A DNA stretch of 64,000 nt. It comes from an uncultured bacterium. Lineage in GTDB: Bacteria; Hydrothermota; UBA3072. A program made the translations under genes and the position numbers. This document shows positions 1 through 64,000 of the stretch, piece after piece. The stretch covers positions 29,237-93,236 of the forward strand of contig CAYQMH010000001.1 in NCBI GenBank assembly GCA_964418485.1, given 5' to 3'. Position 1 is the first letter of the stretch, and the number at the start of each line of letters is the position of its first letter. The notes under the pieces were generated by a model. It saw only the letters and a list, made by a program, of their open reading frames with translations. It was not told the origin of the DNA and searched no databases.

Positions 1-1685
1 CCAAATTTCATACCATCATACCTGTAGGCCCGAATAAACCAATCTCCGTCCCAGGCATGTTTATCAAGATTCTTATCCAGAGTCTCAAGATGAGGTTTTG
101 CCCAAGCGACTTCGTCGCTTCTCTTTAACATCTCACAAATATCAATATAAGTTTTAAGTGCGTAACGGAGTTGAAACGCGACAAATACTGTTTCTCCTTC
201 GTAACCGAGTTCGAGACAGTCATTCCAATCCGCGTACAAACCACATGGAAGACCATGCGCGCCCATGTGATCCAGACTGAACTTTATGGCTCGCTTCATA
301 TGTCCAAGCACAGTGTCTTCACCTTTATCTGCATAGGGAAGTACTTTATCGTAAAATGAAATATCGCCCGTTTCTTTTACATACGCTGGAATGGTGTTAA
401 AAAGCCACATACAATCATCCGAGCGAAAATCTTCCCCTTCGGGAGGTTCTTCTTTTCCGTGATTATGAGCCCAGGGGCGAACCACCGGCATTGCTCCGCC
501 TGAAGAAACCTGACCTGTTATCATAAGCTCAAGACGCCTGCCTGCCTCTTCGGGGATTAAATGCAGCACACCTAAAATATCTTGCACCGTATCCCTATAA
601 CCCAAGCCGTCACGTTCTCCGCTGTAAACGAGGCTTGCAGCGCGCGACCACGTATAAGTCATAAGACAATTAAAAGGATTCCACATATTCATCATACTAT
701 CGAATTCTGGATCGGGTGTTTTAACCATCATTCCTTCCAAACGGTCATGCCAATATTCTTTGACTTTATTGAATTCATCATGAACCTTATCGATATTTCC
801 AAATTCCCGGATTGCTTTCTTCCCTTCGATAGCTGCTTTACCTATACCCATAATAACGACCATTTCTTTTGACTCTCCGCCCTTCAAATCAACATCTATT
901 TGCAAAGTACCACAGCCATTATCGCCTTTGGCGAGGGAATTTTTACATTCACCTTCTTCTACTACCAGCGGATTGTGATAGGAACGATAAGGTCCCAGAA
1001 AAACTTCACGGTCTGTATCATATCCCGTAATTTCGCCGCCGGCAACACCGAGAAATGTATGCCTGTTCCCGTCGTGATTTTCGAAATCACTGCTTGAATC
1101 ATCCGGAAGCAGCACATTTATTCCATGGTCGATTATGTTGTCCACAACCTCCATACCGAGAATAGCCTGAGTGTATTGAAGATTAACCGTATCTTGCCAC
1201 ATAAACCAGTTGTTGGCATATTCCAAGAAAGTAAACAACCTCAAGGAACGCCTTTTTGAATCCTCATTGGTTATTTTAAAATTCCAGCATTCAAAATAAC
1301 GGTTTAATGGAACAAAATACTTGGTCTCAGTTTTAATTTTTGAATATTCTGAGGATATAATTGTATAGGCGGTTCCGTGGCGACATTCCGATTTATATTT
1401 ATCGAGAGGCTTACCCACAGGCTGCCAGGAAGCAGACCAGAAATCTTTGTTATCCCGGTCATGAATATAAATATAACGTCCTGGCTGATCCATAGGAATA
1501 GAGTTGAAGCGAAGACGCATGAATCGCCCTTGCGCAGAAGATTTAAGAAAACTGTAACCGCCGGCGTTATTCGTAATAATTGCACCATATTCAGTAGAAC
1601 CAAGGTAATTGCTCCATGATTTCGGTGTATCCGGTCGCTCTATAACATATTCTTTATTCTTATCATCAAAATAACCAAATTGCAT
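1..1685 (-). CDS. GH94 glycoside phosphorylase (cellobiose/cellodextrin/chitobiose phosphorylase family), 3' end truncated by window edge
   Basis: Reverse-strand translation from the ATG at 1685 gives MQFGYFDDKNKEYVIERPDTPKSWSNYLGSTEYGAIITNNAGGYSF, a GH94 N-terminus paralogous to the 6047..8482 gene. The read-through shows no stops and only short plus-strand shadow ORFs overlap it. It starts 12 nt after the GH130 stop, consistent with an operon. Confidence 0.75.
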   Translation of the reverse strand, partial: MQFGYFDDKNKEYVIERPDTPKSWSNYLGSTEYGAIITNNAGGYSFLKSSAQGRFMRLRFNSIPMDQPGRYIYIHDRDNKDFWSASWQPVGKPLDKYKSECRHGTAYTIISSEYSKIKTETKYFVPLNRYFECWNFKITNEDSKRRSLRLFTFLEYANNWFMWQDTVNLQYTQAILGMEVVDNIIDHGINVLLPDDSSSDFENHDGNRHTFLGVAGGEITGYDTDREVFLGPYRSYHNPLVVEEGECKNSLAKGDNGCGTLQIDVDLKGGESKEMVVIMGIGKAAIEGKKAIREFGNIDKVHDEFNKVKEYWHDRLEGMMVKTPDPEFDSMMNMWNPFNCLMTYTWSRAASLVYSGERDGLGYRDTVQDILGVLHLIPEEAGRRLELMITGQVSSGGAMPVVRPWAHNHGKEEPPEGEDFRSDDCMWLFNTIPAYVKETGDISFYDKVLPYADKGEDTVLGHMKRAIKFSLDHMGAHGLPCGLYADWNDCLELGYEGETVFVAFQLRYALKTYIDICEMLKRSDEVAWAKPHLETLDKNLDKHAWDGDWFIRAYRYDGMKF

Positions 1686-1697
1686 TTTTTCCCTCTC

Positions 1698-2690
1698 TTA
1701 AATCTGCTTATTTGGGTTCGCTTTAATATAATTGATTAATTCATCTACCTGTGCAAAAGCAAGAGAACAAGTTGTATCAGCCGAGCCATAAAAGATTGCT
1801 ATTCTTCCTTTTTTCGCACAATGAAGTGTTGCGCAGGGGAAGATAACATTGTCGACAAACCCGGTTCTTTCGTAAGGAGCTTCAGGAGTCAAAATATAAT
1901 TCTCACAATCGACAATAACTTTTGAAGGATCATCGATGTCCAACAATGCTGCTCCCATACTGTATATGAATCCGCTGCAGCTCTGACAAACACCATGGTA
2001 TATCAAGAGCCAGCCCTCTGTTGTTTCTATTGGAATAGGTCCTGCTCCAAGCTTTACGTTTTTCCACCAGTAATGAGTAGTTTCCATAACTAATCTATGT
2101 TTACCCCAATAAGTCATATCAGGACTCTTACTCAGATAAATATCTCCAAAAGGAGTGTGTCCATTATCGCTCGGGCGGTTAAGCAAAACAAAATTGCCGT
2201 TTATCTTTCTTGGAAATAAAACTCCGTTACGGTTAAATGGCACATAAGCGTTTTCAAGTTGGATAAAAGTTTTAAAGTCTTTGGTTTTAGCGATTCCAAT
2301 CGTTGGACCATTAAAAAAATTACACCAGGTAATATAATAAGTCCCTTCTATCTCGACTAATCTCGGGTCATAACCGTACAGAATCGGTTCCGCAGGAGAA
2401 CCGTCCTCATTTTGAAACTTAATTATTTTTTCTTCGATATCCCAGTGGATTGCGTCTTTACTTCTTCCCAGATGCAAATTCGGATATCCGTTCTTGTGGT
2501 CAGCTCGAAAGACTCCGATGAACTCTCCTTTATAAGGAATTACAGCACTGTTAAAAACTCTCAAACCCTTAAGAGCATCTGTTCCAACCACAGGATTTTT
2601 ATCATATCTCCATACAATATCCGTACACCCCTCGGGTCTGTCCTGCCAGGGAATATTAGGTAGCGGATCGCCAATAATTGTACTTCCCAT
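1698..2690 (-). CDS. GH130 glycoside phosphorylase (beta-mannoside / mannosyl-glucose phosphorylase family)
   Basis: The 330-aa ORF has length and motifs typical of GH130 (5-bladed propeller phosphorylase), e.g. ...YITWCNFFNGPTIGIAKTKDF...GWLLIYHGV.... A GPH symporter gene is adjacent, as in known GH130 loci. Confidence 0.75.
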   Translation of the reverse strand: MGSTIIGDPLPNIPWQDRPEGCTDIVWRYDKNPVVGTDALKGLRVFNSAVIPYKGEFIGVFRADHKNGYPNLHLGRSKDAIHWDIEEKIIKFQNEDGSPAEPILYGYDPRLVEIEGTYYITWCNFFNGPTIGIAKTKDFKTFIQLENAYVPFNRNGVLFPRKINGNFVLLNRPSDNGHTPFGDIYLSKSPDMTYWGKHRLVMETTHYWWKNVKLGAGPIPIETTEGWLLIYHGVCQSCSGFIYSMGAALLDIDDPSKVIVDCENYILTPEAPYERTGFVDNVIFPCATLHCAKKGRIAIFYGSADTTCSLAFAQVDELINYIKANPNKQI

Positions 2691-2712
2691 CTTCTCCTCC
2701 TTTAGTTTACAA

Positions 2713-4137
2713 TCAAGCAGTTACAGCAGCATTTTCACCGCTTTTTTTTCTTCTCTCTTTCAATTCTGCTTCTATCTCTTCTACATGTTTTTCGTCTAAG
2801 GGATATAGGAACGATAAGATAAGCAAAGATAAAACACCGAGTCCAGCGGGGATCAAACTAAACAGCATAATCAAACTTTTTAGGCTCTCCTGAGACTGTG
2901 CCTGATTTGGCTGGAATCCAACCTGTGACATAAGCATAAGCGCGATATAAGCTCCTATAGCCCATCCCATTTTCTGTGACATGGTGGAAGCGGAAAAGAC
3001 TAAACCCGTTGCCCTGCGTTTGTTTTTCCACTCGGCGTAGTCGGCTGTATCAGCGTACATTGCCCACAGTAATACACTGAGCGGCCCGCCGGTTATTGAA
3101 CCTGTGAATTGCAAGACAAAAATCCAGCCGATTTGTTCGGCGCTCATCAAATAAAAAGCAGCTGTGCTTGTTATTGCAATAATAAAAAGGACTATAAAGG
3201 TCCTTTTTTTACCGAATTTTTTCGCAACCAGGCTTACGAGCAATGCTCCAACGAGGGACGCGATTTGCCCTGTCCCATTAAACAAAGAGGTTATCGTGTT
3301 AAAATCATAGATATGTTTTCCAAAAAACGGAAAAGAGAGCTCCCGGGAGCCGATAACATATTTAAAGTAGTGTACTGTAACACTGCTCCTGACAGCTACG
3401 AAAAGGATAAAAGTAATAGTGGTTGCGAGAAGAATGAGCCAGGGGCGGTTAGTTACTAATTCGTGTAGATCTTTCTTAATAGATGATTTTTGTGTTGGGG
3501 GTGGTTGAACCCGCTCGCGCGTACCTTTAAAAGCAATCAGGAAGAAAATAACGGCTGCTATACCATAGATTATGAAAGATAATTGCCAGCCACGCGCGTC
3601 ATTACCCCCGCCAAGTTTCTTGGTCATAGGCAACAGGGAGAATGAAACGATAGTGCCTGCCAGAAACGCAAAAATAAATTTAATCGAGGAAACGGCGGTA
3701 CGTTCGTTCGAATCCGGCGAGATAACACCAAGCATTGCAGTATAAGGAATATTGATAGCCGTATAAAGCATCATAATAAGGTTAAACGTAACATAAGCCC
3801 AGATAATTTTTCCCGTCGGTCCAAAGTTCGGAACGGTAAAAGTAAAAACTCCGACGATTGCGAATGGCACACAAAGCCAGAGTAGATAGGGGCGAAATTT
3901 CCCCCATCGGGTTTTTGTACGGTCAGCCAGCATACCCATCACAGGGTCGTTTACACCATCCCAGACACGACTCATAAGAAATAGGGTAGCCGCTGCAGCA
4001 GCCGGAATAACAAATACGTCTGTGTAGAAATAAGTGAAGTATAACATGAAAGTCTGCCAGTAAAGCACCGAAGCGAGGTCCCCGAAACCATAACTTATTT
4101 TTTCGCTCATCAATAGTTTGTTATTATCTGAACTCAT
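2713..4137 (-). CDS. GPH-family glycoside:cation symporter (MelB/BT1032-like MFS sugar transporter)
   Basis: The 474-aa ORF has an N-terminal YGFGDLA...YFYTDV signature of the glycoside-pentoside-hexuronide family and about 12 predicted TM segments. Confidence 0.8.
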   Translation of the reverse strand: MSSDNNKLLMSEKISYGFGDLASVLYWQTFMLYFTYFYTDVFVIPAAAAATLFLMSRVWDGVNDPVMGMLADRTKTRWGKFRPYLLWLCVPFAIVGVFTFTVPNFGPTGKIIWAYVTFNLIMMLYTAINIPYTAMLGVISPDSNERTAVSSIKFIFAFLAGTIVSFSLLPMTKKLGGGNDARGWQLSFIIYGIAAVIFFLIAFKGTRERVQPPPTQKSSIKKDLHELVTNRPWLILLATTITFILFVAVRSSVTVHYFKYVIGSRELSFPFFGKHIYDFNTITSLFNGTGQIASLVGALLVSLVAKKFGKKRTFIVLFIIAITSTAAFYLMSAEQIGWIFVLQFTGSITGGPLSVLLWAMYADTADYAEWKNKRRATGLVFSASTMSQKMGWAIGAYIALMLMSQVGFQPNQAQSQESLKSLIMLFSLIPAGLGVLSLLILSFLYPLDEKHVEEIEAELKERRKKSGENAAVTA

Positions 4138-4188
4138 ATATTTCTCCTTGTTTTCTTTGTTATTTTAAATTTTATGGAGCCTATCATA

Positions 4189-6000
4189 TCAGGCTTTCTC
4201 CAGTTTATCATACCAGTTAAATTTCAGGAATATCGAAGTTATCGCAAGAACACCAATACCTATATACATTCCCGTAAATTGTCTTATAACAAGATAGATA
4301 GGTATTAAGACAAAAGTCATCTGCCAGATGGTACCTACGATTACGTTTACCATATCACGTGAAAAATCTTTATTTCTCTGGAAATCTGGGTTTTCTTTTT
4401 TAACCTTTTCATAGATGGGTTTCCACAATCCCCATGGACGCACCTTCTTGTAAAAATCTATCAAAAGCTCGTCTTTCTCCGGAGCTGTTAGCAATGTACC
4501 TAAAATAGAGGCAGCAGTACTTATCAACAGTACTACCGGGAAAAGAGCAAGATTTGCTTGAATTCCGAATAAAACATCAGGGTTTCCGATAGCAAGAGGT
4601 AATATTATAGCCGCCGCCATACCGGAAATCATGCCATAGAAAAATCCATATCCGTTAAACCTCCACCAGTACCACTTAAGAACATTGGGCGCAACATATC
4701 CTCCCCAGAGCCCTGAAACAATCCACATCGTTATTTGATGTATCGATTTTCCCAACATTCCGAAAACGAGACCTAAAATAATAAGCAAAAAAGTGCTAAT
4801 ATAACTTATAGTAACATATCTCTTTTCTGAAGCTTCTTTATTTATATATCTTTTATAAATATCATTAACAATATAAGAAGCGCCGCAATTAAGTGTTCCG
4901 TCGTAAGTACTCATAAAAGCGGAAATAAGTCCCGCCAGAATTAGACCTACGAGGCCCACAGGCACGAAATTATGCACAACATAGGGAAAAATTTGTTCGA
5001 AGTCTACACCTGCGCCCATCGCGCTAAGCTGGGGGCTGAAGAAAACCAGTCCCAAAACACAGATACCCGTTACAAGAAGATATCGGGGGAAAAATAATAC
5101 AACAGTAACAAAAAAACTCATAAGGGAAGCTTCTCTTGGATTCTTGGTCGCGAGTATTTTCTGCATGTCATAATTCGGAGCCGGTCCCGCTCCGCTCACC
5201 AATACACCTTTAAAAAGCATCATCATAAGGACAATACCTGCTAGTGAAAAACCATCACTGGCTATTCTGTCATTTATAGCAGGCATCAAATTTACCCAGT
5301 CCATACTAAGACTGCTCCATCCAAACCGAAGGCTGTCCCAGCCCGCCGGTATCGCTGCCTGTATAGCATCGAAAGAAGTATGTGTAAACGCGATATAACC
5401 AATAAATACGGACACAACTGTAAGTATGGAAAACTGAAAAGCGTCGGTAACCAAAACCGCGAACAAACCACCCATAATAGTGTAAATACTCGCGATACTC
5501 ATTATAATTATTCCGTATGTATTAGCGGAAAGGTCCCATGGGAGAAATATCTGAGAAAATTTACCTATTCCCTGGAAAGCGTATGCGAGAAACCCTGTCG
5601 TACTTATAATAGCAAAAACAACAACACTGATATCCGAAAGCTGCGCTCCGCGGTCATGCCCAAACCTGGTTTTTATCCACTCGGCACCGGTTATAGCATT
5701 AGAACGTCTAAGCCACTTAGCAAGATATACCATCAGAAAAACCTGGTTGAACACGGGCCACACCCAGGGTAAGAAAGCTCCTTTTATTCCGTAAATAAAA
5801 AGCCATGTAACCAACATCATGGTACCTGTTACATCGAACATACCGGAAGCATTCGCCAGACCTAAAATATAAAAAGGAACTTTGTTTCCGCCCAAGAAGT
5901 AAGCTCTGATATCTTTAGCTGCCCATTTTTTTACGACTATACCTATAGCGACTACGATTACAAAATAGGCTATTATAATGCCTATATCGATTTTGTTCAT
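4189..6000 (-). CDS. Sodium:solute symporter (SSS/SLC5 family) sugar transporter
   Basis: The 603-aa polytopic membrane protein has an N-terminal IIIAYFVIVVAIG...YFLGG pattern typical of the SSS family. It is co-operonic with the phosphorylases. Confidence 0.75.
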   Translation of the reverse strand: MNKIDIGIIIAYFVIVVAIGIVVKKWAAKDIRAYFLGGNKVPFYILGLANASGMFDVTGTMMLVTWLFIYGIKGAFLPWVWPVFNQVFLMVYLAKWLRRSNAITGAEWIKTRFGHDRGAQLSDISVVVFAIISTTGFLAYAFQGIGKFSQIFLPWDLSANTYGIIIMSIASIYTIMGGLFAVLVTDAFQFSILTVVSVFIGYIAFTHTSFDAIQAAIPAGWDSLRFGWSSLSMDWVNLMPAINDRIASDGFSLAGIVLMMMLFKGVLVSGAGPAPNYDMQKILATKNPREASLMSFFVTVVLFFPRYLLVTGICVLGLVFFSPQLSAMGAGVDFEQIFPYVVHNFVPVGLVGLILAGLISAFMSTYDGTLNCGASYIVNDIYKRYINKEASEKRYVTISYISTFLLIILGLVFGMLGKSIHQITMWIVSGLWGGYVAPNVLKWYWWRFNGYGFFYGMISGMAAAIILPLAIGNPDVLFGIQANLALFPVVLLISTAASILGTLLTAPEKDELLIDFYKKVRPWGLWKPIYEKVKKENPDFQRNKDFSRDMVNVIVGTIWQMTFVLIPIYLVIRQFTGMYIGIGVLAITSIFLKFNWYDKLEKA

Positions 6001-6046
6001 AATACCTCCCTTCCGAAAATAATATTTTCTCGTTCAATCAAGAAGA

Positions 6047-8482
6047 TTATCCTAGAATAACTTCAACTTCGTGAGATTTTCCGTCAGTGAATATCGGAAC
6101 TTTATTTCCTTCTATTATTTTACCATCTACTTTTAAATTTTTTATTCCTTTGCTTTTCTTATTTGGATTACCGACTTTTATATCATAAACCGCACCCCTG
6201 AATTTTCTCCTGATTTTAAACCCATCCCAATCAGATGGAATACAGGGATCGATAATAAGGCCGTCGTAATCCGGTCTTATTCCGAGAATATACTGCGTAA
6301 TTGCCACGTAATTCCAAGCTGCCGTCCCTGTAAGCCAGGAGTTTTTGGCTTCGCCGCTTACGCAAGCATCTTTACCCGACACCATCTGAGAATAGACGTA
6401 AGGTTCGGTCCTGTGAATTTCGCCTATATCTTCAAGATACGCAGGGGCTATCCTTTTGTAATAATCAAAGGCATTATCGCCTCTGCCTATAACGGTCTCC
6501 GCAATCATAATCCAGGGATTATTATGACAAAAAACCCCTGCATTCTCCTTATATCCCGGAGGATAACTGGATATTTCCCCCAGATTAAGACAATATTTCG
6601 AATAAGCGGGATTCTGGAGAACTATACCGTACTTACATAAAAGTCTTTCTTTTACCGAATCGAGCGCCTTTTTCGCCTTACCGTCACGGAGTCCGATACC
6701 TGCCATAATACAGAACCCTTGAGATTCTATAAATATCTGCCCTTCTTCATTTTCGCTGCTTCCGACTTTCTCTCCATTATTATCATAAGCTCGGAGGAAC
6801 CATTCTCCGTCCCACCCATGTTCATTTATAACCTCTATCATATTCTTCACATGTCTGTTTGCTTCTTTTGCCTCTTCTTCCTCTCCTATCTTTTTGCATA
6901 TTTCTTCGAATTCTCTTCCGTAACAGACAAACATACCTGCAATCAGAACGGATTCGGCGACTCTCCCCTCCTTATTCTCCGTTGTCTGAAAAGATTCATC
7001 GGGATCTTCGGAAAAACAGTTTAGATTAAGACAGTCATTCCAGTCGGCTCTACCTATCAAAGGCAAATTATGAGGTCCAAGATTATTGATAACATGATAA
7101 AACGACCTTTTCAAATGTTCGAAAAGGCTTTCAGCTTTACCTTCGTCGTTATCAAAAGGAACCGATTCATCTAGTATGGAATAATCTCCGGTTTCCTTAA
7201 GGTACGCAGAAACCGATGCTATTAACCAGATAGGATCGTCATTAAAGTTACCACCTATCTCATCATTTCCTCTTTTTGTAAGAGGCTGGTACTGATGATA
7301 CGCGCTTCCGTCTTCCATCTGGGTAGCAGCAAGGTCAAGAATTCTTTGTTTTGATTGCTCGGGTATTTGATGTGTACACCCTAACTGATCCTGATTCGAA
7401 TCACGGAAACCTACTCCTCTTCCTATACCCGATTCAAAATATGACGCGCTTCTTGTCATATGGTAAGTAATTATACACTGATAGGGATTCCAAATGTTTA
7501 CCATCCTGGATAATTTCTCGTCCGAATGCTCGAGTTGGTAAACGGAAAGAAGATTATCCCAGTATTCACTTATAGAAGCCAATTCTCTATCCACATCTTC
7601 AGAATTTTTTATTTTGACTATCATTTCTTCCGCTTTTGTCTTATTTATAATTCCTGGACCTTCCCATTTATTTTTTACGTCGTTCTCTACATAGCCAAGA
7701 ATAAATACATAATCTTTTACTTCTCCTGCTTTCAGCTCGACTTCTATACAATGCGAACCTATAGGCTGCCATCCATGAGCTTCCGAATTCCTAGATTTTC
7801 CTTGAAAGACTACAGAAGGAGAAGAAAAATCATTGTAAAGCCCAAGAAAATCCTCCATCCGAGTGTCGTAGCCTTCTATTTCCGCATTCACAGAGTAAAA
7901 AGCAAAATGGTTTCTTCTTTCTCTGTATTCTGTTTTATGGTATATAACAGAATTTTTAATCTCTATCTCTCCTGTGGAAAAATTTCTCTGAAAATTTGTC
8001 ATATCATCGAGAGCATTCCATAGGCAGAATTCGACAAATGAAAAAAGTTTGAATTTTTTCGTAGAATTGGATTTATTTGCGAGGCGAACCCTCTCTACTT
8101 CACCGCTGTACCCAAGAGGAACAAAATAGAGAACTTCTGCTCCAATATTATTTCTTACTCCAGTAATTTTTGTATAACCGAGACCATGCCGGCATTCATA
8201 TTTATCCAATTCCGCCTTTACAGGCTTCCAGCCAGGTGACCATACGTCACCGTTATCGTTGATGTAGAAGTATTTTCCGCCGTCATCAACCGGAATATTG
8301 TTGTAACGATATCGGGTTATCCTCCTCAGCCTGGCATCTTTATAGAAACTGTAACCACCGGCAGTATTGGAGATCAGAGAAAAAAAACCGTCATAACCAA
8401 GATAATTGATCCATGGGTAGGGAACTCTGGGCGAGGTAATTACGTACTCTCTCTCTTTGTCATCAAAATATCCGAATTTCAA
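6047..8482 (-). CDS. GH94 cellobiose/cellodextrin phosphorylase
   Basis: The 811-aa ORF starts [29 protein letters not shown]...[26 protein letters not shown], a classic GH94 N-terminus, and its length matches cellobiose phosphorylase. Confidence 0.85.
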
Positions 8483-8559
8483 TTAAAACCCCTCTCTATA
8501 TTTACGCATAAAATGTAAAAAGCCTTCATTAAAGTATTATTCGAATGAGTTAAGCAGTC

Positions 8560-8611
8560 AATAATAATAAGCTTTAACGAATTGTCAAGAGCAGGTAAGT
8601 AACTTACTTAC
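8560..8611 (-). promoter_or_regulatory. Candidate sigma70-type promoter (TTGACA-16-TATTAT) plus 17-bp perfect palindrome GTAAGTAACTTACTTAC upstream of the phosphorylase operon
   Basis: On the minus strand, ttgaca lies at 8588-8583 and a -10-like tattat about 16 nt downstream. The palindrome at 8595-8611 sits immediately upstream of the -35 box and is a candidate operator or activator site. Confidence 0.35.
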
Positions 8612-8740
8612 ATGGCCTTATAGTAAGGGGACTAATACAAAACCTTAAATTGGGGTAAGGAAAGGGTATATAGATTCTTCGAAATTAAGTCCGGTAGTAA
8701 ATAAAAACTATAGTAAAAATTTTTATAAAAAAAGAGGGCT

Positions 8741-8772
8741 GTTAAAACAGCCCTCTTTTTATTTTTTGACTA
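8741..8772. terminator. Bidirectional rho-independent terminator
   Basis: aaaaagagggctgttaaaacagccctcttttt is a GC stem flanked by A-run and T-run. It lies between the convergent ends of hsp20 and the upstream region of the GH94 operon. Confidence 0.6.
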
Positions 8773-8777
8773 TTTCT

Positions 8778-9227
8778 TTACTTGACTTTTACTTCGATCT
8801 CTTTAGGTTTTTCTTTCTCCGATTTTGGCAGAGTGATGATCAGGACACCGTCTTTAAATTCGGCATTCACTTTCTTTTCGTCTAAGGCGGATGAAAAACT
8901 AAAGGCTCTCCGGAAATTCCCGTAGGACCGCTCAACTCTGAGATAAGATTCGCCTTCTTCTTTAGTCTCTTCCTTCTTTTCGCCTTCTATTAGAAGGCTG
9001 TTTTCCTTTATCTTTATTTTCAGGTCCTTTTTATCTATTCCCGGGACTTCCAAAGTAATCGTATACTTATCTCCATCCTCCTTAACATCCGCTACCGGAA
9101 ATACTTCCCTGCTTGACAGCGAACTGCCAAAACCCCGCAAAAAGTCTCTCATTACATTGTCGAAGTCCTCCCTGATGTCAAAAAACCTGTCCAAAGGATC
9201 GTAATTAACCAAATCTTTCTTAATCAT
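8778..9227 (-). CDS. Hsp20/alpha-crystallin small heat-shock protein
   Basis: The 149-aa ORF has an alpha-crystallin domain (...ITLEVPGIDKKDLKIKIKENSLLIEGEKK...GVLIITLPK). Confidence 0.9.
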   Translation of the reverse strand: MIKKDLVNYDPLDRFFDIREDFDNVMRDFLRGFGSSLSSREVFPVADVKEDGDKYTITLEVPGIDKKDLKIKIKENSLLIEGEKKEETKEEGESYLRVERSYGNFRRAFSFSSALDEKKVNAEFKDGVLIITLPKSEKEKPKEIEVKVK

Positions 9228-9327
9228 AAAAGCACCTCCTGTTTTTAAGATTCTTTACTTAACTTTCATATCAATAGACGAATATGACGCCTTAAAAGTT
9301 CCGTCCCAAGTACCTTATTTTTTTAAT

Positions 9328-9470
9328 AGCAAATAGCGCAAATTTCGCAAATAATTTTTTAATTTGACCATTTTCTTTTCGTTTATTCGTGTAATTCATT
9401 GTTTCTCTTGGTTGTTTTGGTGTTGGGGCACTTGACTTGTTTCTGTTGTTTGATATGTTGTTGTACTGAT
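9328..9470. repeat. Copy of dispersed composite intergenic repeat (TTCGTG heptads + G-rich tract + TTGACT box)
   Basis: aatagcgcaaatttc...ttattcgtgtaattcattgtttct...ggtgttggggcacttgac is closely similar to 24100-24170 (reverse orientation), 33290-33330 and 34490-34560. Confidence 0.6.
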
Positions 9471-9500
9471 AAATATAATTTTTATAAAATGGAGGCATAA

Positions 9501-9902
9501 ATGATAGGTGATTTGACCGGCGAGGTCCTGCAGGCGCTTTTGGAAACGGTGCCCTTCGAATTCTCTGTGTTAGATGAGAACGATAAAGTTCTTGCCTGGA
9601 ACAAACATAAAACGAGAATATTTAAAAGATCTGTTGGCGTCATTGGCAGGGATGTTCGCGATTGTCATCCAAAGAAAAGCCTGGACAAAGTAGAAAAACT
9701 ACTTCTTGAGATGAAGGAAGAAAAGAGAGAAAAGGCAAGATTTTGGATTGATCTTCCTTTAGGGGAAAAGGGCAAGCAAAAGATTCTCATCGAGTATTAT
9801 GCTCTTAGAGGTAAATCGGGTAAGTATATAGGCTGCCTCGAGGTTACTCAAAACATAACCGATATTCAGTCACTGGAAGGAGAAAAGCGTCTTCTCGATT
9901 GA
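9501..9902 (+). CDS. Small PAS-fold domain protein (DUF438-like), function unknown
   Basis: The 133-aa ORF is divergent from hsp20. Its beta/alpha pattern and the RDVRDCHP motif are compatible with a PAS-like sensor domain. The product call is weak. Confidence 0.4.
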   Translation: MIGDLTGEVLQALLETVPFEFSVLDENDKVLAWNKHKTRIFKRSVGVIGRDVRDCHPKKSLDKVEKLLLEMKEEKREKARFWIDLPLGEKGKQKILIEYYALRGKSGKYIGCLEVTQNITDIQSLEGEKRLLD

Positions 9903-10050
9903 CTTTCTGGATTAAAGCTGATCTTTTGATTGTTACAGAATAAAGCTTTTAGACTTTTGCCTTTCGCTGTTAGCAAGAATTTTTTACCAATTAACCAATC
10001 AACCAATTCACTAATTTACCATTTTTGCTTTTGCGGCAAAAATTCACCCC

Positions 10051-10078
10051 TTGACAAAAATAAAATAAGGAATATATT
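10051..10078 (+). promoter_or_regulatory. Candidate sigma70 promoter TTGACA-16-TATATT for the tusA-dsrE-iscS operon
   Basis: ccccTTGACAaaaataaaataaggaaTATATTa lies about 65 nt upstream of the tusA ATG. Confidence 0.4.
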
Positions 10079-10142
10079 ATTAGTAGCTCTACTAATTCGA
10101 TAGAATTAGTAGAATAAGAAAAATTTAAAATTGGGGGTAAAA

Positions 10143-10364
10143 ATGTCTGAAATAAAAGTTGATTGTATAAATGAAACGTGTCCCGTTCCTCTTGTGGAAA
10201 CGAGGAAAGCTTTACGTAAAGTTTCTAAGGGTGATGTGGTTGAGGTTAGGGGAACGCATCAATCTTCCAAAAAGGAGATACCTATGGCAGTAAAATCGAT
10301 GGGATTGGAGCTTTTGGGGGTTGAGGAGAAAGATGGGGTGTGGTCGATAAGGATTCGTAAATAG
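10143..10364 (+). CDS. tusA: TusA-like sulfurtransferase (sulfur carrier)
   Basis: The 74-aa protein has a CPVP (CPxP) motif near the N-terminus. The start at 10143 is preceded by a GGGGG RBS. Confidence 0.8.
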   Translation: MSEIKVDCINETCPVPLVETRKALRKVSKGDVVEVRGTHQSSKKEIPMAVKSMGLELLGVEEKDGVWSIRIRK

Positions 10365-10372
10365 GAGGAGAT

Positions 10373-10792
10373 ATGAATAAAAAAGCGACTTTGATTGTTC
10401 ATAGCGGAGATTTAGATAAGGTTTATAGCGCTTTTATTATTGGTCTGGGTGCTCTTTCTATGGGTATGGATGTTTCCATGTATTTTACTTTCTGGGGTCT
10501 CGAACGCCTTAAAAAGGGAAATCTGGATAAAGCTCCGCTTTCAAGAATGAATATGTTTGGACTCGGCAGATGGATGATAAGGCGAAAGATGAGGCGGGCA
10601 GGCGTGGCTTCTCTTGATGAAATGCTCAAAGACTTTGTTGAGCTCGGAGGAAAAATACTTGCCTGTGATATGACAATGGAGATAATGGGCGTAAACAAGG
10701 AAAATTTAAGGGATGATGTAATAAGTAATTATTGCGGTGTGGGAACTTATATAAAAGAAGCAATGGAGTCCGATGTAACTTTGTTTATTTAG
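10373..10792 (+). CDS. DsrE/DsrF-like sulfur-relay family protein
   Basis: The 139-aa ORF lies immediately downstream of tusA. It has the size and hydrophobic core pattern of the DsrE/DsrF-like family, and the TusA-DsrE pairing is common. Confidence 0.55.
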   Translation: MNKKATLIVHSGDLDKVYSAFIIGLGALSMGMDVSMYFTFWGLERLKKGNLDKAPLSRMNMFGLGRWMIRRKMRRAGVASLDEMLKDFVELGGKILACDMTMEIMGVNKENLRDDVISNYCGVGTYIKEAMESDVTLFI

Positions 10793-10806
10793 AGAGGTGA
10801 TTAAAT

Positions 10807-11982
10807 ATGGATAAAAAGACGATATATTTCGACAATGCCGCATCCAGCAGGATGGATGAAAGAGTACTGGAAGCAATGAAGCCATATTTTTTTGATGTTT
10901 ATGCTGTCGCAACTTCCGAATTCGGATATTCTCTTGGAATTGAGGCAAGGGAAGCTTTAGATTCCGCGAGATTAAAAATACTTTCAGCTCTGGGGAATCC
11001 CGAAGGAAAGTTGATTTTTACTTCAGGGAGTACGGAATCGAGTAATATTGCTATTAAAGGAGTAGTCAGGAAGCTGTCAGGTAAAAAAGGAAAACACATA
11101 ATTGTATCTAAAATCGAGGATTTTCCCGTTTTGAATAGCGCAAAGTCTCTCGAAAGGGAAGGATTTAAAGTTACTTATCTAGCTGTAGACAAGTATGGCC
11201 TTGTTGATCCAGAAGAGCTTAAAGATTTGATAACAGAGGATACTATATTGGTCTCGATTCAGCACGCGAATCAGGAAATAGGAACGATTCAGGATATAAA
11301 AACAATTGGTGAAATATGCAGCAAAAATAATGTAATTTTTCATTCTGACGCTACACATTCTTTTATGAGAGTTCCTCTCGATTTGAACAAGTTAGGTGTG
11401 GATTTGCTGACGATATCCGCTCATACAATACATGGCCCCAAGGGTATTGGCGCTCTTTACGTAAGAGAAGGAGTTCCAGTAGCGAAATGGATCGACGGTG
11501 GATTTCAGGAGTTTGATTTGAGGGCCGGCGTTGAGAACATTCCCGGAGCAGTTGGTTTCGCTAAAGCAGTCGAGCTGGTAGTAGAAGAAGAAAACGAAAC
11601 ACTTAAAAATTTGCGGGACTATCTTATAGAAAAAGTCCAAAAAGAGATACCCGATACTATCTTAAATGGTCATCCTGAGAAAAGAATTCCCCATAATGCC
11701 AATATAACTTTTCACTATGTCGAAGGAGAATCCATTACACTTCATCTCGATATGAAGGGTTTTGCCGTTAGTACAGGTTCTGCATGTTTCAGTAAGTCTC
11801 TCGAGGCAAGCTATGTTATATTGGGTATAGGAGGCGACCATGAGAGAGCCCACGGCTCTGTTCGCTTTAGTTTCGGAAGATATAATAAAAAAGAAGATGT
11901 AGATGATATAGTAGAGGCTCTTAAGAATATAGTAAAACAGTTGAGAGTAATTAGCCCTCTTAAAGGAGAGAAAGTGAGGTAA
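10807..11982 (+). CDS. IscS/NifS-like class V aminotransferase (cysteine desulfurase homologue) lacking the PLP-binding lysine (HTIHGPKG instead of HKIYGPKG)
   Basis: The 391-aa ORF has an IscS fold throughout. The active-site Cys loop is present (STGSACFS). The Schiff-base Lys position is encoded by the codon aca (Thr) at 11425-11427. Confidence 0.85.
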   Translation: MDKKTIYFDNAASSRMDERVLEAMKPYFFDVYAVATSEFGYSLGIEAREALDSARLKILSALGNPEGKLIFTSGSTESSNIAIKGVVRKLSGKKGKHIIVSKIEDFPVLNSAKSLEREGFKVTYLAVDKYGLVDPEELKDLITEDTILVSIQHANQEIGTIQDIKTIGEICSKNNVIFHSDATHSFMRVPLDLNKLGVDLLTISAHTIHGPKGIGALYVREGVPVAKWIDGGFQEFDLRAGVENIPGAVGFAKAVELVVEEENETLKNLRDYLIEKVQKEIPDTILNGHPEKRIPHNANITFHYVEGESITLHLDMKGFAVSTGSACFSKSLEASYVILGIGGDHERAHGSVRFSFGRYNKKEDVDDIVEALKNIVKQLRVISPLKGEKVR

Positions 11983-11984
11983 AG

Positions 11985-12620
11985 ATGAAATTCCCATACA
12001 GTGAAAAAGTTCTTGAGCATTTTAGAAACCCAAGAAATGTTGGGAACATTGAGAACGCGGACGGAAAATCCACCGAAGGCAGTCCCGCGTGCGGGGATAT
12101 GGTTTCCGTTTATATCAAAGTGGATGAAGAAACAAAAAAGATAGAAGATATAAAATTTGAATCGTACGGTTGTGCTTCAAATATAGCTACCGGATCTATA
12201 ATAACGGAATTGGCAAAAGGTAAAACTCTCGAAGAAGCTAAAAAAATAGACTGGAAAGAGGCTTCGGATGCTCTTGGGGGACTGCCAAAAATAAAAACTC
12301 ATTGCTCCGTGCTCGCAGTAGATGGTCTGCGGGCTGCGATTACCAATTACGAGGAAAAACACGGTCTTGTTAAAGAAAAAGTCCCAACGACGAAAGAGAT
12401 CGTGCTGAAGAGACTAAGACACGTTATGAATCCCCTGGCAGGGCTCGACCTCGTAAGAACTAATTTGATAGATAGCGTTAAGGTGGAAAATGGAACTATA
12501 GAGGTATCGGTAAGTCTTCCCGAGGATCATCAATTTGCGAATAACATCAGGGAAGAAATATTAGAAAAACTTGAAAATCTTTGGGATGTTGATAAAGTTG
12601 TTGTTATATTTACTGTTTAG
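11985..12620 (+). CDS. IscU/NifU-type Fe-S scaffold fused to a C-terminal DUF59 (MIP18/SufT-like) domain
   Basis: The N-terminal ~125 aa carry IscU motifs (PACGD...YGCASN...HCS). The C-terminal ~80 aa are DUF59-like (RHVMNPLAGLDLVRTNLI). Confidence 0.8.
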   Translation: MKFPYSEKVLEHFRNPRNVGNIENADGKSTEGSPACGDMVSVYIKVDEETKKIEDIKFESYGCASNIATGSIITELAKGKTLEEAKKIDWKEASDALGGLPKIKTHCSVLAVDGLRAAITNYEEKHGLVKEKVPTTKEIVLKRLRHVMNPLAGLDLVRTNLIDSVKVENGTIEVSVSLPEDHQFANNIREEILEKLENLWDVDKVVVIFTV

Positions 12621-12641
12621 AAAAACAAAAAAGGAGTAAAA

Positions 12642-12890
12642 ATGTTGAAAGAGAAAAAAGAAAGTAAAATGAAAGAAAAAGTTGAAGAAGCTATAAAAGA
12701 TATTAAGCCATCTTTACGGGCTGACGGAGGAGATGTTGAACTCCTCGAAGTCACAGAGGAAGGAATAGTGAAGGTCAGGCTGATGGGAGCTTGCTCGGGA
12801 TGTATGATGTCTCAAGTAACTTTGAAGTCCGGGATAGAAAATTACCTGAAGCAGCAAGTTCCTGAAGTTAAAGAAGTGGTTGCTGTTTGA
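12642..12890 (+). CDS. Nfu/NifU C-terminal-domain Fe-S carrier protein
   Basis: The 82-aa ORF carries GACSGC (CxxC) in a NifU_C-like context. Confidence 0.7.
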   Translation: MLKEKKESKMKEKVEEAIKDIKPSLRADGGDVELLEVTEEGIVKVRLMGACSGCMMSQVTLKSGIENYLKQQVPEVKEVVAV

Positions 12891-12949
12891 TAGTAGCGGG
12901 TAATGGTTAGGATTAAAAGAGTAAATAAGAAAACGGAGGTTTTTAGGTG

Positions 12950-13360
12950 ATGAAATTTTCAACGAAAACGAGATATGGGATGAGGGCGATGATCGAACTT
13001 GCTAATTGTTATAAAGATAAACCGATTCTTTTAAAGGAAATTGCCGAACGGTTAGAAGTTTCCATGAAATATCTTGACCATATTGTTTCTTCTTTGAAAG
13101 CAAGAGGTTTAATAGTCAGAGTGAAAGAGGGTTATATCCTTGGCAGAGCTCCCGAAGAGATAAATTGTGGTGAGATAGTGGATGTGCTCGAGGGTTCTTT
13201 AAATCCCGTAGTTTGTATAGATTCACCGTCGTTTTGTGAGAAGTACAGGGAATGTAAAGCAAAAAAGGTGTGGGGAAAAGTCGGGGCTTCTATAAAGGAA
13301 ACATTAGAATCCTTTACACTAGATAATTTAATAAATTATAAGGCGGCAAAGCCGCTGTAA
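12950..13360 (+). CDS. Rrf2-family transcriptional regulator (IscR-like)
   Basis: It begins KFSTKTRYGMRAMIELA with an HTH region, as in Rrf2/IscR proteins. C-terminal Cys residues are available for a cluster. Confidence 0.8.
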   Translation: MKFSTKTRYGMRAMIELANCYKDKPILLKEIAERLEVSMKYLDHIVSSLKARGLIVRVKEGYILGRAPEEINCGEIVDVLEGSLNPVVCIDSPSFCEKYRECKAKKVWGKVGASIKETLESFTLDNLINYKAAKPL

Positions 13361-13363
13361 GGA

Positions 13364-13654
13364 GTGAAAATGGATGTAAAGCATGTCGAAGGAGAAAAAA
13401 AGGGTAAAATAATGCTCTATGCGATATCCACCTGTGTCTGGTGTAAGAAAACGAAAAAACTACTTAATAGCCTCAATGTAGATTATTACTATGTAGATGT
13501 CGACCTTCTGGAAGAAACTGAAAGGGAAGAGGTTGAGAAAGAAGTTATGAAGTGGAATCCTTCATGTTCTTTTCCTACTCTTGTTATAAATGATAGAGAA
13601 TCGGTAAGTGGTTATGACGAGGAAGAAATAAGGAGTAAAATTAAAAATGAATGA
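13364..13654 (+). CDS. Glutaredoxin-like / thioredoxin-fold protein (CVWC active site)
   Basis: The 96-aa ORF has a CxxC motif (STCVWCKK) in a Trx fold. Confidence 0.6.
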
Positions 13655-14165
13655 AAGTGATATTCCATCAGAGCAAATAGACAATCTATATAAAAAACTC
13701 GATTCTGAAGCAGAAAGTTCAGGATACCACCTTAATCCAGATGAGGAATTCACAAAAGAACTGGTGGAGGGTTTGCTTATAAACGAAAAGAGATACGGAT
13801 ACTGGGCATGCCCGTGCAGACTTGCATCTATGGTAAAGGAAAAAGATCTCGATATAATATGCCCCTGCGATTACAGGGATCCGGATTTAAATGATTATGA
13901 TACATGTTATTGCGGGCTTTACGTCTCTCAGGCGGTTGTAGACGGAGAAAGAGAGGTAAAGAAAATACCGGAGAGAAGGCTTCCGAAAGAGGAAAGAGAA
14001 AAAATGAAGAAGGAATCCGGAAATAAATCAGTTGGAATATCGAAGCTGTCGAAACCAGTATGGCGTTGTAAAGTGTGCGGATATCTTTGCGGACGGGACG
14101 AGCCTCCGGGAGTATGTCCTATATGTAAAGCTAAAAAAGAACGTTTCGAGAAATTTTTGGAATGA
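13647..14165 (+). CDS. Ferredoxin:thioredoxin reductase catalytic-subunit-like protein fused to a C-terminal rubredoxin-like domain
   Basis: SSGYHLNPD...CPCR...CPC...CYC matches the FtrC signature. The C-terminal CKVCGY...CPICK is rubredoxin-like. Confidence 0.7.
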
Positions 14166-14251
14166 AAAAGCAGATTGGACGCAGATGAACGCAGATAAAA
14201 AAGTAAAAAAGCAAATGAATTTTTTATAGAGGTTTGAGAAGGAAGGGAAAA

Positions 14252-15961
14252 ATGAAAATCTTAAAAGGCATAAGCGCAAACACCGGTTTAGCTAAAGGTG
14301 TTGCTGCTGTTTACAGTGAGGAAGTAGAAGAAAATATTCCTCATTATATGATCGAAGAAGAAACAATAGACAGGGAAATTACCCGTCTAAAAGAAGCTTA
14401 CGGTAAGACTAAAGAGGCAATAGAACAGATGTTGAAAGTTTCCGAGGAAATATTCGGTAAAACGGGTGAAGATATATTCGCAGCGCATAGTACTATTTTG
14501 GAAGATGAAGCATTGTTCGAGGAAATTGTTTCTCTTATAAAGAAGAGACTTATTAACGCGGAGCATGCTGTCAATGATGTTTTTGATGCTTACCGGGAGA
14601 AATTCAAACAAAAGAATTTCCAACTTTCGGAATTGACCCATGATATTATGGATGTTAGAAATAGGATTCTTTCATCTTTCGATGGTCTTACAGGGCGTTT
14701 CGAATGTAGTTTAAATGAGAGGCAACCTGTGATTGTTGTTTCCAGATCTTTAAGTCCTTCAATGGTCCTAAATATAGCCCGGAGTGATATGCTTGCTTTT
14801 GTGAGCGAAGAAGGAGGTTTTACATCACACGCGACTATACTGGCTCAGAATTTTGGCGTACCTATTGTGTTTGGAGTAGATGCCTTAGAAAATATCGAGT
14901 GCGGTGACAAAGTTATTGTAGATGCTTCGCTTGGGAAAGTCATAGTAAACCCGGATAAGGAAACAGAAAAATATTATGATAAAAAGATAAAAGAAGCAGA
15001 GAAACGTAAGCGGTTTTGTATTGTTAAAGAAGGAGAACCTACCCGGACAAAAAGGGGTCTGCGGCTTAATTTAAAAGCCAACATTAGCCTTCAAGCGGAA
15101 ATAAAATTGCTTGAGGGGCTGAATTATGATGGAGTTGGACTCCTTAGGTCGGAATTTCTCTTTGCAAACCGACATAGAGCGCCGTCCGAAGAAGATTGGT
15201 TCAGGGTTTATAAAAATATTGCTGAAACTGCAAAAGATAAGAGTGTTAATATAAGGTTGTTGGATATTAGTACAGATAAGATGCCGACATATTTACATCT
15301 GCCTCCTGGAGAAAATTTTGATCTTGGAATACGCGGAGCAAGAGCTATAGATGTTTTCTATTATGCCTATTTAGATCAGATAAAAGCAATACTTCGAGCA
15401 TCGGTTTACGGAAATTTAAGATTCCTGTATCCTATGATATCCGATATATCCGATATAGAATCATTCAGAGAGATAAGAAAAAAAGCAGAAGCTATTTTGC
15501 AGGAAGAGAAAAAGAAATATGGTAAATATATAAAGGAAGGAATAATGATAGAGACTCCTGCAGCGGCAGTTATGTCGGGGACTCTTATGGAATACGTCGA
15601 TTTCGCAAATATTGGTTCTAATGATCTGCTCCAATATACACTTGCTGCATCGAGGGGAAATCAAATAATTGAAAAAAAATATCATATTCTTCATCCTTCT
15701 CTTGTTCGTCTTATGGAGATCATTGTTAAAGAAACCCGAAAATACAAAAAAGAGATATGCCTATGCGGAGAAATTGCCAGTTTTGAAGAATTCTATCCTC
15801 TGTTTTTAAGCATCGGCATTAACAGTTTCAGCGTGGAAGCGTCGAAGCTTAGCGATATAAAATGTAACTTATTACACCTTGAGAAACCCGATAAATCATA
15901 CCTGGAGAAATTTTACGAAAATCTTGAGAAAGATGATATCGAGAAGTTTCTCAGAGGTTAA
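14252..15961 (+). CDS. ptsI: Phosphoenolpyruvate-protein phosphotransferase (PTS enzyme I)
   Basis: The 570-aa ORF has the EI N-terminus MKILKGISANTGLAKG, phosphohistidine region GGFTSHATILAQNFGVPIV, and C-terminal IGSNDLLQYTLAASRGN. RBS aggaaggg precedes the ATG at 14252. Confidence 0.85.
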   Translation: MKILKGISANTGLAKGVAAVYSEEVEENIPHYMIEEETIDREITRLKEAYGKTKEAIEQMLKVSEEIFGKTGEDIFAAHSTILEDEALFEEIVSLIKKRLINAEHAVNDVFDAYREKFKQKNFQLSELTHDIMDVRNRILSSFDGLTGRFECSLNERQPVIVVSRSLSPSMVLNIARSDMLAFVSEEGGFTSHATILAQNFGVPIVFGVDALENIECGDKVIVDASLGKVIVNPDKETEKYYDKKIKEAEKRKRFCIVKEGEPTRTKRGLRLNLKANISLQAEIKLLEGLNYDGVGLLRSEFLFANRHRAPSEEDWFRVYKNIAETAKDKSVNIRLLDISTDKMPTYLHLPPGENFDLGIRGARAIDVFYYAYLDQIKAILRASVYGNLRFLYPMISDISDIESFREIRKKAEAILQEEKKKYGKYIKEGIMIETPAAAVMSGTLMEYVDFANIGSNDLLQYTLAASRGNQIIEKKYHILHPSLVRLMEIIVKETRKYKKEICLCGEIASFEEFYPLFLSIGINSFSVEASKLSDIKCNLLHLEKPDKSYLEKFYENLEKDDIEKFLRG

Positions 15962-16019
15962 ATTCATACATTGGCTATTTAAGATGTAGTGGGGTTTTGT
16001 TGTTCGATTTTTTTTGCGA

Positions 16020-16052
16020 AAAAAAAGCGGAGAAATTCTCCGCTTTTTTTAT
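16020..16052. terminator. Bidirectional rho-independent terminator
   Basis: aaaaaaaagcggagaaattctccgcttttttt lies between convergent ptsI and the 16079..18055 gene. Confidence 0.7.
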
Positions 16053-16078
16053 TCGAAAGTCGTTATTTCTCTTTTTCT

Positions 16079-18055
16079 TTAGTTTATCAAGATTATCTTT
16101 ATCTTTTCGTCGATTTCCTGTCCTTGCATTACAACAAAGTAGATATCGCTCGCGAGTTTCAAATTCTTCAGCGACAAAGGATGGTACCCGCGTTCCACGA
16201 TTCCGTTAAGAAGTGTTCCCGCTTCCCTTCCTAATTTGTCGTATACCTTTACCGTTATTTCGCCTTTTTTTGCCACCTCGCAAAGAATCTCTCCGCTTCC
16301 GAAGCTCGCGCTTATACCGGAAACAGAAGGGGCTTCCGCGATGCCTCCTTCTGCTACGACTTCGATGTCAACCGTAGCGCTAAGTGTATCGACGAGATTT
16401 TCGGATACCCACATTACCTCTACCGTAACGGTTTCCTCGGTACTTCCCGCGGTAAACTCTGTGTACACTTCACCTTCACTGTCTGTTACACCGCTTGTGG
16501 GATTTACCGAACCATCTCCGATTATAACATCAAAGCTAAGCTCTTCGCCCGCGAGACCAGCCCCTTCTTTTTCAAGATATGCTCTCAATTCTAAAGTCTC
16601 ACCGAAGCTGATTGTGTCACTATCGGAAAATAAGGAAAGTCCGTCGGCGCTTATCCAGTTGCTTCTGTCGAACCATGCCATCTGTTCGGGCCAGTTGACG
16701 TATAGTATGCCGTATATTCCGTCCGCTATCCTTTCGATGCAGGGCTTTACGTTCGCGCGCGGGACGTTATCGGCAAAAGAATCCGGCGTAGTCCATGAGC
16801 TTAAATTATAACTTCTATGCCTGTAAATACCTTCGGCGAATGTACCTGTCGTTTGATATACTGCTCCGAATCCGTCTCCTCCTCTTGCCGTGACGTCATT
16901 TACTAAGCTCTGAATATCGGACCCAGACAATATAGTTCCCACGGCCCAATTGGTTCCACTGTTACTGGTAATATAATATCTTACATCATAGGTGGGTGAA
17001 TTATAGAAGGGATAAACGATCATGACGGTATCCCCGTAGGCACCTATGGATGTCACATAGTCGGCGTTAGTGCCGAGAACCGAACTAGTCGGATAAACGG
17101 TCCAACTTGACCAACCGCCAATAAAATAAAGCTCGTTGTCTGTTCCGATATACGAAGCCCACATTTTGTTTGGATATGCGCAGCAGGCGTCGAGTCCTCT
17201 ATCCGCGTCTGCCACAGGAGGATTGAAAGCAGTCCAGGATACTGCCAATGTGTCGTCATTATTATAATATAGTCTCAGAGAATCGTTTTGCATAATGGCG
17301 AAGTAAAACAGATATTGGGGAGTAGGATGGGCGTCATTGCTGGTCAGCGATATCTCTCTTAAGCCGGATGTTTCGTTGATTATCGTTTGATAGCTATATA
17401 CCCCATCGCTGCTGCCGTCGCTTGTGAAAAATCTTCTTATGCGGCCGACATTATTAGGTGTGTTATATGTATAAGCCAGGTAAAAGCGGTTTTTTAAAAC
17501 GGCACCGTCTATATCTATCAAATAATTGGGATTCGTAGTCCAAACATATGTCTCTGCCCAGGTTTTTCCCGTGTCGAGTGATATGTTCACAGTGAATTTA
17601 TAATTTGACGGTCCATTCCTGTGAAGAAGAGCGGCAAGCAGATGTCCGTTGGAATTGTCCACGTCGAAATCAATATCCACGATCGAGTCTACAGTACCGA
17701 CTCGAGCATCCCCCGCCCACCTTAAGGATATTTTTACCGGGTTTTTCCATTGTATGCCTATAGCTGCGTTGTCTAATTCGGGTGAAGTTTTCAGCAACTC
17801 TATCGCTTCCTCGTGGTTTCCACTGTTCCATGTTTCTTCTATGCGGTTGGCTTGTAACAGGTTTTCTCCGTCGCATTCGATATCAATAATGGCGTTTGAT
17901 TTTTCGTAAGTGGTTAAATTTTCGAGTGTTAGTGAGAGGGGCGAACTTTCAGTTGGAATTATAGCCGGAATGTCATAATTTCCTTGGTTATCAGTTGATG
18001 CCAATACTGCAAAGGAGAACAGCAAACATGCAAAAAAAACCGGTAACTTTTTCAT
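16079..18055 (-). CDS. Secreted BNR/Asp-box repeat protein with Ig-like (Big) domain and T9SS-type C-terminal sorting domain
   Basis: It has a signal peptide MKKLPVFFACLLFSFAVLAS and Asp-box motifs (SLDTGKTW, NSGTNWAV). A Big-like segment precedes a C-terminal ~80-aa Por-secretion-tail-like end (...SDIYFVVMQGQEIDEKIKIILIN). Confidence 0.6.
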   Translation of the reverse strand: MKKLPVFFACLLFSFAVLASTDNQGNYDIPAIIPTESSPLSLTLENLTTYEKSNAIIDIECDGENLLQANRIEETWNSGNHEEAIELLKTSPELDNAAIGIQWKNPVKISLRWAGDARVGTVDSIVDIDFDVDNSNGHLLAALLHRNGPSNYKFTVNISLDTGKTWAETYVWTTNPNYLIDIDGAVLKNRFYLAYTYNTPNNVGRIRRFFTSDGSSDGVYSYQTIINETSGLREISLTSNDAHPTPQYLFYFAIMQNDSLRLYYNNDDTLAVSWTAFNPPVADADRGLDACCAYPNKMWASYIGTDNELYFIGGWSSWTVYPTSSVLGTNADYVTSIGAYGDTVMIVYPFYNSPTYDVRYYITSNSGTNWAVGTILSGSDIQSLVNDVTARGGDGFGAVYQTTGTFAEGIYRHRSYNLSSWTTPDSFADNVPRANVKPCIERIADGIYGILYVNWPEQMAWFDRSNWISADGLSLFSDSDTISFGETLELRAYLEKEGAGLAGEELSFDVIIGDGSVNPTSGVTDSEGEVYTEFTAGSTEETVTVEVMWVSENLVDTLSATVDIEVVAEGGIAEAPSVSGISASFGSGEILCEVAKKGEITVKVYDKLGREAGTLLNGIVERGYHPLSLKNLKLASDIYFVVMQGQEIDEKIKIILIN

Positions 18056-18257
18056 AACGAACCTCCTTAACTGTTTATATTAAACAAATATAATTAAGAA
18101 GACATAGATGTCAAGGCAAACGTGTGTATTTCTAAATTTTAATTGACTGCCCTCCCAAAATTTTTTCGACAACACATTGAACCTTATTTGTTACAAGCAT
18201 TATAAAAGTTTTTTACGTGATATTACTGTTCGCCAGTATTTGTAGAGTCAGAGGGAT

Positions 18258-18462
18258 TACTGTTCGAGAAAGACGTGGTCAATTTCCAAAAGTAGAGGAA
18301 ATTGCCACTCGGCTCTCGGGCTTGTCCCGTGGAATAGAAAAACTATTCGTGAGGTAAGCTATTCCACGGGATGAACTCCTTTTGAAATGCAAGCATTTCA
18401 AAAGACCATGCCCGCTCACCCTCCGAGACGCTTTCCTGGACGGCAATCCCTCTGATTCTCGC
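18258..18462. repeat. Single copies of repeat units A (ctgttcgagaaagacgtggtcaatttcc) and B (ccatgcccgctc...cgagac...tcc) also found in tandem at 28018-28440
   Basis: There is a direct sequence match to the 28.0-28.4 kb array. The region also contains palindromes cccgtggaatag...ctattccacggg and ttttgaaatgcaagcatttcaaaa. Confidence 0.6.
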
Positions 18463-18600
18463 CGACTTAATTAATAAAAAAAATGGGGGGCAGGCAAATA
18501 AATTTTAAGTCTTGACAAGCTCGGGTTGATGTCTACACTTTATAATAGTTAAAGAAAGATTATTTTCGTTGCTTGTGCTTCGGATTTTAAAGGAGTGAAA

Positions 18601-20304
18601 ATGAAAGATATTTCAATTGTTTTGTGCGGTGAAGCCGGTCAGGGTATTCAAACTGTAGAGAAGATACTCGTTTCTGTACTTAAACGTTCAGGTTATTTTG
18701 TTTTTGCCGCGAGAGAGTTTATGTCCAGAATAAGAGGAGGAAGTAACTCTACCGAGATTAGAGTATCCGATAAGCCCGTTAATTCCTTTGTTGAAAAAAT
18801 AGATGTTTTGATTCCGCTGGACGGGAAAGCGGTCGACCATGTAAAGTGGAGAATAGGCGAGAATACGATAATACTCGGTAAAAAGGAATTTATACAAGGT
18901 AAATCTGGAAAGACATTTGAGGTTCCTTTTATCGAGTTGGCAAAAGAAGCAGGTAATAAGCTTTACGCGAATACCGTCACGGTGGGACTTCTTTCCGGTA
19001 TGCTCAGCGTAGATTTCTCGCATACGAAAGATTTTATAAGCGATTTTTTCAAGAAAAAGGGCAAGGAAATCATTAAGGGGAATGTCGAAGCTGCTAAAAA
19101 AGGCTATGAAATAGCAGAAAAACTGGTTAAAGAGAATAAGATTGACTTCAAGATAAAAAAGAATGAAAAGGCAAAGGATAATTCGCTTGTAAGCGGTACC
19201 GATCTGGTCTCCTTAGGGGCAATAGCTGGGGGGTGCAATTTTATTTCTTCCTATCCGATGTCTCCTTCGACCGGAGTCCTCACCTTTCTTTCATCCAAGC
19301 AGGAAGAGTTTGGGATAATAGCCGAACAGGCGGAAAGCGAGATATCCGCTATTAATATGGTGCTGGGAGCAAGTTACGCGGGAGCAAGAGGAATGGTAAC
19401 TACCTCAGGAGGCGGTTTTGCTTTGATGGTCGAGGGATTAAGTCTTGCCGGGATACTTGAAACTCCGGTAGTGATACATCTTGCGCAGAGACCGGGTCCG
19501 GCGACCGGTCTTCCTACGAGGAGTGAACAGGGTGATTTGCTTTTTGCCCTTTTTTCCGGGCATGGAGAATTTCCGAGGATAATTTTTGCTCCCGGCAAAA
19601 CGGAAGACATTTTTAATCTCAGCAGGATAGCTTTTGACCTGGCGGATAAGTTTCAAGTTCCGGTTATTATAATGACCGACCAGTATCTCCTTGATTCTTC
19701 TTTTTTAACTCCTTCGATCGATGTATCGAAGTATAAGAATAAAAAATACATAGTTAAAACGTATAAAGGTTATAAACGTTATAAGTTAACAAAGAACGGA
19801 ATAAGCCCCAGAGGTATTCCGGGTTACGGTAGGGGATTAGTGGTTGTGGATAGCGACGAGCACGACGAAGAAGGACATATAACCGAAGACCTCGATTTTA
19901 GAATAAAAATAGTGGATAAGAGACTTAAAAAAATGGATTTAATTAAGAAAGAGATAGAATCTCCGGAGTTAATCGGGAATAAAAATTATAAAACACTTGT
20001 GATAGGATGGGGCTCCACGTATTACGGAATAAGTGAAGCTTTAAAACGACTCGACGACAGAGATATCGCACTCCTGCATTACAGGCAGGTTTATCCCCTG
20101 CATCCTGATACTGAAAAATATCTTGCCAAGGCGAAAAAAACGATTATTGTCGAAAACAATGCCACCTCTCAGTTTGCCAGACTAATTAAGATGGAAACCG
20201 GAATACATATAGATAAATCGATATTAAAGTACAACGGGCTGCCTTTTGGTGTGGAGGAAATCGTGAAGGAAGTTCGAAAAATCGAGAAAAAGGAGGTTGG
20301 ATGA
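18601..20304 (+). CDS. 2-oxoacid:ferredoxin oxidoreductase, fused gamma-alpha subunit (two-subunit OFOR type)
   Basis: The N-terminus is gamma-domain-like ([15 protein letters not shown]), followed by an alpha domain ([16 protein letters not shown]). RBS aaaggag precedes the ATG at 18601. Confidence 0.85.
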
Positions 20305-21167
20305 TGGACACGAAAATCTTTGACATGGGTAAGATAGATATAGCATGGTGTCCCGGCTGCGGGAATTTCAGCATCCTTAAGATATTAAAAGATACGTTAT
20401 CGGACCTGGATATAAAACCTGAAGGACTGGTTATGGTTTCGGGGATAGGCCAGGCGGCAAAAATACCTCATTACTTAAAAGCGAATGCATTCAACGGTTT
20501 ACATGGCAGGGCTCTTCCTCCTGCAACCGCGATAAAGGCTGTAAACAGGAAGTTGGTTGTAATCGCGGAGAGCGGTGACGGCGATATGTACGGCGAAGGC
20601 GGCAATCATTTCCTGCACACAATAAGAAGGAACCCGGATATTACGAATATCGTTCACAACAATATGGTATACGGACTTACCAAAGGCCAGGCGTCTCCTA
20701 CAAGCATGCAGGGTTTTAAAACACCGGTTCAGCCGGGCGGAGTCATTCTTGAACCTTTTAATCCGCTGGCTGTCGCGATCGGTCTGGGTGCTTCTTTTGT
20801 ATCGCGCGCCTATTCGGATGATATCAAAGAGACTAAGGAGATAATAAAAAAAGCAATAAAGCATAAGGGATATGCGCTTGTCGATTTACTTCATCCCTGC
20901 GTAACGTTTAACAAGTTTAATAACAGAAAATGGTTTAAAGAACATACTTATTATTTGAAAGAAGAGCATGACCCAACCGACAGGAATAAAGCTTTCAAGA
21001 AGGCAACGGAAATTGATAAACTTGCCCTTGGTGTGTTTTATATAAATAAAGCCAATAAGCCTTTCGAAGAAAAGCTGGTTGCTTATAGAAAGAATAAGAA
21101 ACCTATGTTTGAAAGAGAAGTAGATTTTGAGAAATTGGAAAATTTGATAGAATCAAAAAAGGGTTAA
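20301..21167 (+). CDS. 2-oxoacid:ferredoxin oxidoreductase beta subunit (TPP-binding)
   Basis: CPGCG near the N-terminus and the SGDGD TPP motif are present. It overlaps the alpha gene by 4 nt. Confidence 0.85.
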
Positions 21168-21180
21168 ACATTAAGAATAT

Positions 21181-22242
21181 ATGAAAAAGTTAAAAATAGC
21201 TTTTTTCGATGCAAAGCCATACGATATAAATTTCTTTAACGAAGCGAACAAGAAATTCCGCTTTGATATTAAGTATTTTCAAAGTCATCTTTCCGAAAAC
21301 AATATTGTTGTTACTAAAGGCGCTGATGCCATCTGCATTTTTGTTAATGATAGGATTAATAGAAAAATCGCGGATGAATTGTACAATAACGGCATAACTC
21401 TTATAGCTCTTCGTTCCGCGGGTTACAATAATGTAAACTTAAAAGCTGTTTTCGGAAGAATTCATGTGGTCAGGGTTCCCGACTATTCTCCTAACGCGGT
21501 TGCCGAACATACGGTTGGTCTGATATTGTCTTTGAACAGAAAAATTCATAAAGCATATTACAGGACCCGGGACAGTAATTTCAATATAAACGGTCTTTTA
21601 GGTTTTGATATGGCCGGGAAAACGGCCGGAATTATAGGAACCGGCAAGATAGGAATTGTTGTTTGTAAGATTCTAAAAGGCTTCGATATGAAAGTAATCG
21701 CCTACGACAAGTTTCCTGATAAAAAGAATGAAAAGAAATACGGTTTTTCTTATGTGAGTTTGAATACGCTATATAAACAATCGGACATTATAACCCTGCA
21801 TTGCCCCCTCACACCAGAGACAATGCATATAATCGATAAAAAGAGTATTGAAAAAATGAAGGACGGAGTTATGATAATAAATACAGGCAGGGGAAAGCTT
21901 ATAAATACGGTAGATCTAATAGCAGCTTTAAAGAAGGAAAAAATAGGCAGCGCGGGGCTGGACGTTTATGAAGAAGAATCGGAATATTTCTTCGAAGATT
22001 ATTCAAGTACTATAATTGGTGATGATGTGTTAGCAAGACTGCTTACTTTTCCTAATGTGTTAATAACTTCTCATCAGGGATTTTTTACGAAAGAAGCGCT
22101 ACAGAATATAGCTAAAACTACTCTTACAAACATTAAGCTTTATTTCGAGGAGAATAAACTGCCAAATGAAATTTGTTATCGTTGCTCGGAATTCGGCTCT
22201 GGTAAACCCTGCAGGAAAGATAAAACCGGAAGTTGTTTTTAG
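21181..22242 (+). CDS. ldhA: D-lactate dehydrogenase (D-isomer-specific 2-hydroxyacid dehydrogenase) with Cys-rich C-terminal tail
   Basis: It is closely similar to E. coli LdhA along its length (VVRVPDYSPNAVAEHTVGL...GKTAGIIGTGKIG...TLHCPLTPET). An extra CYRCSEFGSGKPCRKDKTGSCF tail follows. Confidence 0.85.
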   Translation: MKKLKIAFFDAKPYDINFFNEANKKFRFDIKYFQSHLSENNIVVTKGADAICIFVNDRINRKIADELYNNGITLIALRSAGYNNVNLKAVFGRIHVVRVPDYSPNAVAEHTVGLILSLNRKIHKAYYRTRDSNFNINGLLGFDMAGKTAGIIGTGKIGIVVCKILKGFDMKVIAYDKFPDKKNEKKYGFSYVSLNTLYKQSDIITLHCPLTPETMHIIDKKSIEKMKDGVMIINTGRGKLINTVDLIAALKKEKIGSAGLDVYEEESEYFFEDYSSTIIGDDVLARLLTFPNVLITSHQGFFTKEALQNIAKTTLTNIKLYFEENKLPNEICYRCSEFGSGKPCRKDKTGSCF

Positions 22243-22292
22243 TTTTTGGGGACAGGGATGGGGTTCTAGCTTCTAGCTTCTGAATTCTTCTA

Positions 22293-23180
22293 TTATATTT
22301 CCACCCCCAAAGTCACTCTTATAATTATCCCTATTACAAAAGAAAGGGCGGCAACTCCGAGGCTTAAAAATGTCATCTCAAGAAAACGTTTTCTGAAAGG
22401 TAAATCCTTTGCAATTGAAACGTAGTAGTTGAAGAAGAATATAATGAATACTCCGATACCCAGAGTTGCCGTCAGGGCTAAGATATAATTGTTAAAAATA
22501 AAATATGGCAAAACCAGCAATAAAACAGTAACAATATAAGCTGTTCCAGTATAGAGTGAAGACTTGAGCGCTGTTTCAGTATTTCCTTCCGCTTTTGTAG
22601 AGAGGTATTCTGAAGCACCCATAGAAAGAGAAGCAGCAATTCCTGTTATGATTCCTACCGCCGCTATGAGACTTGTTTTTTGAAGGGCAAAAGAAAGGCC
22701 GGCAAGACTCCCGGTTAATTCAACAAGAGCATCATTTAAACCCAGAACAATTGAACCAACATAGTTGAGCTTTTCTTCGTCGAGTAAATCGATCAATTCT
22801 TTTTCGTGTTTTTCTTCATCTTCTGCGATTTGTTCCGCTTCCGGGATATATTCCGCGATTTCCATGTAATTAACCTGAGCCTGTTCTTCGCCTTTTTCCA
22901 TCAGTTTTACCGCAAAAGTGTACCCTAAGAATTTTGCGATTAAAGTAAATTTAAAAATTTTCCAGCGATTTGGCTTTAGATCTTTCTTCGTAATTGTTTG
23001 CCAGAATTTGGCATGCCTTAATTCTTCGTTTGCAATATCGAGCAAAACTTTTCTGTTCTTTTTGTCTTTTACTAATTTTGCAATATTGGAATATATATAG
23101 TATTCGGTAAGTTCACTCATTTGAGCAGTATAAATTTGTTTCATAATATGTTCAAGAGCTTCTAGTGACTTCCCCATCAA
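22293..23180 (-). CDS. Membrane-bound ferritin-like / VIT1-CCC1 family iron transporter (MbfA-like, erythrin-VIT fusion)
   Basis: An N-terminal ferritin-like four-helix region with E..H pairs (ANEELRHAKFW...EDEEKHEKEL) is followed by a C-terminal 5-TM VIT1 domain. Confidence 0.75.
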   Translation of the reverse strand: MMGKSLEALEHIMKQIYTAQMSELTEYYIYSNIAKLVKDKKNRKVLLDIANEELRHAKFWQTITKKDLKPNRWKIFKFTLIAKFLGYTFAVKLMEKGEEQAQVNYMEIAEYIPEAEQIAEDEEKHEKELIDLLDEEKLNYVGSIVLGLNDALVELTGSLAGLSFALQKTSLIAAVGIITGIAASLSMGASEYLSTKAEGNTETALKSSLYTGTAYIVTVLLLVLPYFIFNNYILALTATLGIGVFIIFFFNYYVSIAKDLPFRKRFLEMTFLSLGVAALSFVIGIIIRVTLGVEI

Positions 23181-23319
23181 ACCTCCTTATAGTAGCAGAA
23201 GATTGTTAAAGTTTAACCCCTGCATCAATAAAAACTTTTCTTCTTTTAAATTTTATGAATTTTTTGCCGTTTTGTCAACCGTTTTTTCTATAGACTGTTT
23301 TTAAATTCTTTGCAATATG

Positions 23320-23973
23320 TTATTTGAATACTTCACCCGTTTCTTTTGCCCAGAAAACGAGGTCCAGGGTATCCATCGGTATATTTAAATTTTTTGATAA
23401 CTTTTTCATTTTTTCTTCTATTTCTATATACTTTTTTTCTGATAAATTTTTTGGGTATTCTCCTAAGACCCCAAGTTCTATTAGATTTCTTATAATATGT
23501 CTATCAAGTATAGCTATATCTGCGCCAAGCCCAATATTTCGGAGGAAATGACTCGCTTCCTTCCATCCTATACCTTTCAGGTTTTTCACCAGATATTCTC
23601 TTAAGGTTATAGGAGATTTAGATTTTTTTATGATACTATATATTGAATCGCCACCCTTGAAAAATTTATTTCTGGCTTCGAGAAGATATTCTGTTTTTTT
23701 ATTTTTAAATCTGACCTTTTGCAGCTCTTTATTTATAGCTTTCTTTGTTCCGTTAAGAAGAATACTCTTTTTTCGCATCGATAGGATCGCCTCCCAGCAC
23801 AATCTTGCTTTCGATTGAGGAGTCAATATGCAGAAGGCTAATTCGGCAAACACCTCTTCGGGACTTGCGTTTTCGCCTATTTGCTTGAATTCGTCGAGCC
23901 GGCGTTCAATTTCTTTCTTGAATTTCGAATATACTTGTTTTATTTCGGGGATATTTTTTTTATTAATTTCCAA
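23320..23973 (-). CDS. ogg: 8-oxoguanine DNA glycosylase / N-glycosylase-DNA lyase (archaeal-type Ogg2, HhH-GPD)
   Basis: The 217-aa ORF has the HhH-GPD motif LKGIGWKEASHFLRNIGLGADIAILDRHI with catalytic Lys and Asp. Confidence 0.75.
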   Translation of the reverse strand: MEINKKNIPEIKQVYSKFKKEIERRLDEFKQIGENASPEEVFAELAFCILTPQSKARLCWEAILSMRKKSILLNGTKKAINKELQKVRFKNKKTEYLLEARNKFFKGGDSIYSIIKKSKSPITLREYLVKNLKGIGWKEASHFLRNIGLGADIAILDRHIIRNLIELGVLGEYPKNLSEKKYIEIEEKMKKLSKNLNIPMDTLDLVFWAKETGEVFK

Positions 23974-24039
23974 TTTTCCAAACTTACCATACTAAAGTGA
24001 TTGCCTATGTCAAGACGGCAACCCACCCCACACCAAATA

Positions 24040-24260
24040 TTAACCACAGAGGACACAGAGAAAAACAAACCCTCAGAGACCACAGAGAAAAACAACAAAT
24101 TATTTTTTTAATTAAAAACCCCAACCCCTCCAAAAAATAGAAACAACGAATTACACGAATAGCACGAATATCGAAAAGAAAAAAACTGATTTATTTGTGC
24201 AATTTGTTGTTAAAAAACGGGTGGTGCGGGTTCTTTATTTTTCCTATTCGACAATTTAAC
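24040..24260. repeat. Copy of dispersed composite intergenic repeat (CACAGAG heptads, C-rich complement of G tract, TTCGTG heptads)
   Basis: ccacagaggacacagagaaaaacaa...aaaccccaacccctcc...acgaattacacgaatagcacgaa is closely similar to 33228-33330. Its reverse complement is similar to 34490-34570. Confidence 0.65.
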
Positions 24261-24343
24261 CATTCAACTAATTTTCTGACGCCCTGATTCTTCTTGCTCC
24301 GCAAACCTGCTTTTCTTTTTCTCAATTAGAGAAAAACTACACC

Positions 24344-24371
24344 TTGACAAAAACAAGAAATCATATATAAT
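24344..24371 (+). promoter_or_regulatory. Sigma70-type promoter TTGACA-16-TATAAT for rubrerythrin-sor
   Basis: accTTGACAaaaacaagaaatcataTATAATga lies about 60 nt upstream of the rbr ATG. Confidence 0.5.
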
Positions 24372-24433
24372 GATTTGGAATAATTTTAAATTTGTAATGA
24401 TTACAAAAATAAAATGAAAGTTCAGGAGGTAAG

Positions 24434-24937
24434 ATGAAAGAGATGACGAAGAGAGCCTTAAGCGATGCGTTCGCCGGAGAATCTATGGCTCATATGAAAT
24501 ACATTATTTACAGCGATATTGCAAGAGAGGAAGGATATTCTAATGTGGCAAGGCTTTTTGAGGCTATCGCGTATGCCGAGAGAGTGCATGCCAGAAATCA
24601 TGCCAGGCTTTTAGGCTTATTGGGTAAGACGGTTGGCAATCTTCGGAAAAGCGTTGACGGAGAATCCTTTGAAATCGAGGAAATGTATCCTGTTTATAAA
24701 AACACTGCAAGTCTTCAAGGTGAGAAGGCGGCAGAGATTTCAAATAATTACGCTTTAGAAGCCGAAAAAATACATCAAACTATGTATGCAGAGTCAAAGA
24801 AAGATGTTGCAAAAGGTAAGGACATAAAATTAGCAGAAGTTTATGTTTGCCCCGTTTGCGGATATACGCACGAAGGAAATCCGCCGGATAAATGTCCGGT
24901 ATGTAACGCTTCTTCTAAAACATTTAAAAAATTTTAA
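24434..24937 (+). CDS. rbr: Rubrerythrin (ferritin-like di-iron domain + C-terminal rubredoxin domain)
   Basis: E..H di-iron ligands and a C-terminal CPVCGY...CPVC are present. Confidence 0.9.
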   Translation: MKEMTKRALSDAFAGESMAHMKYIIYSDIAREEGYSNVARLFEAIAYAERVHARNHARLLGLLGKTVGNLRKSVDGESFEIEEMYPVYKNTASLQGEKAAEISNNYALEAEKIHQTMYAESKKDVAKGKDIKLAEVYVCPVCGYTHEGNPPDKCPVCNASSKTFKKF

Positions 24938-24957
24938 CGAAAGGGAGGTATTGAATT

Positions 24958-25338
24958 ATGGGTTTTGCAGAACTTTTAAAAACGGCTGATTGGAAATCTG
25001 AAAAACATGTACCTGCAATAGAAGTATTGGAAAAAGATGAAAAGGTCAAGTTAAGAGTTTCCGTTGGTAAAGAAATTCCTCATCCAAACAAAACCGAACA
25101 TCATATAAGGTGGATCGAAGTTTACTTTAAGCCCGAAGGCAGTAAGTTTCCTTATATGATCGGAAAGGCTGATTTTGAAGCACACGGAGCTTCCACGGAA
25201 GGTCCCGATACAAGTACGGTTTATACTGAACCGGATGTTAATCTAACGTTTAAAACCGGAAAATCTGGCACTATCTATGCTTTCTCTTACTGTAACATCC
25301 ACGGCCTGTGGGTTAACGAAGAGGAGTTGGATATATAG
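24958..25338 (+). CDS. sor: Superoxide reductase (neelaredoxin/desulfoferrodoxin-type 1Fe-SOR)
   Basis: The 126-aa ORF has the SEKHVP motif and His/Cys ligands (HHIRW...YCNIHG). Confidence 0.85.
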   Translation: MGFAELLKTADWKSEKHVPAIEVLEKDEKVKLRVSVGKEIPHPNKTEHHIRWIEVYFKPEGSKFPYMIGKADFEAHGASTEGPDTSTVYTEPDVNLTFKTGKSGTIYAFSYCNIHGLWVNEEELDI

Positions 25339-25514
25339 ATATTAGTGAAGTAATAAATTAAATATTAAAAATTAAAAAGCAAAATTACAGATGAAAATGC
25401 AAAATTTTTTATATTGTTCAAATACATGTAGTTTTTTTATTTTTGAACTTTAATCTGTATTTTTGCATTTTGATTTTTGAATTTAGCGGCTTCGCCGCGC
25501 ATGGAATTTTCTAC

Positions 25515-25543
25515 TTGAAATCTACTTGGATTTCGCTATAATA
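25515..25543 (+). promoter_or_regulatory. Sigma70-type promoter TTGAAA-17-TATAAT for the GH3 gene
   Basis: acTTGAAAtctacttggatttcgcTATAATag lies about 90 nt upstream of the ATG at 25634. Confidence 0.45.
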
Positions 25544-25633
25544 GATTAATAGATATGAAAATAAATTATGAATCTTTATTCCGGATTTTTAGATTTCAAT
25601 TGTCTTGTGTATTCGCAGACGGGGGTTTTAAAA

Positions 25634-27949
25634 ATGAAAAATTCGAGAATTTTCAACGGGTTTTTTCTTTTGTTGGTTTTATGGTTGCCTGTAATATTGC
25701 AGGCAGAATTAAAAAAGGATTTAAGTTTACTTAGGCCTCCGATGGATGAGTTTATAGATTCTTTAATGGTGAAAATGACGCTTGAAGAAAAGTTGGGTCA
25801 GCTGGCTCAATATACAGGTGGCTTGCATAATGCGCTCAACTCCATGGTGGATGACAAGCTTAAAGATATGATAAGGAGGGGTAAGGTTAGTTCTTTATTG
25901 CATGTATTGGGTGCCGATTTTCTTGGTGGCTTGCAGAAAATAGCTGTCGAAGAATCGCGTCTTGGAATACCCTTAATATTTGGTCTCGATGTTGTTCACG
26001 GATTTAAAACAATTTTCCCCGTTCCTCTTGCGTCTGCCTGCAGTTTTGAACCGGAAGCTGTACAGCGAACAGCAAGAATTGCGGCAGTTGAAGCTGCGGC
26101 TTCGGGTGTACACTGGACTTTTGCTCCTATGGTCGATATTACTCTCGACCCAAGATGGGGAAGGATAGTGGAAGGAGTGGGGGAGGACCCTTATCTGGGT
26201 ACTGTTATGGCAAAGGCGCAGGTCGAGGGTTACCAGGGAGATGATTTGAGTTTTGCAAATACAATTCTTGCATGTCCGAAACATTATGTCGCCTATGGTG
26301 CGGCTTGTGGCGGAAGGGATTATGATAGTACAGAAGTTTCGCTGCGAACACTTAATGATGTGTATTTGCCGCCTTTTCTTGCAGCAATTAAGGCTGGAGC
26401 CGGGTCGATTATGAATGGATATAACGATATTAACGGAGAACCCATGTCTGCGAACAAAGAGCTTTTAACTGATGTGCTTAGAAAAAAATGGGGTTTTGGT
26501 GGTTTTGTTGTTAGTGATTGGGATTCAATCGGAGAATTGATAAATCATGGTGTTGCGAAGGATAGATTGGAGGCAGGTAAGAAGGCGTTATCTGCTGGGA
26601 TAGATATGGATATGAAGAGTGGAATATTTGGCGAAGATATGTTGGAGGCCGTAAAGAAAGGGGAGATACCGGAAGAATTAGTGGATAAAGCGGTCAGAAG
26701 AATTCTTGAGGCTAAATACAAATTGGGACTTTTCGATGACCCGTTTAAGTATTGTGATCCGGAGGTCGAAAAAGCTGAGATTTTAAAAGAAGAGCATATT
26801 AAGGCAGCAAGAGATATGGCATGCAAATCCATTGTATTATTAAAAAATGAAGATAATGTTCTTCCTTTGAAAAAGGATTTGAAAAAGATTGCTGTTATCG
26901 GGCCTCTTGCGGACGATTCGAGAGCGCCTCTTGGTTTGTGGAAAGCTGTTGGTGAAGAAAAGGATGTTGTGACCGTATTAGAAGGTATAAAAAATATAGT
27001 TTCTGAAGGGACAGAAATTCTTTATGCTAAAGGCTGTGAAGTAAATGGAGATGATGAAAGCTTATTTACGGAAGCTGTTTCTTTGGCTGTAAGGTCAGAT
27101 ATTGTTGTGCTGGTTCTGGGAGAATCCGCTAATATGAGCGGAGAAGCTAGAAGCCGCTCGGAAATCGATCTTCCAGGTGTTCAGAAGAAACTTGCTAAGG
27201 AAATTGTAAATACGGGAACTAAAGTGGTAGCTGTGCTTTTGAATGGAAGACCGCTTGCGACTTCCTTTTTGAGTGAAAATATTCCGGCGATTCTGGAAAC
27301 CTGGTTTTTAGGTATTCAGTCTGGTAACGCTATCGCCGATGTTTTGTTCGGCGATTATAATCCCGGAGGTAAACTTGCCGTAACTATACCGCGGAGCGTG
27401 GGTCGGATTCCCTCTTTTTATTATCACAGAAATACCGGTAAGCCGGCTTCTGAGGAAAATCTATTTACTTCCCGGTATATTGATTTACCTCTTACTCCTT
27501 TGTATCCATTCGGACATGGCTTAAGTTATACGGATTTCAAATACTCGAAATTAAAAATAAAAAATAAAAAAGTAGAAGCAGGTGACTCATTAGAGTTGAG
27601 TTTCTCTCTTAAGAACACGGGAAAAGTTTTTGGAAGCGAAGTTATTCAGTTGTATATCAAGGATGTGGTCGCAAGTGTAGCTCCGCCGGTTAAAAAATTG
27701 GTAGGCTTTAAGAGGATATATCTGGAAGGTGGGGAGGAAGTAAAAGTTAGTATGAAAATGCCCGTGAATCTTCTTGCTTTTTATAATAAAGATATGAAAA
27801 AAGTCGTGGAGCTGGGAGAGATTAAGTTAATGATTGGCAGTTCTTCCGAGGATATACGGCTCGACGGATCTTTCACGATTGCAGGGGAAGAAACCGAAGT
27901 AAGCGAGACAGAAGTTTACTATACTGAAGTCGAAGTAAACATGGATTAG
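25634..27949 (+). CDS. GH3 beta-glucosidase (BglX-like, secreted)
   Basis: A signal peptide (MKNSRIFNGFFLLLVLWLPVILQA) is followed by GH3 N- and C-terminal domains (...VSDWDSIGEL...). RBS ggggg precedes the ATG at 25634. Confidence 0.85.
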   Translation: MKNSRIFNGFFLLLVLWLPVILQAELKKDLSLLRPPMDEFIDSLMVKMTLEEKLGQLAQYTGGLHNALNSMVDDKLKDMIRRGKVSSLLHVLGADFLGGLQKIAVEESRLGIPLIFGLDVVHGFKTIFPVPLASACSFEPEAVQRTARIAAVEAAASGVHWTFAPMVDITLDPRWGRIVEGVGEDPYLGTVMAKAQVEGYQGDDLSFANTILACPKHYVAYGAACGGRDYDSTEVSLRTLNDVYLPPFLAAIKAGAGSIMNGYNDINGEPMSANKELLTDVLRKKWGFGGFVVSDWDSIGELINHGVAKDRLEAGKKALSAGIDMDMKSGIFGEDMLEAVKKGEIPEELVDKAVRRILEAKYKLGLFDDPFKYCDPEVEKAEILKEEHIKAARDMACKSIVLLKNEDNVLPLKKDLKKIAVIGPLADDSRAPLGLWKAVGEEKDVVTVLEGIKNIVSEGTEILYAKGCEVNGDDESLFTEAVSLAVRSDIVVLVLGESANMSGEARSRSEIDLPGVQKKLAKEIVNTGTKVVAVLLNGRPLATSFLSENIPAILETWFLGIQSGNAIADVLFGDYNPGGKLAVTIPRSVGRIPSFYYHRNTGKPASEENLFTSRYIDLPLTPLYPFGHGLSYTDFKYSKLKIKNKKVEAGDSLELSFSLKNTGKVFGSEVIQLYIKDVVASVAPPVKKLVGFKRIYLEGGEEVKVSMKMPVNLLAFYNKDMKKVVELGEIKLMIGSSSEDIRLDGSFTIAGEETEVSETEVYYTEVEVNMD

Positions 27950-28017
27950 CAGGTAGCTGGTTTCAGTTTTTGTTTTTTAAGTTTCGAGTTAATAACCTTT
28001 CCAGCTTTAGGCGTTTG

Positions 28018-28440
28018 GGATAACACTTTCGAAAAACCACAGTCAGTTTCCCCTGCGGTTTATTTCACAAGGAGTGCTGTTCGAGAAAGACGTGGTCAAT
28101 TTCCCCTGCGGTTTTATTCGCAAGGAGTACTGTTCGAGAAAACCAGAGTCAATTCTCCCAGCGAGAGAATTGCTCTTTACCTCTCGCTCTCACTCTTTTC
28201 GATTTTTGTAAAATCGAAAAACCGTGCCCGTTCGAGCTCCGAGATATTTTCCTGAACAGTACCCCTTACTCATTGGGCTGTTTTTGTCAAAAGTCCATGC
28301 CCGCTCGGTCTGCGAGACATTTTTTATGAAAGGCATCCCTGAACTTTTAATATTTTAAGAAAATAAAAAGGATAGTGTGCCCGCTCGGTCTGCGAGATAT
28401 TTTTCTTGAGCGGTATCCCTCACTCTTGGGTTTTAAACAA
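28018..28440. repeat. Tandem array: 3 copies of ~53-bp unit A then 3 copies of ~70-bp unit B
   Basis: Unit A is ctgttcgagaaa(g/a)ac..gtcaattt(c)ccc(tgcgg) x3 at about 28018-28180. Unit B is (c)gtgcccg(c/t)tcg...cgaga(t/c)attt...tccct x3 at about 28223-28440. Units are 70-85% identical, not CRISPR-like. Confidence 0.7.
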
Positions 28441-28530
28441 CAAAAAAATCTCTGTGCTCTCTGTGTGTTTGTTTTTTCTCTGTGTGCTCTGTGGTTTAAA
28501 AAATCGAGGTTGGGGTTGCCCTCTTGACAA
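28440..28530. repeat. Copy of composite repeat (CTCTGTG heptads + GGTTGGGGTTGCCCTCTTGACA end)
   Basis: aaatctctgtgctctctgtgtg...ctctgtgtgctctgtgg...gaggttggggttgccctcTTGACAaag, with the -35-like box at the 3' end. Confidence 0.6.
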
Positions 28531-28586
28531 AGTTGGTTTTAGTGTTACCTTTTATTAAAAAGTAACACTTGTTAAAGGGGGTATTA

Positions 28587-30374
28587 ATGGTTTTGTTTTT
28601 GGTGTATATTTTGGCGATTGTTGATTCTTCGGAATCTGTTATGGATACTTCGTATACTAAAATGTATTTTTCAGAAGGTGTAGTAGTTACCGCGAGCAGA
28701 TACGAGGATGAGGTTTCCGATATCTCAACGTCTGTTTCCGTAATTACCGAAAAGGATATAAAATTTGTAAATTCTTATATAGCTCCCGATTTGCTTTCTG
28801 ATGTTCCCGGTGTGGAAGTTATGAAAACGGGCAATTTTGGAAGAGCTGATGTAGTAATAAGAGGGATCGGAAATAATGGGAGGAAGCTTGGTTTCCTTGT
28901 CGACGGAAGACCGGAAAAGATGGCTATATATGGTTGTGCGGTAACCCATACGTTTCCTCTTCATAATGTAAAAAAAATAGAGGTTGTTAAGGGTCCCCTT
29001 TCTTCTTTGTACGGTTCCGGGGCTATGGGGGGTGTTGTCAATATTTTAACCAGGCAGCCCAGCGGTGGTGATAAGCTGAATTTCGAGTGTGATTACGGAA
29101 GTTACAATACTTACAATTTAACTGGTTCTTTCGAGGAATCTTTCTCTAAAATAGATTTTTTGGGTACAGTGCAAAAGAATTCATCCGATGGCTACCAGGA
29201 GAATTCGGCTTCGAGTACTGATGCTTATCAGGGTAATTTAGTATACAATATTAATGGAGATTGGAGAATTGAAAATTATGCCAAGTACGTGGAGGCATAT
29301 AAGCAGGATCCGGCAACCGTAGGAGATACCTCTACTCCTGAAGGCTATCAGAACTACGAAAGAGGAGCTTTTGATGTTTCTGTGTATGGGTATATGGATA
29401 AAATCGATTTTCAAACAAAAATCTACAGGACTTATGGTTATCATGAATTTTCTGACGGATGGGAGTCGAGGGATAGAACCGACGGTTTGAGTCCTTCGGT
29501 TAGATTATCTTTTTTAAAAGGAAATGAGACTCAAGGCGGCTTTGAATTTTATAAACAATACGGGAACTGGATTTCTACTGATAGAAAGTGGGATAGGGCA
29601 GTATATGAAGGATTTATTCATACGCAGCAGAAAACCTCGTTTGTTAATCTTTCGGGAGGGGTAAGATATACTTATGTAAGCGATTCGGAAGGGGTTTTTT
29701 CATACGATGGTGGAATTGTTATTAAATATAATAACACAAGGATTCGGGGTAGAATAGGCAAAGGCTTTAGACTCCCTTCTTTTAATGATCTCTATCTTTT
29801 TTCTTCCTCGAATCCTTCTCTCGTGGCGGAAGAACTGTGGGATTACGAAATCGGTTTAAGGCAAAAATTGTCTGATATCATGGACCTCGATTTTGCTCTA
29901 TACCGTATGAATACAAACAATTTCATCAGATTCTCTCCTACAAGTGGTCAATTTGAAAATATAGATACATTGATTGAGAAAGGGCTGGAAACTTCTATCG
30001 GTATATATCCCGTTGATTGGTTGAAGCTTAAAGTATTTTATTCTTATATCGACAGGGAGGATAGAACGCAAGGCGTTCCCGGTCAGAAGTTCAGCGGAAG
30101 TATTACTTTCGAGAGGGATATTTTAGAAGCAAGGTTGAGCGGAAGATATTTGACCGATTATTACGCTGCTGACAATCATTTAGAAGAAATCCCTTCCTAT
30201 TATGTTTTTGATTTCCGTTTAAATGTTAAACCTAAGGATTATGTGTCTTTGTCTTTAGGTATCGACAATATACTTGATGAGTACTATGAGCGGTATGTTG
30301 AAGTGCCTAATGCCACAGGTTTGTATAGCATGCCCGGTAGGACTTTTAAGATGGGAATTGCTCTGGAAAAATGA
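28587..30374 (+). CDS. TonB-dependent outer-membrane receptor (BtuB/CirA-like)
   Basis: A plug domain (VVTASRYEDEVSDISTSVSVITEKDI...VPGVEV...VVIRGIG) is followed by a ~500-aa beta-barrel region. RBS aagggggt precedes the ATG at 28587. Confidence 0.75.
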   Translation: MVLFLVYILAIVDSSESVMDTSYTKMYFSEGVVVTASRYEDEVSDISTSVSVITEKDIKFVNSYIAPDLLSDVPGVEVMKTGNFGRADVVIRGIGNNGRKLGFLVDGRPEKMAIYGCAVTHTFPLHNVKKIEVVKGPLSSLYGSGAMGGVVNILTRQPSGGDKLNFECDYGSYNTYNLTGSFEESFSKIDFLGTVQKNSSDGYQENSASSTDAYQGNLVYNINGDWRIENYAKYVEAYKQDPATVGDTSTPEGYQNYERGAFDVSVYGYMDKIDFQTKIYRTYGYHEFSDGWESRDRTDGLSPSVRLSFLKGNETQGGFEFYKQYGNWISTDRKWDRAVYEGFIHTQQKTSFVNLSGGVRYTYVSDSEGVFSYDGGIVIKYNNTRIRGRIGKGFRLPSFNDLYLFSSSNPSLVAEELWDYEIGLRQKLSDIMDLDFALYRMNTNNFIRFSPTSGQFENIDTLIEKGLETSIGIYPVDWLKLKVFYSYIDREDRTQGVPGQKFSGSITFERDILEARLSGRYLTDYYAADNHLEEIPSYYVFDFRLNVKPKDYVSLSLGIDNILDEYYERYVEVPNATGLYSMPGRTFKMGIALEK

Positions 30375-31141
30375 ATCTACTTTTTCTGATTTTAAGTATG
30401 GGAATAGTTACCTCGACAACCGATATATCTTCTGTTGTGGAGGCTATTGCTCCCGATGACGCTAAAGTGGTTAGCATTGTGTCCGGTGGAATGTGTCCCG
30501 GGCATTTTGATCTCTCTCCGGCTGAAGCTAATTTGATTTTTTTATCAGACTTAATTATTTATCACGGCTACGAATCATGGTTTGCGAAAGTGGAAAAATT
30601 AAAGCTCGATATCGATATAGTGGATTTAGAGACCGATGGTAGTTGGATGATTCCGGATATATATCTAAAAGGAGCTTTAGAGATTTACAATATTTTAAAA
30701 AAGGAATACGGTTCTGATAGTGTTAGTATCAGAAAAATCGATAAAAAGTACGAAAAATTTAAAATGAGTGTGGATACACTTTCTAATATAGTTGCAAAGA
30801 AGAAAGAATCGATTAAAGGAATTAAAGTTATTTGTAATGAACATCAGAAGGATTTTCTTCTTTTTCTCGGCGCGGAAGTTGTTGCCGTTTTTTCTCCGGG
30901 AGACGATATTTCTCTTAAAGAAATATCGGAGATAGTAAAAGTCGGAAAAGACGAAAACGTGCAGTTAGTTGTGGATAATCTTCAAAGCGGTAAAAAAGTC
31001 GGTAGCACGATAGCGGATGAATTAAAAAGTGCTTATATAATTTTTTCTAATTTTCCGGAAGAACAGGGATATAAGGTAACTCTTTTAAATAATATAGATC
31101 TCTTGCTGGAGATCATAAGTGATAAAAATACAAAAAGTTAG
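30371..31141 (+). CDS. Metal ABC transporter substrate-binding protein (TroA/ZnuA-like, cluster A-I), short form
   Basis: The 256-aa ORF has a signal/lipobox-like N-terminus and an HGYESW...LLFLGAEV pattern. It overlaps the upstream gene by 4 nt. Confidence 0.65.
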   Translation: MNLLFLILSMGIVTSTTDISSVVEAIAPDDAKVVSIVSGGMCPGHFDLSPAEANLIFLSDLIIYHGYESWFAKVEKLKLDIDIVDLETDGSWMIPDIYLKGALEIYNILKKEYGSDSVSIRKIDKKYEKFKMSVDTLSNIVAKKKESIKGIKVICNEHQKDFLLFLGAEVVAVFSPGDDISLKEISEIVKVGKDENVQLVVDNLQSGKKVGSTIADELKSAYIIFSNFPEEQGYKVTLLNNIDLLLEIISDKNTKS

Positions 31142-31874
31142 TAAATCCTTTAGTGGCAAAAAAGTTTTATCTGAGATTTCTCTCGATATAAAAAAGCAGG
31201 ATTTTGTTGCGATAATAGGTCCAAACGGAGCAGGAAAGACGTGCCTGCTTAGAATAATAAACGGGCTTTTTATTCCTGATGAGGGAAAAATTAGAGTATT
31301 TGACCTTGATCCGGTTAAAAATGGTCTATTTGTAAGAAAAAAAATTGGTTTTATTTTTCAAAATGAGTTTATAACCAGAGATGTGCCTCTTTCGGTTAAT
31401 GATGTTGTTTCTGTGGGGAGGGTAGGGGTAAAAGGGCTTTTTAAAAATCTTGATAAAGAAGATTTTGAATCCGTTCGAAATGCTATGGACGAGGTTGGAA
31501 TAAGCGATCTGGTGAATAGACCTGCGGGTTTTCTTTCGGGAGGAGAGCAGAGAAAGGTGTCGATTGCGCGAGAATTGGCAAGAGATGTCGAAATTCTTCT
31601 TCTTGATGAGATTTTAATGAATTTAGACCCTGCTTCACAAATGGAAATTAATAATTTAATTACTCGTATTTACGAAAAACATAAATTGACAGTTGTTTTC
31701 GTAACTCATCTTCTAAGGTATTTACCGGAAGGTATTAATAGAGTTGTGGCTCTTAAGAATGGAAAAGTGTTCAGTGATTTTTCGAACCAAGATTTTAATT
31801 CAAAGGATTTATCTCGACTTTATGATGTCGATGAGGAAAATTTGAAGAAATATGTGGGAAATTTTAAGTTATAG
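31119..31874 (+). CDS. Metal ABC transporter ATP-binding protein (ZnuC/MntB-like)
   Basis: It has Walker A GPNGAGKT, signature LSGGEQRK and Walker B LLLDE. Confidence 0.85.
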   Translation: MIKIQKVSKSFSGKKVLSEISLDIKKQDFVAIIGPNGAGKTCLLRIINGLFIPDEGKIRVFDLDPVKNGLFVRKKIGFIFQNEFITRDVPLSVNDVVSVGRVGVKGLFKNLDKEDFESVRNAMDEVGISDLVNRPAGFLSGGEQRKVSIARELARDVEILLLDEILMNLDPASQMEINNLITRIYEKHKLTVVFVTHLLRYLPEGINRVVALKNGKVFSDFSNQDFNSKDLSRLYDVDEENLKKYVGNFKL

Positions 31875-32658
31875 TTATTTTCAAAATGCGCTCTTGGGTT
31901 CTATTCTTGCCGGGATAGGTCTCGGTATTGTAGGTGTATGGGTAGTTCTCCTCCGGATTCCCTTTGTGGGAGTCGCCATATCTCATGCCGCTTTTGCCGG
32001 GTCCGTAATTGGACTTCTCTTTGGAGTAGATCCTGTTTTGATGGCAATAGTATTTTCTTTGCTTGCTTCGATTTTAATAGGGCCTATTGCGGAAAAATCC
32101 GGTCTCGAAGCAAACGTGATAATCGGTATTATTTTTTCTCTTGTTTTGGGAATCGCTTTTCTCGGACTTGGTTTGATAAAGGGTCCCAAAACAGAAGCAT
32201 TCAATCTTATCTGGGGAAGTATTCTTACTCTTTCAAGAGTAAATATATATTTGAACGCCGGAATAACTTTTTTTGTGATTCTTTTCCTGCTTTTTTTCGG
32301 AAAAGAAATAAAAGCGGTATTTTATAATAGAGAAGTCGCGGCTTCGTGCGGAATACCCGAGAAGTTTATTTTTTTTAGTCTGCTTTTCCTGTCCGGATTT
32401 GTAATTTGTCTTAATTTGAATACAATCGGAGGAATATTAATTTTCAGTCTTTTGATAAATCCTCCTTCGGCCGCGAGAATTCTGACTCACAGTCTTTCTA
32501 AAATGTATCTTCTATCGATTCTTTTTGGTATTATCGCCTGCCTATCGGGACTTTTCTTTTCTTATGTGTTTTCTGTCCCTGCCGGGGCCACAATAATAAT
32601 CGTTTCTTCGCTTATTTTTATAATTTCAATGGTTTTAAGAGGTGGAAATGGAAGTTGA
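31852..32658 (+). CDS. Metal ABC transporter permease (ABC-3 family, ZnuB-like)
   Basis: The 268-aa protein has about 8 TM segments with ABC-3 topology. It overlaps the ATPase gene. Confidence 0.8.
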   Translation: MWEILSYSYFQNALLGSILAGIGLGIVGVWVVLLRIPFVGVAISHAAFAGSVIGLLFGVDPVLMAIVFSLLASILIGPIAEKSGLEANVIIGIIFSLVLGIAFLGLGLIKGPKTEAFNLIWGSILTLSRVNIYLNAGITFFVILFLLFFGKEIKAVFYNREVAASCGIPEKFIFFSLLFLSGFVICLNLNTIGGILIFSLLINPPSAARILTHSLSKMYLLSILFGIIACLSGLFFSYVFSVPAGATIIIVSSLIFIISMVLRGGNGS

Positions 32659-33217
32659 TTGCTTTGAAAAGTGGGCGGAGAACTGGGAAGTTTCAGCGGA
32701 ATCCAAGGTAGTTGCGGGAATATTTGTTAAAGAGTTAATGAGTAATGATTCCGCATTCGTTCTGGATTTAGCTTGCGGTAAAGGAGTGTTACGGGATTAT
32801 TTAAATAAAAATATTCCCGGTTCAAAAATTGTTTATATCGATAAGGCTTTCGCGATGATTAAGGGCTTAAAGGAAACCTATCCCGATGAGTTTGCTATAA
32901 GGGGAGAAGGTGAGAATATTCCTCTGGATAGTAATAAATTCGATGCAGTTATAATTTACAATTCTTTTCCTCACTTCAAAGACAAGGAAAAAACTATTTC
33001 GGAATGTTACAGGGTATTAAAAAAAGGGGGGAGGTTAATAATAGGGCATTCCATGACTCCCGAAAAAATCAATCAATTGCATAAAGATGTCGGTGATCAG
33101 GTTGCCAATCACCGATTGCCGGAAGAGGAAATTTTTATAGAAATGTTTAAAAACTGCGGTTTTAAAGATATCGAATATTTTGTCGATAGTTATTTTTATG
33201 TGATGGGATTTAAATAG
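32642..33217 (+). CDS. Class I SAM-dependent methyltransferase
   Basis: It has motif I (VLDLACGKG) and a post-I acidic residue, and is Methyltransf_11-like. It overlaps the permease gene by 17 nt. Confidence 0.7.
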   Translation: MEMEVDCFEKWAENWEVSAESKVVAGIFVKELMSNDSAFVLDLACGKGVLRDYLNKNIPGSKIVYIDKAFAMIKGLKETYPDEFAIRGEGENIPLDSNKFDAVIIYNSFPHFKDKEKTISECYRVLKKGGRLIIGHSMTPEKINQLHKDVGDQVANHRLPEEEIFIEMFKNCGFKDIEYFVDSYFYVMGFK

Positions 33218-33224
33218 GATTAGC

Positions 33225-33465
33225 CACGAAGACACTAAGACACGAAGAAAAAACAACAAAATTAGTATTGTTGATTAAACCCCTCAACCCCACCAAAGAA
33301 TAGAAACAACGAATCACACGAATAGCGCAAATTTCTTTTAATTTAACTCGAAACACGAAACCCAAAACTCGAAACTTTATAATTTCACACAAAGTCACAA
33401 AGGACACAAAGTTTTTATTTATTTTTTTTGACTAGTGACCAGTGACTGGTGACTGATGACTACTT
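33225..33465. repeat. Copy of composite repeat (CACGAAG/CACAAAG heptads + C-rich tract) plus GTGACCAGTGACTGGTGAC motif
   Basis: gccacgaagacactaagacacgaag...aacccctcaaccccacc...cacacgaatagcgcaaat...cacaaagtcacaaaggacacaaag...gactagtgaccagtgactggtgactgatgact. Confidence 0.6.
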
Positions 33466-33467
33466 TT

Positions 33468-34265
33468 TCATTCCTGCGCTACGAATTTTTCTCTTTTTGC
33501 TTTTATATTTATTTCCTGAACTCTGTCGGCTATATCTGCGTTTATATATGTATAACCATTAAAGGTTTTGGAAGATTCTCCTGAAATGTCCAGATTTTGC
33601 AAAACCTCATCCGCAATAATCGAACCTTCTTTATTCAAGAATTCTACTGTGGCTGTAAGATTTATTGATTCTTTTTCCTGATTGTAAACAGTAAATTCCC
33701 AGAAAAATTTCCATTTTTCACTGCCTCTTTCCGTAACTTTGGTGTTGGCTCCGAAAATATTCCATGTTGGTTCTTCCAGGTCTTTTCCTGACGCTACGAT
33801 TTTACCCGAGGTGGATTTTTCCTCTTTTATTTTTCCTTCAGTTGCGGTTTTAGGCTCTAAGGAGAGTTCGATTGCATCGTCAACACCATATCCTGTAATC
33901 CTGCAAACTTTGCCCAAAGAATCACTTTCGAATCCCACGATTCCGGGTTTGTCGGCTTCTCCGGACATGTATGCTTTGTTTTCTCCCGTTTTATAAGTGA
34001 TAGGATTCTCGAAAGCTATGCCCAATTCGCGCTTGATCCATGAAACGGAACTGTTTTTCGGATAATATCCGTTTTCCCAGGAGAATTTCTTTGCTGCTTT
34101 TTCCATTATTTTCATATTTTCTTTAACGGATACGATTGTGATTGCTTCGCTGACCTGTTCATAGGATTCACCGACGACAGAAATATACGGAGACATTAAG
34201 TGCCCAAGCGCAACACCCGCAATAAAAGCCACAATGATTAAGAATACAGCGCTTCTTTTTTTCAT
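33468..34265 (-). CDS. Hypothetical membrane-anchored (N-terminal TM) extracytoplasmic protein
   Basis: The 265-aa ORF has an N-terminal TM segment (AVFLIIVAFIAGVALG). No recognisable catalytic motif was found. Confidence 0.5.
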   Translation of the reverse strand: MKKRSAVFLIIVAFIAGVALGHLMSPYISVVGESYEQVSEAITIVSVKENMKIMEKAAKKFSWENGYYPKNSSVSWIKRELGIAFENPITYKTGENKAYMSGEADKPGIVGFESDSLGKVCRITGYGVDDAIELSLEPKTATEGKIKEEKSTSGKIVASGKDLEEPTWNIFGANTKVTERGSEKWKFFWEFTVYNQEKESINLTATVEFLNKEGSIIADEVLQNLDISGESSKTFNGYTYINADIADRVQEINIKAKREKFVAQE

Positions 34266-34299
34266 TACTTCCTCCTAAGTCCGATTTATATTTAAGTAT

Positions 34300-34640
34300 A
34301 ATGAATTCATTCTCTTAAGTCAATGGTATTTTTGGCTACGAATAGCCACGAAGGCACTAAGATACAAAGAAAGAAACAACAAGAAAATATTATTTTTTAT
34401 AATTTCCACACCCATCCCAAAAGAGAGTAACAACAAATAGCACAAATTACACAAATGTATTGATAATGAGCATTTTTTATATAAGAATGAATCTTTTTCG
34501 TTTTATTCGTGCTATTCGTGTAATTCGTTGTTTCTATTTTGGGGAAGGGTTGAGGGTTTTAATCGGAAATATAAATTTTGTTGTTTTTCTTTGCGTTCTT
34601 TGTGGGCTTTGTGGTTCAATGATTTTTTTATATTGCTTGA
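34300..34640. repeat. Two adjacent copies of composite repeat
   Basis: The first copy is 34325-34440 (cacgaaggcactaagatacaaag...cccatcccaaaag...). The second is 34490-34625 (ttcgtgctattcgtgtaattcgttg...ggggaagggttgagggttttaa...ctttgtgggctttgtgg). Confidence 0.65.
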
Positions 34641-34720
34641 CATGGGATAAGCATAAGTTATATTTGTTTTGGAGTATTTAATTTATATTAATATGAAATT
34701 TAAGGAGGGGTATTTAAAGG

Positions 34721-35395
34721 ATGATTGATAAAGAGAAAGAGTTAGCAGGGGCGGCTGTTTCGGATTTCTTATCCGATGGCATGATTTTAGGTCTTGGTAC
34801 GGGTTCAACATTTTATTACGCTATAAAAAAGATAGGTGAGATGGTCAAAGAAGGTTTGAAAATAAAAGCAGTTTCCACTTCATCTTCCACGGATAAATTA
34901 GCGGAGTCTTTGAATATTCCTCTTTTGTCTATCGATGATGTCGAGGAAATCGATTTGACCATAGACGGCGCCGATGAGGTTGATCCTTTTTTCAACGGAA
35001 TAAAGGGAGGAGGGGGGGCTTTATTGTTCGAAAAAGTAGTGGCGAAATCTTCCAAGAAAAATCTATGGGTTGTTAATGCCGCAAAAATGGTTGATAAATT
35101 GGGCGCTTTTCCTTTACCTATCGAAGTTGTTCCTTACGCTTTTGGTAACGTCTTTAAGAAACTCGAAGCCAGAGGATATAATCCCAAGATTAGAATGAAG
35201 GAAGGGGAAAAATATCTCACAGATAGCGGTAATCATATAATAGATGCGGGTTTGGGAGCAATCGAAGATGCTTACAAATTGGAAATCGAATTAAACATGA
35301 TTCCCGGTGTCGTCGAAAACGGCCTATTCTTAGATGTTGCAGATATCGTTATTGTGGGAAAAGGGGATGTAGTGGAAATTATTCGAAAAGAATAA
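34721..35395 (+). CDS. rpiA: Ribose-5-phosphate isomerase A
   Basis: It has LGLGTGST...IDGADEVD...GKGGAL-like motifs (GIKGGGGALLFEK). The 224-aa length is typical. Confidence 0.9.
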   Translation: MIDKEKELAGAAVSDFLSDGMILGLGTGSTFYYAIKKIGEMVKEGLKIKAVSTSSSTDKLAESLNIPLLSIDDVEEIDLTIDGADEVDPFFNGIKGGGGALLFEKVVAKSSKKNLWVVNAAKMVDKLGAFPLPIEVVPYAFGNVFKKLEARGYNPKIRMKEGEKYLTDSGNHIIDAGLGAIEDAYKLEIELNMIPGVVENGLFLDVADIVIVGKGDVVEIIRKE

Positions 35396-35399
35396 TTTA

Positions 35400-35660
35400 G
35401 TTGAATCGTTAAATTGTTGAATAGTTAAAACAAACGAAATTTTTTATTCGTGTTATTTGTACTATTTGTTGTTCCTCATAATTTTGGGGTTATGGGTTTT
35501 TAAAAACGATAATTAAAATGGGTTGTGGGATGTGGACTTTGTGTTCTTTGTGGTTCAATTATAATTTGTTTTTTCGAGGTTGGGTGTTTTAAACAACGAA
35601 ACATCTTTTTTTGTTTTTTTTCTCTGTGTCTCTGTATGAGATATTGGTTTTTGTTTTCGA
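35400..35660. repeat. Copy of composite repeat (TTCGTG heptads, GGGGTTATGGGTTTTTAAAA, CTTTGTG / CTCTGTG heptads)
   Basis: ttattcgtgttatttgtactatttgttg...ggggttatgggtttttaaaaacg...gaggttgggtgttttaaacaacg...ctctgtgtctctgt. Confidence 0.6.
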
Positions 35661-35915
35661 CTAGAGACTAATGACAGGTGGGCGTGTTGCCCAAAACCAA
35701 TAGAATAAAATAACACAGTTCACATTGTTATTGCGAACTCTTCTTCACGCCTTTCCACCGTGACGCAATCTCCACGTATAGCTTGCAATTAAGCCCTTTA
35801 ATTTTATCACAAGAGATTACTTCGCGAAAGTCGAGCAAGAGGACAAATTCGCAAAGACATTACTTTGGATAGCGAAAAGCCTTTCGGCAACACGCCCAGG
35901 TGACTAATGACTATT
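35661..35915. other. ~255-bp GC-richer element bounded by imperfect terminal inverted repeats (aggtgggcgtgttgcc / ggcaacacgcccaggt) and 10-bp direct repeat gactaatgac
   Basis: The element is directly readable. The interior (35695-35880) has no ORF and a higher GC content than its surroundings. It may be a MITE-like insertion or a structured RNA. Confidence 0.4.
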
Positions 35916-35951
35916 TTGAACCTTCAAGGTTCAAAATCTACCATTGACATT
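35912..35951 (+). promoter_or_regulatory. 19-bp perfect palindrome TTGAACCTTCAAGGTTCAA followed by TTGACA -35 box, upstream of nfnAB
   Basis: The palindrome at 35912-35934 is followed by ttgaca at about 35946 and a tatatt-like -10 about 16 nt later. It is a candidate operator (Rex-like redox regulator?). Confidence 0.4.
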
Positions 35952-36051
35952 TTTATTTAATATTGTATATTTAAAATCTTAAAAAACTTTTATATCCCGT
36001 AATAACAAAATAATAAAGGAATATAAAGATAAGCGATTATAGGAGTTATGC

Positions 36052-36888
36052 ATGTATAAGATATTAAAGAAAGAAAAAATTGGGCCGAATTTAAATAAAT
36101 TCGTAATAGAAGCGCCGCTTGTACCAAGAAATTACCAGCCGGGTCAGTTTGTTATATTAAAGGTAAATGAGGTAGGTGAGCGAATTCCTATTACAATCGC
36201 AGAAGCGGATAAGGATAAAGGAACAATTACAGTATTCGTTCAGGAAGTGGGTAAGACTACTTATAAACTGGGAGAATTGAAGGCTGGAGATTCTATCTCG
36301 GATGTGGTCGGTCCACTCGGCCATCCGGCTAAAATAGACAAAGTTGGAACTGTCGTAACAATAGGCGGAGGAGTGGGTACTGCCATTGTTTATCCGGAAA
36401 CGAAAGCGTTCAAAGAAGCAGGGAATTATGTTATTTCCATAATAGGTTTCAGAAATAAAGAGCATGTCATATTAGAAGAAGAAATGAGAAAATATTCTGA
36501 TGAGCTTTATGTCCTGACCGACGACGGTTCTTACGGAAAAAAAGGATTTACAACCGATGAATTACAGGAGCTTGAAAGTGCAGGAAGAAAGATGGATCTT
36601 GTAATAGCTATTGGTCCCGCAATAATGATGAAGAAAATCTCGGAAATGACAAAAGGATATAATGTTAAAACGATTGTTTCTCTTAATTCTACAATGATGG
36701 ATGCCACCGGTATGTGTGGGGGTTGCAGGGTCGAAGTTGACGGGGAAACTAAGTTTGCATGTGTTGACGGGCCGGAATTCGATGGCCATAAAGTAAATTT
36801 CGATTTACTTATAAAACGCCTTTCTACTTACGAAAAACAGGAAAAAGAAGCTCTTGACAGGTATAAAGATTGTAAAATCGGAAAGTAA
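36052..36888 (+). CDS. nfnA: NfnA / sulfide dehydrogenase beta subunit (FAD + [2Fe-2S] ferredoxin-NADP reductase-like small subunit)
   Basis: The 278-aa ORF has an FNR-like fold with a C-terminal Cys cluster (GMCGGCRVEVDGETKFACVDGPEF). It is immediately followed by the GltD-like subunit. Confidence 0.8.
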   Translation: MYKILKKEKIGPNLNKFVIEAPLVPRNYQPGQFVILKVNEVGERIPITIAEADKDKGTITVFVQEVGKTTYKLGELKAGDSISDVVGPLGHPAKIDKVGTVVTIGGGVGTAIVYPETKAFKEAGNYVISIIGFRNKEHVILEEEMRKYSDELYVLTDDGSYGKKGFTTDELQELESAGRKMDLVIAIGPAIMMKKISEMTKGYNVKTIVSLNSTMMDATGMCGGCRVEVDGETKFACVDGPEFDGHKVNFDLLIKRLSTYEKQEKEALDRYKDCKIGK

Positions 36889-38295
<1,407 letters not shown>

Positions 38296-38366
38296 GAAAA
38301 AACACGGGGAAAGATTATTAAAGGATTTTTTGTTTAACTAAAGCTCAAACTCTAAAGTCCAAATAT

Positions 38367-38936
38367 TCACACCTGTTTTATATTTTTCTTTCTCTCGTTA
38401 CGTTCTTTTAAACTTAAGTTACAGCCGCAGTAATCCTGACGGGTAAGCCCAAGTTCCTTTGAAAGCTTAACACTATTTATAAAACCGTTATTCTTTTTAA
38501 AGTTAAACTTCTCATAAACAACTCCATATTCTTTTGAGCCAGTCTCTCCCGCCCTGTTCAACATGTCGATTTTTTTATGAGGGCTTATACTCATTACAGT
38601 AGTAAAAGACTCAAAACCAATAGAACTACAGAACTCAGCGCTTCTTCTTAAACGAAGCAAGAAACACTGAAAGCAGCGAGCTCCCCCTTCGGGAGTATCC
38701 TCGTATCCTTTAATAGCATTTTTCCAATCCCGGGGGACATAATCATCGGCAGTAAAAGGGATATCATATTTTTTTGCTACCCATTCGGCTTCCTTAAGTC
38801 TGATCTCGTATTCTGCGGGCGGATAAATATTCGGATTACAGAAAAAGGAGTGAATCTCATATTGTTCTTTTAGCAGCGATAACACCCATGCCTCATCGGA
38901 AGCGCAGCATATGTGGAGTAAAAGTTTTTTATTCAT
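38367..38936 (-). CDS. queH: Epoxyqueuosine reductase QueH (DUF208)
   Basis: N-terminal LLLHICCA, internal CFQC and C-terminal YCGC are arranged as in DUF208/QueH. Confidence 0.7.
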   Translation of the reverse strand: MNKKLLLHICCASDEAWVLSLLKEQYEIHSFFCNPNIYPPAEYEIRLKEAEWVAKKYDIPFTADDYVPRDWKNAIKGYEDTPEGGARCFQCFLLRLRRSAEFCSSIGFESFTTVMSISPHKKIDMLNRAGETGSKEYGVVYEKFNFKKNNGFINSVKLSKELGLTRQDYCGCNLSLKERNERKKNIKQV

Positions 38937-39059
38937 ATTAAGCTTTAAGTTAATTTAAGCCCGATATTCTGTCAAGTGTATTGGTGTGCCAAAATAAACC
39001 TTTTTAGCAGTACCCTCTGATTCTTACCGACGAAATTAATAAAAAAGATGATGGGGTAG

Positions 39060-39240
39060 GCAGTGTTTTGTGGATTTAGTAGTTTAATATATTTTTCTCT
39101 GTGTCTTAGTGATCTTTGTGTGAAAATAATTTGGTGGGGTGGGTTGGGTTTTAAACTTCGTATAAAAATCCTTTTTAATCTGTGTTTATCTGCGTCCTAT
39201 TCTTTCCGTGTCTTAGTGCCTTTGTGGCTGACAATACTAG
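39060..39240. repeat. Copy of composite repeat (CTCTGTG/CTTTGTG heptads + GGTGGGGTGGGTTGGGTTTTAAAC)
   Basis: ttctctgtgtcttagtgatctttgtgtg...ggtggggtgggttgggttttaaacttcg...ccgtgtcttagtgcctttgtggc. Confidence 0.6.
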
Positions 39241-39405
39241 AAAAAGGTGTTGACTTTTTTTAATTGTAATGTATTATAATTGTTAAATTATAAGCTAAAG
39301 TTTAAATAAAATAAGAAAATTAACAATCTTGAGAACCACTGAAAGTTAAAATTCGGAAAGTGGAGTAAAAGGAGATTATGCTTTTTAAGAAGCAGTAATT
39401 AAAGT

Positions 39406-40698
39406 ATGGAATATACGTGTATTGAAAAAATAGCGGATTTTGTTGATAAGCAGGTAGAAATTCGTGGATGGGTCTATAACAAGAGGTCCAGCGGAAAAAT
39501 ACAATTCCTGATGGTAAGAGACGGTACGGGAGTAATTCAAGGTGTTGCAACAGAAGAGGATACTGACCCTAAGAGTTTTTCTCTTATGGGTGATTTAGAT
39601 CAGGAAAGTTCAGTGATTGTCAGAGGCAAAGTCAGGGAAGATAAAAGAGCTCCGATTGGTTATGAGCTTTCGATAAGTTCGCTCCAAGTTGTTAGCGGAA
39701 GTAAAGATTATCCTATTACTCCTAAATCTCATGGTACCGATTTCTTACTTGGTAACAGACATATATGGATCCGTTCGAGTAAGCAGTGGGCTATTTTGCG
39801 TATACGGGCAGAAGTGGTAAAGGCTGTCGAAGATTATTTGTGGGAAAAGGGATTTTTGCGATTCGATGCTCCTATTTTTACGCCTTCTGCTTGTGAAGGA
39901 ACTACCACTCTTTTCGAAGTTGATTATTTTGGTGAGCCGGCTTATCTTTCCCAGAGCGGTCAGCTCTATTGCGAAGCAACTGCTGCTGCCTTTGGAAAAG
40001 TTTACTGTTTCGGTCCCGCTTTCAGGGCCGAAAAATCAAAAACCCGTCGGCATTTGACAGAGTTCTGGCAGGTGGAACCGGAAATAGCCTATGCTCATCT
40101 CGATGATTCTATTGAGCTTGCCAGCGGAATGATCGAATATTTGATAAAAAGAGTTTTAACTAATAGAAAAAGGGAATTGGAAGTTCTGGAGAGGGATATT
40201 TCTCTTCTGGAGCAGGTTAAAACACCTTTCCCTAGAATCAGGTATGAAGAAGCAGTAAAGAAAGTTAACGAGTTAGGCGAGTCAATGGAACTTGGTGAGG
40301 ATTTTGGAGCCCCCCAGGAAACTGTTCTTGGGAAAAGTTTCGGTTCTCCAGTTGTAGTAACTCATTTTCCCAGAGAAATCAAAGCTTTCTATATGAGGAA
40401 AGAGTCCGGAAACGAGAAGGTAACTCTTTCTTTCGATATACTCGCACCCGAAGGGTACGGGGAAATCGTGGGAGGCGGAGAGAGAGAATTCGAAGAAGAC
40501 AAGTTGAAGAAGGAGATAAAGGAAAGAAAACTCCCAGAAGATGCTTTTAAGTGGTATATTGATTTAAGGAAGTATGGTTCAGTTCCGCATGCGGGTTTTG
40601 GTCTTGGAATTGAGAGGACTGTTGCCTGGCTTTGTGGAATCGAGCATATCCGTCAAACTATACCTTTTCCCAGAACTCTGGGAAGAGCGTATCCTTAG
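39406..40698 (+). CDS. asnS: Asparagine--tRNA ligase (class IIb, archaeal/short type)
   Basis: The 430-aa ORF has an N-terminal OB domain and class II motifs. The C-terminal YIDLRKYGSVPHAGFGLGIERTVAWLCGIEHIRQTIPFPR closely matches AsnRS rather than AspRS. Confidence 0.8.
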   Translation: MEYTCIEKIADFVDKQVEIRGWVYNKRSSGKIQFLMVRDGTGVIQGVATEEDTDPKSFSLMGDLDQESSVIVRGKVREDKRAPIGYELSISSLQVVSGSKDYPITPKSHGTDFLLGNRHIWIRSSKQWAILRIRAEVVKAVEDYLWEKGFLRFDAPIFTPSACEGTTTLFEVDYFGEPAYLSQSGQLYCEATAAAFGKVYCFGPAFRAEKSKTRRHLTEFWQVEPEIAYAHLDDSIELASGMIEYLIKRVLTNRKRELEVLERDISLLEQVKTPFPRIRYEEAVKKVNELGESMELGEDFGAPQETVLGKSFGSPVVVTHFPREIKAFYMRKESGNEKVTLSFDILAPEGYGEIVGGGEREFEEDKLKKEIKERKLPEDAFKWYIDLRKYGSVPHAGFGLGIERTVAWLCGIEHIRQTIPFPRTLGRAYP

Positions 40699-40715
40699 TA
40701 TATTAAGGAGGGTTT

Positions 40716-42266
40716 ATGTTTTTTTTATCCTTTTTACTTGTTTCGGCTCTATACATCGATGGGGAAAATTATGTTAAGATATATAGAAGTTCCAATGAAA
40801 TAGATCTTTTCTTTGTTGAGCAGGGTTTTTTTAATCCTGCGCTCGGGTTTGGCATTGTAGGTGCCGATTTAAACCCTGCAGTTCTCGGTAAAACCGATGA
40901 CGTTGAATTTTTTACCGCTTTTTCTCTTCCGGGAGTAAGCTCGAACGATGTTAATTCCTTTACTTTTGAAGTTGAGGGAGACAATAGAGATATTACGAAT
41001 GATGTTTTTGTTAGAGATGATAGTCGATTGTACGGGCAATACAGTTCTTTAGGAGGTATAAATTTTATTGGTTTTTCGAAAAGATTTGGTATGTTCGGTG
41101 TAGGTATTTCTTACGGAAGTGGTTATAGATTGGGTGTTGAGGCTAGTTTGAGTGGTAGTGTTTACGGCAGCTTCAAGTCGGATGAGTCTTTTGATTTCAC
41201 TCACGATGATTTTTCTGAAATTCCTGTTGGCGATGTGGTAAGCGTAAGTCCGATAATTTCGGGTGGGATATCTTTTGATAATCCTTTACCTTTGAAGGTC
41301 GAATATACCGATTTTCCGATTTTTCTCGGAGGAGGTTTAAATTATGGGCCTCTGTCAGTTGGCGCGGGTCTTAAGTTCCAGAAATGCGGAATTATGGGAG
41401 AAGGAAGTTTTTCTGCTCGGATAGATAGTTTTATTCTTAGAGTGGAGGATACTATTGTTGTTGATGATAACGGTGATGATTGGATAATTCGAGACTTTTC
41501 GGCCGAGTTAGACCTGGATGAGGATCTTTTTAACGGTACAATCCAATCTACGGGTCTTTCGACTACGCATTCTGTCTTTACCTTTGGAACACTTTTTGAT
41601 TTTGCTGGCATGAAACTTTCCATGGGGTTTGACTTTGGCGCGAGTTATGAGCTTGTAGGAGGATACCAGTGGATGTTTTCTGCGGTATCGGATTTGCCCG
41701 AGGATTTTATGAATATTGATTCAACTAATCTTACTATCATTCAAGATTCTTTGATTACCGGTACGGCAATTATTAGAATTGATAGTATGATTCGGGATGA
41801 GGACTCGGAATATGTGGCTGACTCCACCTTTACTTTCAGCGGTTCCAGTTTCAATTTTAGTTTTTTGCTCGATTTGCCGCTAAAGATAGGCTTTAACGGA
41901 CGTTTTGGTTTTCCTTCTTCCGATTATAGCTTGAATAAGTTAGGGTTGTGTCTGTATTCCCGTTTGCCTGTTCCCGGCATTGGTGTGGATTTAGGTCTTG
42001 CTATGGATTGCGTTTTTCTCGGTGGTTCGGAAGTAGATGACTTTATATTTATTCCGTCTGCAACATTGGGTTTATCTTTTAGTTATGAAAGAGATTATCT
42101 TTGTTTTTATTTACCTGTTAAGTATGATGTTTCTCATATAGCTTCGGCGGTTCTTGGTAGCGTTTTGGAGGATAACGAAGACGAAGATGTAACTATTGAC
42201 ATGCGCAGCAGCGCAGGTATATGGGATAATTTGGCTTTTGGTTTAGGATTTAGAGTTAAAATGTAG
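40716..42266 (+). CDS. Hypothetical protein, probable outer-membrane beta-barrel
   Basis: The 516-aa ORF is Gly/Ser/Phe/Asp-rich with alternating amphipathic beta-strand-like segments and a hydrophobic N-terminus. No catalytic motif was recognised. Confidence 0.45.
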   Translation: MFFLSFLLVSALYIDGENYVKIYRSSNEIDLFFVEQGFFNPALGFGIVGADLNPAVLGKTDDVEFFTAFSLPGVSSNDVNSFTFEVEGDNRDITNDVFVRDDSRLYGQYSSLGGINFIGFSKRFGMFGVGISYGSGYRLGVEASLSGSVYGSFKSDESFDFTHDDFSEIPVGDVVSVSPIISGGISFDNPLPLKVEYTDFPIFLGGGLNYGPLSVGAGLKFQKCGIMGEGSFSARIDSFILRVEDTIVVDDNGDDWIIRDFSAELDLDEDLFNGTIQSTGLSTTHSVFTFGTLFDFAGMKLSMGFDFGASYELVGGYQWMFSAVSDLPEDFMNIDSTNLTIIQDSLITGTAIIRIDSMIRDEDSEYVADSTFTFSGSSFNFSFLLDLPLKIGFNGRFGFPSSDYSLNKLGLCLYSRLPVPGIGVDLGLAMDCVFLGGSEVDDFIFIPSATLGLSFSYERDYLCFYLPVKYDVSHIASAVLGSVLEDNEDEDVTIDMRSSAGIWDNLAFGLGFRVKM

Positions 42267-42290
42267 AATGTTTAAAAGGAGGTCTTGTAA

Positions 42291-43301
42291 ATGGCAGTTC
42301 GAGTTGGTGTAAATGGTTTTGGTAGAATAGGAAGATGTATTTTAAGAGAGGTTATAAAAAGAGACGATATAAAGATTGTTGGTATAAACGATATTGCTGA
42401 TCTTAATAATCTTGCCTATCTCTTTAAGTACGATTCTGTTCACAGAAGATTTAATGGTGACGTAAAGGTCGATGGTAATTCTCTTGTTATAAATGGTACG
42501 AAAGTTCCCTTTACGCAAGAGCGAGAGCCTGAAGAGCTTCCCTGGGGGAGTCTTGGCGCAGATATTGTTTTTGAAGCTACTGGTATTTTCAGAACAAGAG
42601 ATATGGCAGCTAAACACTTAAAAGCGGGAGCAAAAAAAGTTGTAGTCTCTGCGCCTTTTAAGGGAGACGATGGAGATTTTACGATTGTTTATGGGGTAAA
42701 TCACGATCAGTATGATCCGGCAAAACATGATATTATTTCTAATGCCTCGTGTACAACAAATTGTTTTGCTCCTGTAGTGAAAGTTATGAATGAAATGTTT
42801 GGTATAGAGCAGGGTTTAATGACTACGGCTCATGCTTATACTTCTTCTCAAAAAGTACTCGATTTACCGGCGAAGGATTGGAGGAGAGGCAGAGCGGCTT
42901 CGCTTTCCATTATTCCGACAACGACCGGTGCTGCGATTGCTACTACGAAAGTTTTTCCCGAATTAAAAGGGAAATTGGATGCGATTGCTCTTCGCGCACC
43001 CGTACCCGATGGCGCTGTGGTTGATTTTGTTTGTAAGGTTAAAAAGGAAGCTTCGGTTGATTCCGTAAATGCGGCTTTTAAGAAATATGCCGATGGTGAG
43101 CTTAAGGGAGTTCTCGAGTATTCAAAGGATCCTGTTGTATCTATGGATATTATAGGTAATCCTCATTCTTCGATTTTCGATCCTGAATTTACCAAAGTTA
43201 TCGGAGGATCATTAGTTAAGGTTCTTTCCTGGTATGACAATGAATGGGGCTTCTCTATGAGAATGATTGATGTAGCTATTATGATGGGGAAATCTCTATG
43301 A
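42291..43301 (+). CDS. gap: Glyceraldehyde-3-phosphate dehydrogenase (type I)
   Basis: NGFGRIGR and SCTTNC active-site motifs are present. Length is 336 aa. Confidence 0.95.
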   Translation: MAVRVGVNGFGRIGRCILREVIKRDDIKIVGINDIADLNNLAYLFKYDSVHRRFNGDVKVDGNSLVINGTKVPFTQEREPEELPWGSLGADIVFEATGIFRTRDMAAKHLKAGAKKVVVSAPFKGDDGDFTIVYGVNHDQYDPAKHDIISNASCTTNCFAPVVKVMNEMFGIEQGLMTTAHAYTSSQKVLDLPAKDWRRGRAASLSIIPTTTGAAIATTKVFPELKGKLDAIALRAPVPDGAVVDFVCKVKKEASVDSVNAAFKKYADGELKGVLEYSKDPVVSMDIIGNPHSSIFDPEFTKVIGGSLVKVLSWYDNEWGFSMRMIDVAIMMGKSL

Positions 43302-44488
43302 AGAAAGTTCCTTTTATCAAGGATCTTAACGTAAAAGATAAAAAGGTTCTTTGTCGTTTTGATTTTAATGTGCCTATTTCGAATGGAAAGATAGAGGATG
43401 ATAATAGGCTAAAGGCGAGTTTGCCTACCATTCGCTATTTGTTGGAACATGGTGCGACTGTGATTATGATGTCGCATCTGGGTAGGCCCGGTGGAGCGCC
43501 TGTTGAAAAATTCTCGCTTCGACCAGTAGCAGAGAGGCTTTCTGCTTTATTAGGTAAGGAAGTCCAGTTTATAGATAAGACTGTAGGAAGCAAAGTTGAG
43601 GAGAAGGTCAAATCTCTCGAGCGTGGAGATTTGTTGCTTTTGGAGAATACCAGATTTCATTCGGAAGAAGAGAATAACGATAAGGAGTTTTCCAGACTTC
43701 TTTCGAATCTTGGTGATGTTTACATAAATGATGCTTTTGCTACTGCTCATAGGGCTCATGCCTCTACTTATGGTGTCGCAGAGTTCATTCAAGATAAAGC
43801 TGTGGGCTTTTTGATGATGAAGGAAATAGAGCAGCTTTCAAAGCTTATAGAAAAGCCGGAATCACCATTTACCGTTGTTCTTGGCGGTTTAAAACTTAAG
43901 ACAAAGATACCTGTAATTAAGGGTCTTGCTCCTATTGCGGATGATATTTTGATTGGCGGAGCGATGTCTTTTAGCTTTATTCATGTAAAGGGTGGAAATG
44001 TAGGTGATTCTGTTCTTGAAGAAAGTATGTTTGATAAAGTCGAAGAGGCAATTTCGGAGCTTGAGCGACAGGGTAAGCATCTTCACTTACCGGATGATAT
44101 GGTGGTTATAGATCATATGGAAAAAATTGACGGTTCTGCCGAGTGGGAAGTTGTACCTGCTTTCGAGATTCCGAAAGGTAAAATGGGCGTTGATATTGGT
44201 CCTCGGACTATTGTTAAGTATAAAGAGATAATATCAAAATCGAAGACTCTATTTTGGAATGGTCCTGTAGGCGTTTTTGAGATACCTCCATTTGATAAAG
44301 GTACATGGGAAATCGCGAGAGAGATTGGCGCCTTAACGAAAAAAGGAGGCTTTACTGTTGTGGGTGGAGGAGATACGGATAAAGTTTTTGAAGATTCTGA
44401 TATTTCCGTGAACCATATCTCGACCGGGGGTGGTGCTTCTCTTGAGTTTGTTTCTGGTAAAGAATTAGCGGCTTTCAAGGTAATGTAA
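43298..44488 (+). CDS. pgk: Phosphoglycerate kinase
   Basis: The 396-aa ORF has a canonical PGK N-terminus (RFDFNVP) and C-terminal GGGD...STGGGA. Confidence 0.95.
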   Translation: MKKVPFIKDLNVKDKKVLCRFDFNVPISNGKIEDDNRLKASLPTIRYLLEHGATVIMMSHLGRPGGAPVEKFSLRPVAERLSALLGKEVQFIDKTVGSKVEEKVKSLERGDLLLLENTRFHSEEENNDKEFSRLLSNLGDVYINDAFATAHRAHASTYGVAEFIQDKAVGFLMMKEIEQLSKLIEKPESPFTVVLGGLKLKTKIPVIKGLAPIADDILIGGAMSFSFIHVKGGNVGDSVLEESMFDKVEEAISELERQGKHLHLPDDMVVIDHMEKIDGSAEWEVVPAFEIPKGKMGVDIGPRTIVKYKEIISKSKTLFWNGPVGVFEIPPFDKGTWEIAREIGALTKKGGFTVVGGGDTDKVFEDSDISVNHISTGGGASLEFVSGKELAAFKVM

Positions 44489-44498
44489 GGGAGGTTTT

Positions 44499-45251
44499 TT
44501 GATGAGGAAGTTACTAATTGGCGGTAACTGGAAAATGAATAAGGGTATCGCGGATACGATTAAATTCGCAGAGCTTATTAAAGAGAAAAAAGTGTCTACG
44601 GAGGATGTTGATGTATTCGTTGCACCTCCTTTTACTTCTCTTGTTGATGCCGTAAGGGGCTTTAAAGGAAGCGGAATTCGGGTTGGGGCTCAAAATCTTT
44701 TTTGGGAAGAACAAGGCGCATATACAGGTGAGATTTCTTCGGTTTTTCTTAAAGAAATCGGCGTAGAGTGGGTTATAATAGGTCATTCCGAGAGGAGAAC
44801 TTATTTTGGGGAAACTAATGCCGGAGTCAAAAAGAAAGTAGAAAAAGCCTTGCAAAAACAACTAAAAGTTGTTATATGTGTTGGTGAAACTGAAGAAGAG
44901 AGAGAAGAAGGCAAGGCAAAGGAAGTAGTGGATAAGCAAATAGAAGAGGGGCTCTTAGGTGTTGAATATGGACCTGACAATCTTGCCGTGGCCTACGAGC
45001 CGGTATGGGCAATCGGGACAGGTAAGACGCCTCATCCGGAAGATGCCGAGGAGATGCATTCTATAATTAGAGAAAAATTAGGTGATAAAGGTGAAGAAAT
45101 AAGAATAATGTATGGCGGATCTGTTAAAACACATAACATTAAGGATTTTATTTGCCAGGAAGACATAGACGGTGCTTTGATTGGAGGAGCATCTCTTGAT
45201 GTTGATGGTTTTGCAGATATGATAAACATAGCAAAGGAGATCAAATGTTAG
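44499..45251 (+). CDS. tpiA: Triosephosphate isomerase
   Basis: GGNWKMN...IIGHSERR...YEPVWAIGTGK motifs are present. Confidence 0.95.
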   Translation: MMRKLLIGGNWKMNKGIADTIKFAELIKEKKVSTEDVDVFVAPPFTSLVDAVRGFKGSGIRVGAQNLFWEEQGAYTGEISSVFLKEIGVEWVIIGHSERRTYFGETNAGVKKKVEKALQKQLKVVICVGETEEEREEGKAKEVVDKQIEEGLLGVEYGPDNLAVAYEPVWAIGTGKTPHPEDAEEMHSIIREKLGDKGEEIRIMYGGSVKTHNIKDFICQEDIDGALIGGASLDVDGFADMINIAKEIKC

Positions 45252-45664
45252 GATTTTTGGTTGCACTACATGTATTTTTTGCAGTTCTTTTAATTCTTGT
45301 CATTCTTATGCAGCAATCTCAGGGTGCGGGTATGAGTTCTGTTTTTGGAGGAACTGGCGGCGGATCTTTCTTTGGAGGAAGGGGCGCTTCGGTGCTTTTG
45401 CGGAAGGTGACCGTAGTACTTGCCGTTCTCTTTTTTCTTACCTCGACGACTATAGCGATTAGAATACCTCATTCGGTTGCCGGTGGGAAAGCAAGTATAG
45501 AGGATAGACTAAGAGAAAACTTGCCTGAGAGAGTTGGGGTACCTTTTGAGAAAGGCGGTTCAGAGGAGAATGTTCCAGAGGGTTTAATTCCAGAAGAGGG
45601 TAGTATGGTTCCGGAGGAAGGCGCAATTCCGGAGGGAAGCGCAGTTCCGAAGGGAAGCAACTGA
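45245..45664 (+). CDS. secG: Preprotein translocase subunit SecG (with extended Pro/Glu-rich C-terminus)
   Basis: An N-terminal TM helix is followed by Gly-rich GGTGGGSFFGG and a second TM. Its position after tpiA is the conserved context. Confidence 0.75.
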   Translation: MLGFLVALHVFFAVLLILVILMQQSQGAGMSSVFGGTGGGSFFGGRGASVLLRKVTVVLAVLFFLTSTTIAIRIPHSVAGGKASIEDRLRENLPERVGVPFEKGGSEENVPEGLIPEEGSMVPEEGAIPEGSAVPKGSN

Positions 45665-45686
45665 TACAACTTGAAGGAGGATTGTA

Positions 45687-46343
45687 ATGTTTGCAGTTTT
45701 TGAGGCTAAAGGATTCCAGTATCTTGGAAGTCCAGGAGAAAAGTTGAAAATACCAAGGTTGGATCGTGAGATTGGGCAGAAAGTTACTTTTGACAAAGTT
45801 TTACTTGTTAAGAATGGAGATACCAAAATAGGCCGACCTTATATTGAAGGGGCTTCTATTACGGCGAAAATTATCGACCACGGACGATATAAGAAAATAA
45901 TTGTTTTTAAGTTCAAAAAAAGAAACCGATATAAAAGAACGAGAGGACATCGCCAGGCCTATACCGAGATAGAAATTAAAGATATTATACTCGGTAGTAA
46001 GACAACTACTACAAAGAAGACTCAAGAAGAAACAGAAAAAGTTGAGAAAGATATGATAACTAAGGAAGAAACCAGGAAAATTAAAGCGGAAGCAAAGAAA
46101 AAGACAGCAACCAGGGAAGCTAAAAAGGCTAAGAAACCCACAGCTAAAAAGAAGAAATCTAGTGAAACCACAACTAAGGCAAGGAAAAAGGCTGACGAAC
46201 CTAAGAAAAAAACAAAAAAGACCGTAAAGAAGAAAGAGGCAACTGCTAAGAAAAAGAAATCCACTGCGAAATCGAAGAAAGCTTCCGATAAATCAAAGAA
46301 GACAGAGAAATCGACAGATAAACTTAAGAAAAAGAAGAAATAA
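45687..46343 (+). CDS. rplU: Ribosomal protein L21 with ~115-aa Lys/Ala/Thr-rich histone-H1-like C-terminal extension
   Basis: The first ~103 aa match L21 (MFAVFEAKGFQY...GHRQ.YTEIEI). The rest is a low-complexity KKK/AKK/TTK tail. Confidence 0.85.
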   Translation: MFAVFEAKGFQYLGSPGEKLKIPRLDREIGQKVTFDKVLLVKNGDTKIGRPYIEGASITAKIIDHGRYKKIIVFKFKKRNRYKRTRGHRQAYTEIEIKDIILGSKTTTTKKTQEETEKVEKDMITKEETRKIKAEAKKKTATREAKKAKKPTAKKKKSSETTTKARKKADEPKKKTKKTVKKKEATAKKKKSTAKSKKASDKSKKTEKSTDKLKKKKK

Positions 46344-46370
46344 AACTAATAATTTAAAGGAGGATTAGAG

Positions 46371-46622
46371 ATGGCACATAAAAAAGGTGTTGGTTCTTCA
46401 CGGAATGGCCGGGATTCGAATCCCAAATATCTTGGAGTTAAAAGGTTTGGGGGAGAAGAAGTTCAGGCGGGAACTATACTGATACGTCAGAGAGGTACCA
46501 AGTATTACCCCGGTTGGAATGTTGGTAGGGGCGGAGATGATACGCTTTTCGCTTTAAAATCCGGCAAGGTGGAGTTTGGTAGTAGGCACGGTAAAAAAGT
46601 TATAAACGTAATCTCCGGATGA
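46371..46622 (+). CDS. rpmA: Ribosomal protein L27
   Basis: [16 protein letters not shown]...LGVKRFGG is the canonical L27 start. Confidence 0.95.
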
Positions 46623-46639
46623 TCAGGGTAAATATTACC

Positions 46640-46700
46640 ACAAAGATCACAAAGGACACAAAGAAATAAAATGAGATGTTGTGTTTTCTGTGATCTTTAT
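46640..46700. terminator. Hairpin + T-run formed by a repeat-family fragment (aaagatcacaaaggacacaaag...ctgtgatctttattttttt)
   Basis: An inverted repeat aaagatcaca / tgtgatcttt is followed by atttttttt. It probably terminates the rplU-rpmA transcript. Confidence 0.45.
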
Positions 46701-46751
46701 TTTTTTAAGAGTATTACATATAATTGTATTTTACTCTTTTAGAGGTTTGAT

Positions 46752-48356
46752 ATGTTGATGCTCTCGTTTATGTTTTTTCAAATTTTTTGCGCATCCAGCT
46801 TTATAAACCCTCATTCTGTAGAAAAAGGGATGCAGGGTATAGCGTTAAGTACTTTTGAAGGAACTAGAATAGATACCATCGAGGTTGAAATTTTGGGAAG
46901 AATGCCGGATTATCAATTCGGTAAAGATGTTATAATTGCGAAATTGAAAGGGGCAATTATTGACAAGACAGGTGTTATTGCCGGTATGAGCGGAAGTCCT
47001 GTTTATATAGAAGGTAAACTATTAGGTGCGATTGCCTATGGATGGTCTTTTTCAAAAGAACCCATTTGTGGTATTACTCCTTTCGCCGATATGAAAGAAA
47101 TGAGTGAGAAAGAGTCGGTTGGTTCTTCGAATTTTACGCCAATAAAGCCTCTTCTTACCGTTGCGGGTTTTCCTACTTCTTCGGTTTCTCATTTGGATTC
47201 TCTCCCTTTCGATTTTGCGTTTAGTGAGACTGTTCTTGGAGGAAAAACCGAAGATGTTACTGAGTTGGTACCCGGTGGAGTTTGCGGTGTGACCCTTGTT
47301 TCCGGTGATGGTAATATTTCTGCTATGGGTACGATAACCGAAGTGGTCGGGGACACCATATTTGCTTTCGGGCACTCTGCTTACGCTACAGGTACTTCAG
47401 TGTTGCCGTTTTGTGGGGGAAGTGTTTTGACTTGTTTTCCTTCTCTTTTTAAATCGTTCAAATTCGCCATGCCGGGAGATATAGTCGGAAAAGTAGTGTT
47501 TGACGGAGGTGCAGGAATAAGGGCTGTAATTGGTGACGAACCTCCTATGGTTGATTGCAGAATAAAGATTGGAACACTCGAGAAAAGATACAAGGTAACT
47601 GCCGAAAGGAGTGTTTTTAACATTCTTCCTTCCTTTCTTGTGTTTTCGAATTGGGTCGAAGAGATGGGTGAATACGAAAAGGTCACCGTAAGCGGGGAAT
47701 TAAATATTTGGACGGATGAAGGTAATATTTTGGTTCCTCTTGCTCTAAGCGGTGAGGGAATTCAGAGAGGTTTATATCAGTGGGTAAGGGAGCCTCTTAT
47801 GGCAATTCAGGAAAATAGATTCGAGGGAGTAAATATTGATTCTATCTCTGTAGATTTATCGACAGAACCGGAAGTAAGAGAATATTTTATAAAGAATTTA
47901 AGTGTTGAAAAAAACAAATTTGGGCCGGAAGAAATGATTAATATTAATGTTGTGTTGAGTAGATACCGTGATAGAGATACAACTATTACCTTTAAGTTTA
48001 AAGCACCGCAGAGTCCCTGTGATTTGCTTTTCAGGGTCGCAGGTGGGAATGAATACACAAGCTTTGAACTTGGTCGGGCACCGCTTAAATTTGAGTTTGA
48101 TTATTTCGATGAATGGAAAGATTTTTTGAACTCCTTACCGCCTCCCAATATGCTTATCTTTTCAGTTTATAAAAAAGAGCCTTCGTTGATTACAGATGCC
48201 GGAGAAATCAAGAATCCTCCACCCAGTCTTGGAATGATTTTAGAAAAAGGAGAAAGGAAGATATTTAGAGATTTATATCCTCTCTTTGAGGAGAAAATAG
48301 AATTTGATGGTCCCCTTGGTGGTGAGAGTTCTTCCCTTGTGGAAGTTAGGAGATAA
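46752..48356 (+). CDS. Hypothetical secreted protein with SpoIVB-like (peptidase S55) GMSGSP serine motif
   Basis: It has a signal-like N-terminus. TGVIAGMSGSPVYIEGKLLGAIAYGW resembles the SpoIVB catalytic-Ser region. The rest is unassigned. Confidence 0.4.
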   Translation: MLMLSFMFFQIFCASSFINPHSVEKGMQGIALSTFEGTRIDTIEVEILGRMPDYQFGKDVIIAKLKGAIIDKTGVIAGMSGSPVYIEGKLLGAIAYGWSFSKEPICGITPFADMKEMSEKESVGSSNFTPIKPLLTVAGFPTSSVSHLDSLPFDFAFSETVLGGKTEDVTELVPGGVCGVTLVSGDGNISAMGTITEVVGDTIFAFGHSAYATGTSVLPFCGGSVLTCFPSLFKSFKFAMPGDIVGKVVFDGGAGIRAVIGDEPPMVDCRIKIGTLEKRYKVTAERSVFNILPSFLVFSNWVEEMGEYEKVTVSGELNIWTDEGNILVPLALSGEGIQRGLYQWVREPLMAIQENRFEGVNIDSISVDLSTEPEVREYFIKNLSVEKNKFGPEEMININVVLSRYRDRDTTITFKFKAPQSPCDLLFRVAGGNEYTSFELGRAPLKFEFDYFDEWKDFLNSLPPPNMLIFSVYKKEPSLITDAGEIKNPPPSLGMILEKGERKIFRDLYPLFEEKIEFDGPLGGESSSLVEVRR

Positions 48357-48357
48357 A

Positions 48358-50256
48358 ATGCTTTTATTTGTGCTTTCGTTTGCTTATTTATGGATATATG
48401 AAGGAGATTCTCTTTTTAATGGTCTTTCGGAAGGAACTGTGATCACGAGAGATTCGGTTTTTGTGGGGAATGAGATAGAGGAATTTTCGTGGGAAAGCAG
48501 CGGTTTTGTTTCCGATATAGTCAGGGTAGGTGATGATATATATTTTAGCGTATCCGATGCTGGCATAATTGTAAGAATGCGAGATGACGGAAAAACAGAT
48601 ACAGTTTTGACTCGTGAAGGAAATTTGGTTTCTCTGGGAAAAAAGGGGAACGTTCTTCTGGCAGGGTTATCTCCCGCAGGGAAACTTTTTTTCATAAAAG
48701 ATTCAAAAATTGTGGACTCTTTGGATGCTCCTTCAGATAATGTTTACTGTATGTTCGAATTCGCAGGGCTTTTCTTAATCGGTACCGGTCCCGAAGGCAA
48801 AGTTTATAAGCTTGCCGGAGACAAAGAGTTTGAAGAATATTTTAAAACACAAGCGGCTTCTGTTACCAGATGGCTGGTGAAGGATAAGAACCTCTTTTTG
48901 GGAACAAGTAATCCCGGACTTATATACAGGATAGATAAAAATAATGAGGGGAAAATTTATTATGATCCCGGGTTCGAGGAGGTAAACGGCCTCGGTTACT
49001 GTGGAGATACTTTATGCATTTCCGGATTGTTGCCCGGGCAGGGTGAGTCCGTAGGGGGTATTAAGTTTTATCTGAAGAATAGAGAATATGAAGTTTATAT
49101 GGGTACTCCTATATTATGTGGAGAGGTGGCTAATCTGAAGTTTTATGCCGGAGAATCTGAAGATGGTCAGTTAGGAGAGTTTCACCGCAGTGGTTTTAAT
49201 ATAGTTGCCGATCTGGACGAACCAAAAGTGACTGCACTTCAAGAGATTGATAATGATATTTGGATTGGTTCCGGTTATCCTGCCAAGGTTTATAAATTAA
49301 CCGGGAAAAGATTGAAAGAAGGAGAATATATTTCTTCTGTATTTAAGGGAGGCGTTTCTGTTATATGGGGGAATCTCGACTACGAAGGTAAGGGAGATAT
49401 AGATTTTTTTATAAGAGGAGGAAAGAAAGAAGAAGTGGATTCTTCATGGAGTAAATGGGAAAGCATCGATAAGCATATAGAATTGGAAGAGCCTTTCATA
49501 CAGTGGAAAGCAGTTTTAAAACAAGATAAAGCTTATCTGAAAGGGGTTCGTGTTTCCTATGGAAAACAAAATTCTCCTCCGAGTATACGGGAGATTAAGG
49601 TTTTGCCCCCAAAGATAGGTGCTGGTAAGATGGATGAAGGTTCTACTATTATGGGTCCTATTCCACCGGAGGATAAGGAGCGACTTAGAAGTATGGGATT
49701 CTATATTCCGGAAGATGCCTATGTTATTGGAGAAGGTCTTCGCTGTATATACTGGCAGGCAGATGATCCCGATAATGATCAACTGGTCTTCGATGTTTAT
49801 GTTTCTCGAGATTCGAAAAGTTGGGATGAAATGGAACTTGGTTTATCCGGAAACAGCTATTTTATTAATACTTCTGCCTATCCTGACGGTTATTATTATA
49901 TTAAGTTGATTGCGAGGGACGACCTGGATCAGCCAAATTCTCTTAAGACGGAAAAGAAAGTTTCTTTTTTGGTCGATCATACCCCTCCGACTTTTAAGGA
50001 AATAGAAAAAAAATCCATTCGAGACAGCGTTCTTGTGAGTGGGACTGTAACGGATGAACTTTCATCTATTATCAGTGTTATGTATAGTACTGCGGAGACG
50101 CAGAAAACGCTTTGGAAGAGAGCACGGGCGGAAGATGAACTATTTGATGAGAAAGAAGAAAAGTTTTCCTTTAAGGTTGATAAAAAAGAAAAGTACGGTG
50201 CTATAAGAGTCGTTGATAGAAATGATAATAGCAGAGTTGTAAGAATCGAATTTTAG
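48358..50256 (+). CDS. Hypothetical large exported protein (beta-propeller-like repeats + C-terminal beta-sandwich region)
   Basis: The start at 48358 follows the RBS aggagataaa and is translationally coupled to the upstream gene. It has a hydrophobic N-terminus. No catalytic motifs were found. Confidence 0.5.
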   Translation: MLLFVLSFAYLWIYEGDSLFNGLSEGTVITRDSVFVGNEIEEFSWESSGFVSDIVRVGDDIYFSVSDAGIIVRMRDDGKTDTVLTREGNLVSLGKKGNVLLAGLSPAGKLFFIKDSKIVDSLDAPSDNVYCMFEFAGLFLIGTGPEGKVYKLAGDKEFEEYFKTQAASVTRWLVKDKNLFLGTSNPGLIYRIDKNNEGKIYYDPGFEEVNGLGYCGDTLCISGLLPGQGESVGGIKFYLKNREYEVYMGTPILCGEVANLKFYAGESEDGQLGEFHRSGFNIVADLDEPKVTALQEIDNDIWIGSGYPAKVYKLTGKRLKEGEYISSVFKGGVSVIWGNLDYEGKGDIDFFIRGGKKEEVDSSWSKWESIDKHIELEEPFIQWKAVLKQDKAYLKGVRVSYGKQNSPPSIREIKVLPPKIGAGKMDEGSTIMGPIPPEDKERLRSMGFYIPEDAYVIGEGLRCIYWQADDPDNDQLVFDVYVSRDSKSWDEMELGLSGNSYFINTSAYPDGYYYIKLIARDDLDQPNSLKTEKKVSFLVDHTPPTFKEIEKKSIRDSVLVSGTVTDELSSIISVMYSTAETQKTLWKRARAEDELFDEKEEKFSFKVDKKEKYGAIRVVDRNDNSRVVRIEF

Positions 50257-50261
50257 AAAAA

Positions 50262-50586
50262 ATTAAAAAACATTAAACACAGAGGACACAAAGAAATAAT
50301 TGTGTTAAAAAAGAAAAAAACACTGAGACCACAGAGAAAAAAAGAAATAAAAAATCTATGTTCTCTGTGGTGAAATATTATGGTGGGGTGTTGTGTGAGC
50401 TCTGTGCTCTCTGTATTTTGATTTGGGTGAGGAGTGGTGGGTTAAACAAAATAAAACTCTGTGTTCTCTGTGGTAAAATATTATGGTGGGGGGTTGGGTG
50501 GGCTCTGTGCTCTCCGTGTTTTCGTCGGGGTGGTGTGTGTTTTGGAAAAACAAAACAAAAATCTCTGTGTGCTCTGTGGTAAAAAA
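50262..50586. repeat. Largest composite-repeat array: ~3 tandem ~90-bp units (CTCTGTG(T)TCTCTGTGGTAAAATATTATGGTGGGGGGTTGGGTGGG...)
   Basis: Units at about 50340-50420, 50420-50500 and 50500-50586 are 80-90% identical to each other and to 61795-61890. Confidence 0.7.
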
Positions 50587-50587
50587 T

Positions 50588-51145
50588 ATGGGGAAATTTC
50601 TTTTTAAATATAGATCCTTTTTTCCGGTTCCGTATTTTTTGTTTTTATTAATTGTTATAGAATTCAGATCCTTGAGTTTCTTTCTGGGTAGTTTTATAGT
50701 TCTTTTAGGCCTTCTAATACGTTTCTTTTCGCAAGGATTCGCGGGTGATTGGATGAGAGGAAGTGAAGTTGGGGCTTTCTATATGCTTGATGAGGGAGTC
50801 TATAGTATTATGCGCAATCCTTTATACGTGGGTAATTTTTTTATCGGGTTTGGTTTTACTTTAGCTTCTAATTTTTTTCTTATTTTTCTTTTTCCTTTTT
50901 ATTCGCTTATATTCTCAATATACTATTATTTGATTATCAAAGAGGAAGAAAGTTATCTTGAGAGGAAATTCGGAGAAGAGTTTATTCAGTATCGCAAAAG
51001 CACACCTGCTTTCCTTCCGAATTTTCGCAAATGGAAAACAGGGCAATTTTTGAGTAGAAATGCCCTGCGTATGGAGAGTAGTACTTACCTTACGGTTGGT
51101 TTTATTTTTGTTTTGTTTTTGATTAAAGTTTATATTTTTGATTGA
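50588..51145 (+). CDS. Isoprenylcysteine carboxyl methyltransferase (ICMT)/phospholipid methyltransferase-family membrane protein
   Basis: The 185-aa polytopic protein has the RNPLY motif and C-terminal EE..L...FG.EF..Y pattern of the ICMT/PEMT family. The ORF-track N-terminal extension (GTG at 50483) reads through the repeat. Confidence 0.6.
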   Translation: MGKFLFKYRSFFPVPYFLFLLIVIEFRSLSFFLGSFIVLLGLLIRFFSQGFAGDWMRGSEVGAFYMLDEGVYSIMRNPLYVGNFFIGFGFTLASNFFLIFLFPFYSLIFSIYYYLIIKEEESYLERKFGEEFIQYRKSTPAFLPNFRKWKTGQFLSRNALRMESSTYLTVGFIFVLFLIKVYIFD

Positions 51146-51179
51146 AGACAGCTTTTGAACTTTTTGCATGACGACTCAA

Positions 51180-52601
51180 TCACTGAAGAATGATAGCTTT
51201 CTTCCTGTATATATTATCTCCTATCTCTACTCTGACAAAGTAAATGCCGTTCTTTCCATTCCACTGGAGATTATAGCTGCCGGAAGGTCTGACTTCATTC
51301 ATTATCTTTTCCATTCTCTGCCCAAGAATGTTAAATATTTCCACCTTTACTCTTTTTTCTTCCAGAAGAGAAAAATTAATATTAATTCCGGAATTTATGT
51401 TAATAAGGGAAACTCCTTCCTCTAAAATTTCATTTTCATCATCTTCTGAACTACCGGTATATTTGATGATATAAAGACCATCGTCCCTATCCGCAACGTA
51501 GGCGAGGCTGTCGACAACGTAGGCACCGGAGGCCTCACTCCCCGTATCATAATACCCAATCTCGACCGGGCTTGTCGGGTCACTCACGTCAATGATACGT
51601 AAACCATTGAAACCGGCTGCAACGTAGGCGAGGCTGTCGACAACATAAACACCTGAGGCTTCAATCTCTGTATCATAGATACCAATCCAAAACGGGCTTG
51701 TTGGGTCACTCACGTCTATGATATGTAGACCATTGGAAGAAGCTGCAACGTAGGCGAGACTGTCGACAACGTAAACACCCTTGGCCCAAATTCCCGGATC
51801 ATAGTACCCAATTTCAACCGGATTTGAAGGGTCACTCACGTTTATGATACGTAGACCATCTGAGTTATCCGCAACGTAGGCGAGGCTGTCGACAACGTAA
51901 ACATCTTGGGCCCAACTCTCCGTATCATAATACCCAATCTCAACGGGGCTTGTCGGGTCACTTACGTCTATGATACGCAGACCATCTAAACCGGCTGCAA
52001 CGTAGGCGAGGCTGTCGATAACGTAAACGTCGGAGGTGGTGCTTCCCGTATAATAGTGGCTAATCTCAATTGGGCTTGTAGGGTCACTTACGTCTATGAT
52101 ATAAAGACCATCCCGGAAATCAGCAACATAGGCGAGACTGTCGACAGCGTAAACACCGTAGGACCAATACCCAATATCATAGTAGCCAATCTCGACCGGA
52201 CTTGTCGGATTACTCACGTCAATGATACGTAGACCATCCCAGTAACTCGCAACATAGGCGAGGCTGTCGATGACGTAGATATCCATAACTTGAGATGGAC
52301 ATCTAATTTTACCAATAGTGGTGGGATTTGAAGGGTTAGTTACGTTAAGTATCCTCAGATAGCCTCCATCTCCTATGAACACAAGACTGTCAATTGTAAA
52401 TACAGCTTCAGATGGACCGCTGAACCATCCACCTACAAGAGTACAGTCCAATGAATCACCCCTGAAGTTTTCACGGGTCCAATTCTCATTCACAGGTCTT
52501 CTATCTAACTCAATCTTTCTGTGAGATGTTTGGGCAAATAAACTGACAGTCCCGAAAAATATTAATAATACAACAATTGTATTTTGAATTAAGCGTCTCA
52601 T
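51180..52601 (-). CDS. LVIVD-repeat beta-propeller protein with T9SS C-terminal sorting domain
   Basis: It has a signal peptide and about 9 tandem ~40-aa repeats (DSLAYVA...DGLRIIDVSDPTSPVEIGYYDT). The C-terminal tail is Por-secretion-like (...GIYFVRVEIGDNIYRKKAIILQ). Confidence 0.75.
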   Translation of the reverse strand: MRRLIQNTIVVLLIFFGTVSLFAQTSHRKIELDRRPVNENWTRENFRGDSLDCTLVGGWFSGPSEAVFTIDSLVFIGDGGYLRILNVTNPSNPTTIGKIRCPSQVMDIYVIDSLAYVASYWDGLRIIDVSNPTSPVEIGYYDIGYWSYGVYAVDSLAYVADFRDGLYIIDVSDPTSPIEISHYYTGSTTSDVYVIDSLAYVAAGLDGLRIIDVSDPTSPVEIGYYDTESWAQDVYVVDSLAYVADNSDGLRIINVSDPSNPVEIGYYDPGIWAKGVYVVDSLAYVAASSNGLHIIDVSDPTSPFWIGIYDTEIEASGVYVVDSLAYVAAGFNGLRIIDVSDPTSPVEIGYYDTGSEASGAYVVDSLAYVADRDDGLYIIKYTGSSEDDENEILEEGVSLININSGININFSLLEEKRVKVEIFNILGQRMEKIMNEVRPSGSYNLQWNGKNGIYFVRVEIGDNIYRKKAIILQ

Positions 52602-52894
52602 ACCCCCTCCTTTGTTATTGAAATTAAGTTATCTTCATTTATATAAATTATTTATTTAATTTAAAACGTCAACCCTGGTTAGCCAGAAAGACACTAAGAC
52701 ACGAAGATCAAAAAATTTTAAGTTGACAATGATGTGATTTTTTTTATAATATTTTTGTATATGGAATTAACCAGAAATATTGAAATCAGTTTTTATTGCC
52801 TGACGATGGAGTGTTTATGATTAATATTAGTACATATAAACTATGTTAGCCATACGAGTAGAAACAGTAAAGTAAAAATAAACTGGAGATTTAG

Positions 52895-53395
52895 ATGATC
52901 ATAAGAGAAGAAACTACATCAGACATTGAGGCAATCACCCAGGTCACAATAGCTGCCTTCAGGGCGCTCCCAATAAGCAATCACACTGAGCAATTCATAA
53001 TCAAGGCATTACGCGCCGCAGGCGCACTTACTTTATCGCTTGTGGCAGAAATTGATGGGCGTGTTGTCGGACATGTTGCTTTTTCACCTGTAATAATTTC
53101 TGACGGCACAAAAGACTGGTACGGCCTAGGACCTGTTTCAGTGTTGCCGGAGTACCAGCGGAAGGGTATTGGTAAAGCCCTGATACGGGAAGGACTATCA
53201 CGATTGAAAGCCCTGGACGCCAGAGGCTGCTGTCTGGTCGGGCATCCGGAGTACTACAGGAAATTTGGATTTGAGAATGTTGCCGGACTTGTTGTCGAGG
53301 GTGTTCCACAAGAGGTGTTTTTCGCTCTTTTGTTTGATGAGCATATTCCGCATGGTAATGTCATATTCCATGAAGGATTCAAAGCAAATAGTTAA
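52895..53395 (+). CDS. GNAT-family N-acetyltransferase (YhbS-like), anomalously GC-rich
   Basis: It is similar along its length to E. coli YhbS (VAFSPV...LPEYQRKGIGKALIREGL). GC is visibly about 47-50% against 35-40% for its neighbours. Confidence 0.8.
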   Translation: MIIREETTSDIEAITQVTIAAFRALPISNHTEQFIIKALRAAGALTLSLVAEIDGRVVGHVAFSPVIISDGTKDWYGLGPVSVLPEYQRKGIGKALIREGLSRLKALDARGCCLVGHPEYYRKFGFENVAGLVVEGVPQEVFFALLFDEHIPHGNVIFHEGFKANS

Positions 53396-53747
53396 CAACC
53401 GCATCAACTCAGGATAACAATTCCGCTGTGCTTCATTGCCAACTGGTTATGCGGAACGTTAAGGTTCAAAGAACCTTTTACCGATAAAGAAAACAACATT
53501 AATTGCTTGGATAAGTATACTTGACAGAGTGAAAACTTAAATTATCATGTTAAAGTAATTGTTTTGATAATATGAATAAGAATTATTATGAAATTTTTGA
53601 AAATCCTAAAGGAATTCTACAGCCGACTGAGACCGCATCGTTATAAATATAATGCTGTTTTGTGGCAAAGTTTCGGCAGTTGAAACTTAATGTTGTGTAA
53701 GATGTAAAATTTTAAGAAAAATAGTCGAAAATGGGGGATATATTACG

Positions 53748-55703
53748 ATGCGTAGAACTTTATTAATGTTAAGTATTTTGATGATAATTTTATTTAGTTA
53801 TCAATTCGTCTATGGTCAATGTGATTTCCCAGATTATTTGGAATCTGAAAGTTGGGATGATGTTTCTTTATGGGAGTCAATCCCTAAGCAAGGTTGTACA
53901 ATAGAAGTGCTACCTTATTCAGGATGTAATGAAGATGGGATAGAAATTTATTATTCTTTACTTCCCGATACTGGATGGGTTATTATGAGGAAAGATTCAA
54001 TTTCAGGATATAGCGAAGACAATCCCATTGTTTTACTAATTAAAGCAAAAGCATATAGCGATATGGAATTAAAGTTTGTTGATGAGGATGGTACCGTCTT
54101 CGGTAAAAGATATTCCATCGAAGATAGGTATGATGATTGGACGAGTATTGTTATTTATTTAGATGATACGAAATATTGGTGGGGTGGCGATTCTACTTTT
54201 CATAATTTAGAGAGTTTTGAGATTGCATTTTCAGCAGGTGACTCCGGTCATGTTTGGATTGATGAAATAGGTATTGGTAAACAAGGATTACTAACAGGGT
54301 TGTTTTTAGATCCATACAGAATTTTAGAAGGGATTGGGTTCAAACAGCGTCGACATGAATATATGATACAAGAAGATTCTTTAGTAATTGAATACCTTAA
54401 AGCAATGCAGGATGCGTCTCCTAATGATAGTACGGTTGGTTCATACTATGGTGATGATAGTTTTCATACATTCGATAACAGTCTGGTTGCGATAGCGTTT
54501 ATATTAAAAAAGGAAATGACTCGAGCAAAAAGGATTCTTGATTTTTATGCTAATGCGATTGATACTAATAACACGGAAATAAGAAAGCAAAATTTTTATT
54601 ATAGACCGACTCTTAGTGACACAGTTATGATGAGAGGATTCTATCAACGTACACTTTTTGAAAATTATTTTGCTAAAGATTCCTGTGATAGATGGATTGG
54701 GGACATGGCGTGGTTGTATTTGGCATTTAAGCTTTATGATAATGAATCTGATTCGGACATGTATCTTAATATTAGATCGCTGATAGTGGATCTTTTTTTG
54801 CGTTTCTATAAAGATGAAGGTGATTGTGGCTATATAATGACTGGTTGGCAAAAACTTGACAGCGAATTCGATAGCACTGGGCATTATGAAGGAAACATTG
54901 ATTGTTATGCGGTATTGAAAGACTATGAGGAGGAAGAGAAAGCACAAGAGATAAAAAAATGGTTAGATAAAGAATTAGATGGAAAAAATGATTTACCTTT
55001 AGACCTGTATAGTTGGCGTGTGTTGGCTTATGGTAAAGGTTATGAAAGTATCCTTAATATTCCTGAATATGATTTTAGATATAGAAAGATTATGGAAATA
55101 AATAGTGATAGTTTAATGGGTTTTTTTACCGGGCCTAACATAGAGGTTGATAATATCTGGGTGGAAGGGACTGCTCATATGGCTTGTGCTTTTTTGGTTT
55201 ATGGCGATACACAGCGGGGATATTTTTATGCTAATCAATTAGATTTATTGTTGATTGAGAATATTATTGATGGTAAACTAACGCATACATTGCCTTATGT
55301 CGTCAACAGAACAGGTGGTTTTTCTGGAGTTGATACGGCTAAGGGAAGTGTATCTGCCGCTGCTTGGTATATTATTGCCAAAAATGAGCTAAATCCAATG
55401 GATCCTCCTGATCCTTCGGGTACCCTCCAGATTCCAAGAGTTCTTACGCTCTATCAAAATTGCCTTAATCCATTCAATCTATTCACTAAAATATCCTATT
55501 CAATACCAAATTCAGATTTTGTGACGTTGAAAGTTTATGATATTATTGGAAGGGAAATTAAAACTTTAGTCAATGAAGTTCAAAAATCGGGAGAATATTC
55601 CATTAATTTTGATGCAAGTGGTTTATCAAGTGGTATCTATTTTTACAGATTACAAGTAGGAAAGAATTTCACAGATACAAAAAAGATGTTACTGTTGCGG
55701 TAG
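53748..55703 (+). CDS. Secreted protein of unknown function with canonical T9SS (Por) C-terminal sorting domain; AT-rich
   Basis: It has a signal peptide MRRTLLMLSILMIILFS and a C-terminal ~80-aa CTD (...LYQNCLNPFN...LKVYDIIGREIKTLVNE...SGIYFYRLQVGKNFTDTKKMLLLR). Confidence 0.65.
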   Translation: MRRTLLMLSILMIILFSYQFVYGQCDFPDYLESESWDDVSLWESIPKQGCTIEVLPYSGCNEDGIEIYYSLLPDTGWVIMRKDSISGYSEDNPIVLLIKAKAYSDMELKFVDEDGTVFGKRYSIEDRYDDWTSIVIYLDDTKYWWGGDSTFHNLESFEIAFSAGDSGHVWIDEIGIGKQGLLTGLFLDPYRILEGIGFKQRRHEYMIQEDSLVIEYLKAMQDASPNDSTVGSYYGDDSFHTFDNSLVAIAFILKKEMTRAKRILDFYANAIDTNNTEIRKQNFYYRPTLSDTVMMRGFYQRTLFENYFAKDSCDRWIGDMAWLYLAFKLYDNESDSDMYLNIRSLIVDLFLRFYKDEGDCGYIMTGWQKLDSEFDSTGHYEGNIDCYAVLKDYEEEEKAQEIKKWLDKELDGKNDLPLDLYSWRVLAYGKGYESILNIPEYDFRYRKIMEINSDSLMGFFTGPNIEVDNIWVEGTAHMACAFLVYGDTQRGYFYANQLDLLLIENIIDGKLTHTLPYVVNRTGGFSGVDTAKGSVSAAAWYIIAKNELNPMDPPDPSGTLQIPRVLTLYQNCLNPFNLFTKISYSIPNSDFVTLKVYDIIGREIKTLVNEVQKSGEYSINFDASGLSSGIYFYRLQVGKNFTDTKKMLLLR

Positions 55704-55704
55704 T

Positions 55705-56060
55705 ATTAACAGCGTCAGATATTGAAATGTGAAAAGGAAACGTAGTCTCTAGTCTTCAGTCACCAGTCATTAGTCAAAGAAAACAAACAAAAAATCTTGT
55801 GATAATCTGTGTCAACAGGGTCAGACATTGAAATGTGAAAAGCTTTTGTGGATTCTTCGAATCCAAGTTAAATGGTTGAATAAAAAAACAGTTAAATTGT
55901 AACAACAAAATTACAATAACTACATGTCCTACATGTGAAAAAATTGGGTAGGGTTGGGTAAAATAACCTAATATTTCTTTTTTTCTCCGTGTTTCTGTGT
56001 CTCCGTGTGATGATTTTTTTGGTGGTGGGTGGTGGTGGCTTGACAAGCATTGAAAATGTA
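55705..56060. repeat. Intergenic repeat block: 29-bp direct repeat aacag(c/g)gtcaga(t/c)attgaaatgtgaaaag x2, GTCACCAGTCATTAGTC motif, composite-repeat fragment with GGTGGTGGCTTGACA
   Basis: The direct-repeat copies are at 55708-55736 and 55814-55842. ctccgtgtttctgtgtctccgtgtg...ggtgggtggtggtggcTTGACAagc lies at about 55985-56046. Confidence 0.6.
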
Positions 56061-56120
56061 TTACATATAACGGAAAATTTGTCGTTTATCAATCCAATAA
56101 TTCTAAAGGAGGGAAATGTT

Positions 56121-58268
56121 ATGGAAAATGTTTTCTGGTTAGTGCCCGGTATTTCGGTAATCGCACTGCTTTTCGCATGGTTCTTTTATTCGCAGATGAT
56201 GAAGAAAGAAGAAGGAACTCCGAGGATGATCGAAATCGCTAATGCCGTAAGGGAGGGCGCTCTCAGTTATTTAAAAGTCCAGGACAGCGTTGTGGCGATT
56301 TTCCTTGTTGTAATGGCTATTCTTTTTGCTGTTCTTGCTTTCGGGCTTGGAGTACAATCTAAGTGGATTCCACTCGTTTTCTTACTTGGTGGTTTTCTTT
56401 CGGGGCTTTCGGGATTCCTGGGAATGAAAACCGCGACGAAGGCTGCAGTCAGAGTAACAAACGCTGCCAGGGATTCTCTGGGTTCCGCCTTAAGTATTGC
56501 TTTCAGGAGCGGTTCAGTTATGGGTCTTTCAGTTGTCGGTTCGTCTCTTCTCGGTATATCTATATTGTTCGCGATATTTTATTTTGGGTTGGGGTTGCCT
56601 CTTGTTGAGGTTACAAGTATTATGCTCGGATTCGGTATTGGCGCGAGTTTTGTTGCTCTTTTTGCCAGAGTGGGAGGAGGAATTTATACCAAAGCCGCCG
56701 ATGTCGGAGCTGACCTGGTAGGTAAGGTTGAGGCTGGGATTCCCGAAGATGATCCCAGAAATCCGGCGACTATCGCAGATAACGTCGGAGATAATGTCGG
56801 AGATGTTGCAGGCATGGGAGCTGATTTATATGAATCTTATTCCGACGCGGTTGTAGCTACTATGGCTCTCGGGGTCGCGGCGGGTCTTGGAATAAATGGA
56901 GTTCTTGAGCCTCTGCTCATTGCCGGCGCGGGCATATTGTTTTCCATATTGGGAATTTTTCTCGTCCGGGCCGGAAAAGAAGCCACCCAGCACAGTCTTA
57001 TTCAATCTCTTTCAAGAGGTATAAACTTTGCTATGATTGCGACGGGAATCCTTGCGATATTTGTAGTGAATTTTATTACACCGGATAAGATGGGGGTAAT
57101 TGGTTCGATATTGGTGGGACTTGTAGCGGGTACGATTATAGGAAAAGCAACGGAGTTTTACACATCTTCCGCTTTTTCTCCCGTTCGTAAGCTTTCTGCT
57201 TCGGCAAAGTCAGGACCTGCGACTTTGATAATCGACGGTTTAGCCCTGGGTCTCAATTCTACGGTTATTCCTGTTGTAACAGTAGCTGTATCTATAATAC
57301 TCGCGTTTGCCTTCGCGGGAGGATTTAATAGTTTTATAATGGGTTTGTACGGCGTTGGTCTCGCGGCTGTCGGTATGTTGTCGACTCTTGGTATTACTCT
57401 TGCTTCGGACGCGTATGGTCCGATTGCCGATAACGCGGGCGGGATAGCGGAGATGAGTGAATTAGGTAAGGAAGTCAGAATAAAAACAGATCAGCTTGAC
57501 GCGCTCGGTAATACAACTGCCGCAACAGGTAAAGGTTTCGCGATAGGTTCTGCTGCTTTTACGGCGCTGGCTTTGATTGCGGCATATTTAACAGAAATTA
57601 AAATGGCTTTGACACGGCTTGGAGTAGAGGTTATTAATATTGGGGAACGAGTTGTAAGTGTCAGTAGTGTTACTTTTCTGGAGCTCTCAGACTATTACAA
57701 TTTAAGTCTTCTCAATCCGACTCTTCTTGCGAGTCTTTTGATTGGCGCGGTTATTACTTTTCTTTTCTGCGGTATGACTATGAGTTCCGTAGGGAAAACA
57801 GCCCAGTCGGTAATAGGTGAAGTTAGAGAGCAATTTAAGGATAAAGATATACTTGCCGGTAAGAAAAAACCCGATTATGCGCGAACGGTCGCCATCGTTA
57901 CAAAGGCAGCACAGAAGCAGATGATAATTCCTTCGTTGATAGCGATAATCTCTCCGATACTTATAGGTTGGGTTTTCGGAGTTTCGGGTGTTATTGGTTT
58001 TCTTGTGGGAGCTCTTGCCTCCGGATTCTCTATGGCTGTGTTTATGGCTAACGCGGGCGGAGCTTTTGATAACGCGAAGAAATATATAGAAGAAGGAGCG
58101 CACGGCGGAAAGGGTTCTGACACTCATAAGGCAGCGGTTACGGGAGATACTTTAGGTGATCCGATGAAGGATACTTCCGGACCTTCACTTAATATTCTGA
58201 TAAAACTGATGAGTATTCTTTCGGTAATCACAGCCGGTTTTGTTGTGGCCTTTAGCCTTTTTAAATAA
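56121..58268 (+). CDS. hppA: Membrane-bound K+-dependent H+/Na+-translocating pyrophosphatase
   Basis: The 715-aa polytopic protein is full-length similar to V-type PPase. GNTTAA (Ala) indicates the K+-dependent type. RBS aaggaggg precedes the ATG at 56121. The ORF-track N-terminal extension was rejected. Confidence 0.9.
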   Translation: MENVFWLVPGISVIALLFAWFFYSQMMKKEEGTPRMIEIANAVREGALSYLKVQDSVVAIFLVVMAILFAVLAFGLGVQSKWIPLVFLLGGFLSGLSGFLGMKTATKAAVRVTNAARDSLGSALSIAFRSGSVMGLSVVGSSLLGISILFAIFYFGLGLPLVEVTSIMLGFGIGASFVALFARVGGGIYTKAADVGADLVGKVEAGIPEDDPRNPATIADNVGDNVGDVAGMGADLYESYSDAVVATMALGVAAGLGINGVLEPLLIAGAGILFSILGIFLVRAGKEATQHSLIQSLSRGINFAMIATGILAIFVVNFITPDKMGVIGSILVGLVAGTIIGKATEFYTSSAFSPVRKLSASAKSGPATLIIDGLALGLNSTVIPVVTVAVSIILAFAFAGGFNSFIMGLYGVGLAAVGMLSTLGITLASDAYGPIADNAGGIAEMSELGKEVRIKTDQLDALGNTTAATGKGFAIGSAAFTALALIAAYLTEIKMALTRLGVEVINIGERVVSVSSVTFLELSDYYNLSLLNPTLLASLLIGAVITFLFCGMTMSSVGKTAQSVIGEVREQFKDKDILAGKKKPDYARTVAIVTKAAQKQMIIPSLIAIISPILIGWVFGVSGVIGFLVGALASGFSMAVFMANAGGAFDNAKKYIEEGAHGGKGSDTHKAAVTGDTLGDPMKDTSGPSLNILIKLMSILSVITAGFVVAFSLFK

Positions 58269-58299
58269 TTAGGAAGATAAGCCGGAAGAAATTCTGCTA

Positions 58300-58433
58300 T
58301 CCGCTAACCGCCGAGGCTGTGCCAAAACCCCCCTTTTCGCAAGTTGCAGAAAACTAAGTTCCTGTTTTTCAAAGGCTTATTTTTTAGAAATCCGTTAAAT
58401 TTGGACTTTTGGCACAGCCTCAGCTGTCAGCGG
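58300..58433. other. Large imperfect hairpin: 27-bp stem (ccgctaaccgccgaggctgtgccaaaa / ttttggcacagcctcagctgtcagcgg) with ~80-nt loop, downstream of hppA
   Basis: The inverted repeat is readable directly, with 23 of 27 positions complementary. GC is higher than in the flanks. Confidence 0.5.
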
Positions 58434-58566
58434 TCGTTTCTTAGTGCATTCGTGGCGAAGTTAAGATTTGGAGTTTTTTGGGTGGAAATTAGTTAAAAAA
58501 ACAAAATAAAAATTGGTGTTTGTGTGGGGGGCTCTGCGTTCTTTGCGTCTTTGTGTGATAATTGTT

Positions 58567-59031
58567 ATGGATTGGAAAAAAGAATTAAAGGAATTTATAG
58601 ATAATAAAACCGTAATTATGGGTATCGGCTCAACCTTAAGGTCCGATGACGGTGTGGGTGTTTTTATCGCAGAAAAACTTAAAAGTATAGGTGTTAGTAA
58701 TGTGATTATCGCTCACCAGACCCCGGAACACTGGCTTGGATTTCTAAGTAAACAGAGTTGCGAGAAGCTTTTAATAATAGATAGCGTTTTATTCGGAGGA
58801 AGAAAAGGAGAAATAAAAATTTTTGGTATTGAGGAAATAAGTGAACGATTCGGTCTTACTCATTCTTCGTCTCTACATCTTTTTTCTGATTTTGTCTCTC
58901 AGGAAGGCTCTGTGAAAGAAATAAGAATTCTTGCTATTATGCCCGAAACTGTCGAGATAGGAGAGTCTTTATCTAAGGTAGTCGCGAGAAGTGCCGGGGA
59001 GATTATCAGTTTCTTTAAGAATCTTCAATAA
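58567..59031 (+). CDS. Hydrogenase maturation endopeptidase-like protein (HycI/HybD family, peptidase A31)
   Basis: GIGSTLRSDDGVGVFIAEKL matches the GxGNxxxxDDGxG motif family. Length is about 154 aa from the ATG at 58567. The upstream TTG extension reads into the repeat. Confidence 0.55.
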   Translation: MDWKKELKEFIDNKTVIMGIGSTLRSDDGVGVFIAEKLKSIGVSNVIIAHQTPEHWLGFLSKQSCEKLLIIDSVLFGGRKGEIKIFGIEEISERFGLTHSSSLHLFSDFVSQEGSVKEIRILAIMPETVEIGESLSKVVARSAGEIISFFKNLQ

Positions 59032-59637
59032 ATCTTTCATTTTGTGTATATTGTAGGTAGCTATCCCTATTTTTGAACTGTTAGGATCGAAGAAACAAGA
59101 TTTTATACCTGATGCGTGAGCGGCTTCTATATCAAGGATTCTATCTCCGACACCCAGAGTTTCTTCTTTTTTTAATTTGTATTTATCGATAATGTAGTTG
59201 AAGCTTGTTGGGTCAGGTTTAAGAGGGAAATTTGCGTCGAAAGTAACAATTTCAATAAAATATTTATTGAAGTCATTTCTCGTTAGAAATTCATTTAAAC
59301 TTTCATATCCCCGGTGAGTTATAAGAAAATTTTCTCCACGTGCCGAAACATATTCAAGTACTTCTTCTACTCCTTCGAATGGTTTGTCTTTAAAAGTCAA
59401 TTCTCCGAAATATCTTTCTTTGTATTTTTCGGAAAATTCTTCCCTATCGATGTTAAACTCATCGGCGAGATTTTCTATACAAAAACTTATGGAAGCTTTC
59501 GCGAGGGAAAAAGCTTTTTCATAATCGTATTCAACCCCATAGTCTTTCTTTAGAACATCGATAAAAGCCCGGGTTATATCGGGGTAAGTATCGAAAAGCG
59601 TTCCGTCGAAATCCCAGATGAGGTTTCTAAAACCCAT
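58969..59637 (-). CDS. HAD-superfamily hydrolase (beta-phosphoglucomutase/phosphatase-like subfamily IA)
   Basis: It has motif I DFDGTLFDT near the N-terminus (start at 59637) and motifs III/IV GVGDRILDIEAAHASG. The ORF-track extension to 59700 is repeat read-through. Confidence 0.75.
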   Translation of the reverse strand: MGFRNLIWDFDGTLFDTYPDITRAFIDVLKKDYGVEYDYEKAFSLAKASISFCIENLADEFNIDREEFSEKYKERYFGELTFKDKPFEGVEEVLEYVSARGENFLITHRGYESLNEFLTRNDFNKYFIEIVTFDANFPLKPDPTSFNYIIDKYKLKKEETLGVGDRILDIEAAHASGIKSCFFDPNSSKIGIATYNIHKMKDLLKILKETDNLPGTSRDYLR

Positions 59638-59639
59638 GC

Positions 59640-59800
59640 CACATCTCACCAAAACCAAATGAACCACAAAGACCGCAGAGAACACAAAGTAAAACAACAA
59701 AAATCATTTTTTTGTTTAGCCCCTCCCCTAAATAGAAATAACGAATTACACAAATAGCACAAATTGTTTTAAAAACAACACCGCAAAGAACGCAGATTTT
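59640..59800. repeat. Copy of composite repeat (CACAAAG/CAGAGAACACAAAG heptads, CCCTCCCC tract, CACAAATAGCACAAA heptads)
   Basis: aaccacaaagaccgcagagaacacaaag...gcccctcccctaaatagaaataacgaattacacaaatagcacaaattg. Confidence 0.6.
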
Positions 59801-59855
59801 GTAAAGTTGAATTTTCGTATAAAGAAAAGTTTTAATAGAATTTTTAACTGCTAAA

Positions 59856-61580
59856 TTAGTTATCTGCATTTTGTATCTCATCTAATTCTTTTAGCAGTGA
59901 TTCCAATTCTTTGTTTACTTCATTAAGTAGTTTTTTTAGCATTTTTTCTGAAAAATCAAATTTTATGCCTATTGCTTCGTAAAGTTCAGGTAGTGGTTTT
60001 GATCCGCCGAGAGATAGACCTTTTATATATTCATTAATTGTTCGCTGCGGATCTTTTTTGTAGTTTACCCATAACTGCAGTGCCCCAAGCTGTGCGAGGG
60101 CGTATTCAATATAATAAAAGGGATATCTAAATATATGTATTATTCTAATCCAGCTGTATGAATTAGAAAAATCACTTCCGGTGTAATCTATATGTGGCAG
60201 GAATGTTTTAACCAAATCTTCCCATTTCTTGATTAGGGATACTCTATTAACATTCTTTTCGGTGTAAAGCCAGTGCTGGAAAAGATCTACAATAGATATC
60301 CAGGAGAAAAGCGATAATATTCGCTCCAGATGACGGATTTTAGCACGCAGTATATCTTCTTTTTTCTCGTAAAATATATTCCAGTGATTCATTGTGATAA
60401 GTTCCATCGACATAGAAGCAACTTCGCAGATTTCAAGTGGAGGATGGTGGTATTCTTCTAAAGGTTGTTCGTTATAGGCGAACAGATGAAATGCGTGGCC
60501 GGACTCATGAAGTAAGGTCATAACGTCTTCATGTATACCTACTGAATTCATAAATATGAAGGGGAGTTCTGTCTCGGGAAGGTCTGACATATACCCTCCG
60601 GGAGCTTTCCCTTTACGGCTTTCGAGATCCATCATTTTGTTTTTTTTCATTAAGCTAACTTTTTCCCCCAGTTCCGGATGAATTCTTTTAAAAACTTCTA
60701 TAGTTTTATTAAGAAGTTCTTTAGAGTTGGAAAAAGGCTGTAAGGTTTTTTTGCCGTAAATATCTGCGTATATATCCCAGGGTTTTACGCTGTTAATTCC
60801 TAATATCTTTTTCCGTCTTTCTATTATCGTATTTGCAAAGGGGATGATGGTTTTTTTAATGTTTTCATGGAATAAAAAACAATCATCAGGTGTATAATAA
60901 AAGCGTTCAAATTCTTCAAATTTATAATCTCTGTAGTTTTTGAAATTAGCGTTTTTGGAAATCTTGTTCCTGATTTTTATCTGTTTTTGAAAAATATTAT
61001 AAATTTTGGCTACATCTTTTTTTCTCTCTTTCCAAAGAACATTGTAAGCTTCTTTCCTTGTTTTTCTTTCCTGCTCTTCCATAAATTTAAACATTTGCTC
61101 GGAGGTATAATTTTTACCTCTGAAAGAAAACGTCATATTACCCATTATTTCCGAATATTTATTTGCGAGTTCTTCCTCTTGTTTTTCCAATTCCACGTTT
61201 TCTTTTCTGAATAATTTATGATGATTTTTTAAATGCCGTATATAAATTTTGTATTTGGGAGAGGAAAGAGGAAATTTCTTATTATTTTCCAGAATCTTTT
61301 CATGAATTTTAAATATGTATTCCTTAGATTTAGGTTCGATTTTTGTTATGAAATTTATATATTCTTCCTGCATCTTTTTATTATTGGTATGACAGGTCGA
61401 ATTGATGAATGCCCTGCTGCTTTTTTCAGAAAGTACTATTTTCATTTCGTTTAAGTCGGCAATAAGTTTCTCTAGTTTCTTACGAGAGTCTATCTCTCTA
61501 TCCAGAAGAGATTTGAACAGTTTCTCTAAGTTATCAAAAGATTGCCAGGATATACTCTCTGGAACAAATTTTCTTTTCAT
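59856..61580 (-). CDS. pepF: Oligoendopeptidase F (M3B family zinc metallopeptidase)
   Basis: The 574-aa ORF has HESGHAFH (HExxH) and a downstream Glu. Its length and architecture match PepF. Confidence 0.85.
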   Translation of the reverse strand: MKRKFVPESISWQSFDNLEKLFKSLLDREIDSRKKLEKLIADLNEMKIVLSEKSSRAFINSTCHTNNKKMQEEYINFITKIEPKSKEYIFKIHEKILENNKKFPLSSPKYKIYIRHLKNHHKLFRKENVELEKQEEELANKYSEIMGNMTFSFRGKNYTSEQMFKFMEEQERKTRKEAYNVLWKERKKDVAKIYNIFQKQIKIRNKISKNANFKNYRDYKFEEFERFYYTPDDCFLFHENIKKTIIPFANTIIERRKKILGINSVKPWDIYADIYGKKTLQPFSNSKELLNKTIEVFKRIHPELGEKVSLMKKNKMMDLESRKGKAPGGYMSDLPETELPFIFMNSVGIHEDVMTLLHESGHAFHLFAYNEQPLEEYHHPPLEICEVASMSMELITMNHWNIFYEKKEDILRAKIRHLERILSLFSWISIVDLFQHWLYTEKNVNRVSLIKKWEDLVKTFLPHIDYTGSDFSNSYSWIRIIHIFRYPFYYIEYALAQLGALQLWVNYKKDPQRTINEYIKGLSLGGSKPLPELYEAIGIKFDFSEKMLKKLLNEVNKELESLLKELDEIQNADN

Positions 61581-61734
61581 TGTTTTATATTCGATTTCTT
61601 TTTTTTCATTTACCCTTTTTGTAATTTATTCGTTTATATGTTTTGTCAATGCTTTTTTGTTTCAAAGACTTTGAAACAAGTTGAATGGTTGAGATAAAAA
61701 AAATAATGCGCTCAATTTGTGTTCTCATGTGTAT

Positions 61735-61930
61735 TATGGTTTCGGGTTTTGAGTTTCGTGTTTCGAGTTGAAAAATAAACAAAAAGGAGGGGTTGTGGGG
61801 TGTAGCTCTGTGCTCTCTGTATTTAAATTGGGGTAATGGGGTTGTGAGTAAACAAAATAAAAATCTCTGTGTCCTCTGTGGTTAATTGTTTTTGTTCTTT
61901 GTGCCTTTGTGTCTTTGTGGTTAAATACAC
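61735..61930. repeat. Copy of composite repeat, ~85% identical over ~85 bp to 50400-50485
   Basis: tagctctgtgctctctgtatttaaattggggtaatggggttgtgagtaaacaaaataaaaatctctgtgtcctctgtggttaa...ctttgtgcctttgtgtctttgtgg. Confidence 0.7.
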
Positions 61931-61984
61931 TTGAAAAGTATCGGCAATAAGTTAAATTTAACAAAAGGAACAAAAGGAGGGAAA

Positions 61985-63760
61985 ATGTACAGAACAATTA
62001 TAATATTTTTAATATCCTTTGTTTTATTCGCAGAAGAGCCGGCTGTTTCTCCGCCTGTTTTATTGCAAGTCGAGGATTTTGGGGCTGTTAGCGATGATAA
62101 AATTTTGGATACAGAAGCTGTAAATAAGGCAATCGATTCCTGTTCTGCTCTTATTAACGGAACAGTTGTTTTTTCTAAGGGAACGTATCTATGCGGATCC
62201 ATTCGTTTGAAAAGCAATGTGGCGCTTCAAGTCGAAAAAGAAGCGAAAATACAGGCTGCCCCAAAGGGCATTGGGGCTTTCGATCCTCCTGGAGATAATT
62301 TATGGTATAAGTATCAGGATTTCGGGCAGAGTCATTTCCATAACGCTCTTGTTTGGGGAGATAGTGTTGAAAATATAACTATAAAAGGAGAAGGTGTAAT
62401 AAGCGGAACCGCATCTCTTTATAGGAACTCCGGAACCGGAGAAGGCGATAAGGCTATTTCGCTTAAGTTATGCAAAAATGTTGAAATAAAGGATATACTT
62501 ATCACCGACGGTGGATATTTGGCCATTCTGGCTACGAGATGTGATAGTATAAATATACATGATGTGAAAGTAAAAACCGGGATGAATGGTATAAGCCTTG
62601 TAGGTAGTAATAATGTTGAGTTGAAAAATTGTGAAGTGGAAGCTGGCAATGATGGAATTTCACTTAAATCAGATTATTCTTTAGGTCGCAAGCTAAATAG
62701 TAAAGATATTGAAATAAATAGTTGTGTAATTTCCGCGGGTGGTAATGCCTTGCAGCTTGGTCCGGAAACGGTCGGTGATTTTAAAAATGTGCAGATTTTA
62801 AATATCACAATAGAAAGAGCTGGTAATGTGGGTATAAGTGTTACTTCAAGTCATGGGGCTGTAGTTGACGGGGTTAATATTCAAAATGTTACTATGGAGA
62901 GTGTTGCTGTTCCTTTCTTTATTAATCTATCTAAAATTACAGGTGGATCTACTGATTCTCCCACCTTTGGTGATATTAGAAATCTCAGAATAAGTAATGT
63001 TGTTGTTAGAGATGCTTATGGCTACGGCAGTGGATGGGATTTTGCCAGTACAATTATGGGGAAATCCGGCAGGATGCTTGAGAATATTGTTCTCGAAAAC
63101 ATGAGAATGACTTACAAAGGAGGAGATTTGTCTTACCTTGGATTACAGGAAGATCCTGCTAAAATAAATCTTCCTGAAATAGAAGATTACAGGGCGGAGA
63201 GATATGGTCTCAGGCCGGCTTACGGCCTCTATTGCCGCCATATAAAGGACTTGAAAATACGAAATGTTTCCGTCGATTTCGAAGAAGAACACTCCAGACC
63301 GGCGATGATTTTGTCGGATATCGAAGGGGCGGTGATAAATCGATTTTATGCGGAAAGGTCGGCTATCAGAAATTATGATATAATCTTAGATAATGTTAGT
63401 GATTTTATGATAACCGGAAGTCCCGGGGTAGTGTACATAGAGAAAGAGGATTTTGTTCCTTTAGATAGTTTTAATGTTTCCGCTTTGCCTAATCCTAATT
63501 CGCAAGAAGTAGCCGCAAAACTTGGGGCTGGTATCCCGCCGACTTTGCTTTCGGATTTACCTATTGAGGTGATTGAAAAAATAAAGAAAGAGCTTGGAAT
63601 ACCTCCTACGATGCTAAGGGTTTTAGTGGGCGGGCAGATTGAAAAGGAAGAGAAAGGCGGAAAAGTTGTATATAATATCGAGGCCGAAAATACAAAAGGC
63701 GAAAAATACAGACTTAAAATTCAGAAAGACGGGAGCTTGTTGAGTAAGGAAAAAATTTAA
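61985..63760 (+). CDS. GH28-like (polygalacturonase/rhamnogalacturonase-type) parallel beta-helix glycoside hydrolase with extra C-terminal domain
   Basis: It has a signal peptide and a QVEDFGAVSDDKILDTEAVNKAID N-terminus typical of GH28. Beta-helix repeat motifs (NCEVEAGNDGISLKS, GGNALQLG) are present. RBS aaaggaggg precedes the ATG at 61985. Confidence 0.6.
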   Translation: MYRTIIIFLISFVLFAEEPAVSPPVLLQVEDFGAVSDDKILDTEAVNKAIDSCSALINGTVVFSKGTYLCGSIRLKSNVALQVEKEAKIQAAPKGIGAFDPPGDNLWYKYQDFGQSHFHNALVWGDSVENITIKGEGVISGTASLYRNSGTGEGDKAISLKLCKNVEIKDILITDGGYLAILATRCDSINIHDVKVKTGMNGISLVGSNNVELKNCEVEAGNDGISLKSDYSLGRKLNSKDIEINSCVISAGGNALQLGPETVGDFKNVQILNITIERAGNVGISVTSSHGAVVDGVNIQNVTMESVAVPFFINLSKITGGSTDSPTFGDIRNLRISNVVVRDAYGYGSGWDFASTIMGKSGRMLENIVLENMRMTYKGGDLSYLGLQEDPAKINLPEIEDYRAERYGLRPAYGLYCRHIKDLKIRNVSVDFEEEHSRPAMILSDIEGAVINRFYAERSAIRNYDIILDNVSDFMITGSPGVVYIEKEDFVPLDSFNVSALPNPNSQEVAAKLGAGIPPTLLSDLPIEVIEKIKKELGIPPTMLRVLVGGQIEKEEKGGKVVYNIEAENTKGEKYRLKIQKDGSLLSKEKI

Positions 63761-63764
63761 AAAA

Positions 63765-64000
63765 ATTACTAACCACAGAGACCACAGAGATTTTATTTTG
63801 TTAATACCTCCCGACTACCTCCCCGATTAAAACACGGAGAGCACAGAGTTTACACAACCCCACACTATAGTATTTTATCACAAAGAACACAGAGTTTTCA
63901 TTTCTTTTTTTTCTCTTTGTTTTATTAATTGAGTGCGGTGATTGGGTTTTAAACAACAAAATTTATTTTTTCTCTGTGGTCTCTGTGTGTTTGTTCTTTT
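63765..64000. repeat. Copy of composite repeat (reverse-orientation CACAGAG heptads, then forward GGTGATTGGGTTTTAAACAACAAAA...CTCTGTGGTCTCTGTG)
   Basis: aaccacagagaccacagagattttattttgtt...cacggagagcacagag...gagtgcggtgattgggttttaaacaacaaaatttattttttctctgtggtctctgtgtg. Confidence 0.65.

Follow-up and report, generated by a model that had tools for sequence, protein, structure and literature searches.

The A and B repeats at 28 kb in the window (the whole 64,000-nucleotide stretch of DNA analysed here) are best explained as the two halves of a small hairpin-forming mobile element, with the cluster at 28.0-28.4 kb being the debris round one intact copy, a reading to which we assign a probability of about 0.7. 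The sequence-only reading of this DNA had treated A and B as separate units. The start of A in the 18-kb copy (TCAGAGGGATTACTGTTCGAGAAAG) is the reverse complement of the end of B (CTTTCCTGGACGGCAATCCCTCTGA), and because the 5' arm of A reverse-complements the 3' arm of B in this way, the two are halves of one palindromic, self-folding element: a non-coding palindrome of ~140-210 nt with A on its 5' side and B on its 3' side. The family has a three-way junction that is deeply conserved and covaries, and it also bears clear signs of mobility.

Three A units followed by three B units occupy positions 28017-28425 of the window, and one further A and one further B lie at 18.2-18.5 kb, confirming all positions first given for them. 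The A pattern CTGTTCGAGAAANNNNNNGTCAATT, with up to 3 mismatches allowed, matched the window at 18260, 28077 and 28130, compared with 0.04 matches expected from shuffles at the same tolerance. The B pattern TGCCCGYTCNNNCTNCGAGA had four exact matches (18409, 28225, 28298 and 28378), and the shuffle expectation was 0.39 even with up to 3 mismatches. Tandem Repeats Finder reported a period of 53 at 28028-28159 (2.5 copies, 80% matches, score 176), and the B starts in the 28-kb cluster are spaced 73 and 80 nt apart. Pairwise identity was 78-85% among A units and 72-80% among B units, in agreement with the earlier estimate of 70-85%; with two kinds of unit that are 72-85% identical and with spacers that are not uniform, the cluster is not a CRISPR array, as had also been stated.

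The element folds into a terminal stem, P1, that encloses a conserved three-way junction of P2, P3 and P4. P2 is a hairpin with the loop CCNGCGA, P4 is a variable hairpin, and in P3 the strand CUCUCG-NNN pairs with NNN-CUN-CGAGA, which we write as UCUC/GAGA, then G-NNN/NNN-C, then GC/GC. The consensus reads, from 5' to 3', stem, GAAAACACGCUAUC, P2 hairpin with loop CCAGCGA, GCGCUCGCUCUCGGCCUCGCUC, variable P4 hairpin, ACCAUGCCCGCUCGGCCUGCGAGACGGUUUUC and stem, and its ~30 unpaired core nucleotides are nearly invariant between phyla. A short internal palindrome, CTCGG..CGAG, had been described in B; the sequence is there, but in complete copies it serves as the 3' strand of P3, whose partner is the distant CUCUCGNNN. 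The 18-kb unit folds at -103 kcal/mol compared to -60 for shuffled sequence (z = -9.9), forming a long terminal stem around internal hairpins, and at 28 kb A3 and B1 enclose a shorter version of the same fold in which the hairpin sequences differ but complementarity is kept.

A covariance model, R1, was built from a first set of 27 copies from GTDB genomes and found exactly two complete copies in the window, a full-length match at 28127-28266 (116.5 bits, E 8e-28) and one at 18257-18450 (62.8 bits, E 7e-14). In the 27 copies, 85.8% of cells were paired, compared to 65% after shuffling and 35-52% when the partners were slid, and 30 of the 37 pairs had changes on both sides. When 94 distinct metagenome copies were aligned to the model, 90.0% of cells were paired (68% shuffled, 40-49% slid) and 34 of the 37 pairs were compensatory. 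The conserved, covarying fold that the sequence-only reading had proposed looking for across copies is therefore present. The central P3 pair alone occurs in the metagenome set as CG (39), GC (31), UA (11) and AU (3), and at a P3 pair that is G-C in the 26 other sequences of the first alignment the window's 28-kb copy has a compensatory A-U.

Three other interpretations of the sequence were considered and set aside. A pseudoknot between AGCGA of the P2 loop and a mid segment UCGCU was rejected on the compensatory A-U of the window copy, which favours the GC/GC pairing with B. The minus strand has some likeness to an HDV ribozyme (GGCAUGGU, CCUCGCUGG), but the fold is a three-way junction rather than a double pseudoknot, and Rfam returned nothing. 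A protein-coding reading of B (minus strand ..VSQAERAW.., with codon-like variation) was dropped as a general explanation, since P4 is free to vary in length and the majority of copies lie between genes; this frame is nevertheless the one used where the element sits within genes.

The wider search for copies that had been suggested was productive: R1 matched 109 times across 100 metagenome loci and 30 times across GTDB genomes. A genome scan with one genome per species returned 116 loci, about three quarters of them chance matches in GC-rich genomes, and sorting by the extended context ACCATGCCCGCTCGNCCTNCGAGA left about 31 true loci. Complete copies occur in Saccharibacteria, Minisyncoccia, Parcubacteria, Brennerbacteria, Spechtbacterales, candidate division WOR-3 and further MAGs, and the units in two MAG loci (L011 and L089) match those of the window almost completely. 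At the gathering score, Rfam 15 identified no family in the window, and 18 related loci gave tRNA only. At E<=10 the two window loci had only chance matches far under threshold (CRISPR-DR52, drum, speF), and locus L058 had no relevant match. Collections of plasmids and phages gave no match by blastn, and a scan of viral contigs returned 16 chance matches without the element. The literal sequence strings of the element were found in no paper, and a keyword search of the literature on structured RNAs of Patescibacteria gave no relevant description. The repeat family is apparently uncatalogued and common to Patescibacteria, WOR-3 and related uncultivated lineages.

The 28-kb cluster lies between a GH3 glycosidase gene (25568-27949) and a TonB-dependent receptor gene (28569-30374), which is followed by genes for ZnuA, an ABC ATPase and an ABC-3 permease (30371-32658). 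All of its units are on the plus strand. A1 (28017..28058) is an orphan 5' half of type I that retains the P1 5' arm, the P2 5' arm and the loop, with the 3' end ...CCCCTGCGG. It is 78-82% identical to the other A units, its breakpoint in the loop is at the same position as in the A halves of L089, L011, L142 and L197, and its arm is homologous to the inner A of L089. A2 (28059..28111), an orphan 5' half of type II, also has the 3' end ...CCCCTGCGG within the P2 loop. Its arm matches B1 best among the three B arms (score 12; A3 scores 15 with B1), and in a plus-strand fold of the entire cluster it pairs with B3.

The complete element, A3 plus core plus B1 (28112..28270), was delimited by R1 and the fold. 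Its P1 pairs about 28122-28143 with 28246-28268, its P2 hairpin is at 28146-28175 with the loop CCAGCGA, the 5' strand of P3 is at about 28180-28193, the P4 hairpin is at 28194-28222, and the B core is at 28222-28244. B2 (28271..28344), an orphan 3' half of type I, consists of the P4 3' strand GTCAAAAGTCC, then CATGCCCGCTCGGTCTGCGAGA, then the P1 3' arm; it has a partial R1 match at 28269-28316, and the B units of the intact L089 and L011 copies are nearly the same in sequence. B3 (28345..28425) is an orphan 3' half with a ~30-nt AT-rich linker, TTTTAATATTTTAAGAAAATAAAAAGGATAG, in front. This linker recurs at unrelated loci, and a homologous linker with its B unit is found in L089 and L147. 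Just upstream of the cluster, window positions 27975-28016 hold what may be one more 5' half, much decayed (A0, ..AAGTTTCGAGTTAATAACCTTTCCAGC), and then TTTAGGCGTT; in L142 the A0 junction sequence likewise follows a truncated A.

Other loci are organised in the same way. Among the clusters of the metagenome scan in the window's lineage, AB was the commonest complete form (28), followed by AABB (7), AAB (6), ABB (3), ABBBB (2), and AAAAB and AAABBB (1 each). A precedes B in every architecture, and array length differs between orthologous loci. Orphan A units all end within the P2 loop, at ...CCCCNGCG(G), in the window, L089, L011, L142 and L197, while orphan B units start with the P4 3' strand or a short AT-rich linker and continue with (C)CATGCCCGC. 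Two sequence types alternate, and either may sit within the other. The innermost A always fits the first B, and outer halves have weaker partners or none. In four loci (L026, L043, L055 and L088) an enlarged P4 is itself a diverged copy of the element in inverse orientation, scoring 23-49 bits.

These arrangements suggest how the cluster may have arisen. The 28-kb cluster consists of the intact element at 28112-28270 with two 5' halves broken in the P2 loop on one side and two 3' halves broken in the P4 loop on the other. New copies would insert preferentially into the hairpin loops of resident copies, and recombination or deletion between nested copies would then remove the P2-3'/P3-5'/P4-5' segment of the older one. 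Such a deletion would leave stacked halves in unequal numbers, A's on the left and B's on the right. The hairpins would matter as single-stranded DNA during mobilisation by an enzyme supplied in trans.

Copies within genes provide a second sign of mobility. On a Patescibacteria-like contig (L226), an element at 1698-1832 lies in frame within a GT2 glycosyltransferase ORF (365-2074), where its minus strand encodes ..KKSVSEAERAWFPSEARESEAESQ... The insert is present in L226 and L191 and absent from three homologues of 44-50% identity (L220, L088 and L051). A second Patescibacteria-like contig (L175) carries an in-frame copy at 2333-2467 within the folD ORF (1904-2845), and the element peptide, from about residue 151, falls between the Pfam stretches at residues 3-111 and 187-310 of FolD. 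The in-frame copies in GT2 and folD each add ~46 residues (..VSEAERAW..SEAESQ..). At the inspected loci, simple A...B copies, which have a 20-30 bp complementary terminal stem in P1, showed no target-site duplication by eye. No empty site was recovered, because every locus compared had been chosen for carrying the element, and a search for polymorphic arrays via flanking proteins found no identical TonB receptor protein on record.

The 18-kb copy is part of a larger mobile unit. Twelve copies of this type at different loci align well past P1, with both ends defined, as a unit of ~300-355 bp bounded by ~20-bp TIRs (CTGCCTACCCCCCAAAATTT ... AAAATGGGGGGCAGGCAA). In the window this unit is a 356-bp MITE (18143..18498, plus strand) with TIRs TTGACTGCCCTCCCAAAATTT ... 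AAAATGGGGGGCAGGCAA, and in the A...B element inside it (18248..18462, plus strand, delimited by R1 and the fold) the P2 loop is degenerate and an extra hairpin is present at about 18319-18375. The 10-mer TAAATTTTAA stands on both sides of the MITE, at 18133..18142 and 18499..18508, as a target-site duplication. Perfect 10-bp duplications flank three of the five complete copies of the 18k type, namely the window copy, L163 (TTAAACACCA) and L188 (GGCTTCTTCT). The search for an autonomous partner, over ~1.7 Mb of loci plus the window, found no ORF-enclosing TIR pair 0.15-4 kb apart and no transposase with matching ends.

The right end of this MITE is closely tied to promoters. TTGAC[AT] begins 5-20 nt past it in 11 of 16 distinct flanks, compared to 2% of random positions; examples are the window (18498-18517), L154, L156, L167, L195, L216, L231, L235, L239 and L248. 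Since the right ends adjoin TTGAC[AT], the 10-bp target lies just upstream of the -35 boxes of unrelated genes. In the window, the right-hand duplication ends 3 nt before the TTGACA box (18512-18517) of the promoter of the OFOR alpha and beta genes (18595-21167), and the 356-bp MITE would have inserted there with duplication of its 10-bp target. A MITE at a nearly fixed distance upstream of -35 boxes is relevant to promoter evolution and to target-site choice.

The extra hairpin, CCCGTGGAATAG...CTATTCCACGGG, splits the core of the window's 18-kb copy at 18319-18375 and is also present in 4 of the 11 other copies of the alignment (L163, L176, L188 and L239). A similar GGAATAG hairpin lies within B cores at other loci (L135, L147 and L157). 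Hairpins of this type may represent a third mini-palindrome that also lands in loops.

A nearly invariant core and covariation that reaches a long-range helix are traits that characterise functional RNAs more than MITEs. It is possible, if unlikely, that the three-way junction does the work in a so far undescribed class of mobile elements with hairpin loops as targets, which would act via single-stranded DNA or RNA that an enzyme recognises or processes and would have spread through Patescibacteria, WOR-3 and relatives. If true, such a class would nest in its own loops and enter essential genes in frame, and one derivative would land 1-5 nt upstream of -35 boxes.

We consider it quite unlikely that the family is instead a structured non-coding RNA (a cis leader, a 3'-UTR element or an sRNA) whose junction binds a ligand or protein and whose arrays offer alternative pairings. 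The very strong covariation, including the long-range P3 triplet, and the invariant junction nucleotides are what such an RNA would show, and the placement of copies also fits. In Patescibacteria the element usually begins 0-30 nt past the stop codon of a co-directional gene, and in the window's lineage 55 of 70 dereplicated sites have a co-directional gene on the B side (p = 1.7e-6); on the A side the figure is 34 of 67. This bias is the main point in favour of a function in cis, and it may also reflect target choice beside promoters or selection against one orientation.

The pairing statistics point away from RNA. Among the 94 metagenome copies, the helices in plus orientation contain 74 G.U and 117 A.C cells, with 2792 of 3186 cells Watson-Crick, and the first set of 27 copies has 20 G.U against 37 A.C, so that there is no G.U excess over A.C for either strand. 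These family-wide counts also give no support to a plus-strand RNA, an idea suggested by the G.U-compatible mismatches between A2 and B3. The opposite strand folds ~9 kcal/mol better in 30 of 32 copies, as expected because it is G-rich. On neither strand do the helices tolerate wobble pairs as a transcribed structured RNA would, and the near-strict Watson-Crick pairing is consistent with a constraint that acts on hairpins of DNA or on both strands. Other evidence against an RNA is the unrelated nature of the neighbouring genes, the lack of an Rfam family, and the in-frame copies, inverse nesting and target-site duplications described above. The 18-kb element also lies outside both predicted transcripts beside it, since the predicted promoters on its two sides (minus strand 18114-18087, plus strand 18512-18539) are divergent.

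Mu and Tn7 ends carry several transposase-binding sites, and the stacked A's and B's could in principle be such multi-site ends of one larger transposon. This is very improbable, although A's do lie on one side and B's on the other, inverted through their P1 arms. Only a ~80-nt core without cargo separates the A's from the B's, adjacent units belong to two alternating types with different arms, A and B occur in unequal numbers that change from one orthologous locus to another, and the commonest complete form is the single complete element (28 AB clusters).

Barely credible, finally, is the proposal of the sequence-only reading that the units are an array of sites for a metal regulator (Zur/Fur type) or other transcription factor controlling the TonB-receptor/ZnuABC and OFOR operons: repeated units do stand upstream of both, but the same units stand beside dozens of unrelated genes, within ORFs, inside one another and in other phyla, and they are hairpin halves of 42-80 nt rather than short dyads. 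The neighbours include OFOR, glycosyltransferase and FolD genes and many unrelated or unannotated ORFs, and are not restricted to metal homeostasis. This removes a regulatory reading that was tempting but wrong, and if the hairpin-forming mobile element affects the TonB/Znu and OFOR operons at all, it probably does so incidentally. Downstream of its TTGACA box (about 28525) and ahead of its ribosome-binding site, the TonB-receptor/ZnuABC operon carries a perfect 8-bp inverted repeat, AGTGTTAC(N13)GTAACACT, at 28541-28548 and 28562-28569, and on sequence grounds this dyad would be a better candidate than the A/B units for the operator of a metal regulator.

As a hairpin-forming mobile element, the A/B family appears to behave like the small non-autonomous bacterial repeats of the MITE, RPE and BOX kind, and a comparison by description sets it apart from them in its covarying junction conserved across phyla and its stacking of half-elements. 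RPEs are palindromic and are found in frame within unrelated housekeeping genes, to which they add a peptide (PMC10969869). The A/B element resembles them as a dispersed non-coding palindrome (~100-150 bp in RPEs) that also occurs in frame in genes, here GT2 and folD. No transposase is known to us for RPEs, and as far as we are aware in-frame palindromic insertion has so far been regarded as a Rickettsia speciality, which the insertions into genes such as folD resemble. Compared by description, the A/B element differs from RPEs in its hosts, which are Patescibacteria, WOR-3 and relatives, in a junction core conserved between phyla, and in copies that stack as half-elements.

BOX elements have terminal boxA and boxC modules around a variable number of tandem modules, with predicted stem-loops, and such composite repeats vary in size between strains, cluster, and insert into each other (PMC3049150; PMC10969869). 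Modularity, variable module number and clustering are shared by BOX, BIME and NIME repeats and by the A/B arrays, which range from AB to AAABBB and ABBBB. In this comparison by description, BOX multiplies its internal boxB, whereas A/B arrays multiply the terminal halves, each on its own side, and the two kinds of repeat would not be expected to be related in sequence. The A/B element is also like REPs and REPINs in being a palindromic extragenic repeat that occurs singly, in doublets and in clusters. REPs are described as 20-40 bp long with a GTAG or CGTC tag (PMC3733652). The A/B element, in contrast, is 140-210 nt long with a three-way junction, and on inspection no GTAG/CGTC tag or RAYT gene was noticed.

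Palindromes derived from IS200/IS605 elements lack a target-site duplication and depend on single-stranded DNA hairpins. Simple A...B copies are similar in having no visible duplication and in having breakpoints at set positions in hairpin loops. The two ends of an IS200/IS605 element bear similar hairpins and lack a long terminal inverted repeat, whereas the A/B element has a terminal stem of 20-30 bp (P1), and its P2 does not resemble the small hairpin in B; we saw no TnpA gene in the loci. Among MITEs with TIRs, Correia elements have been mapped chiefly to sites directly upstream of genes and are able to influence promoters (PMC10969869). Like Correia and Nezha elements, the 18-kb copy has TIRs and a target-site duplication (10 bp here), is non-coding, occurs at many loci and lies upstream of genes, but no parent IS was found for the 18k type in the ~1.7 Mb of loci or the window. 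The simple A...B element, unlike TIR-bearing MITEs, has an outer stem that varies between genomes around a conserved interior, the reverse of a typical MITE. The earlier suggestion of a distinct MITE family therefore holds in the broad sense of a dispersed, non-coding, palindromic mobile family, but not in its view of A and B as independent units.

An identical GH3 gene on a Logan contig (SRR9707468_30133, locus L251) is followed by ~150 nt past the stop codon, where the contig ends. Since this end coincides with the start of the A/B array, it suggests that A/B repeats break short-read assemblies. The repeats also make spurious ORFs and could pass for riboswitches or sRNAs in genome scans.

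Other repeats and structures were observed in and around these loci. Upstream of the orphan A and intact element of L011, positions 1-170 resemble by eye the 3' part of RNase P RNA (..ACAGAATCCGGCTTATAG). Runs of the heptamer CTCTGTG/CTTTGTG lie at 28449-28500 of the window, between the A/B array and the -35 TTGACA box, and are placed alike at unrelated loci (L089 2920-2975, L180, L153, L207 and L228). Heptamer clusters are also found in the window at 24030-24170, 33220-33460, 34340-34630, 50250-50600, 61800-61900 and 63750-64000. A ~130-bp palindromic repeat (..GAGGCTGTGCCAAAA...TTTTGGCACAGCCTC..) at 58301-58433, which lies beside A/B arrays in L152 and L245, is probably another MITE-like family. 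At 51418-52360 the window contains about seven tandem 126-bp units that are 75-81% identical, with superperiods of 252 and 378 nt, and because 126 is a multiple of 3 this stretch is probably the gene of a repeat-domain protein.

Follow-up and report, generated by a model that had tools for sequence, protein, structure and literature searches.

Between a gene for ribose-5-phosphate isomerase (rpiA, 34721-35395) and an nfnA/nfnB-like gene pair (36052-38295) lies a spacer of 656 bp, which raises the question of what kind of element lies upstream of nfnAB. The spacer belongs to a stretch of 64,000 nucleotides from an uncultured bacterium, analysed here at its full length and called the window; the closest named homologues of its NfnA come from candidate division WOR-3. 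An earlier note, made from the sequence alone, had described an element of about 255 bp and offered two readings, a non-autonomous transposable element (MITE) or a structured RNA of about 220 nt closed by a stem of its two ends. The first of these is borne out by a target-site duplication, by copies elsewhere and by empty sites in relatives. With a probability of roughly 0.9, window positions 35680-35897 are a MITE, a non-coding DNA transposon of 218 bp that ends in inverted repeats of 16 bp and is inserted in a heptad array. The characters by which such elements are recognized are present, namely a short unit devoid of a transposase ORF, terminal inverted repeats, a flanking duplication, multiple copies and empty sites. 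The features of the locus are listed below; loci fetched for comparison are cited throughout by their L numbers.

35659-35675, + strand: units GACTAGA GACTAAT GAC of the target heptad array, on the left of the insertion (comparison with orthologous uninterrupted arrays)
35676-35679, no strand: target-site duplication AGGT, left copy, formed by the four variable positions of a heptad
35680-35695, + strand: GGGCGTGTTGCCCAAA, the left terminal inverted repeat (in the end logo, 12 nt are invariant and [C/G]AAA follows)
35696-35881, no strand: non-coding interior with nested inverted blocks (copy alignment, ORF check, profile match)
35882-35897, - strand: right terminal inverted repeat, TTTCGGCAACACGCCC when read on the + strand (inverted-repeat search and end logo)
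35898-35901, no strand: target-site duplication AGGT, right copy, abutting the right terminal repeat
35902-35911, + strand: units GACTAAT GAC of the target heptad array, on the right of the insertion (GACNNNN heptad search)
35913-35937, no strand: perfect 12-1-12 palindrome ATTTTGAACCTTCAAGGTTCAAAAT, candidate nfnAB operator
35944-35971, + strand: sigma-70-like nfnA promoter, TTGACA-16-TATATT (11/12; promoter scan)

The inverted-repeat search returned two arms of 17 nt (35679-35695 and 35882-35898) that are 94% complementary and contain a perfect 12-bp core, GGGCGTGTTGCC on one side and GGCAACACGCCC on the other. The terminal inverted repeats themselves are 16 bp long and read GGGCGTGTTGCC[C/G]AAA. 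The invariance of the 12-bp core across copies is a product of the search design; the [C/G]AAA extension beyond it is kept in 70 ends. The inverted ends described in the earlier note are real, with the left arm misplaced by 1 nt and the right arm by about 6 nt, and the unit measures 218 bp rather than about 255 bp. Within the interior, 35727-35738 (GTTATTGCGAAC) pairs with 35848-35858 (TTCGCAAAGAC), and 35760-35773 (GTGACGCAATCTCC) pairs with 35813-35825 (GAGATTACTTCGC). The reverse strand of the element matches the HMM of its own family (nhmmer, E = 4e-18). Because it matches its own reverse complement, the element can be described as a nest of inverted blocks sharing a GWNWTTGC-like core with the terminal repeat. 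No ORF of more than 36 aa lies inside it, the longest having 36 aa, in line with the ORF-free interior described before. The elevated GC content reported for the interior holds against the flanking spacer (0.43 for the element, 0.30 on the left and 0.24 on the right) but not against the window as a whole, whose mean is 0.39; the element is therefore GC-rich solely relative to AT-rich intergenic DNA. A profile search with nhmmer found no further copy within the 64-kb window, where the element is single.

The earlier note had taken the flanking 10-bp direct repeat, GACTAATGAC at 35666-35675 and 35902-35911, for a putative target-site duplication, a reading that did not survive. When the element and one AGGT are deleted in silico, the flanks join into GACTAGA GACTAAT GACAGGT GACTAAT GAC, a regular GACNNNN array (the reconstructed empty allele of this site is GACTAGAGACTAATGACAGGTGACTAATGAC). 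Since this deletion restores regular heptads, the GACTAATGAC pair represents neighbouring units of the target array and no duplication; the true duplication is the 4-bp AGGT that abuts the terminal repeats. Alignment of the copies gave the same length, with the four bases just outside both ends identical on each side. Among 62 distinct insertion sites, 40 have the four flanking bases duplicated without a mismatch and 6 more agree at three of four positions, and no other duplication length fits across the 62 sites. The 10-bp reading was rejected, as the flanks match across sites at length 4 only. The heptads were also considered as excision footprints, composed of a 4-bp duplication plus 3 nt of transposon end, and this was rejected because the conserved GAC and GTT triplets mismatch the GGG/CCC termini.

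It had been cautioned at the outset that gactaatgac might be a module of a general repeat family, and this proved correct. The GACNNNN heptad family (GACNNNNGACNNNNGAC) gave 7 matches against 0.09 expected, and element-free GACNNNN arrays adjoin T-runs in the window at 33430-33460 (+) and 55745-55775 (-). Heptads of a second word, GTTTCGR, occur in the window at 61739-61769 and 33345-33376, and the same word flanks copies in Acidobacteriota. The preference for such arrays is measurable across the reconstructed empty sites, whose self-identity at a 7-nt shift is 0.447 compared with 0.264 in controls and exceeds 0.6 at 14 of 62 sites, compared with 0.2% of control windows. Copies of the WOR-3 subfamily are inserted at most sites in the phase GAC|NNNN|GAC, in GACNNNN/GTCNNNN arrays and in both orientations relative to the array. 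In Acidobacteriota, the element enters GTTTCGG/GTTTCGA arrays and in most cases duplicates TCGG, CCGA or TCGA. A few copies lie at a different, palindromic target, GTCAAA..TTGA..TTTGAC.

Orthologous rpiA-nfnA spacers were compared in relatives with an NfnA identity of 93-95%. In three of them, independent of one another, an uninterrupted heptad array occupies the position of the element, followed directly downstream by the same palindrome and TTGACA promoter. These empty sites, of the kind that the earlier note had proposed to look for, read as follows.

L140/L141 (WOR-3 assembly GCA_016930175.1): GACTCAC GACTGAA GACTGGC GGCTGAG GACTA
L143/L145: GACTCCC GACTGAT GACTTGC GACTCAG GACTC
L153: GACTTGC GACTCGT GACTTC

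Other relatives (L146, L147-149, L150) have no array at all in the orthologous spacer. From the uninterrupted arrays it follows that the array is older than the insertion. In the window, the array has a T-run on one side and the candidate operator and the promoter of nfnAB on the other, and the placement of the element just upstream of these signals was confirmed, its end lying 15 bp from the palindrome and 46 bp from the -35 hexamer of the nfnA promoter, a strong sigma-70-like one. The palindrome is conserved as TTTTGAAC-N7-GTTCAAAA in L142, L143 and L153 and is degenerate in L140. Given that the nfnAB palindrome and promoter were left intact, the insertion is probably neutral or nearly so. 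The peculiar arrangement upstream of nfnAB is thereby explained as a recent, probably neutral transposon insertion, with the apparent direct repeats belonging to the target array.

The recent date of the movement comes from copies elsewhere. The WOR-3-type subfamily comprises 28 copies with 13 distinct sequences at about 19 insertion sites. Copies 99-100% identical to the one in the window were found at no fewer than five other loci in metagenomes of the same project, each in a GACNNNN/GTCNNNN array with its own duplication (CAGT in L041, ATTA in L051, ACAG in L058/L065/L076 and GCAA in L068), so the search for copies outside the window was successful. The contigs that bear these near-identical copies have a WOR-3-like composition, with tetranucleotide correlations to the window of r = 0.84-0.985; multi-copy status in the exact genome of the window rests on unbinned contigs from the same sample. 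In the MAG CAZKVT01, three identical copies occupy three loci with the duplications TAAA (L021), TTTG (L023) and ATTG (L028). All 19 of the WOR-3 copies examined are intergenic, and their neighbouring genes are arranged in tandem, convergently or divergently. These data show that the element moved recently within this WOR-3 lineage. A non-coding unit, inverted ends, a 4-bp duplication, recent spread and absence from orthologous sites together identify it as a non-autonomous DNA transposon.

The copies also leave traces in the assemblies. In the assemblies of sample 3300031554, contigs break off within the element, L038 ending at window position 35867 and L001 starting at 35772. In contig L063 (428-646), the left flank of the L043 site is fused to the right flank of the L021 site, and at L078 (4954-5171) the 4-mers flanking the element do not match. 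Such flanks point to copies that have recombined with one another or else to a chimeric assembly spanning the repeat. That the element breaks metagenome assemblies and can yield chimeric joins matters for the binning of WOR-3 and Acidobacteriota genomes.

The ends of the element extend well beyond this lineage. A search for the paired 12-mers separated by 180-210 nt found 35 stretches in a species-representative genome collection (596 Gb) and 46 in metagenomes, many of them from the JGI project that contains the genes of the window, giving 81 in total; by our own calculation, less than one such pair would be expected by chance in 596 Gb. Most of the 35 genome stretches belong to Acidobacteriota MAGs, two of which hold about 10 copies each, and others to Verrucomicrobiota, Planctomycetota and Thermoanaerobaculia. 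As a control, the 16-nt end alone was searched in viral contigs and gave 55 lone matches in coding sequences, with no partner end. The terminal repeats are common to the elements, about 205-235 bp in size, of Acidobacteriota, Verrucomicrobiota, Planctomycetota, WOR-3 and others, together with 4-bp duplications and a 7-nt-periodic target bias. Several of the MAG copies in the genome scan have interiors resembling that of the window element. Between phyla, no homology of the interiors was detectable, the identity of 42-48% in either orientation being background. Size variants of 179-466 bp with the same ends and exact 4-bp duplications (L029 3857-4281, L034 4147-4612, L044 4326-4504 and L084 116-457) imply that the family is not confined to the 205-235-bp class imposed by the search pattern. 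The family is thereby defined by exact ends across at least four phyla, a 4-bp duplication and an unusual preference for 7-bp tandem arrays, which it enters in phase.

The kind of element is well known, and the family itself appears to be undescribed. Searches by end sequence, by heptad words and for MITEs in these phyla turned up no published description of a GGGCGTGTTGCC-ended family, a result of incomplete coverage that counts as absence of evidence only; literature matches to the end sequence or heptad words were unrelated primers and similar items.

These numbers also bear on whether there is a discrete element here at all. The intergenic DNA of the window is rich in short word arrays and dispersed repeats of about 100 nt, and GACTAATGAC is one such module, so that the repeats could in principle be modules of the short intergenic word mosaic of this genome or arise by chance. 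Against this, the whole 218 bp travel together, sharply bounded and with a duplication of their own, the unit is absent from the orthologous arrays, and the paired ends, expected less than once, were found in 81 stretches. The copies that are identical as whole blocks already refute such a dissolution of the element into background repeats, which we regard as scarcely credible.

The second of the original readings makes the segment a stand-alone, non-mobile gene for a structured non-coding RNA, with its ends pairing as the closing stem. The perfect 12-bp stem fits this, as does the fold of the whole element, which reaches -63.6 and -77.1 kcal/mol on the two strands with significant z-scores of -3.6 and -4.1. 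Folded alone, the interior does little better than shuffled sequences (z = -2.1 and -1.4), which places most of the stability of the whole element in the 12-bp terminal stem. The Rfam check came back empty, with 0 matches in the whole window at the gathering threshold (Rfam 15); a permissive local scan (E <= 10) returned a chance match to a snoRNA alone (17.6 bits, E = 6.4). WOR-3 copies that are just 67% identical overall keep invariant blocks, GTCATTGCGAAC with CTCGCAAAGAC and GCAATCTC with GAGATTGC. The predicted structure, itself obtained from the alignment of these copies, has 43 pairs, of which 30 are free of variation and 3 carry a compensatory change. This compensatory count was reached by 173 of 500 shuffles, and the percentage paired and the covariation score by 1 of 500, again with the structure taken from the alignment under evaluation. 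With blocks that are invariant instead of covarying, weak covariation overall, and interiors unrelated between phyla under identical ends, and contradicted by the 4-bp duplications, the many loci and the empty sites, a stand-alone RNA gene is very improbable, and the closing-stem interpretation, to which the placement of copies in either orientation and in every gene context also speaks, has no positive support. We infer that the invariant internal blocks are candidate protein-binding sites and not evidence for RNA.

The internal conservation exceeds what a purely passive MITE would need, which may point to additional binding sites or a further function. Host co-option of such elements is known from the Correia elements in Neisseria, and here the MITE could form a hairpin with arms of about 110 bp in rpiA read-through RNA, or give rise to a small RNA, and act as insulator or stabiliser, offer a target to RNase III or regulate nfnAB. 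The strong fold of the whole element, the blocks kept among diverged copies, a terminator-like hairpin with a T-run on the minus strand inside the element (35739-35717) and the proximity to the nfnA -35 hexamer are compatible with this possibility. However, the stability lies mostly in the terminal stem, compensatory changes are no more frequent than in shuffles, no promoter-like site was found inside the element, the copies lie in either orientation and beside genes of every arrangement, and relatives lack the element at this locus. Co-option at this site therefore seems unlikely to us, though less so than a free-standing RNA gene.

For the transposon itself, the ends and the duplication suggest how it may have moved. 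A DDE-type transposase supplied in trans would bind the terminal repeats, and perhaps also the nested GWNWTTGC-like blocks. Staggered cuts 4 bp apart would be made in the target between the conserved triplets of the array, and gap repair would then duplicate the four bases, here AGGT in one heptad. A palindromic target consensus is usual for DDE transposases, and the direct-repeat target found here, GAC-N4-GAC, departs from it, a point against this reading. Repeats of about 16 bp starting with GG, together with a 4-bp duplication, are shared with DDE insertion sequences of the IS5 group and IS701 type and their MITE derivatives, to which the element may be related; an enzyme of this kind would fit. 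In contrast to IS5, the element lacks the typical YTAR target, and no transposase gene with these ends was found in the fetched loci. We know of no parent insertion sequence for it. No autonomous partner with the same ends was found in viral contigs, in plasmids (BLAST) or in the fetched loci, which amount to about 756 kb and in which pairs with as many as 3 mismatches and a 4-bp duplication were included. Requiring end pairs with a 4-bp duplication returned only the size variants of 179-466 bp.

End pairs spaced 0.4-4 kb apart in the fetched loci were inspected and discarded as chance matches inside ordinary genes, namely a porin/hydrolase (L003), an oxidoreductase (L025), ribosomal proteins (L054), a thioredoxin-like protein (L006) and a GNAT-like protein (window 53057).

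A different mode of transfer would apply if the element were of REPIN or PATE type, a pair of REP-like hairpins in inverted orientation that is mobilised by a RAYT or by a single-strand transposase of the IS200/IS605 type. REPINs, too, are inverted doublets that form hairpins and are scattered through intergenic DNA; the element has the shape of a hairpin and occurs in multiple intergenic copies, and each of its ends can form a small GGGC-GTGTT-GCCC hairpin. Y1 transposases insert beside a fixed tetranucleotide and generate no duplication. Here, by contrast, variable 4-mers (AGGT, CAGT, ATTA, ACAG, GCAA, TAAA, ATTG and others) are duplicated exactly at the 40 sites mentioned above. As REPIN/IS200-type elements make no duplication, the element does not belong with them. 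REPINs also measure about 70-110 nt, whereas the element, at about 218 bp, is around twice the usual size, and a non-systematic look at the fetched loci revealed no RAYT gene. We therefore give this alternative very little weight.

Among known small elements, the closest in general form are the Correia elements or NEMIS of Neisseria, RUP of S. pneumoniae and ERIC/IRU. These are likewise non-coding, 100-250 bp long, with terminal inverted repeats and a short duplication, and likewise intergenic, multi-copy, folded into a long hairpin and often situated beside promoters. The end sequence of the present element is unrelated to theirs, and its duplication consists of four variable bp, whereas that of Correia elements is TA. 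In further contrast to all three, its ends occur in four or more phyla with unrelated interiors, and its insertions are phased into 7-bp tandem arrays. Insertion strongly biased toward pre-existing repeats and accompanied by a short duplication is also known for IS1397 and ISKpn1, which enter palindromic REP/BIME units, and for the rice element Micron, which enters (TA)n microsatellites. The target of the present element differs in being a heptad array entered between conserved triplets, GAC|NNNN|GAC, with the word GACNNNN in WOR-3 and GTTTCGR in Acidobacteriota.

The comparison with Rfam families produced one further match outside the window. RF01687 (Acido-Lenti-1, 46 nt) exceeds the threshold at sites 14-18 nt inward from the ends of elements of a sister subfamily that has the same terminal repeats and resides on Acidobacteriota-type contigs. 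The matches are as follows.

L003: 4288-4333
L015: 5389-5434 and 5526-5571 (both ends)
L062: 23-68
L048: 3904-3950
L019: 329-376

The near-end position of 14-18 nt applies to L003, L015, L062 and L048, and the L019 match lies inside the element. Acido-Lenti-1 covers the subterminal module only and not the whole element, and neither the window copy nor the WOR-3 subfamily matches it. Because the matches fall inside the ends of the sister subfamily, some Acido-Lenti-1 instances may represent a transposon module. The consequence for Rfam is that at least some entries in this family appear to be transposon parts rather than RNA genes.

A broader proposal, which we offer tentatively and consider possible rather than probable, would unite these observations. 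All GGGCGTGTTGCC-ended elements would belong to one horizontally spread transposon system that uses heptad microsatellites as landing pads, with a phase of insertion that duplicates the four variable bases. The arrays would be functional protein-binding platforms, and the Acido-Lenti-1 "RNA" would be the subterminal module of the transposon. Since the array word varies by lineage and the ends are identical, targeting under this proposal would proceed through the structure of the array or an array-bound host protein and not through a fixed sequence.

Several other features of the window were recorded apart from the MITE. A region of about 220 nt at 18240-18470 (+), upstream of the ORF 18595-20304, has a closing stem (CAGAGGGATT...AATCCCTCTG) and internal hairpins, and pieces of it recur as 53-54-nt repeats at 28028-28420 (+), upstream of the ORF 28569-30374. 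No Rfam family matched these regions even at E <= 1, and the one at 18240-18470 is a candidate cis-regulatory RNA. The intergenic DNA of the window is a mosaic of word arrays, among them CTCTGTG, CTTTGTG, ATTCGTG, CACGAAGA and GGGTTGGG, which combine into dispersed repeats roughly 100 nt long as well as a 103-nt tandem (24069-24172, 33232-33335, 34356-34459, 34505-34604 in inverted orientation and 59651-59764; 50341-50546 and 63817-63911). The same word modules fill the orthologous spacers of relatives, for example L147. Finally, a 126-nt tandem repeat with about 6 copies at 75-81% identity occupies 51493-52277 within the minus-strand ORF 51180-52601 and represents a repetitive protein-coding region.

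Follow-up and report, generated by a model that had tools for sequence, protein, structure and literature searches.

A tandem composite repeat upstream of an ICMT-family methyltransferase gene and the distribution of its short core module across bacterial phyla and viral contigs

Described repeat systems and the present locus

The REP, BIME and REPIN sequences of Proteobacteria are strictly extragenic and combine short palindrome-forming units with further conserved motifs, the orientation alternating, into mosaics which are amplified locally in tandem, often lie within operons or at gene ends, and differ in spacer content between strains. The REP palindrome ends in a conserved GTAG/CGTC tetranucleotide. 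MITEs and the Rickettsia palindromic elements are small (80-300 nt), possess inverted termini, insert at gene boundaries and are tolerated in frame. Replacement of whole intergenic regions between strains has been termed horizontal regulatory switching. Finally, heptamer repeats near start codons have been described, namely TAACTGA in Beggiatoaceae, Cyanobacteria and Bacteroidetes (PMC4679880) and the heptamer repeats of Nostoc, the cyanobacterial STRR (bioRxiv 10.1101/2022.06.06.494920). A regulatory role has been proposed for these heptamer repeats and is unproven (PMC4679880; bioRxiv 10.1101/2022.06.06.494920).

We analysed a repeat located directly upstream of an ICMT/PEMT-family methyltransferase gene (ICMT in the following) in a 64-kb stretch of bacterial DNA, the whole of which is called the window. 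The core module of the repeat is formed by pairs or triplets of CTCTGTG (or CTTTGTG) with two variable bases between them and a 9-nt period. It is also written (CACAGAGNN)n, and its 9-nt repeat unit, CACAGAG on one strand and CTCTGTG on the other, is written CTCTGTGNN. Like the REP/BIME/REPIN systems, the repeat is strictly extragenic: a relaxed two-heptamer pattern gave 25 matches in the window, and all 25 dimer modules fell in its non-coding part (~14%). It likewise forms mosaics of short units and other conserved motifs in alternating orientation, with inverted, hairpin-capable copies (a perfect 11-nt inverted repeat in the window, and outward-facing pairs in 50 of the 137 cross-phylum matches listed), shows local tandem amplification, often lies within operons or at gene ends, and differs in spacer content between strains. 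Unlike these systems, it bears no GTAG/CGTC tag, its arms ending in ACCACAGAG and CTCTGTGGT; the arms are heptamer arrays of 9-nt period and not a single 35-nt palindrome; no RAYT (Y1 transposase) was found among nine Pfam-scanned ORFs of the window; and whereas REP families are lineage-specific, the core module is common to more than 20 phyla and to viral contigs.

With the STRR and TAACTGA repeats the module shares an intergenic 7-nt motif present two to several times, often a few bases from a start codon, and a patchy distribution across unrelated phyla with no known spreading mechanism. It differs from them in that the heptamers are not contiguous head-to-tail but separated by two variable bases (one in a minority), that modules are equally frequent at gene 3' ends, that they usually form outward-facing inverted pairs, and that they form part of a larger composite unit that also contains G-rich boxes. 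The likeness to MITEs and Rickettsia palindromic elements covers the small size, the inverted termini, the insertion at gene boundaries and the tolerance in frame: one strand of the heptamer contains no A and the other no T, so that the heptamers hold neither a stop codon nor an ATG in any frame. In contrast to those elements, target-site duplications were not evident at the junctions examined, no autonomous parent element (a transposase-sized insert between arrays) was found in ~220 loci, and only the arms, not the internal sequence, are conserved between genomes. Among the loci examined, we found neither a pair of empty and filled sites with clean boundaries nor a transposase or other mechanism that would mobilise the cassette.

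The reading that we favour, and hold to be probable by a modest measure, is that the spacer is a REP/BIME- or STRR-like mosaic cassette in which a single unequal exchange produced the duplication. On this reading the cassette can be exchanged or dispensed with, its role would not go beyond that of a structured intercistronic spacer, and it would not be a gene-specific switch. At this locus the array would then be a duplicated piece of a dispensable cassette, neither a promoter stack nor a G4 switch for the methyltransferase gene. As a local feature such an array is ordinary; the swapping of spacer alleles and a cross-phylum, phage-borne core module are not.

Architecture of the spacer and the repeat family in the window

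The spacer between the ICMT gene and the gene upstream measures 331 nt (Table 1). Its tandem part comprises two complete composite units of 103 nt, A and B, and 43 nt of a third, the leading modules starting 103 and 106 nt apart. Units A and B are 78% identical and differ at ~22 positions, for which reason a misassembly of the array is unlikely. Tandem Repeats Finder, run on the window, did not report the 103-nt array because the copies are too diverged. When the copies are aligned, the unit reads, in order, A-rich spacer, CTCTGTG-NN-CTCTGTGG, TAAAATATTATGG, G-rich box, CTCTGTGCTCTCCGTG, TTTTGATTT with a second G-rich box, and A-rich spacer. Upstream of the tandem part lie two inverted half-modules on the minus strand; modules at opposite edges of the spacer are thus in inverted orientation and face outwards. 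Half-module 2 and the first forward module form the perfect 11-nt inverted repeat (50328-50338 and 50361-50371), which encloses a 22-nt A-rich loop.

The first-pass annotation had placed here a tandem array of about three ~90-bp units. The repeat is real, adjoins the start codon and is, as had been stated, the largest instance of its family, a model of the unit finding only single full copies elsewhere in the window; its left part (50262-50340), though, lies outside the tandem array, and the unit length and number are those given above. The 46-nt string quoted for each unit is intact in unit B only, unit A holding a diverged form (GGTGAAAT..GGGGTGTTGTGTG) and the partial third copy only the first module of it. 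The TAAAAT ascribed to each unit reads TGAAAT in unit A, and the internal ATGG, presented as a feature of the unit, reads ATAG both in the related contig L128 and in the dispersed copy at 63.9 kb. The codon at 50483, given as GTG, is ATG; the public gene call takes a GTG at 50498 as the ICMT start. The annotation correctly regarded the N-terminal extension of the ORF through the array as artificial: ICMT orthologues are mostly 184-186 aa long and start at ATGGGG.

Table 1. Coordinates of the composite repeat, its neighbours and other features described in the text (positions in the window unless a contig is named)
Feature	Position	Strand	Description
Upstream gene	48358-50256	+	632-aa protein; variable spacer bounded on the left by its stop codon
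Inverted half-module 1	50277-50293	-	Top strand CACAGAGGACACAAAG; GGT-type end directed at the upstream gene
Inverted half-module 2	50320-50336	-	Top strand CACTGAGACCACAGAG
Composite unit A	50341-50443	+	From repeat finding, alignment with other copies and unit model; A-rich spacer, module 50354-50370, TGAAATATT, G-rich box 50380-50397, module 50400-50416, G-rich box 50425-50441
Composite unit B (extra copy)	50444-50546	+	From repeat finding, alignment and unit model; module 50457-50473, TAAAATATT, ATG 50483, G-rich box 50485-50502, module 50503-50519, G-rich box 50527-50539
Partial third unit	50545-50587	+	A-rich spacer, module 50563-50579 and TAAAAAAT; stops directly before the ICMT ATG
ICMT/PEMT-family methyltransferase gene	50588-51145	+	ATGGGG start, 185 aa
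Dispersed, more diverged copy of the composite unit	61759-61860	+	Followed by further CTCTGTG/CTTTGTG modules
Dispersed full copy of the composite unit	63793-63899	-	Directed at the 3' end of the GH28 gene; internal ATG replaced (ATAG)
Partial unit 3' of ICMT, L133	3544-3620	-
Partial unit 3' of ICMT, L130	3660-3708	-
Partial unit 3' of ICMT, L240	2061-2130	-
Partial unit 3' of ICMT, L126	4560-4630	-
Further short-period families	24146-24170, 33225-33248, 33345-33376, 33387-33412, 33429-33462, 34504-34528, 61739-61769
53-nt duplication and ~43-nt motif copies	28042-28147, 28225-28420		In the 619-nt spacer upstream of the gene at 28569
GGGGT(G)GGTTGCC context, site 1	~23990-24015	-	Directly downstream of CTCTGTG modules
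GGGGT(G)GGTTGCC context, site 2	~28515-28535	+	Directly downstream of CTCTGTG modules
126-nt tandem repeat	51493-52277		6.2 copies, coding, within the minus-strand gene 51180-52601

On the favoured reading, the cassette would be built from three kinds of module: CTCTGTG/CTTTGTG pairs or triplets, G-rich boxes and A-rich spacers. In the one-unit alleles of related lineages a copy of the module CTCTGTGNNCTCTGTGGTAAAAT stands at either end of the unit, and unequal exchange or replication slippage between such direct modules could have generated two units and a partial third. The low identity of the copies indicates that this event would be old. At the right junction, the ATGG(T)GGGG of the unit and the ATGGGG of the gene share a short similarity.

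To locate other copies, the window was searched with a sequence-only model of the 103-nt unit. Full copies were detected only in the array (50349-50454 and 50455-50557) and at the two dispersed sites of Table 1; a TTGAAA-N16-TAAATT promoter-like site follows the plus-strand copy, upstream of the GH28 gene. The shorter motif CTCTGTGNTCTCTGTGG, allowing up to 3 mismatches, occurs at 23 sites in the window, all intergenic, against 0.15 expected, and 9 of the 20 window spacers of at least 150 nt contain a relaxed dimer module. Nearly half of the longer spacers in this part of a candidate-phylum (WOR-3) genome are thus filled from a limited repertoire of short modules. The GGT end of the CTCTGTG strand is usually directed outwards to the nearest flanking gene, at 5' and 3' ends alike, and module polarity tracks the edges of the spacer, not the direction of transcription. 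Four of the window spacers hold canonical TTGACA-type promoters downstream of their modules.

The spacers that carry the family also contain the short-period modules TTCGTGCTATTCGTG, CACGAAGACACTAAG, TGACTAGTGACCAGTGAC, GTTTCGAGTTTCGTG and GGGGTTGGGG. Further short-period families found in them are ATTCGTG (9 nt), CACGAAGA (8 nt), AACTCGA/GTTTCGA (7 nt) and TGACTAG/TGACCAG (7 nt), the last of which resembles the cyanobacterial STRR heptamers. A 619-nt spacer holds a 53-nt tandem duplication and three copies, 73-80 nt apart, of a ~43-nt motif (TGCCCGCTCGGTCTGCGAGATATTTTT...), both unrelated to the CTCTGTG family. Two promoter-like sites share the context GGGGT(G)GGTTGCC(G/C)TCTTGACA, which suggests a conserved element around the -35 region. 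A Pfam scan of nine window ORFs assigned T9SS sorting domains, LVIVD repeats and an H+-pyrophosphatase to neighbouring genes and gave no match for the 632-aa protein upstream of ICMT; the 126-nt tandem repeat downstream corresponds to the LVIVD repeats in a protein of 473 aa that carries a C-terminal T9SS sorting domain.

The first-pass annotation had further suggested that the units are stacked promoter-like modules or else a slippage-prone and G4-prone switch region. Searching for sigma-70 -35/-10 hexamer pairs 16-18 nt apart, we found none in the array or in the one-unit orthologue of L133; a terminator search of both was equally negative, and the cassette supplies no canonical Shine-Dalgarno. 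With neither promoter nor terminator nor Shine-Dalgarno in the cassette, ICMT is probably transcribed here by read-through from the upstream gene. Inspection by eye did reveal an extended -10 string of the type TRTGnTAAAAT in unit B (TGTGGTAAAAT), in the terminal copy (TGTGGTAAAAAAT) and in several orthologues, L133 and L130 among them, and this motif might conceivably have some promoter activity. On this ground, and since the array allele has no other recognisable promoter, the units could be taken as stacked extended -10 promoters (TGnTAAAAT) that provide several ICMT starts and tune expression by unit number. We consider this quite improbable, as the -35 partner is missing and the motif is degraded in unit A (TGAAAT) and in L128 (TAnTAAAAT). 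The -10-like hexamer of the terminal copy ends 2-3 nt before the ICMT ATG, so that transcription from it would start inside ICMT. Modules moreover occur in both orientations and beside gene 3' ends: the copy of the unit at 63793-63899 runs antisense to the 3' end of another gene, the one upstream of ICMT in L126 is reversed, and the canonical promoters of other spacers are found downstream of the modules.

As for the G4 proposal, the canonical quadruplex motif (four G-runs of at least 3, loops of 1-7 nt) is absent from 50257-50587. The G4Hunter score exceeds 1.5 only in the first G-rich box of unit B (1.84), and this high score is not conserved, the G-rich boxes of unit A and of the orthologues being different. 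A contingency switch toggling ICMT expression through slippage or a G-quadruplex would be in keeping with that one score, with the variation of unit number among lineages and with the 9-nt sub-repeat, which looks slippage-like in phage contigs (2 to 8 copies) and is the part of the slippage proposal that stands. We nevertheless regard such a switch as very improbable. The 103-nt units are too dissimilar (78%), the sole contig of the same strain (L121) is identical to the window and variation is seen only between lineages, all unlike a simple-sequence contingency locus; steps of 9 nt keep the reading frame and therefore cannot turn an ORF on or off.

The spacer folds far better than shuffled sequence on both strands (z = -6.2 and -7.8), and short ORFs begin at its internal ATGs. 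We nonetheless find it hardly credible that the region specifies a structured non-coding RNA or a cis-regulatory leader, or that it codes for a small peptide. The strong folding is a trivial outcome of the inverted modules. The covariance models of Rfam 15 gave no match at gathering score, either for the window or for 18 loci of other phyla, and only chance-level matches when the spacer was scanned at E up to 10. For nine copies of the unit the consensus fold reached only -2 kcal/mol with no covariation, and a hairpin alignment of 5 sequences contained no informative covariation either. In two copies (L128 and the one at 63.9 kb) ATA stands in place of the internal ATG, and peptide frames differ between copies. 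Under the cassette reading that we prefer, the inverted modules could still form transcript hairpins that modulate stability or downstream translation, by analogy with REP sequences within operons.

Several known sites were also compared with the heptamer and set aside: DnaA boxes mismatch at position 4, the GTTRRRY of integron attC fits some copies only, and the RNA polymerase pause consensus has the wrong period. An intrinsic terminator was rejected, the hairpin being followed by an A-run and not a U-run. NusB/E boxA, LexA/CRP half-sites, Chi and Tn7-like ends were likewise considered and dropped.

Orthologous spacers in related lineages and near-identical strains

Relatives keep the genes in the order L27 - S55-like peptidase - 632-aa protein - ICMT, and an ICMT 82% identical to that of the window carries the NCBI name candidate division WOR-3. 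Contig L121 is identical to the window, with the same two units and partial third. The same architecture with one unit and a terminal partial copy is found in L133/134, L130/131, L128/129 and L262, and half a unit in L132. L122-125, L126/127, L248/249, L257, L263 and others have no forward array and carry other or reversed modules. In L245/246/255/259/260, the TAA is followed by 15 nt containing GGAG (a Shine-Dalgarno-coupled junction) with no repeat. Unit number is thus 0, 0.5, 1 or 2, two being confined to the window lineage, and the variation that the first-pass annotation had anticipated does exist among related genomes. It is seen only between lineages whose ICMT proteins are 65-84% identical.

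Compared with the orthologous single unit of L133, unit A is 87% and unit B 81% identical. Units A and B diverge from each other as much as orthologues do, from which it follows that the duplication is old or that the second copy was imported from another locus. One array allele is common to lineages with an ICMT only 65-84% identical to that of the window, and the spacers of the array-bearing lineages are 84-92% identical, against 55-72% at the four-fold degenerate sites of the flanking genes. This high conservation could reflect purifying selection on a function, a recent spread of the allele by horizontal transfer or homogenisation between copies, all of which fit equally well. In at least five lineages the last module adjoins the ICMT start codon, where it could have a role in translation initiation.

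In the lineages with the coupled junction (L245, L246, L255, L259 and L260), the codon aligned to ICMT Met1 is ATA, with CTG one codon upstream. These alignments suggest that a non-canonical start codon has been conserved across several lineages. A partial composite unit directed at ICMT lies, in several relatives, on the minus strand just downstream of the ICMT stop (Table 1), and ICMT is therefore placed between inward-pointing copies there.

Closely related strains differ in the whole spacer. From the ICMT start on, L128/L129 and L122-125 share 99.92% identity over 3,560 nt, and in the final 137 nt of the upstream gene the identity is 98.5%; between these flanks the spacers of L128 and L122, 224 and 284 nt long, are non-homologous. 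By these alignments, the two groups represent a whole-spacer replacement polymorphism within one population. The non-array allele of L122 contains a TTGACT-18-GATAAT site. The near-identical flanks around non-homologous spacers recall horizontal regulatory switching, as does the presence of a sigma-70-like promoter in one allele (L122) and not in the other (L128). The present case differs in that the alleles are patchworks of a dispersed repeat vocabulary and that one of them is shared by the divergent lineages described above.

ICMT is found with three kinds of upstream context, from which the dispensability of the cassette follows, and the presence of ICMT without any upstream repeat in some lineages implies that the array is not needed for its expression. 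Judged from sequence, the comparison shows the cassette to be a dispensable, exchangeable spacer allele. It would separate ICMT from the upstream gene, the two appearing tightly coupled in some relatives. Exchange of the spacer between near-identical strains changes the context of ICMT, which may have a promoter of its own, be coupled tightly to the preceding gene or have a structured spacer in front of it.

The core module across phyla and viral contigs

Outside the lineage the core motif typically consists of two or three copies at the 9-nt period. We scanned one genome per species for exact matches to CTCTGTGNNCTCTGTGGTWAAWW and recovered at least 120 loci (L001-L120) in more than 20 phyla, while our own calculation gives ~2 expected by chance. 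The carriers among the matches listed belong to Planctomycetota, Chlamydiota, Verrucomicrobiota, Acidobacteriota, Bacteroidota, Chloroflexota, Nitrospirota, Cyanobacteria, Proteobacteria and others, and include the cultured Pedobacter, Amphritea, Alcanivorax and Microcoleus. In the 50 of the 137 listed cross-phylum matches with an outward-facing inverted partner, this copy lies a median 43 nt upstream; at two-strand loci outward pairs are mostly 80-255 nt apart. The arms of the 137 matches are directed at gene starts in 44 cases and at the stops of convergent genes in 48, and in seven cases among the matches listed a TAA stop overlaps GGTTAA. In the examples read, the heptamers are conserved, the two spacer bases vary, and the spacer bases are not complementary between the arms.

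Viral contigs were scanned in the same manner, with altered heptamers and spacings for comparison. CTCTGTG at N2 spacing (period 9) gave 103 stretches (L135-L237), as against 0 for each of two permuted heptamers, 7 for the CTTTGTG variant, 14 for CTCTGTG at N1 spacing (period 8) and 0 at N3 spacing (period 10). The core module thus combines a strict specificity of sequence and spacing with an occurrence in many phyla and in viral contigs.

Copy number varies at a small phage gene (MEWRDASVT...) found on the viral contigs L186, L290, L291, L286, L287, L292 and L296, upstream of which ATGAAAATAACC is followed by 2, 3, 6 or 8 in-frame 9-nt units ACAGAGGAC. This array reads as a variable-number repeat at the 5' end of the gene, which would give (T-E-D)n if translated and tandem GAGG Shine-Dalgarno-like sites if not.

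Two explanations of this distribution were weighed. The first, which we advance tentatively as a possibility of less than even standing, is that (CACAGAG-NN)n/(CTCTGTG-NN)n is an undescribed ultra-short element that spans phyla, is carried by phages, has heptamers free of stop codons in all six frames and a period that keeps the reading frame, occurs as outward pairs at gene boundaries, expands and contracts in 9-nt steps and seeds the mosaic cassettes that are swapped between strains. As an ultra-short element, the array would, on account of its specificity of sequence and spacing, have to be recognised by a conserved protein or copied by a novel mechanism.

The second is that the heptamer arrays are binding sites of a conserved DNA- or RNA-binding factor and that the cassette belongs to a genome-wide regulatory or architectural network, for instance in translation initiation, mRNA processing or nucleoid organisation, the duplication merely adding sites upstream of ICMT. 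We hold this, roles included, to be rather unlikely, although a good part of the evidence is compatible with it: the specificity in viral contigs (103 stretches with N2 against 0, 0, 14 and 0 for the permuted heptamers, N1 and N3), the presence in more than 20 phyla, the conservation of heptamers next to variable, non-complementary spacer bases in the examples read, a spacer upstream of ICMT more conserved than synonymous sites, and the frequent position beside start and stop codons. Similar roles have also been proposed for the heptamer repeats near start codons (PMC4679880; bioRxiv 10.1101/2022.06.06.494920). Against a binding factor stand the lack of orientation bias of the arrays relative to transcription and the finding that the ICMT spacer may be array-free or swapped in near-identical strains; nor do the data name a candidate. 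Cold-shock proteins, S1 and MraZ might conceivably bind such heptamer arrays. If a common binding factor or copying mechanism does underlie the distribution, the core module would represent a new class of very small genetic element.

A BLAST search of the motif against plasmids, phages and E. coli returned few unannotated matches or none, a result in which the low-complexity filter may hide matches. A search of the literature available to us with the motif strings returned only unrelated primers and no description of the core module, to which the heptamer repeats of PMC4679880 and bioRxiv 10.1101/2022.06.06.494920 come closest. One published primer, which covers the start of B. fragilis BF2782 (PMC3090145), contains AACTCTGTGTTCTCTGTGGTG; the core module is therefore located beside a start codon in a cultured Bacteroides, where it has apparently passed unremarked.
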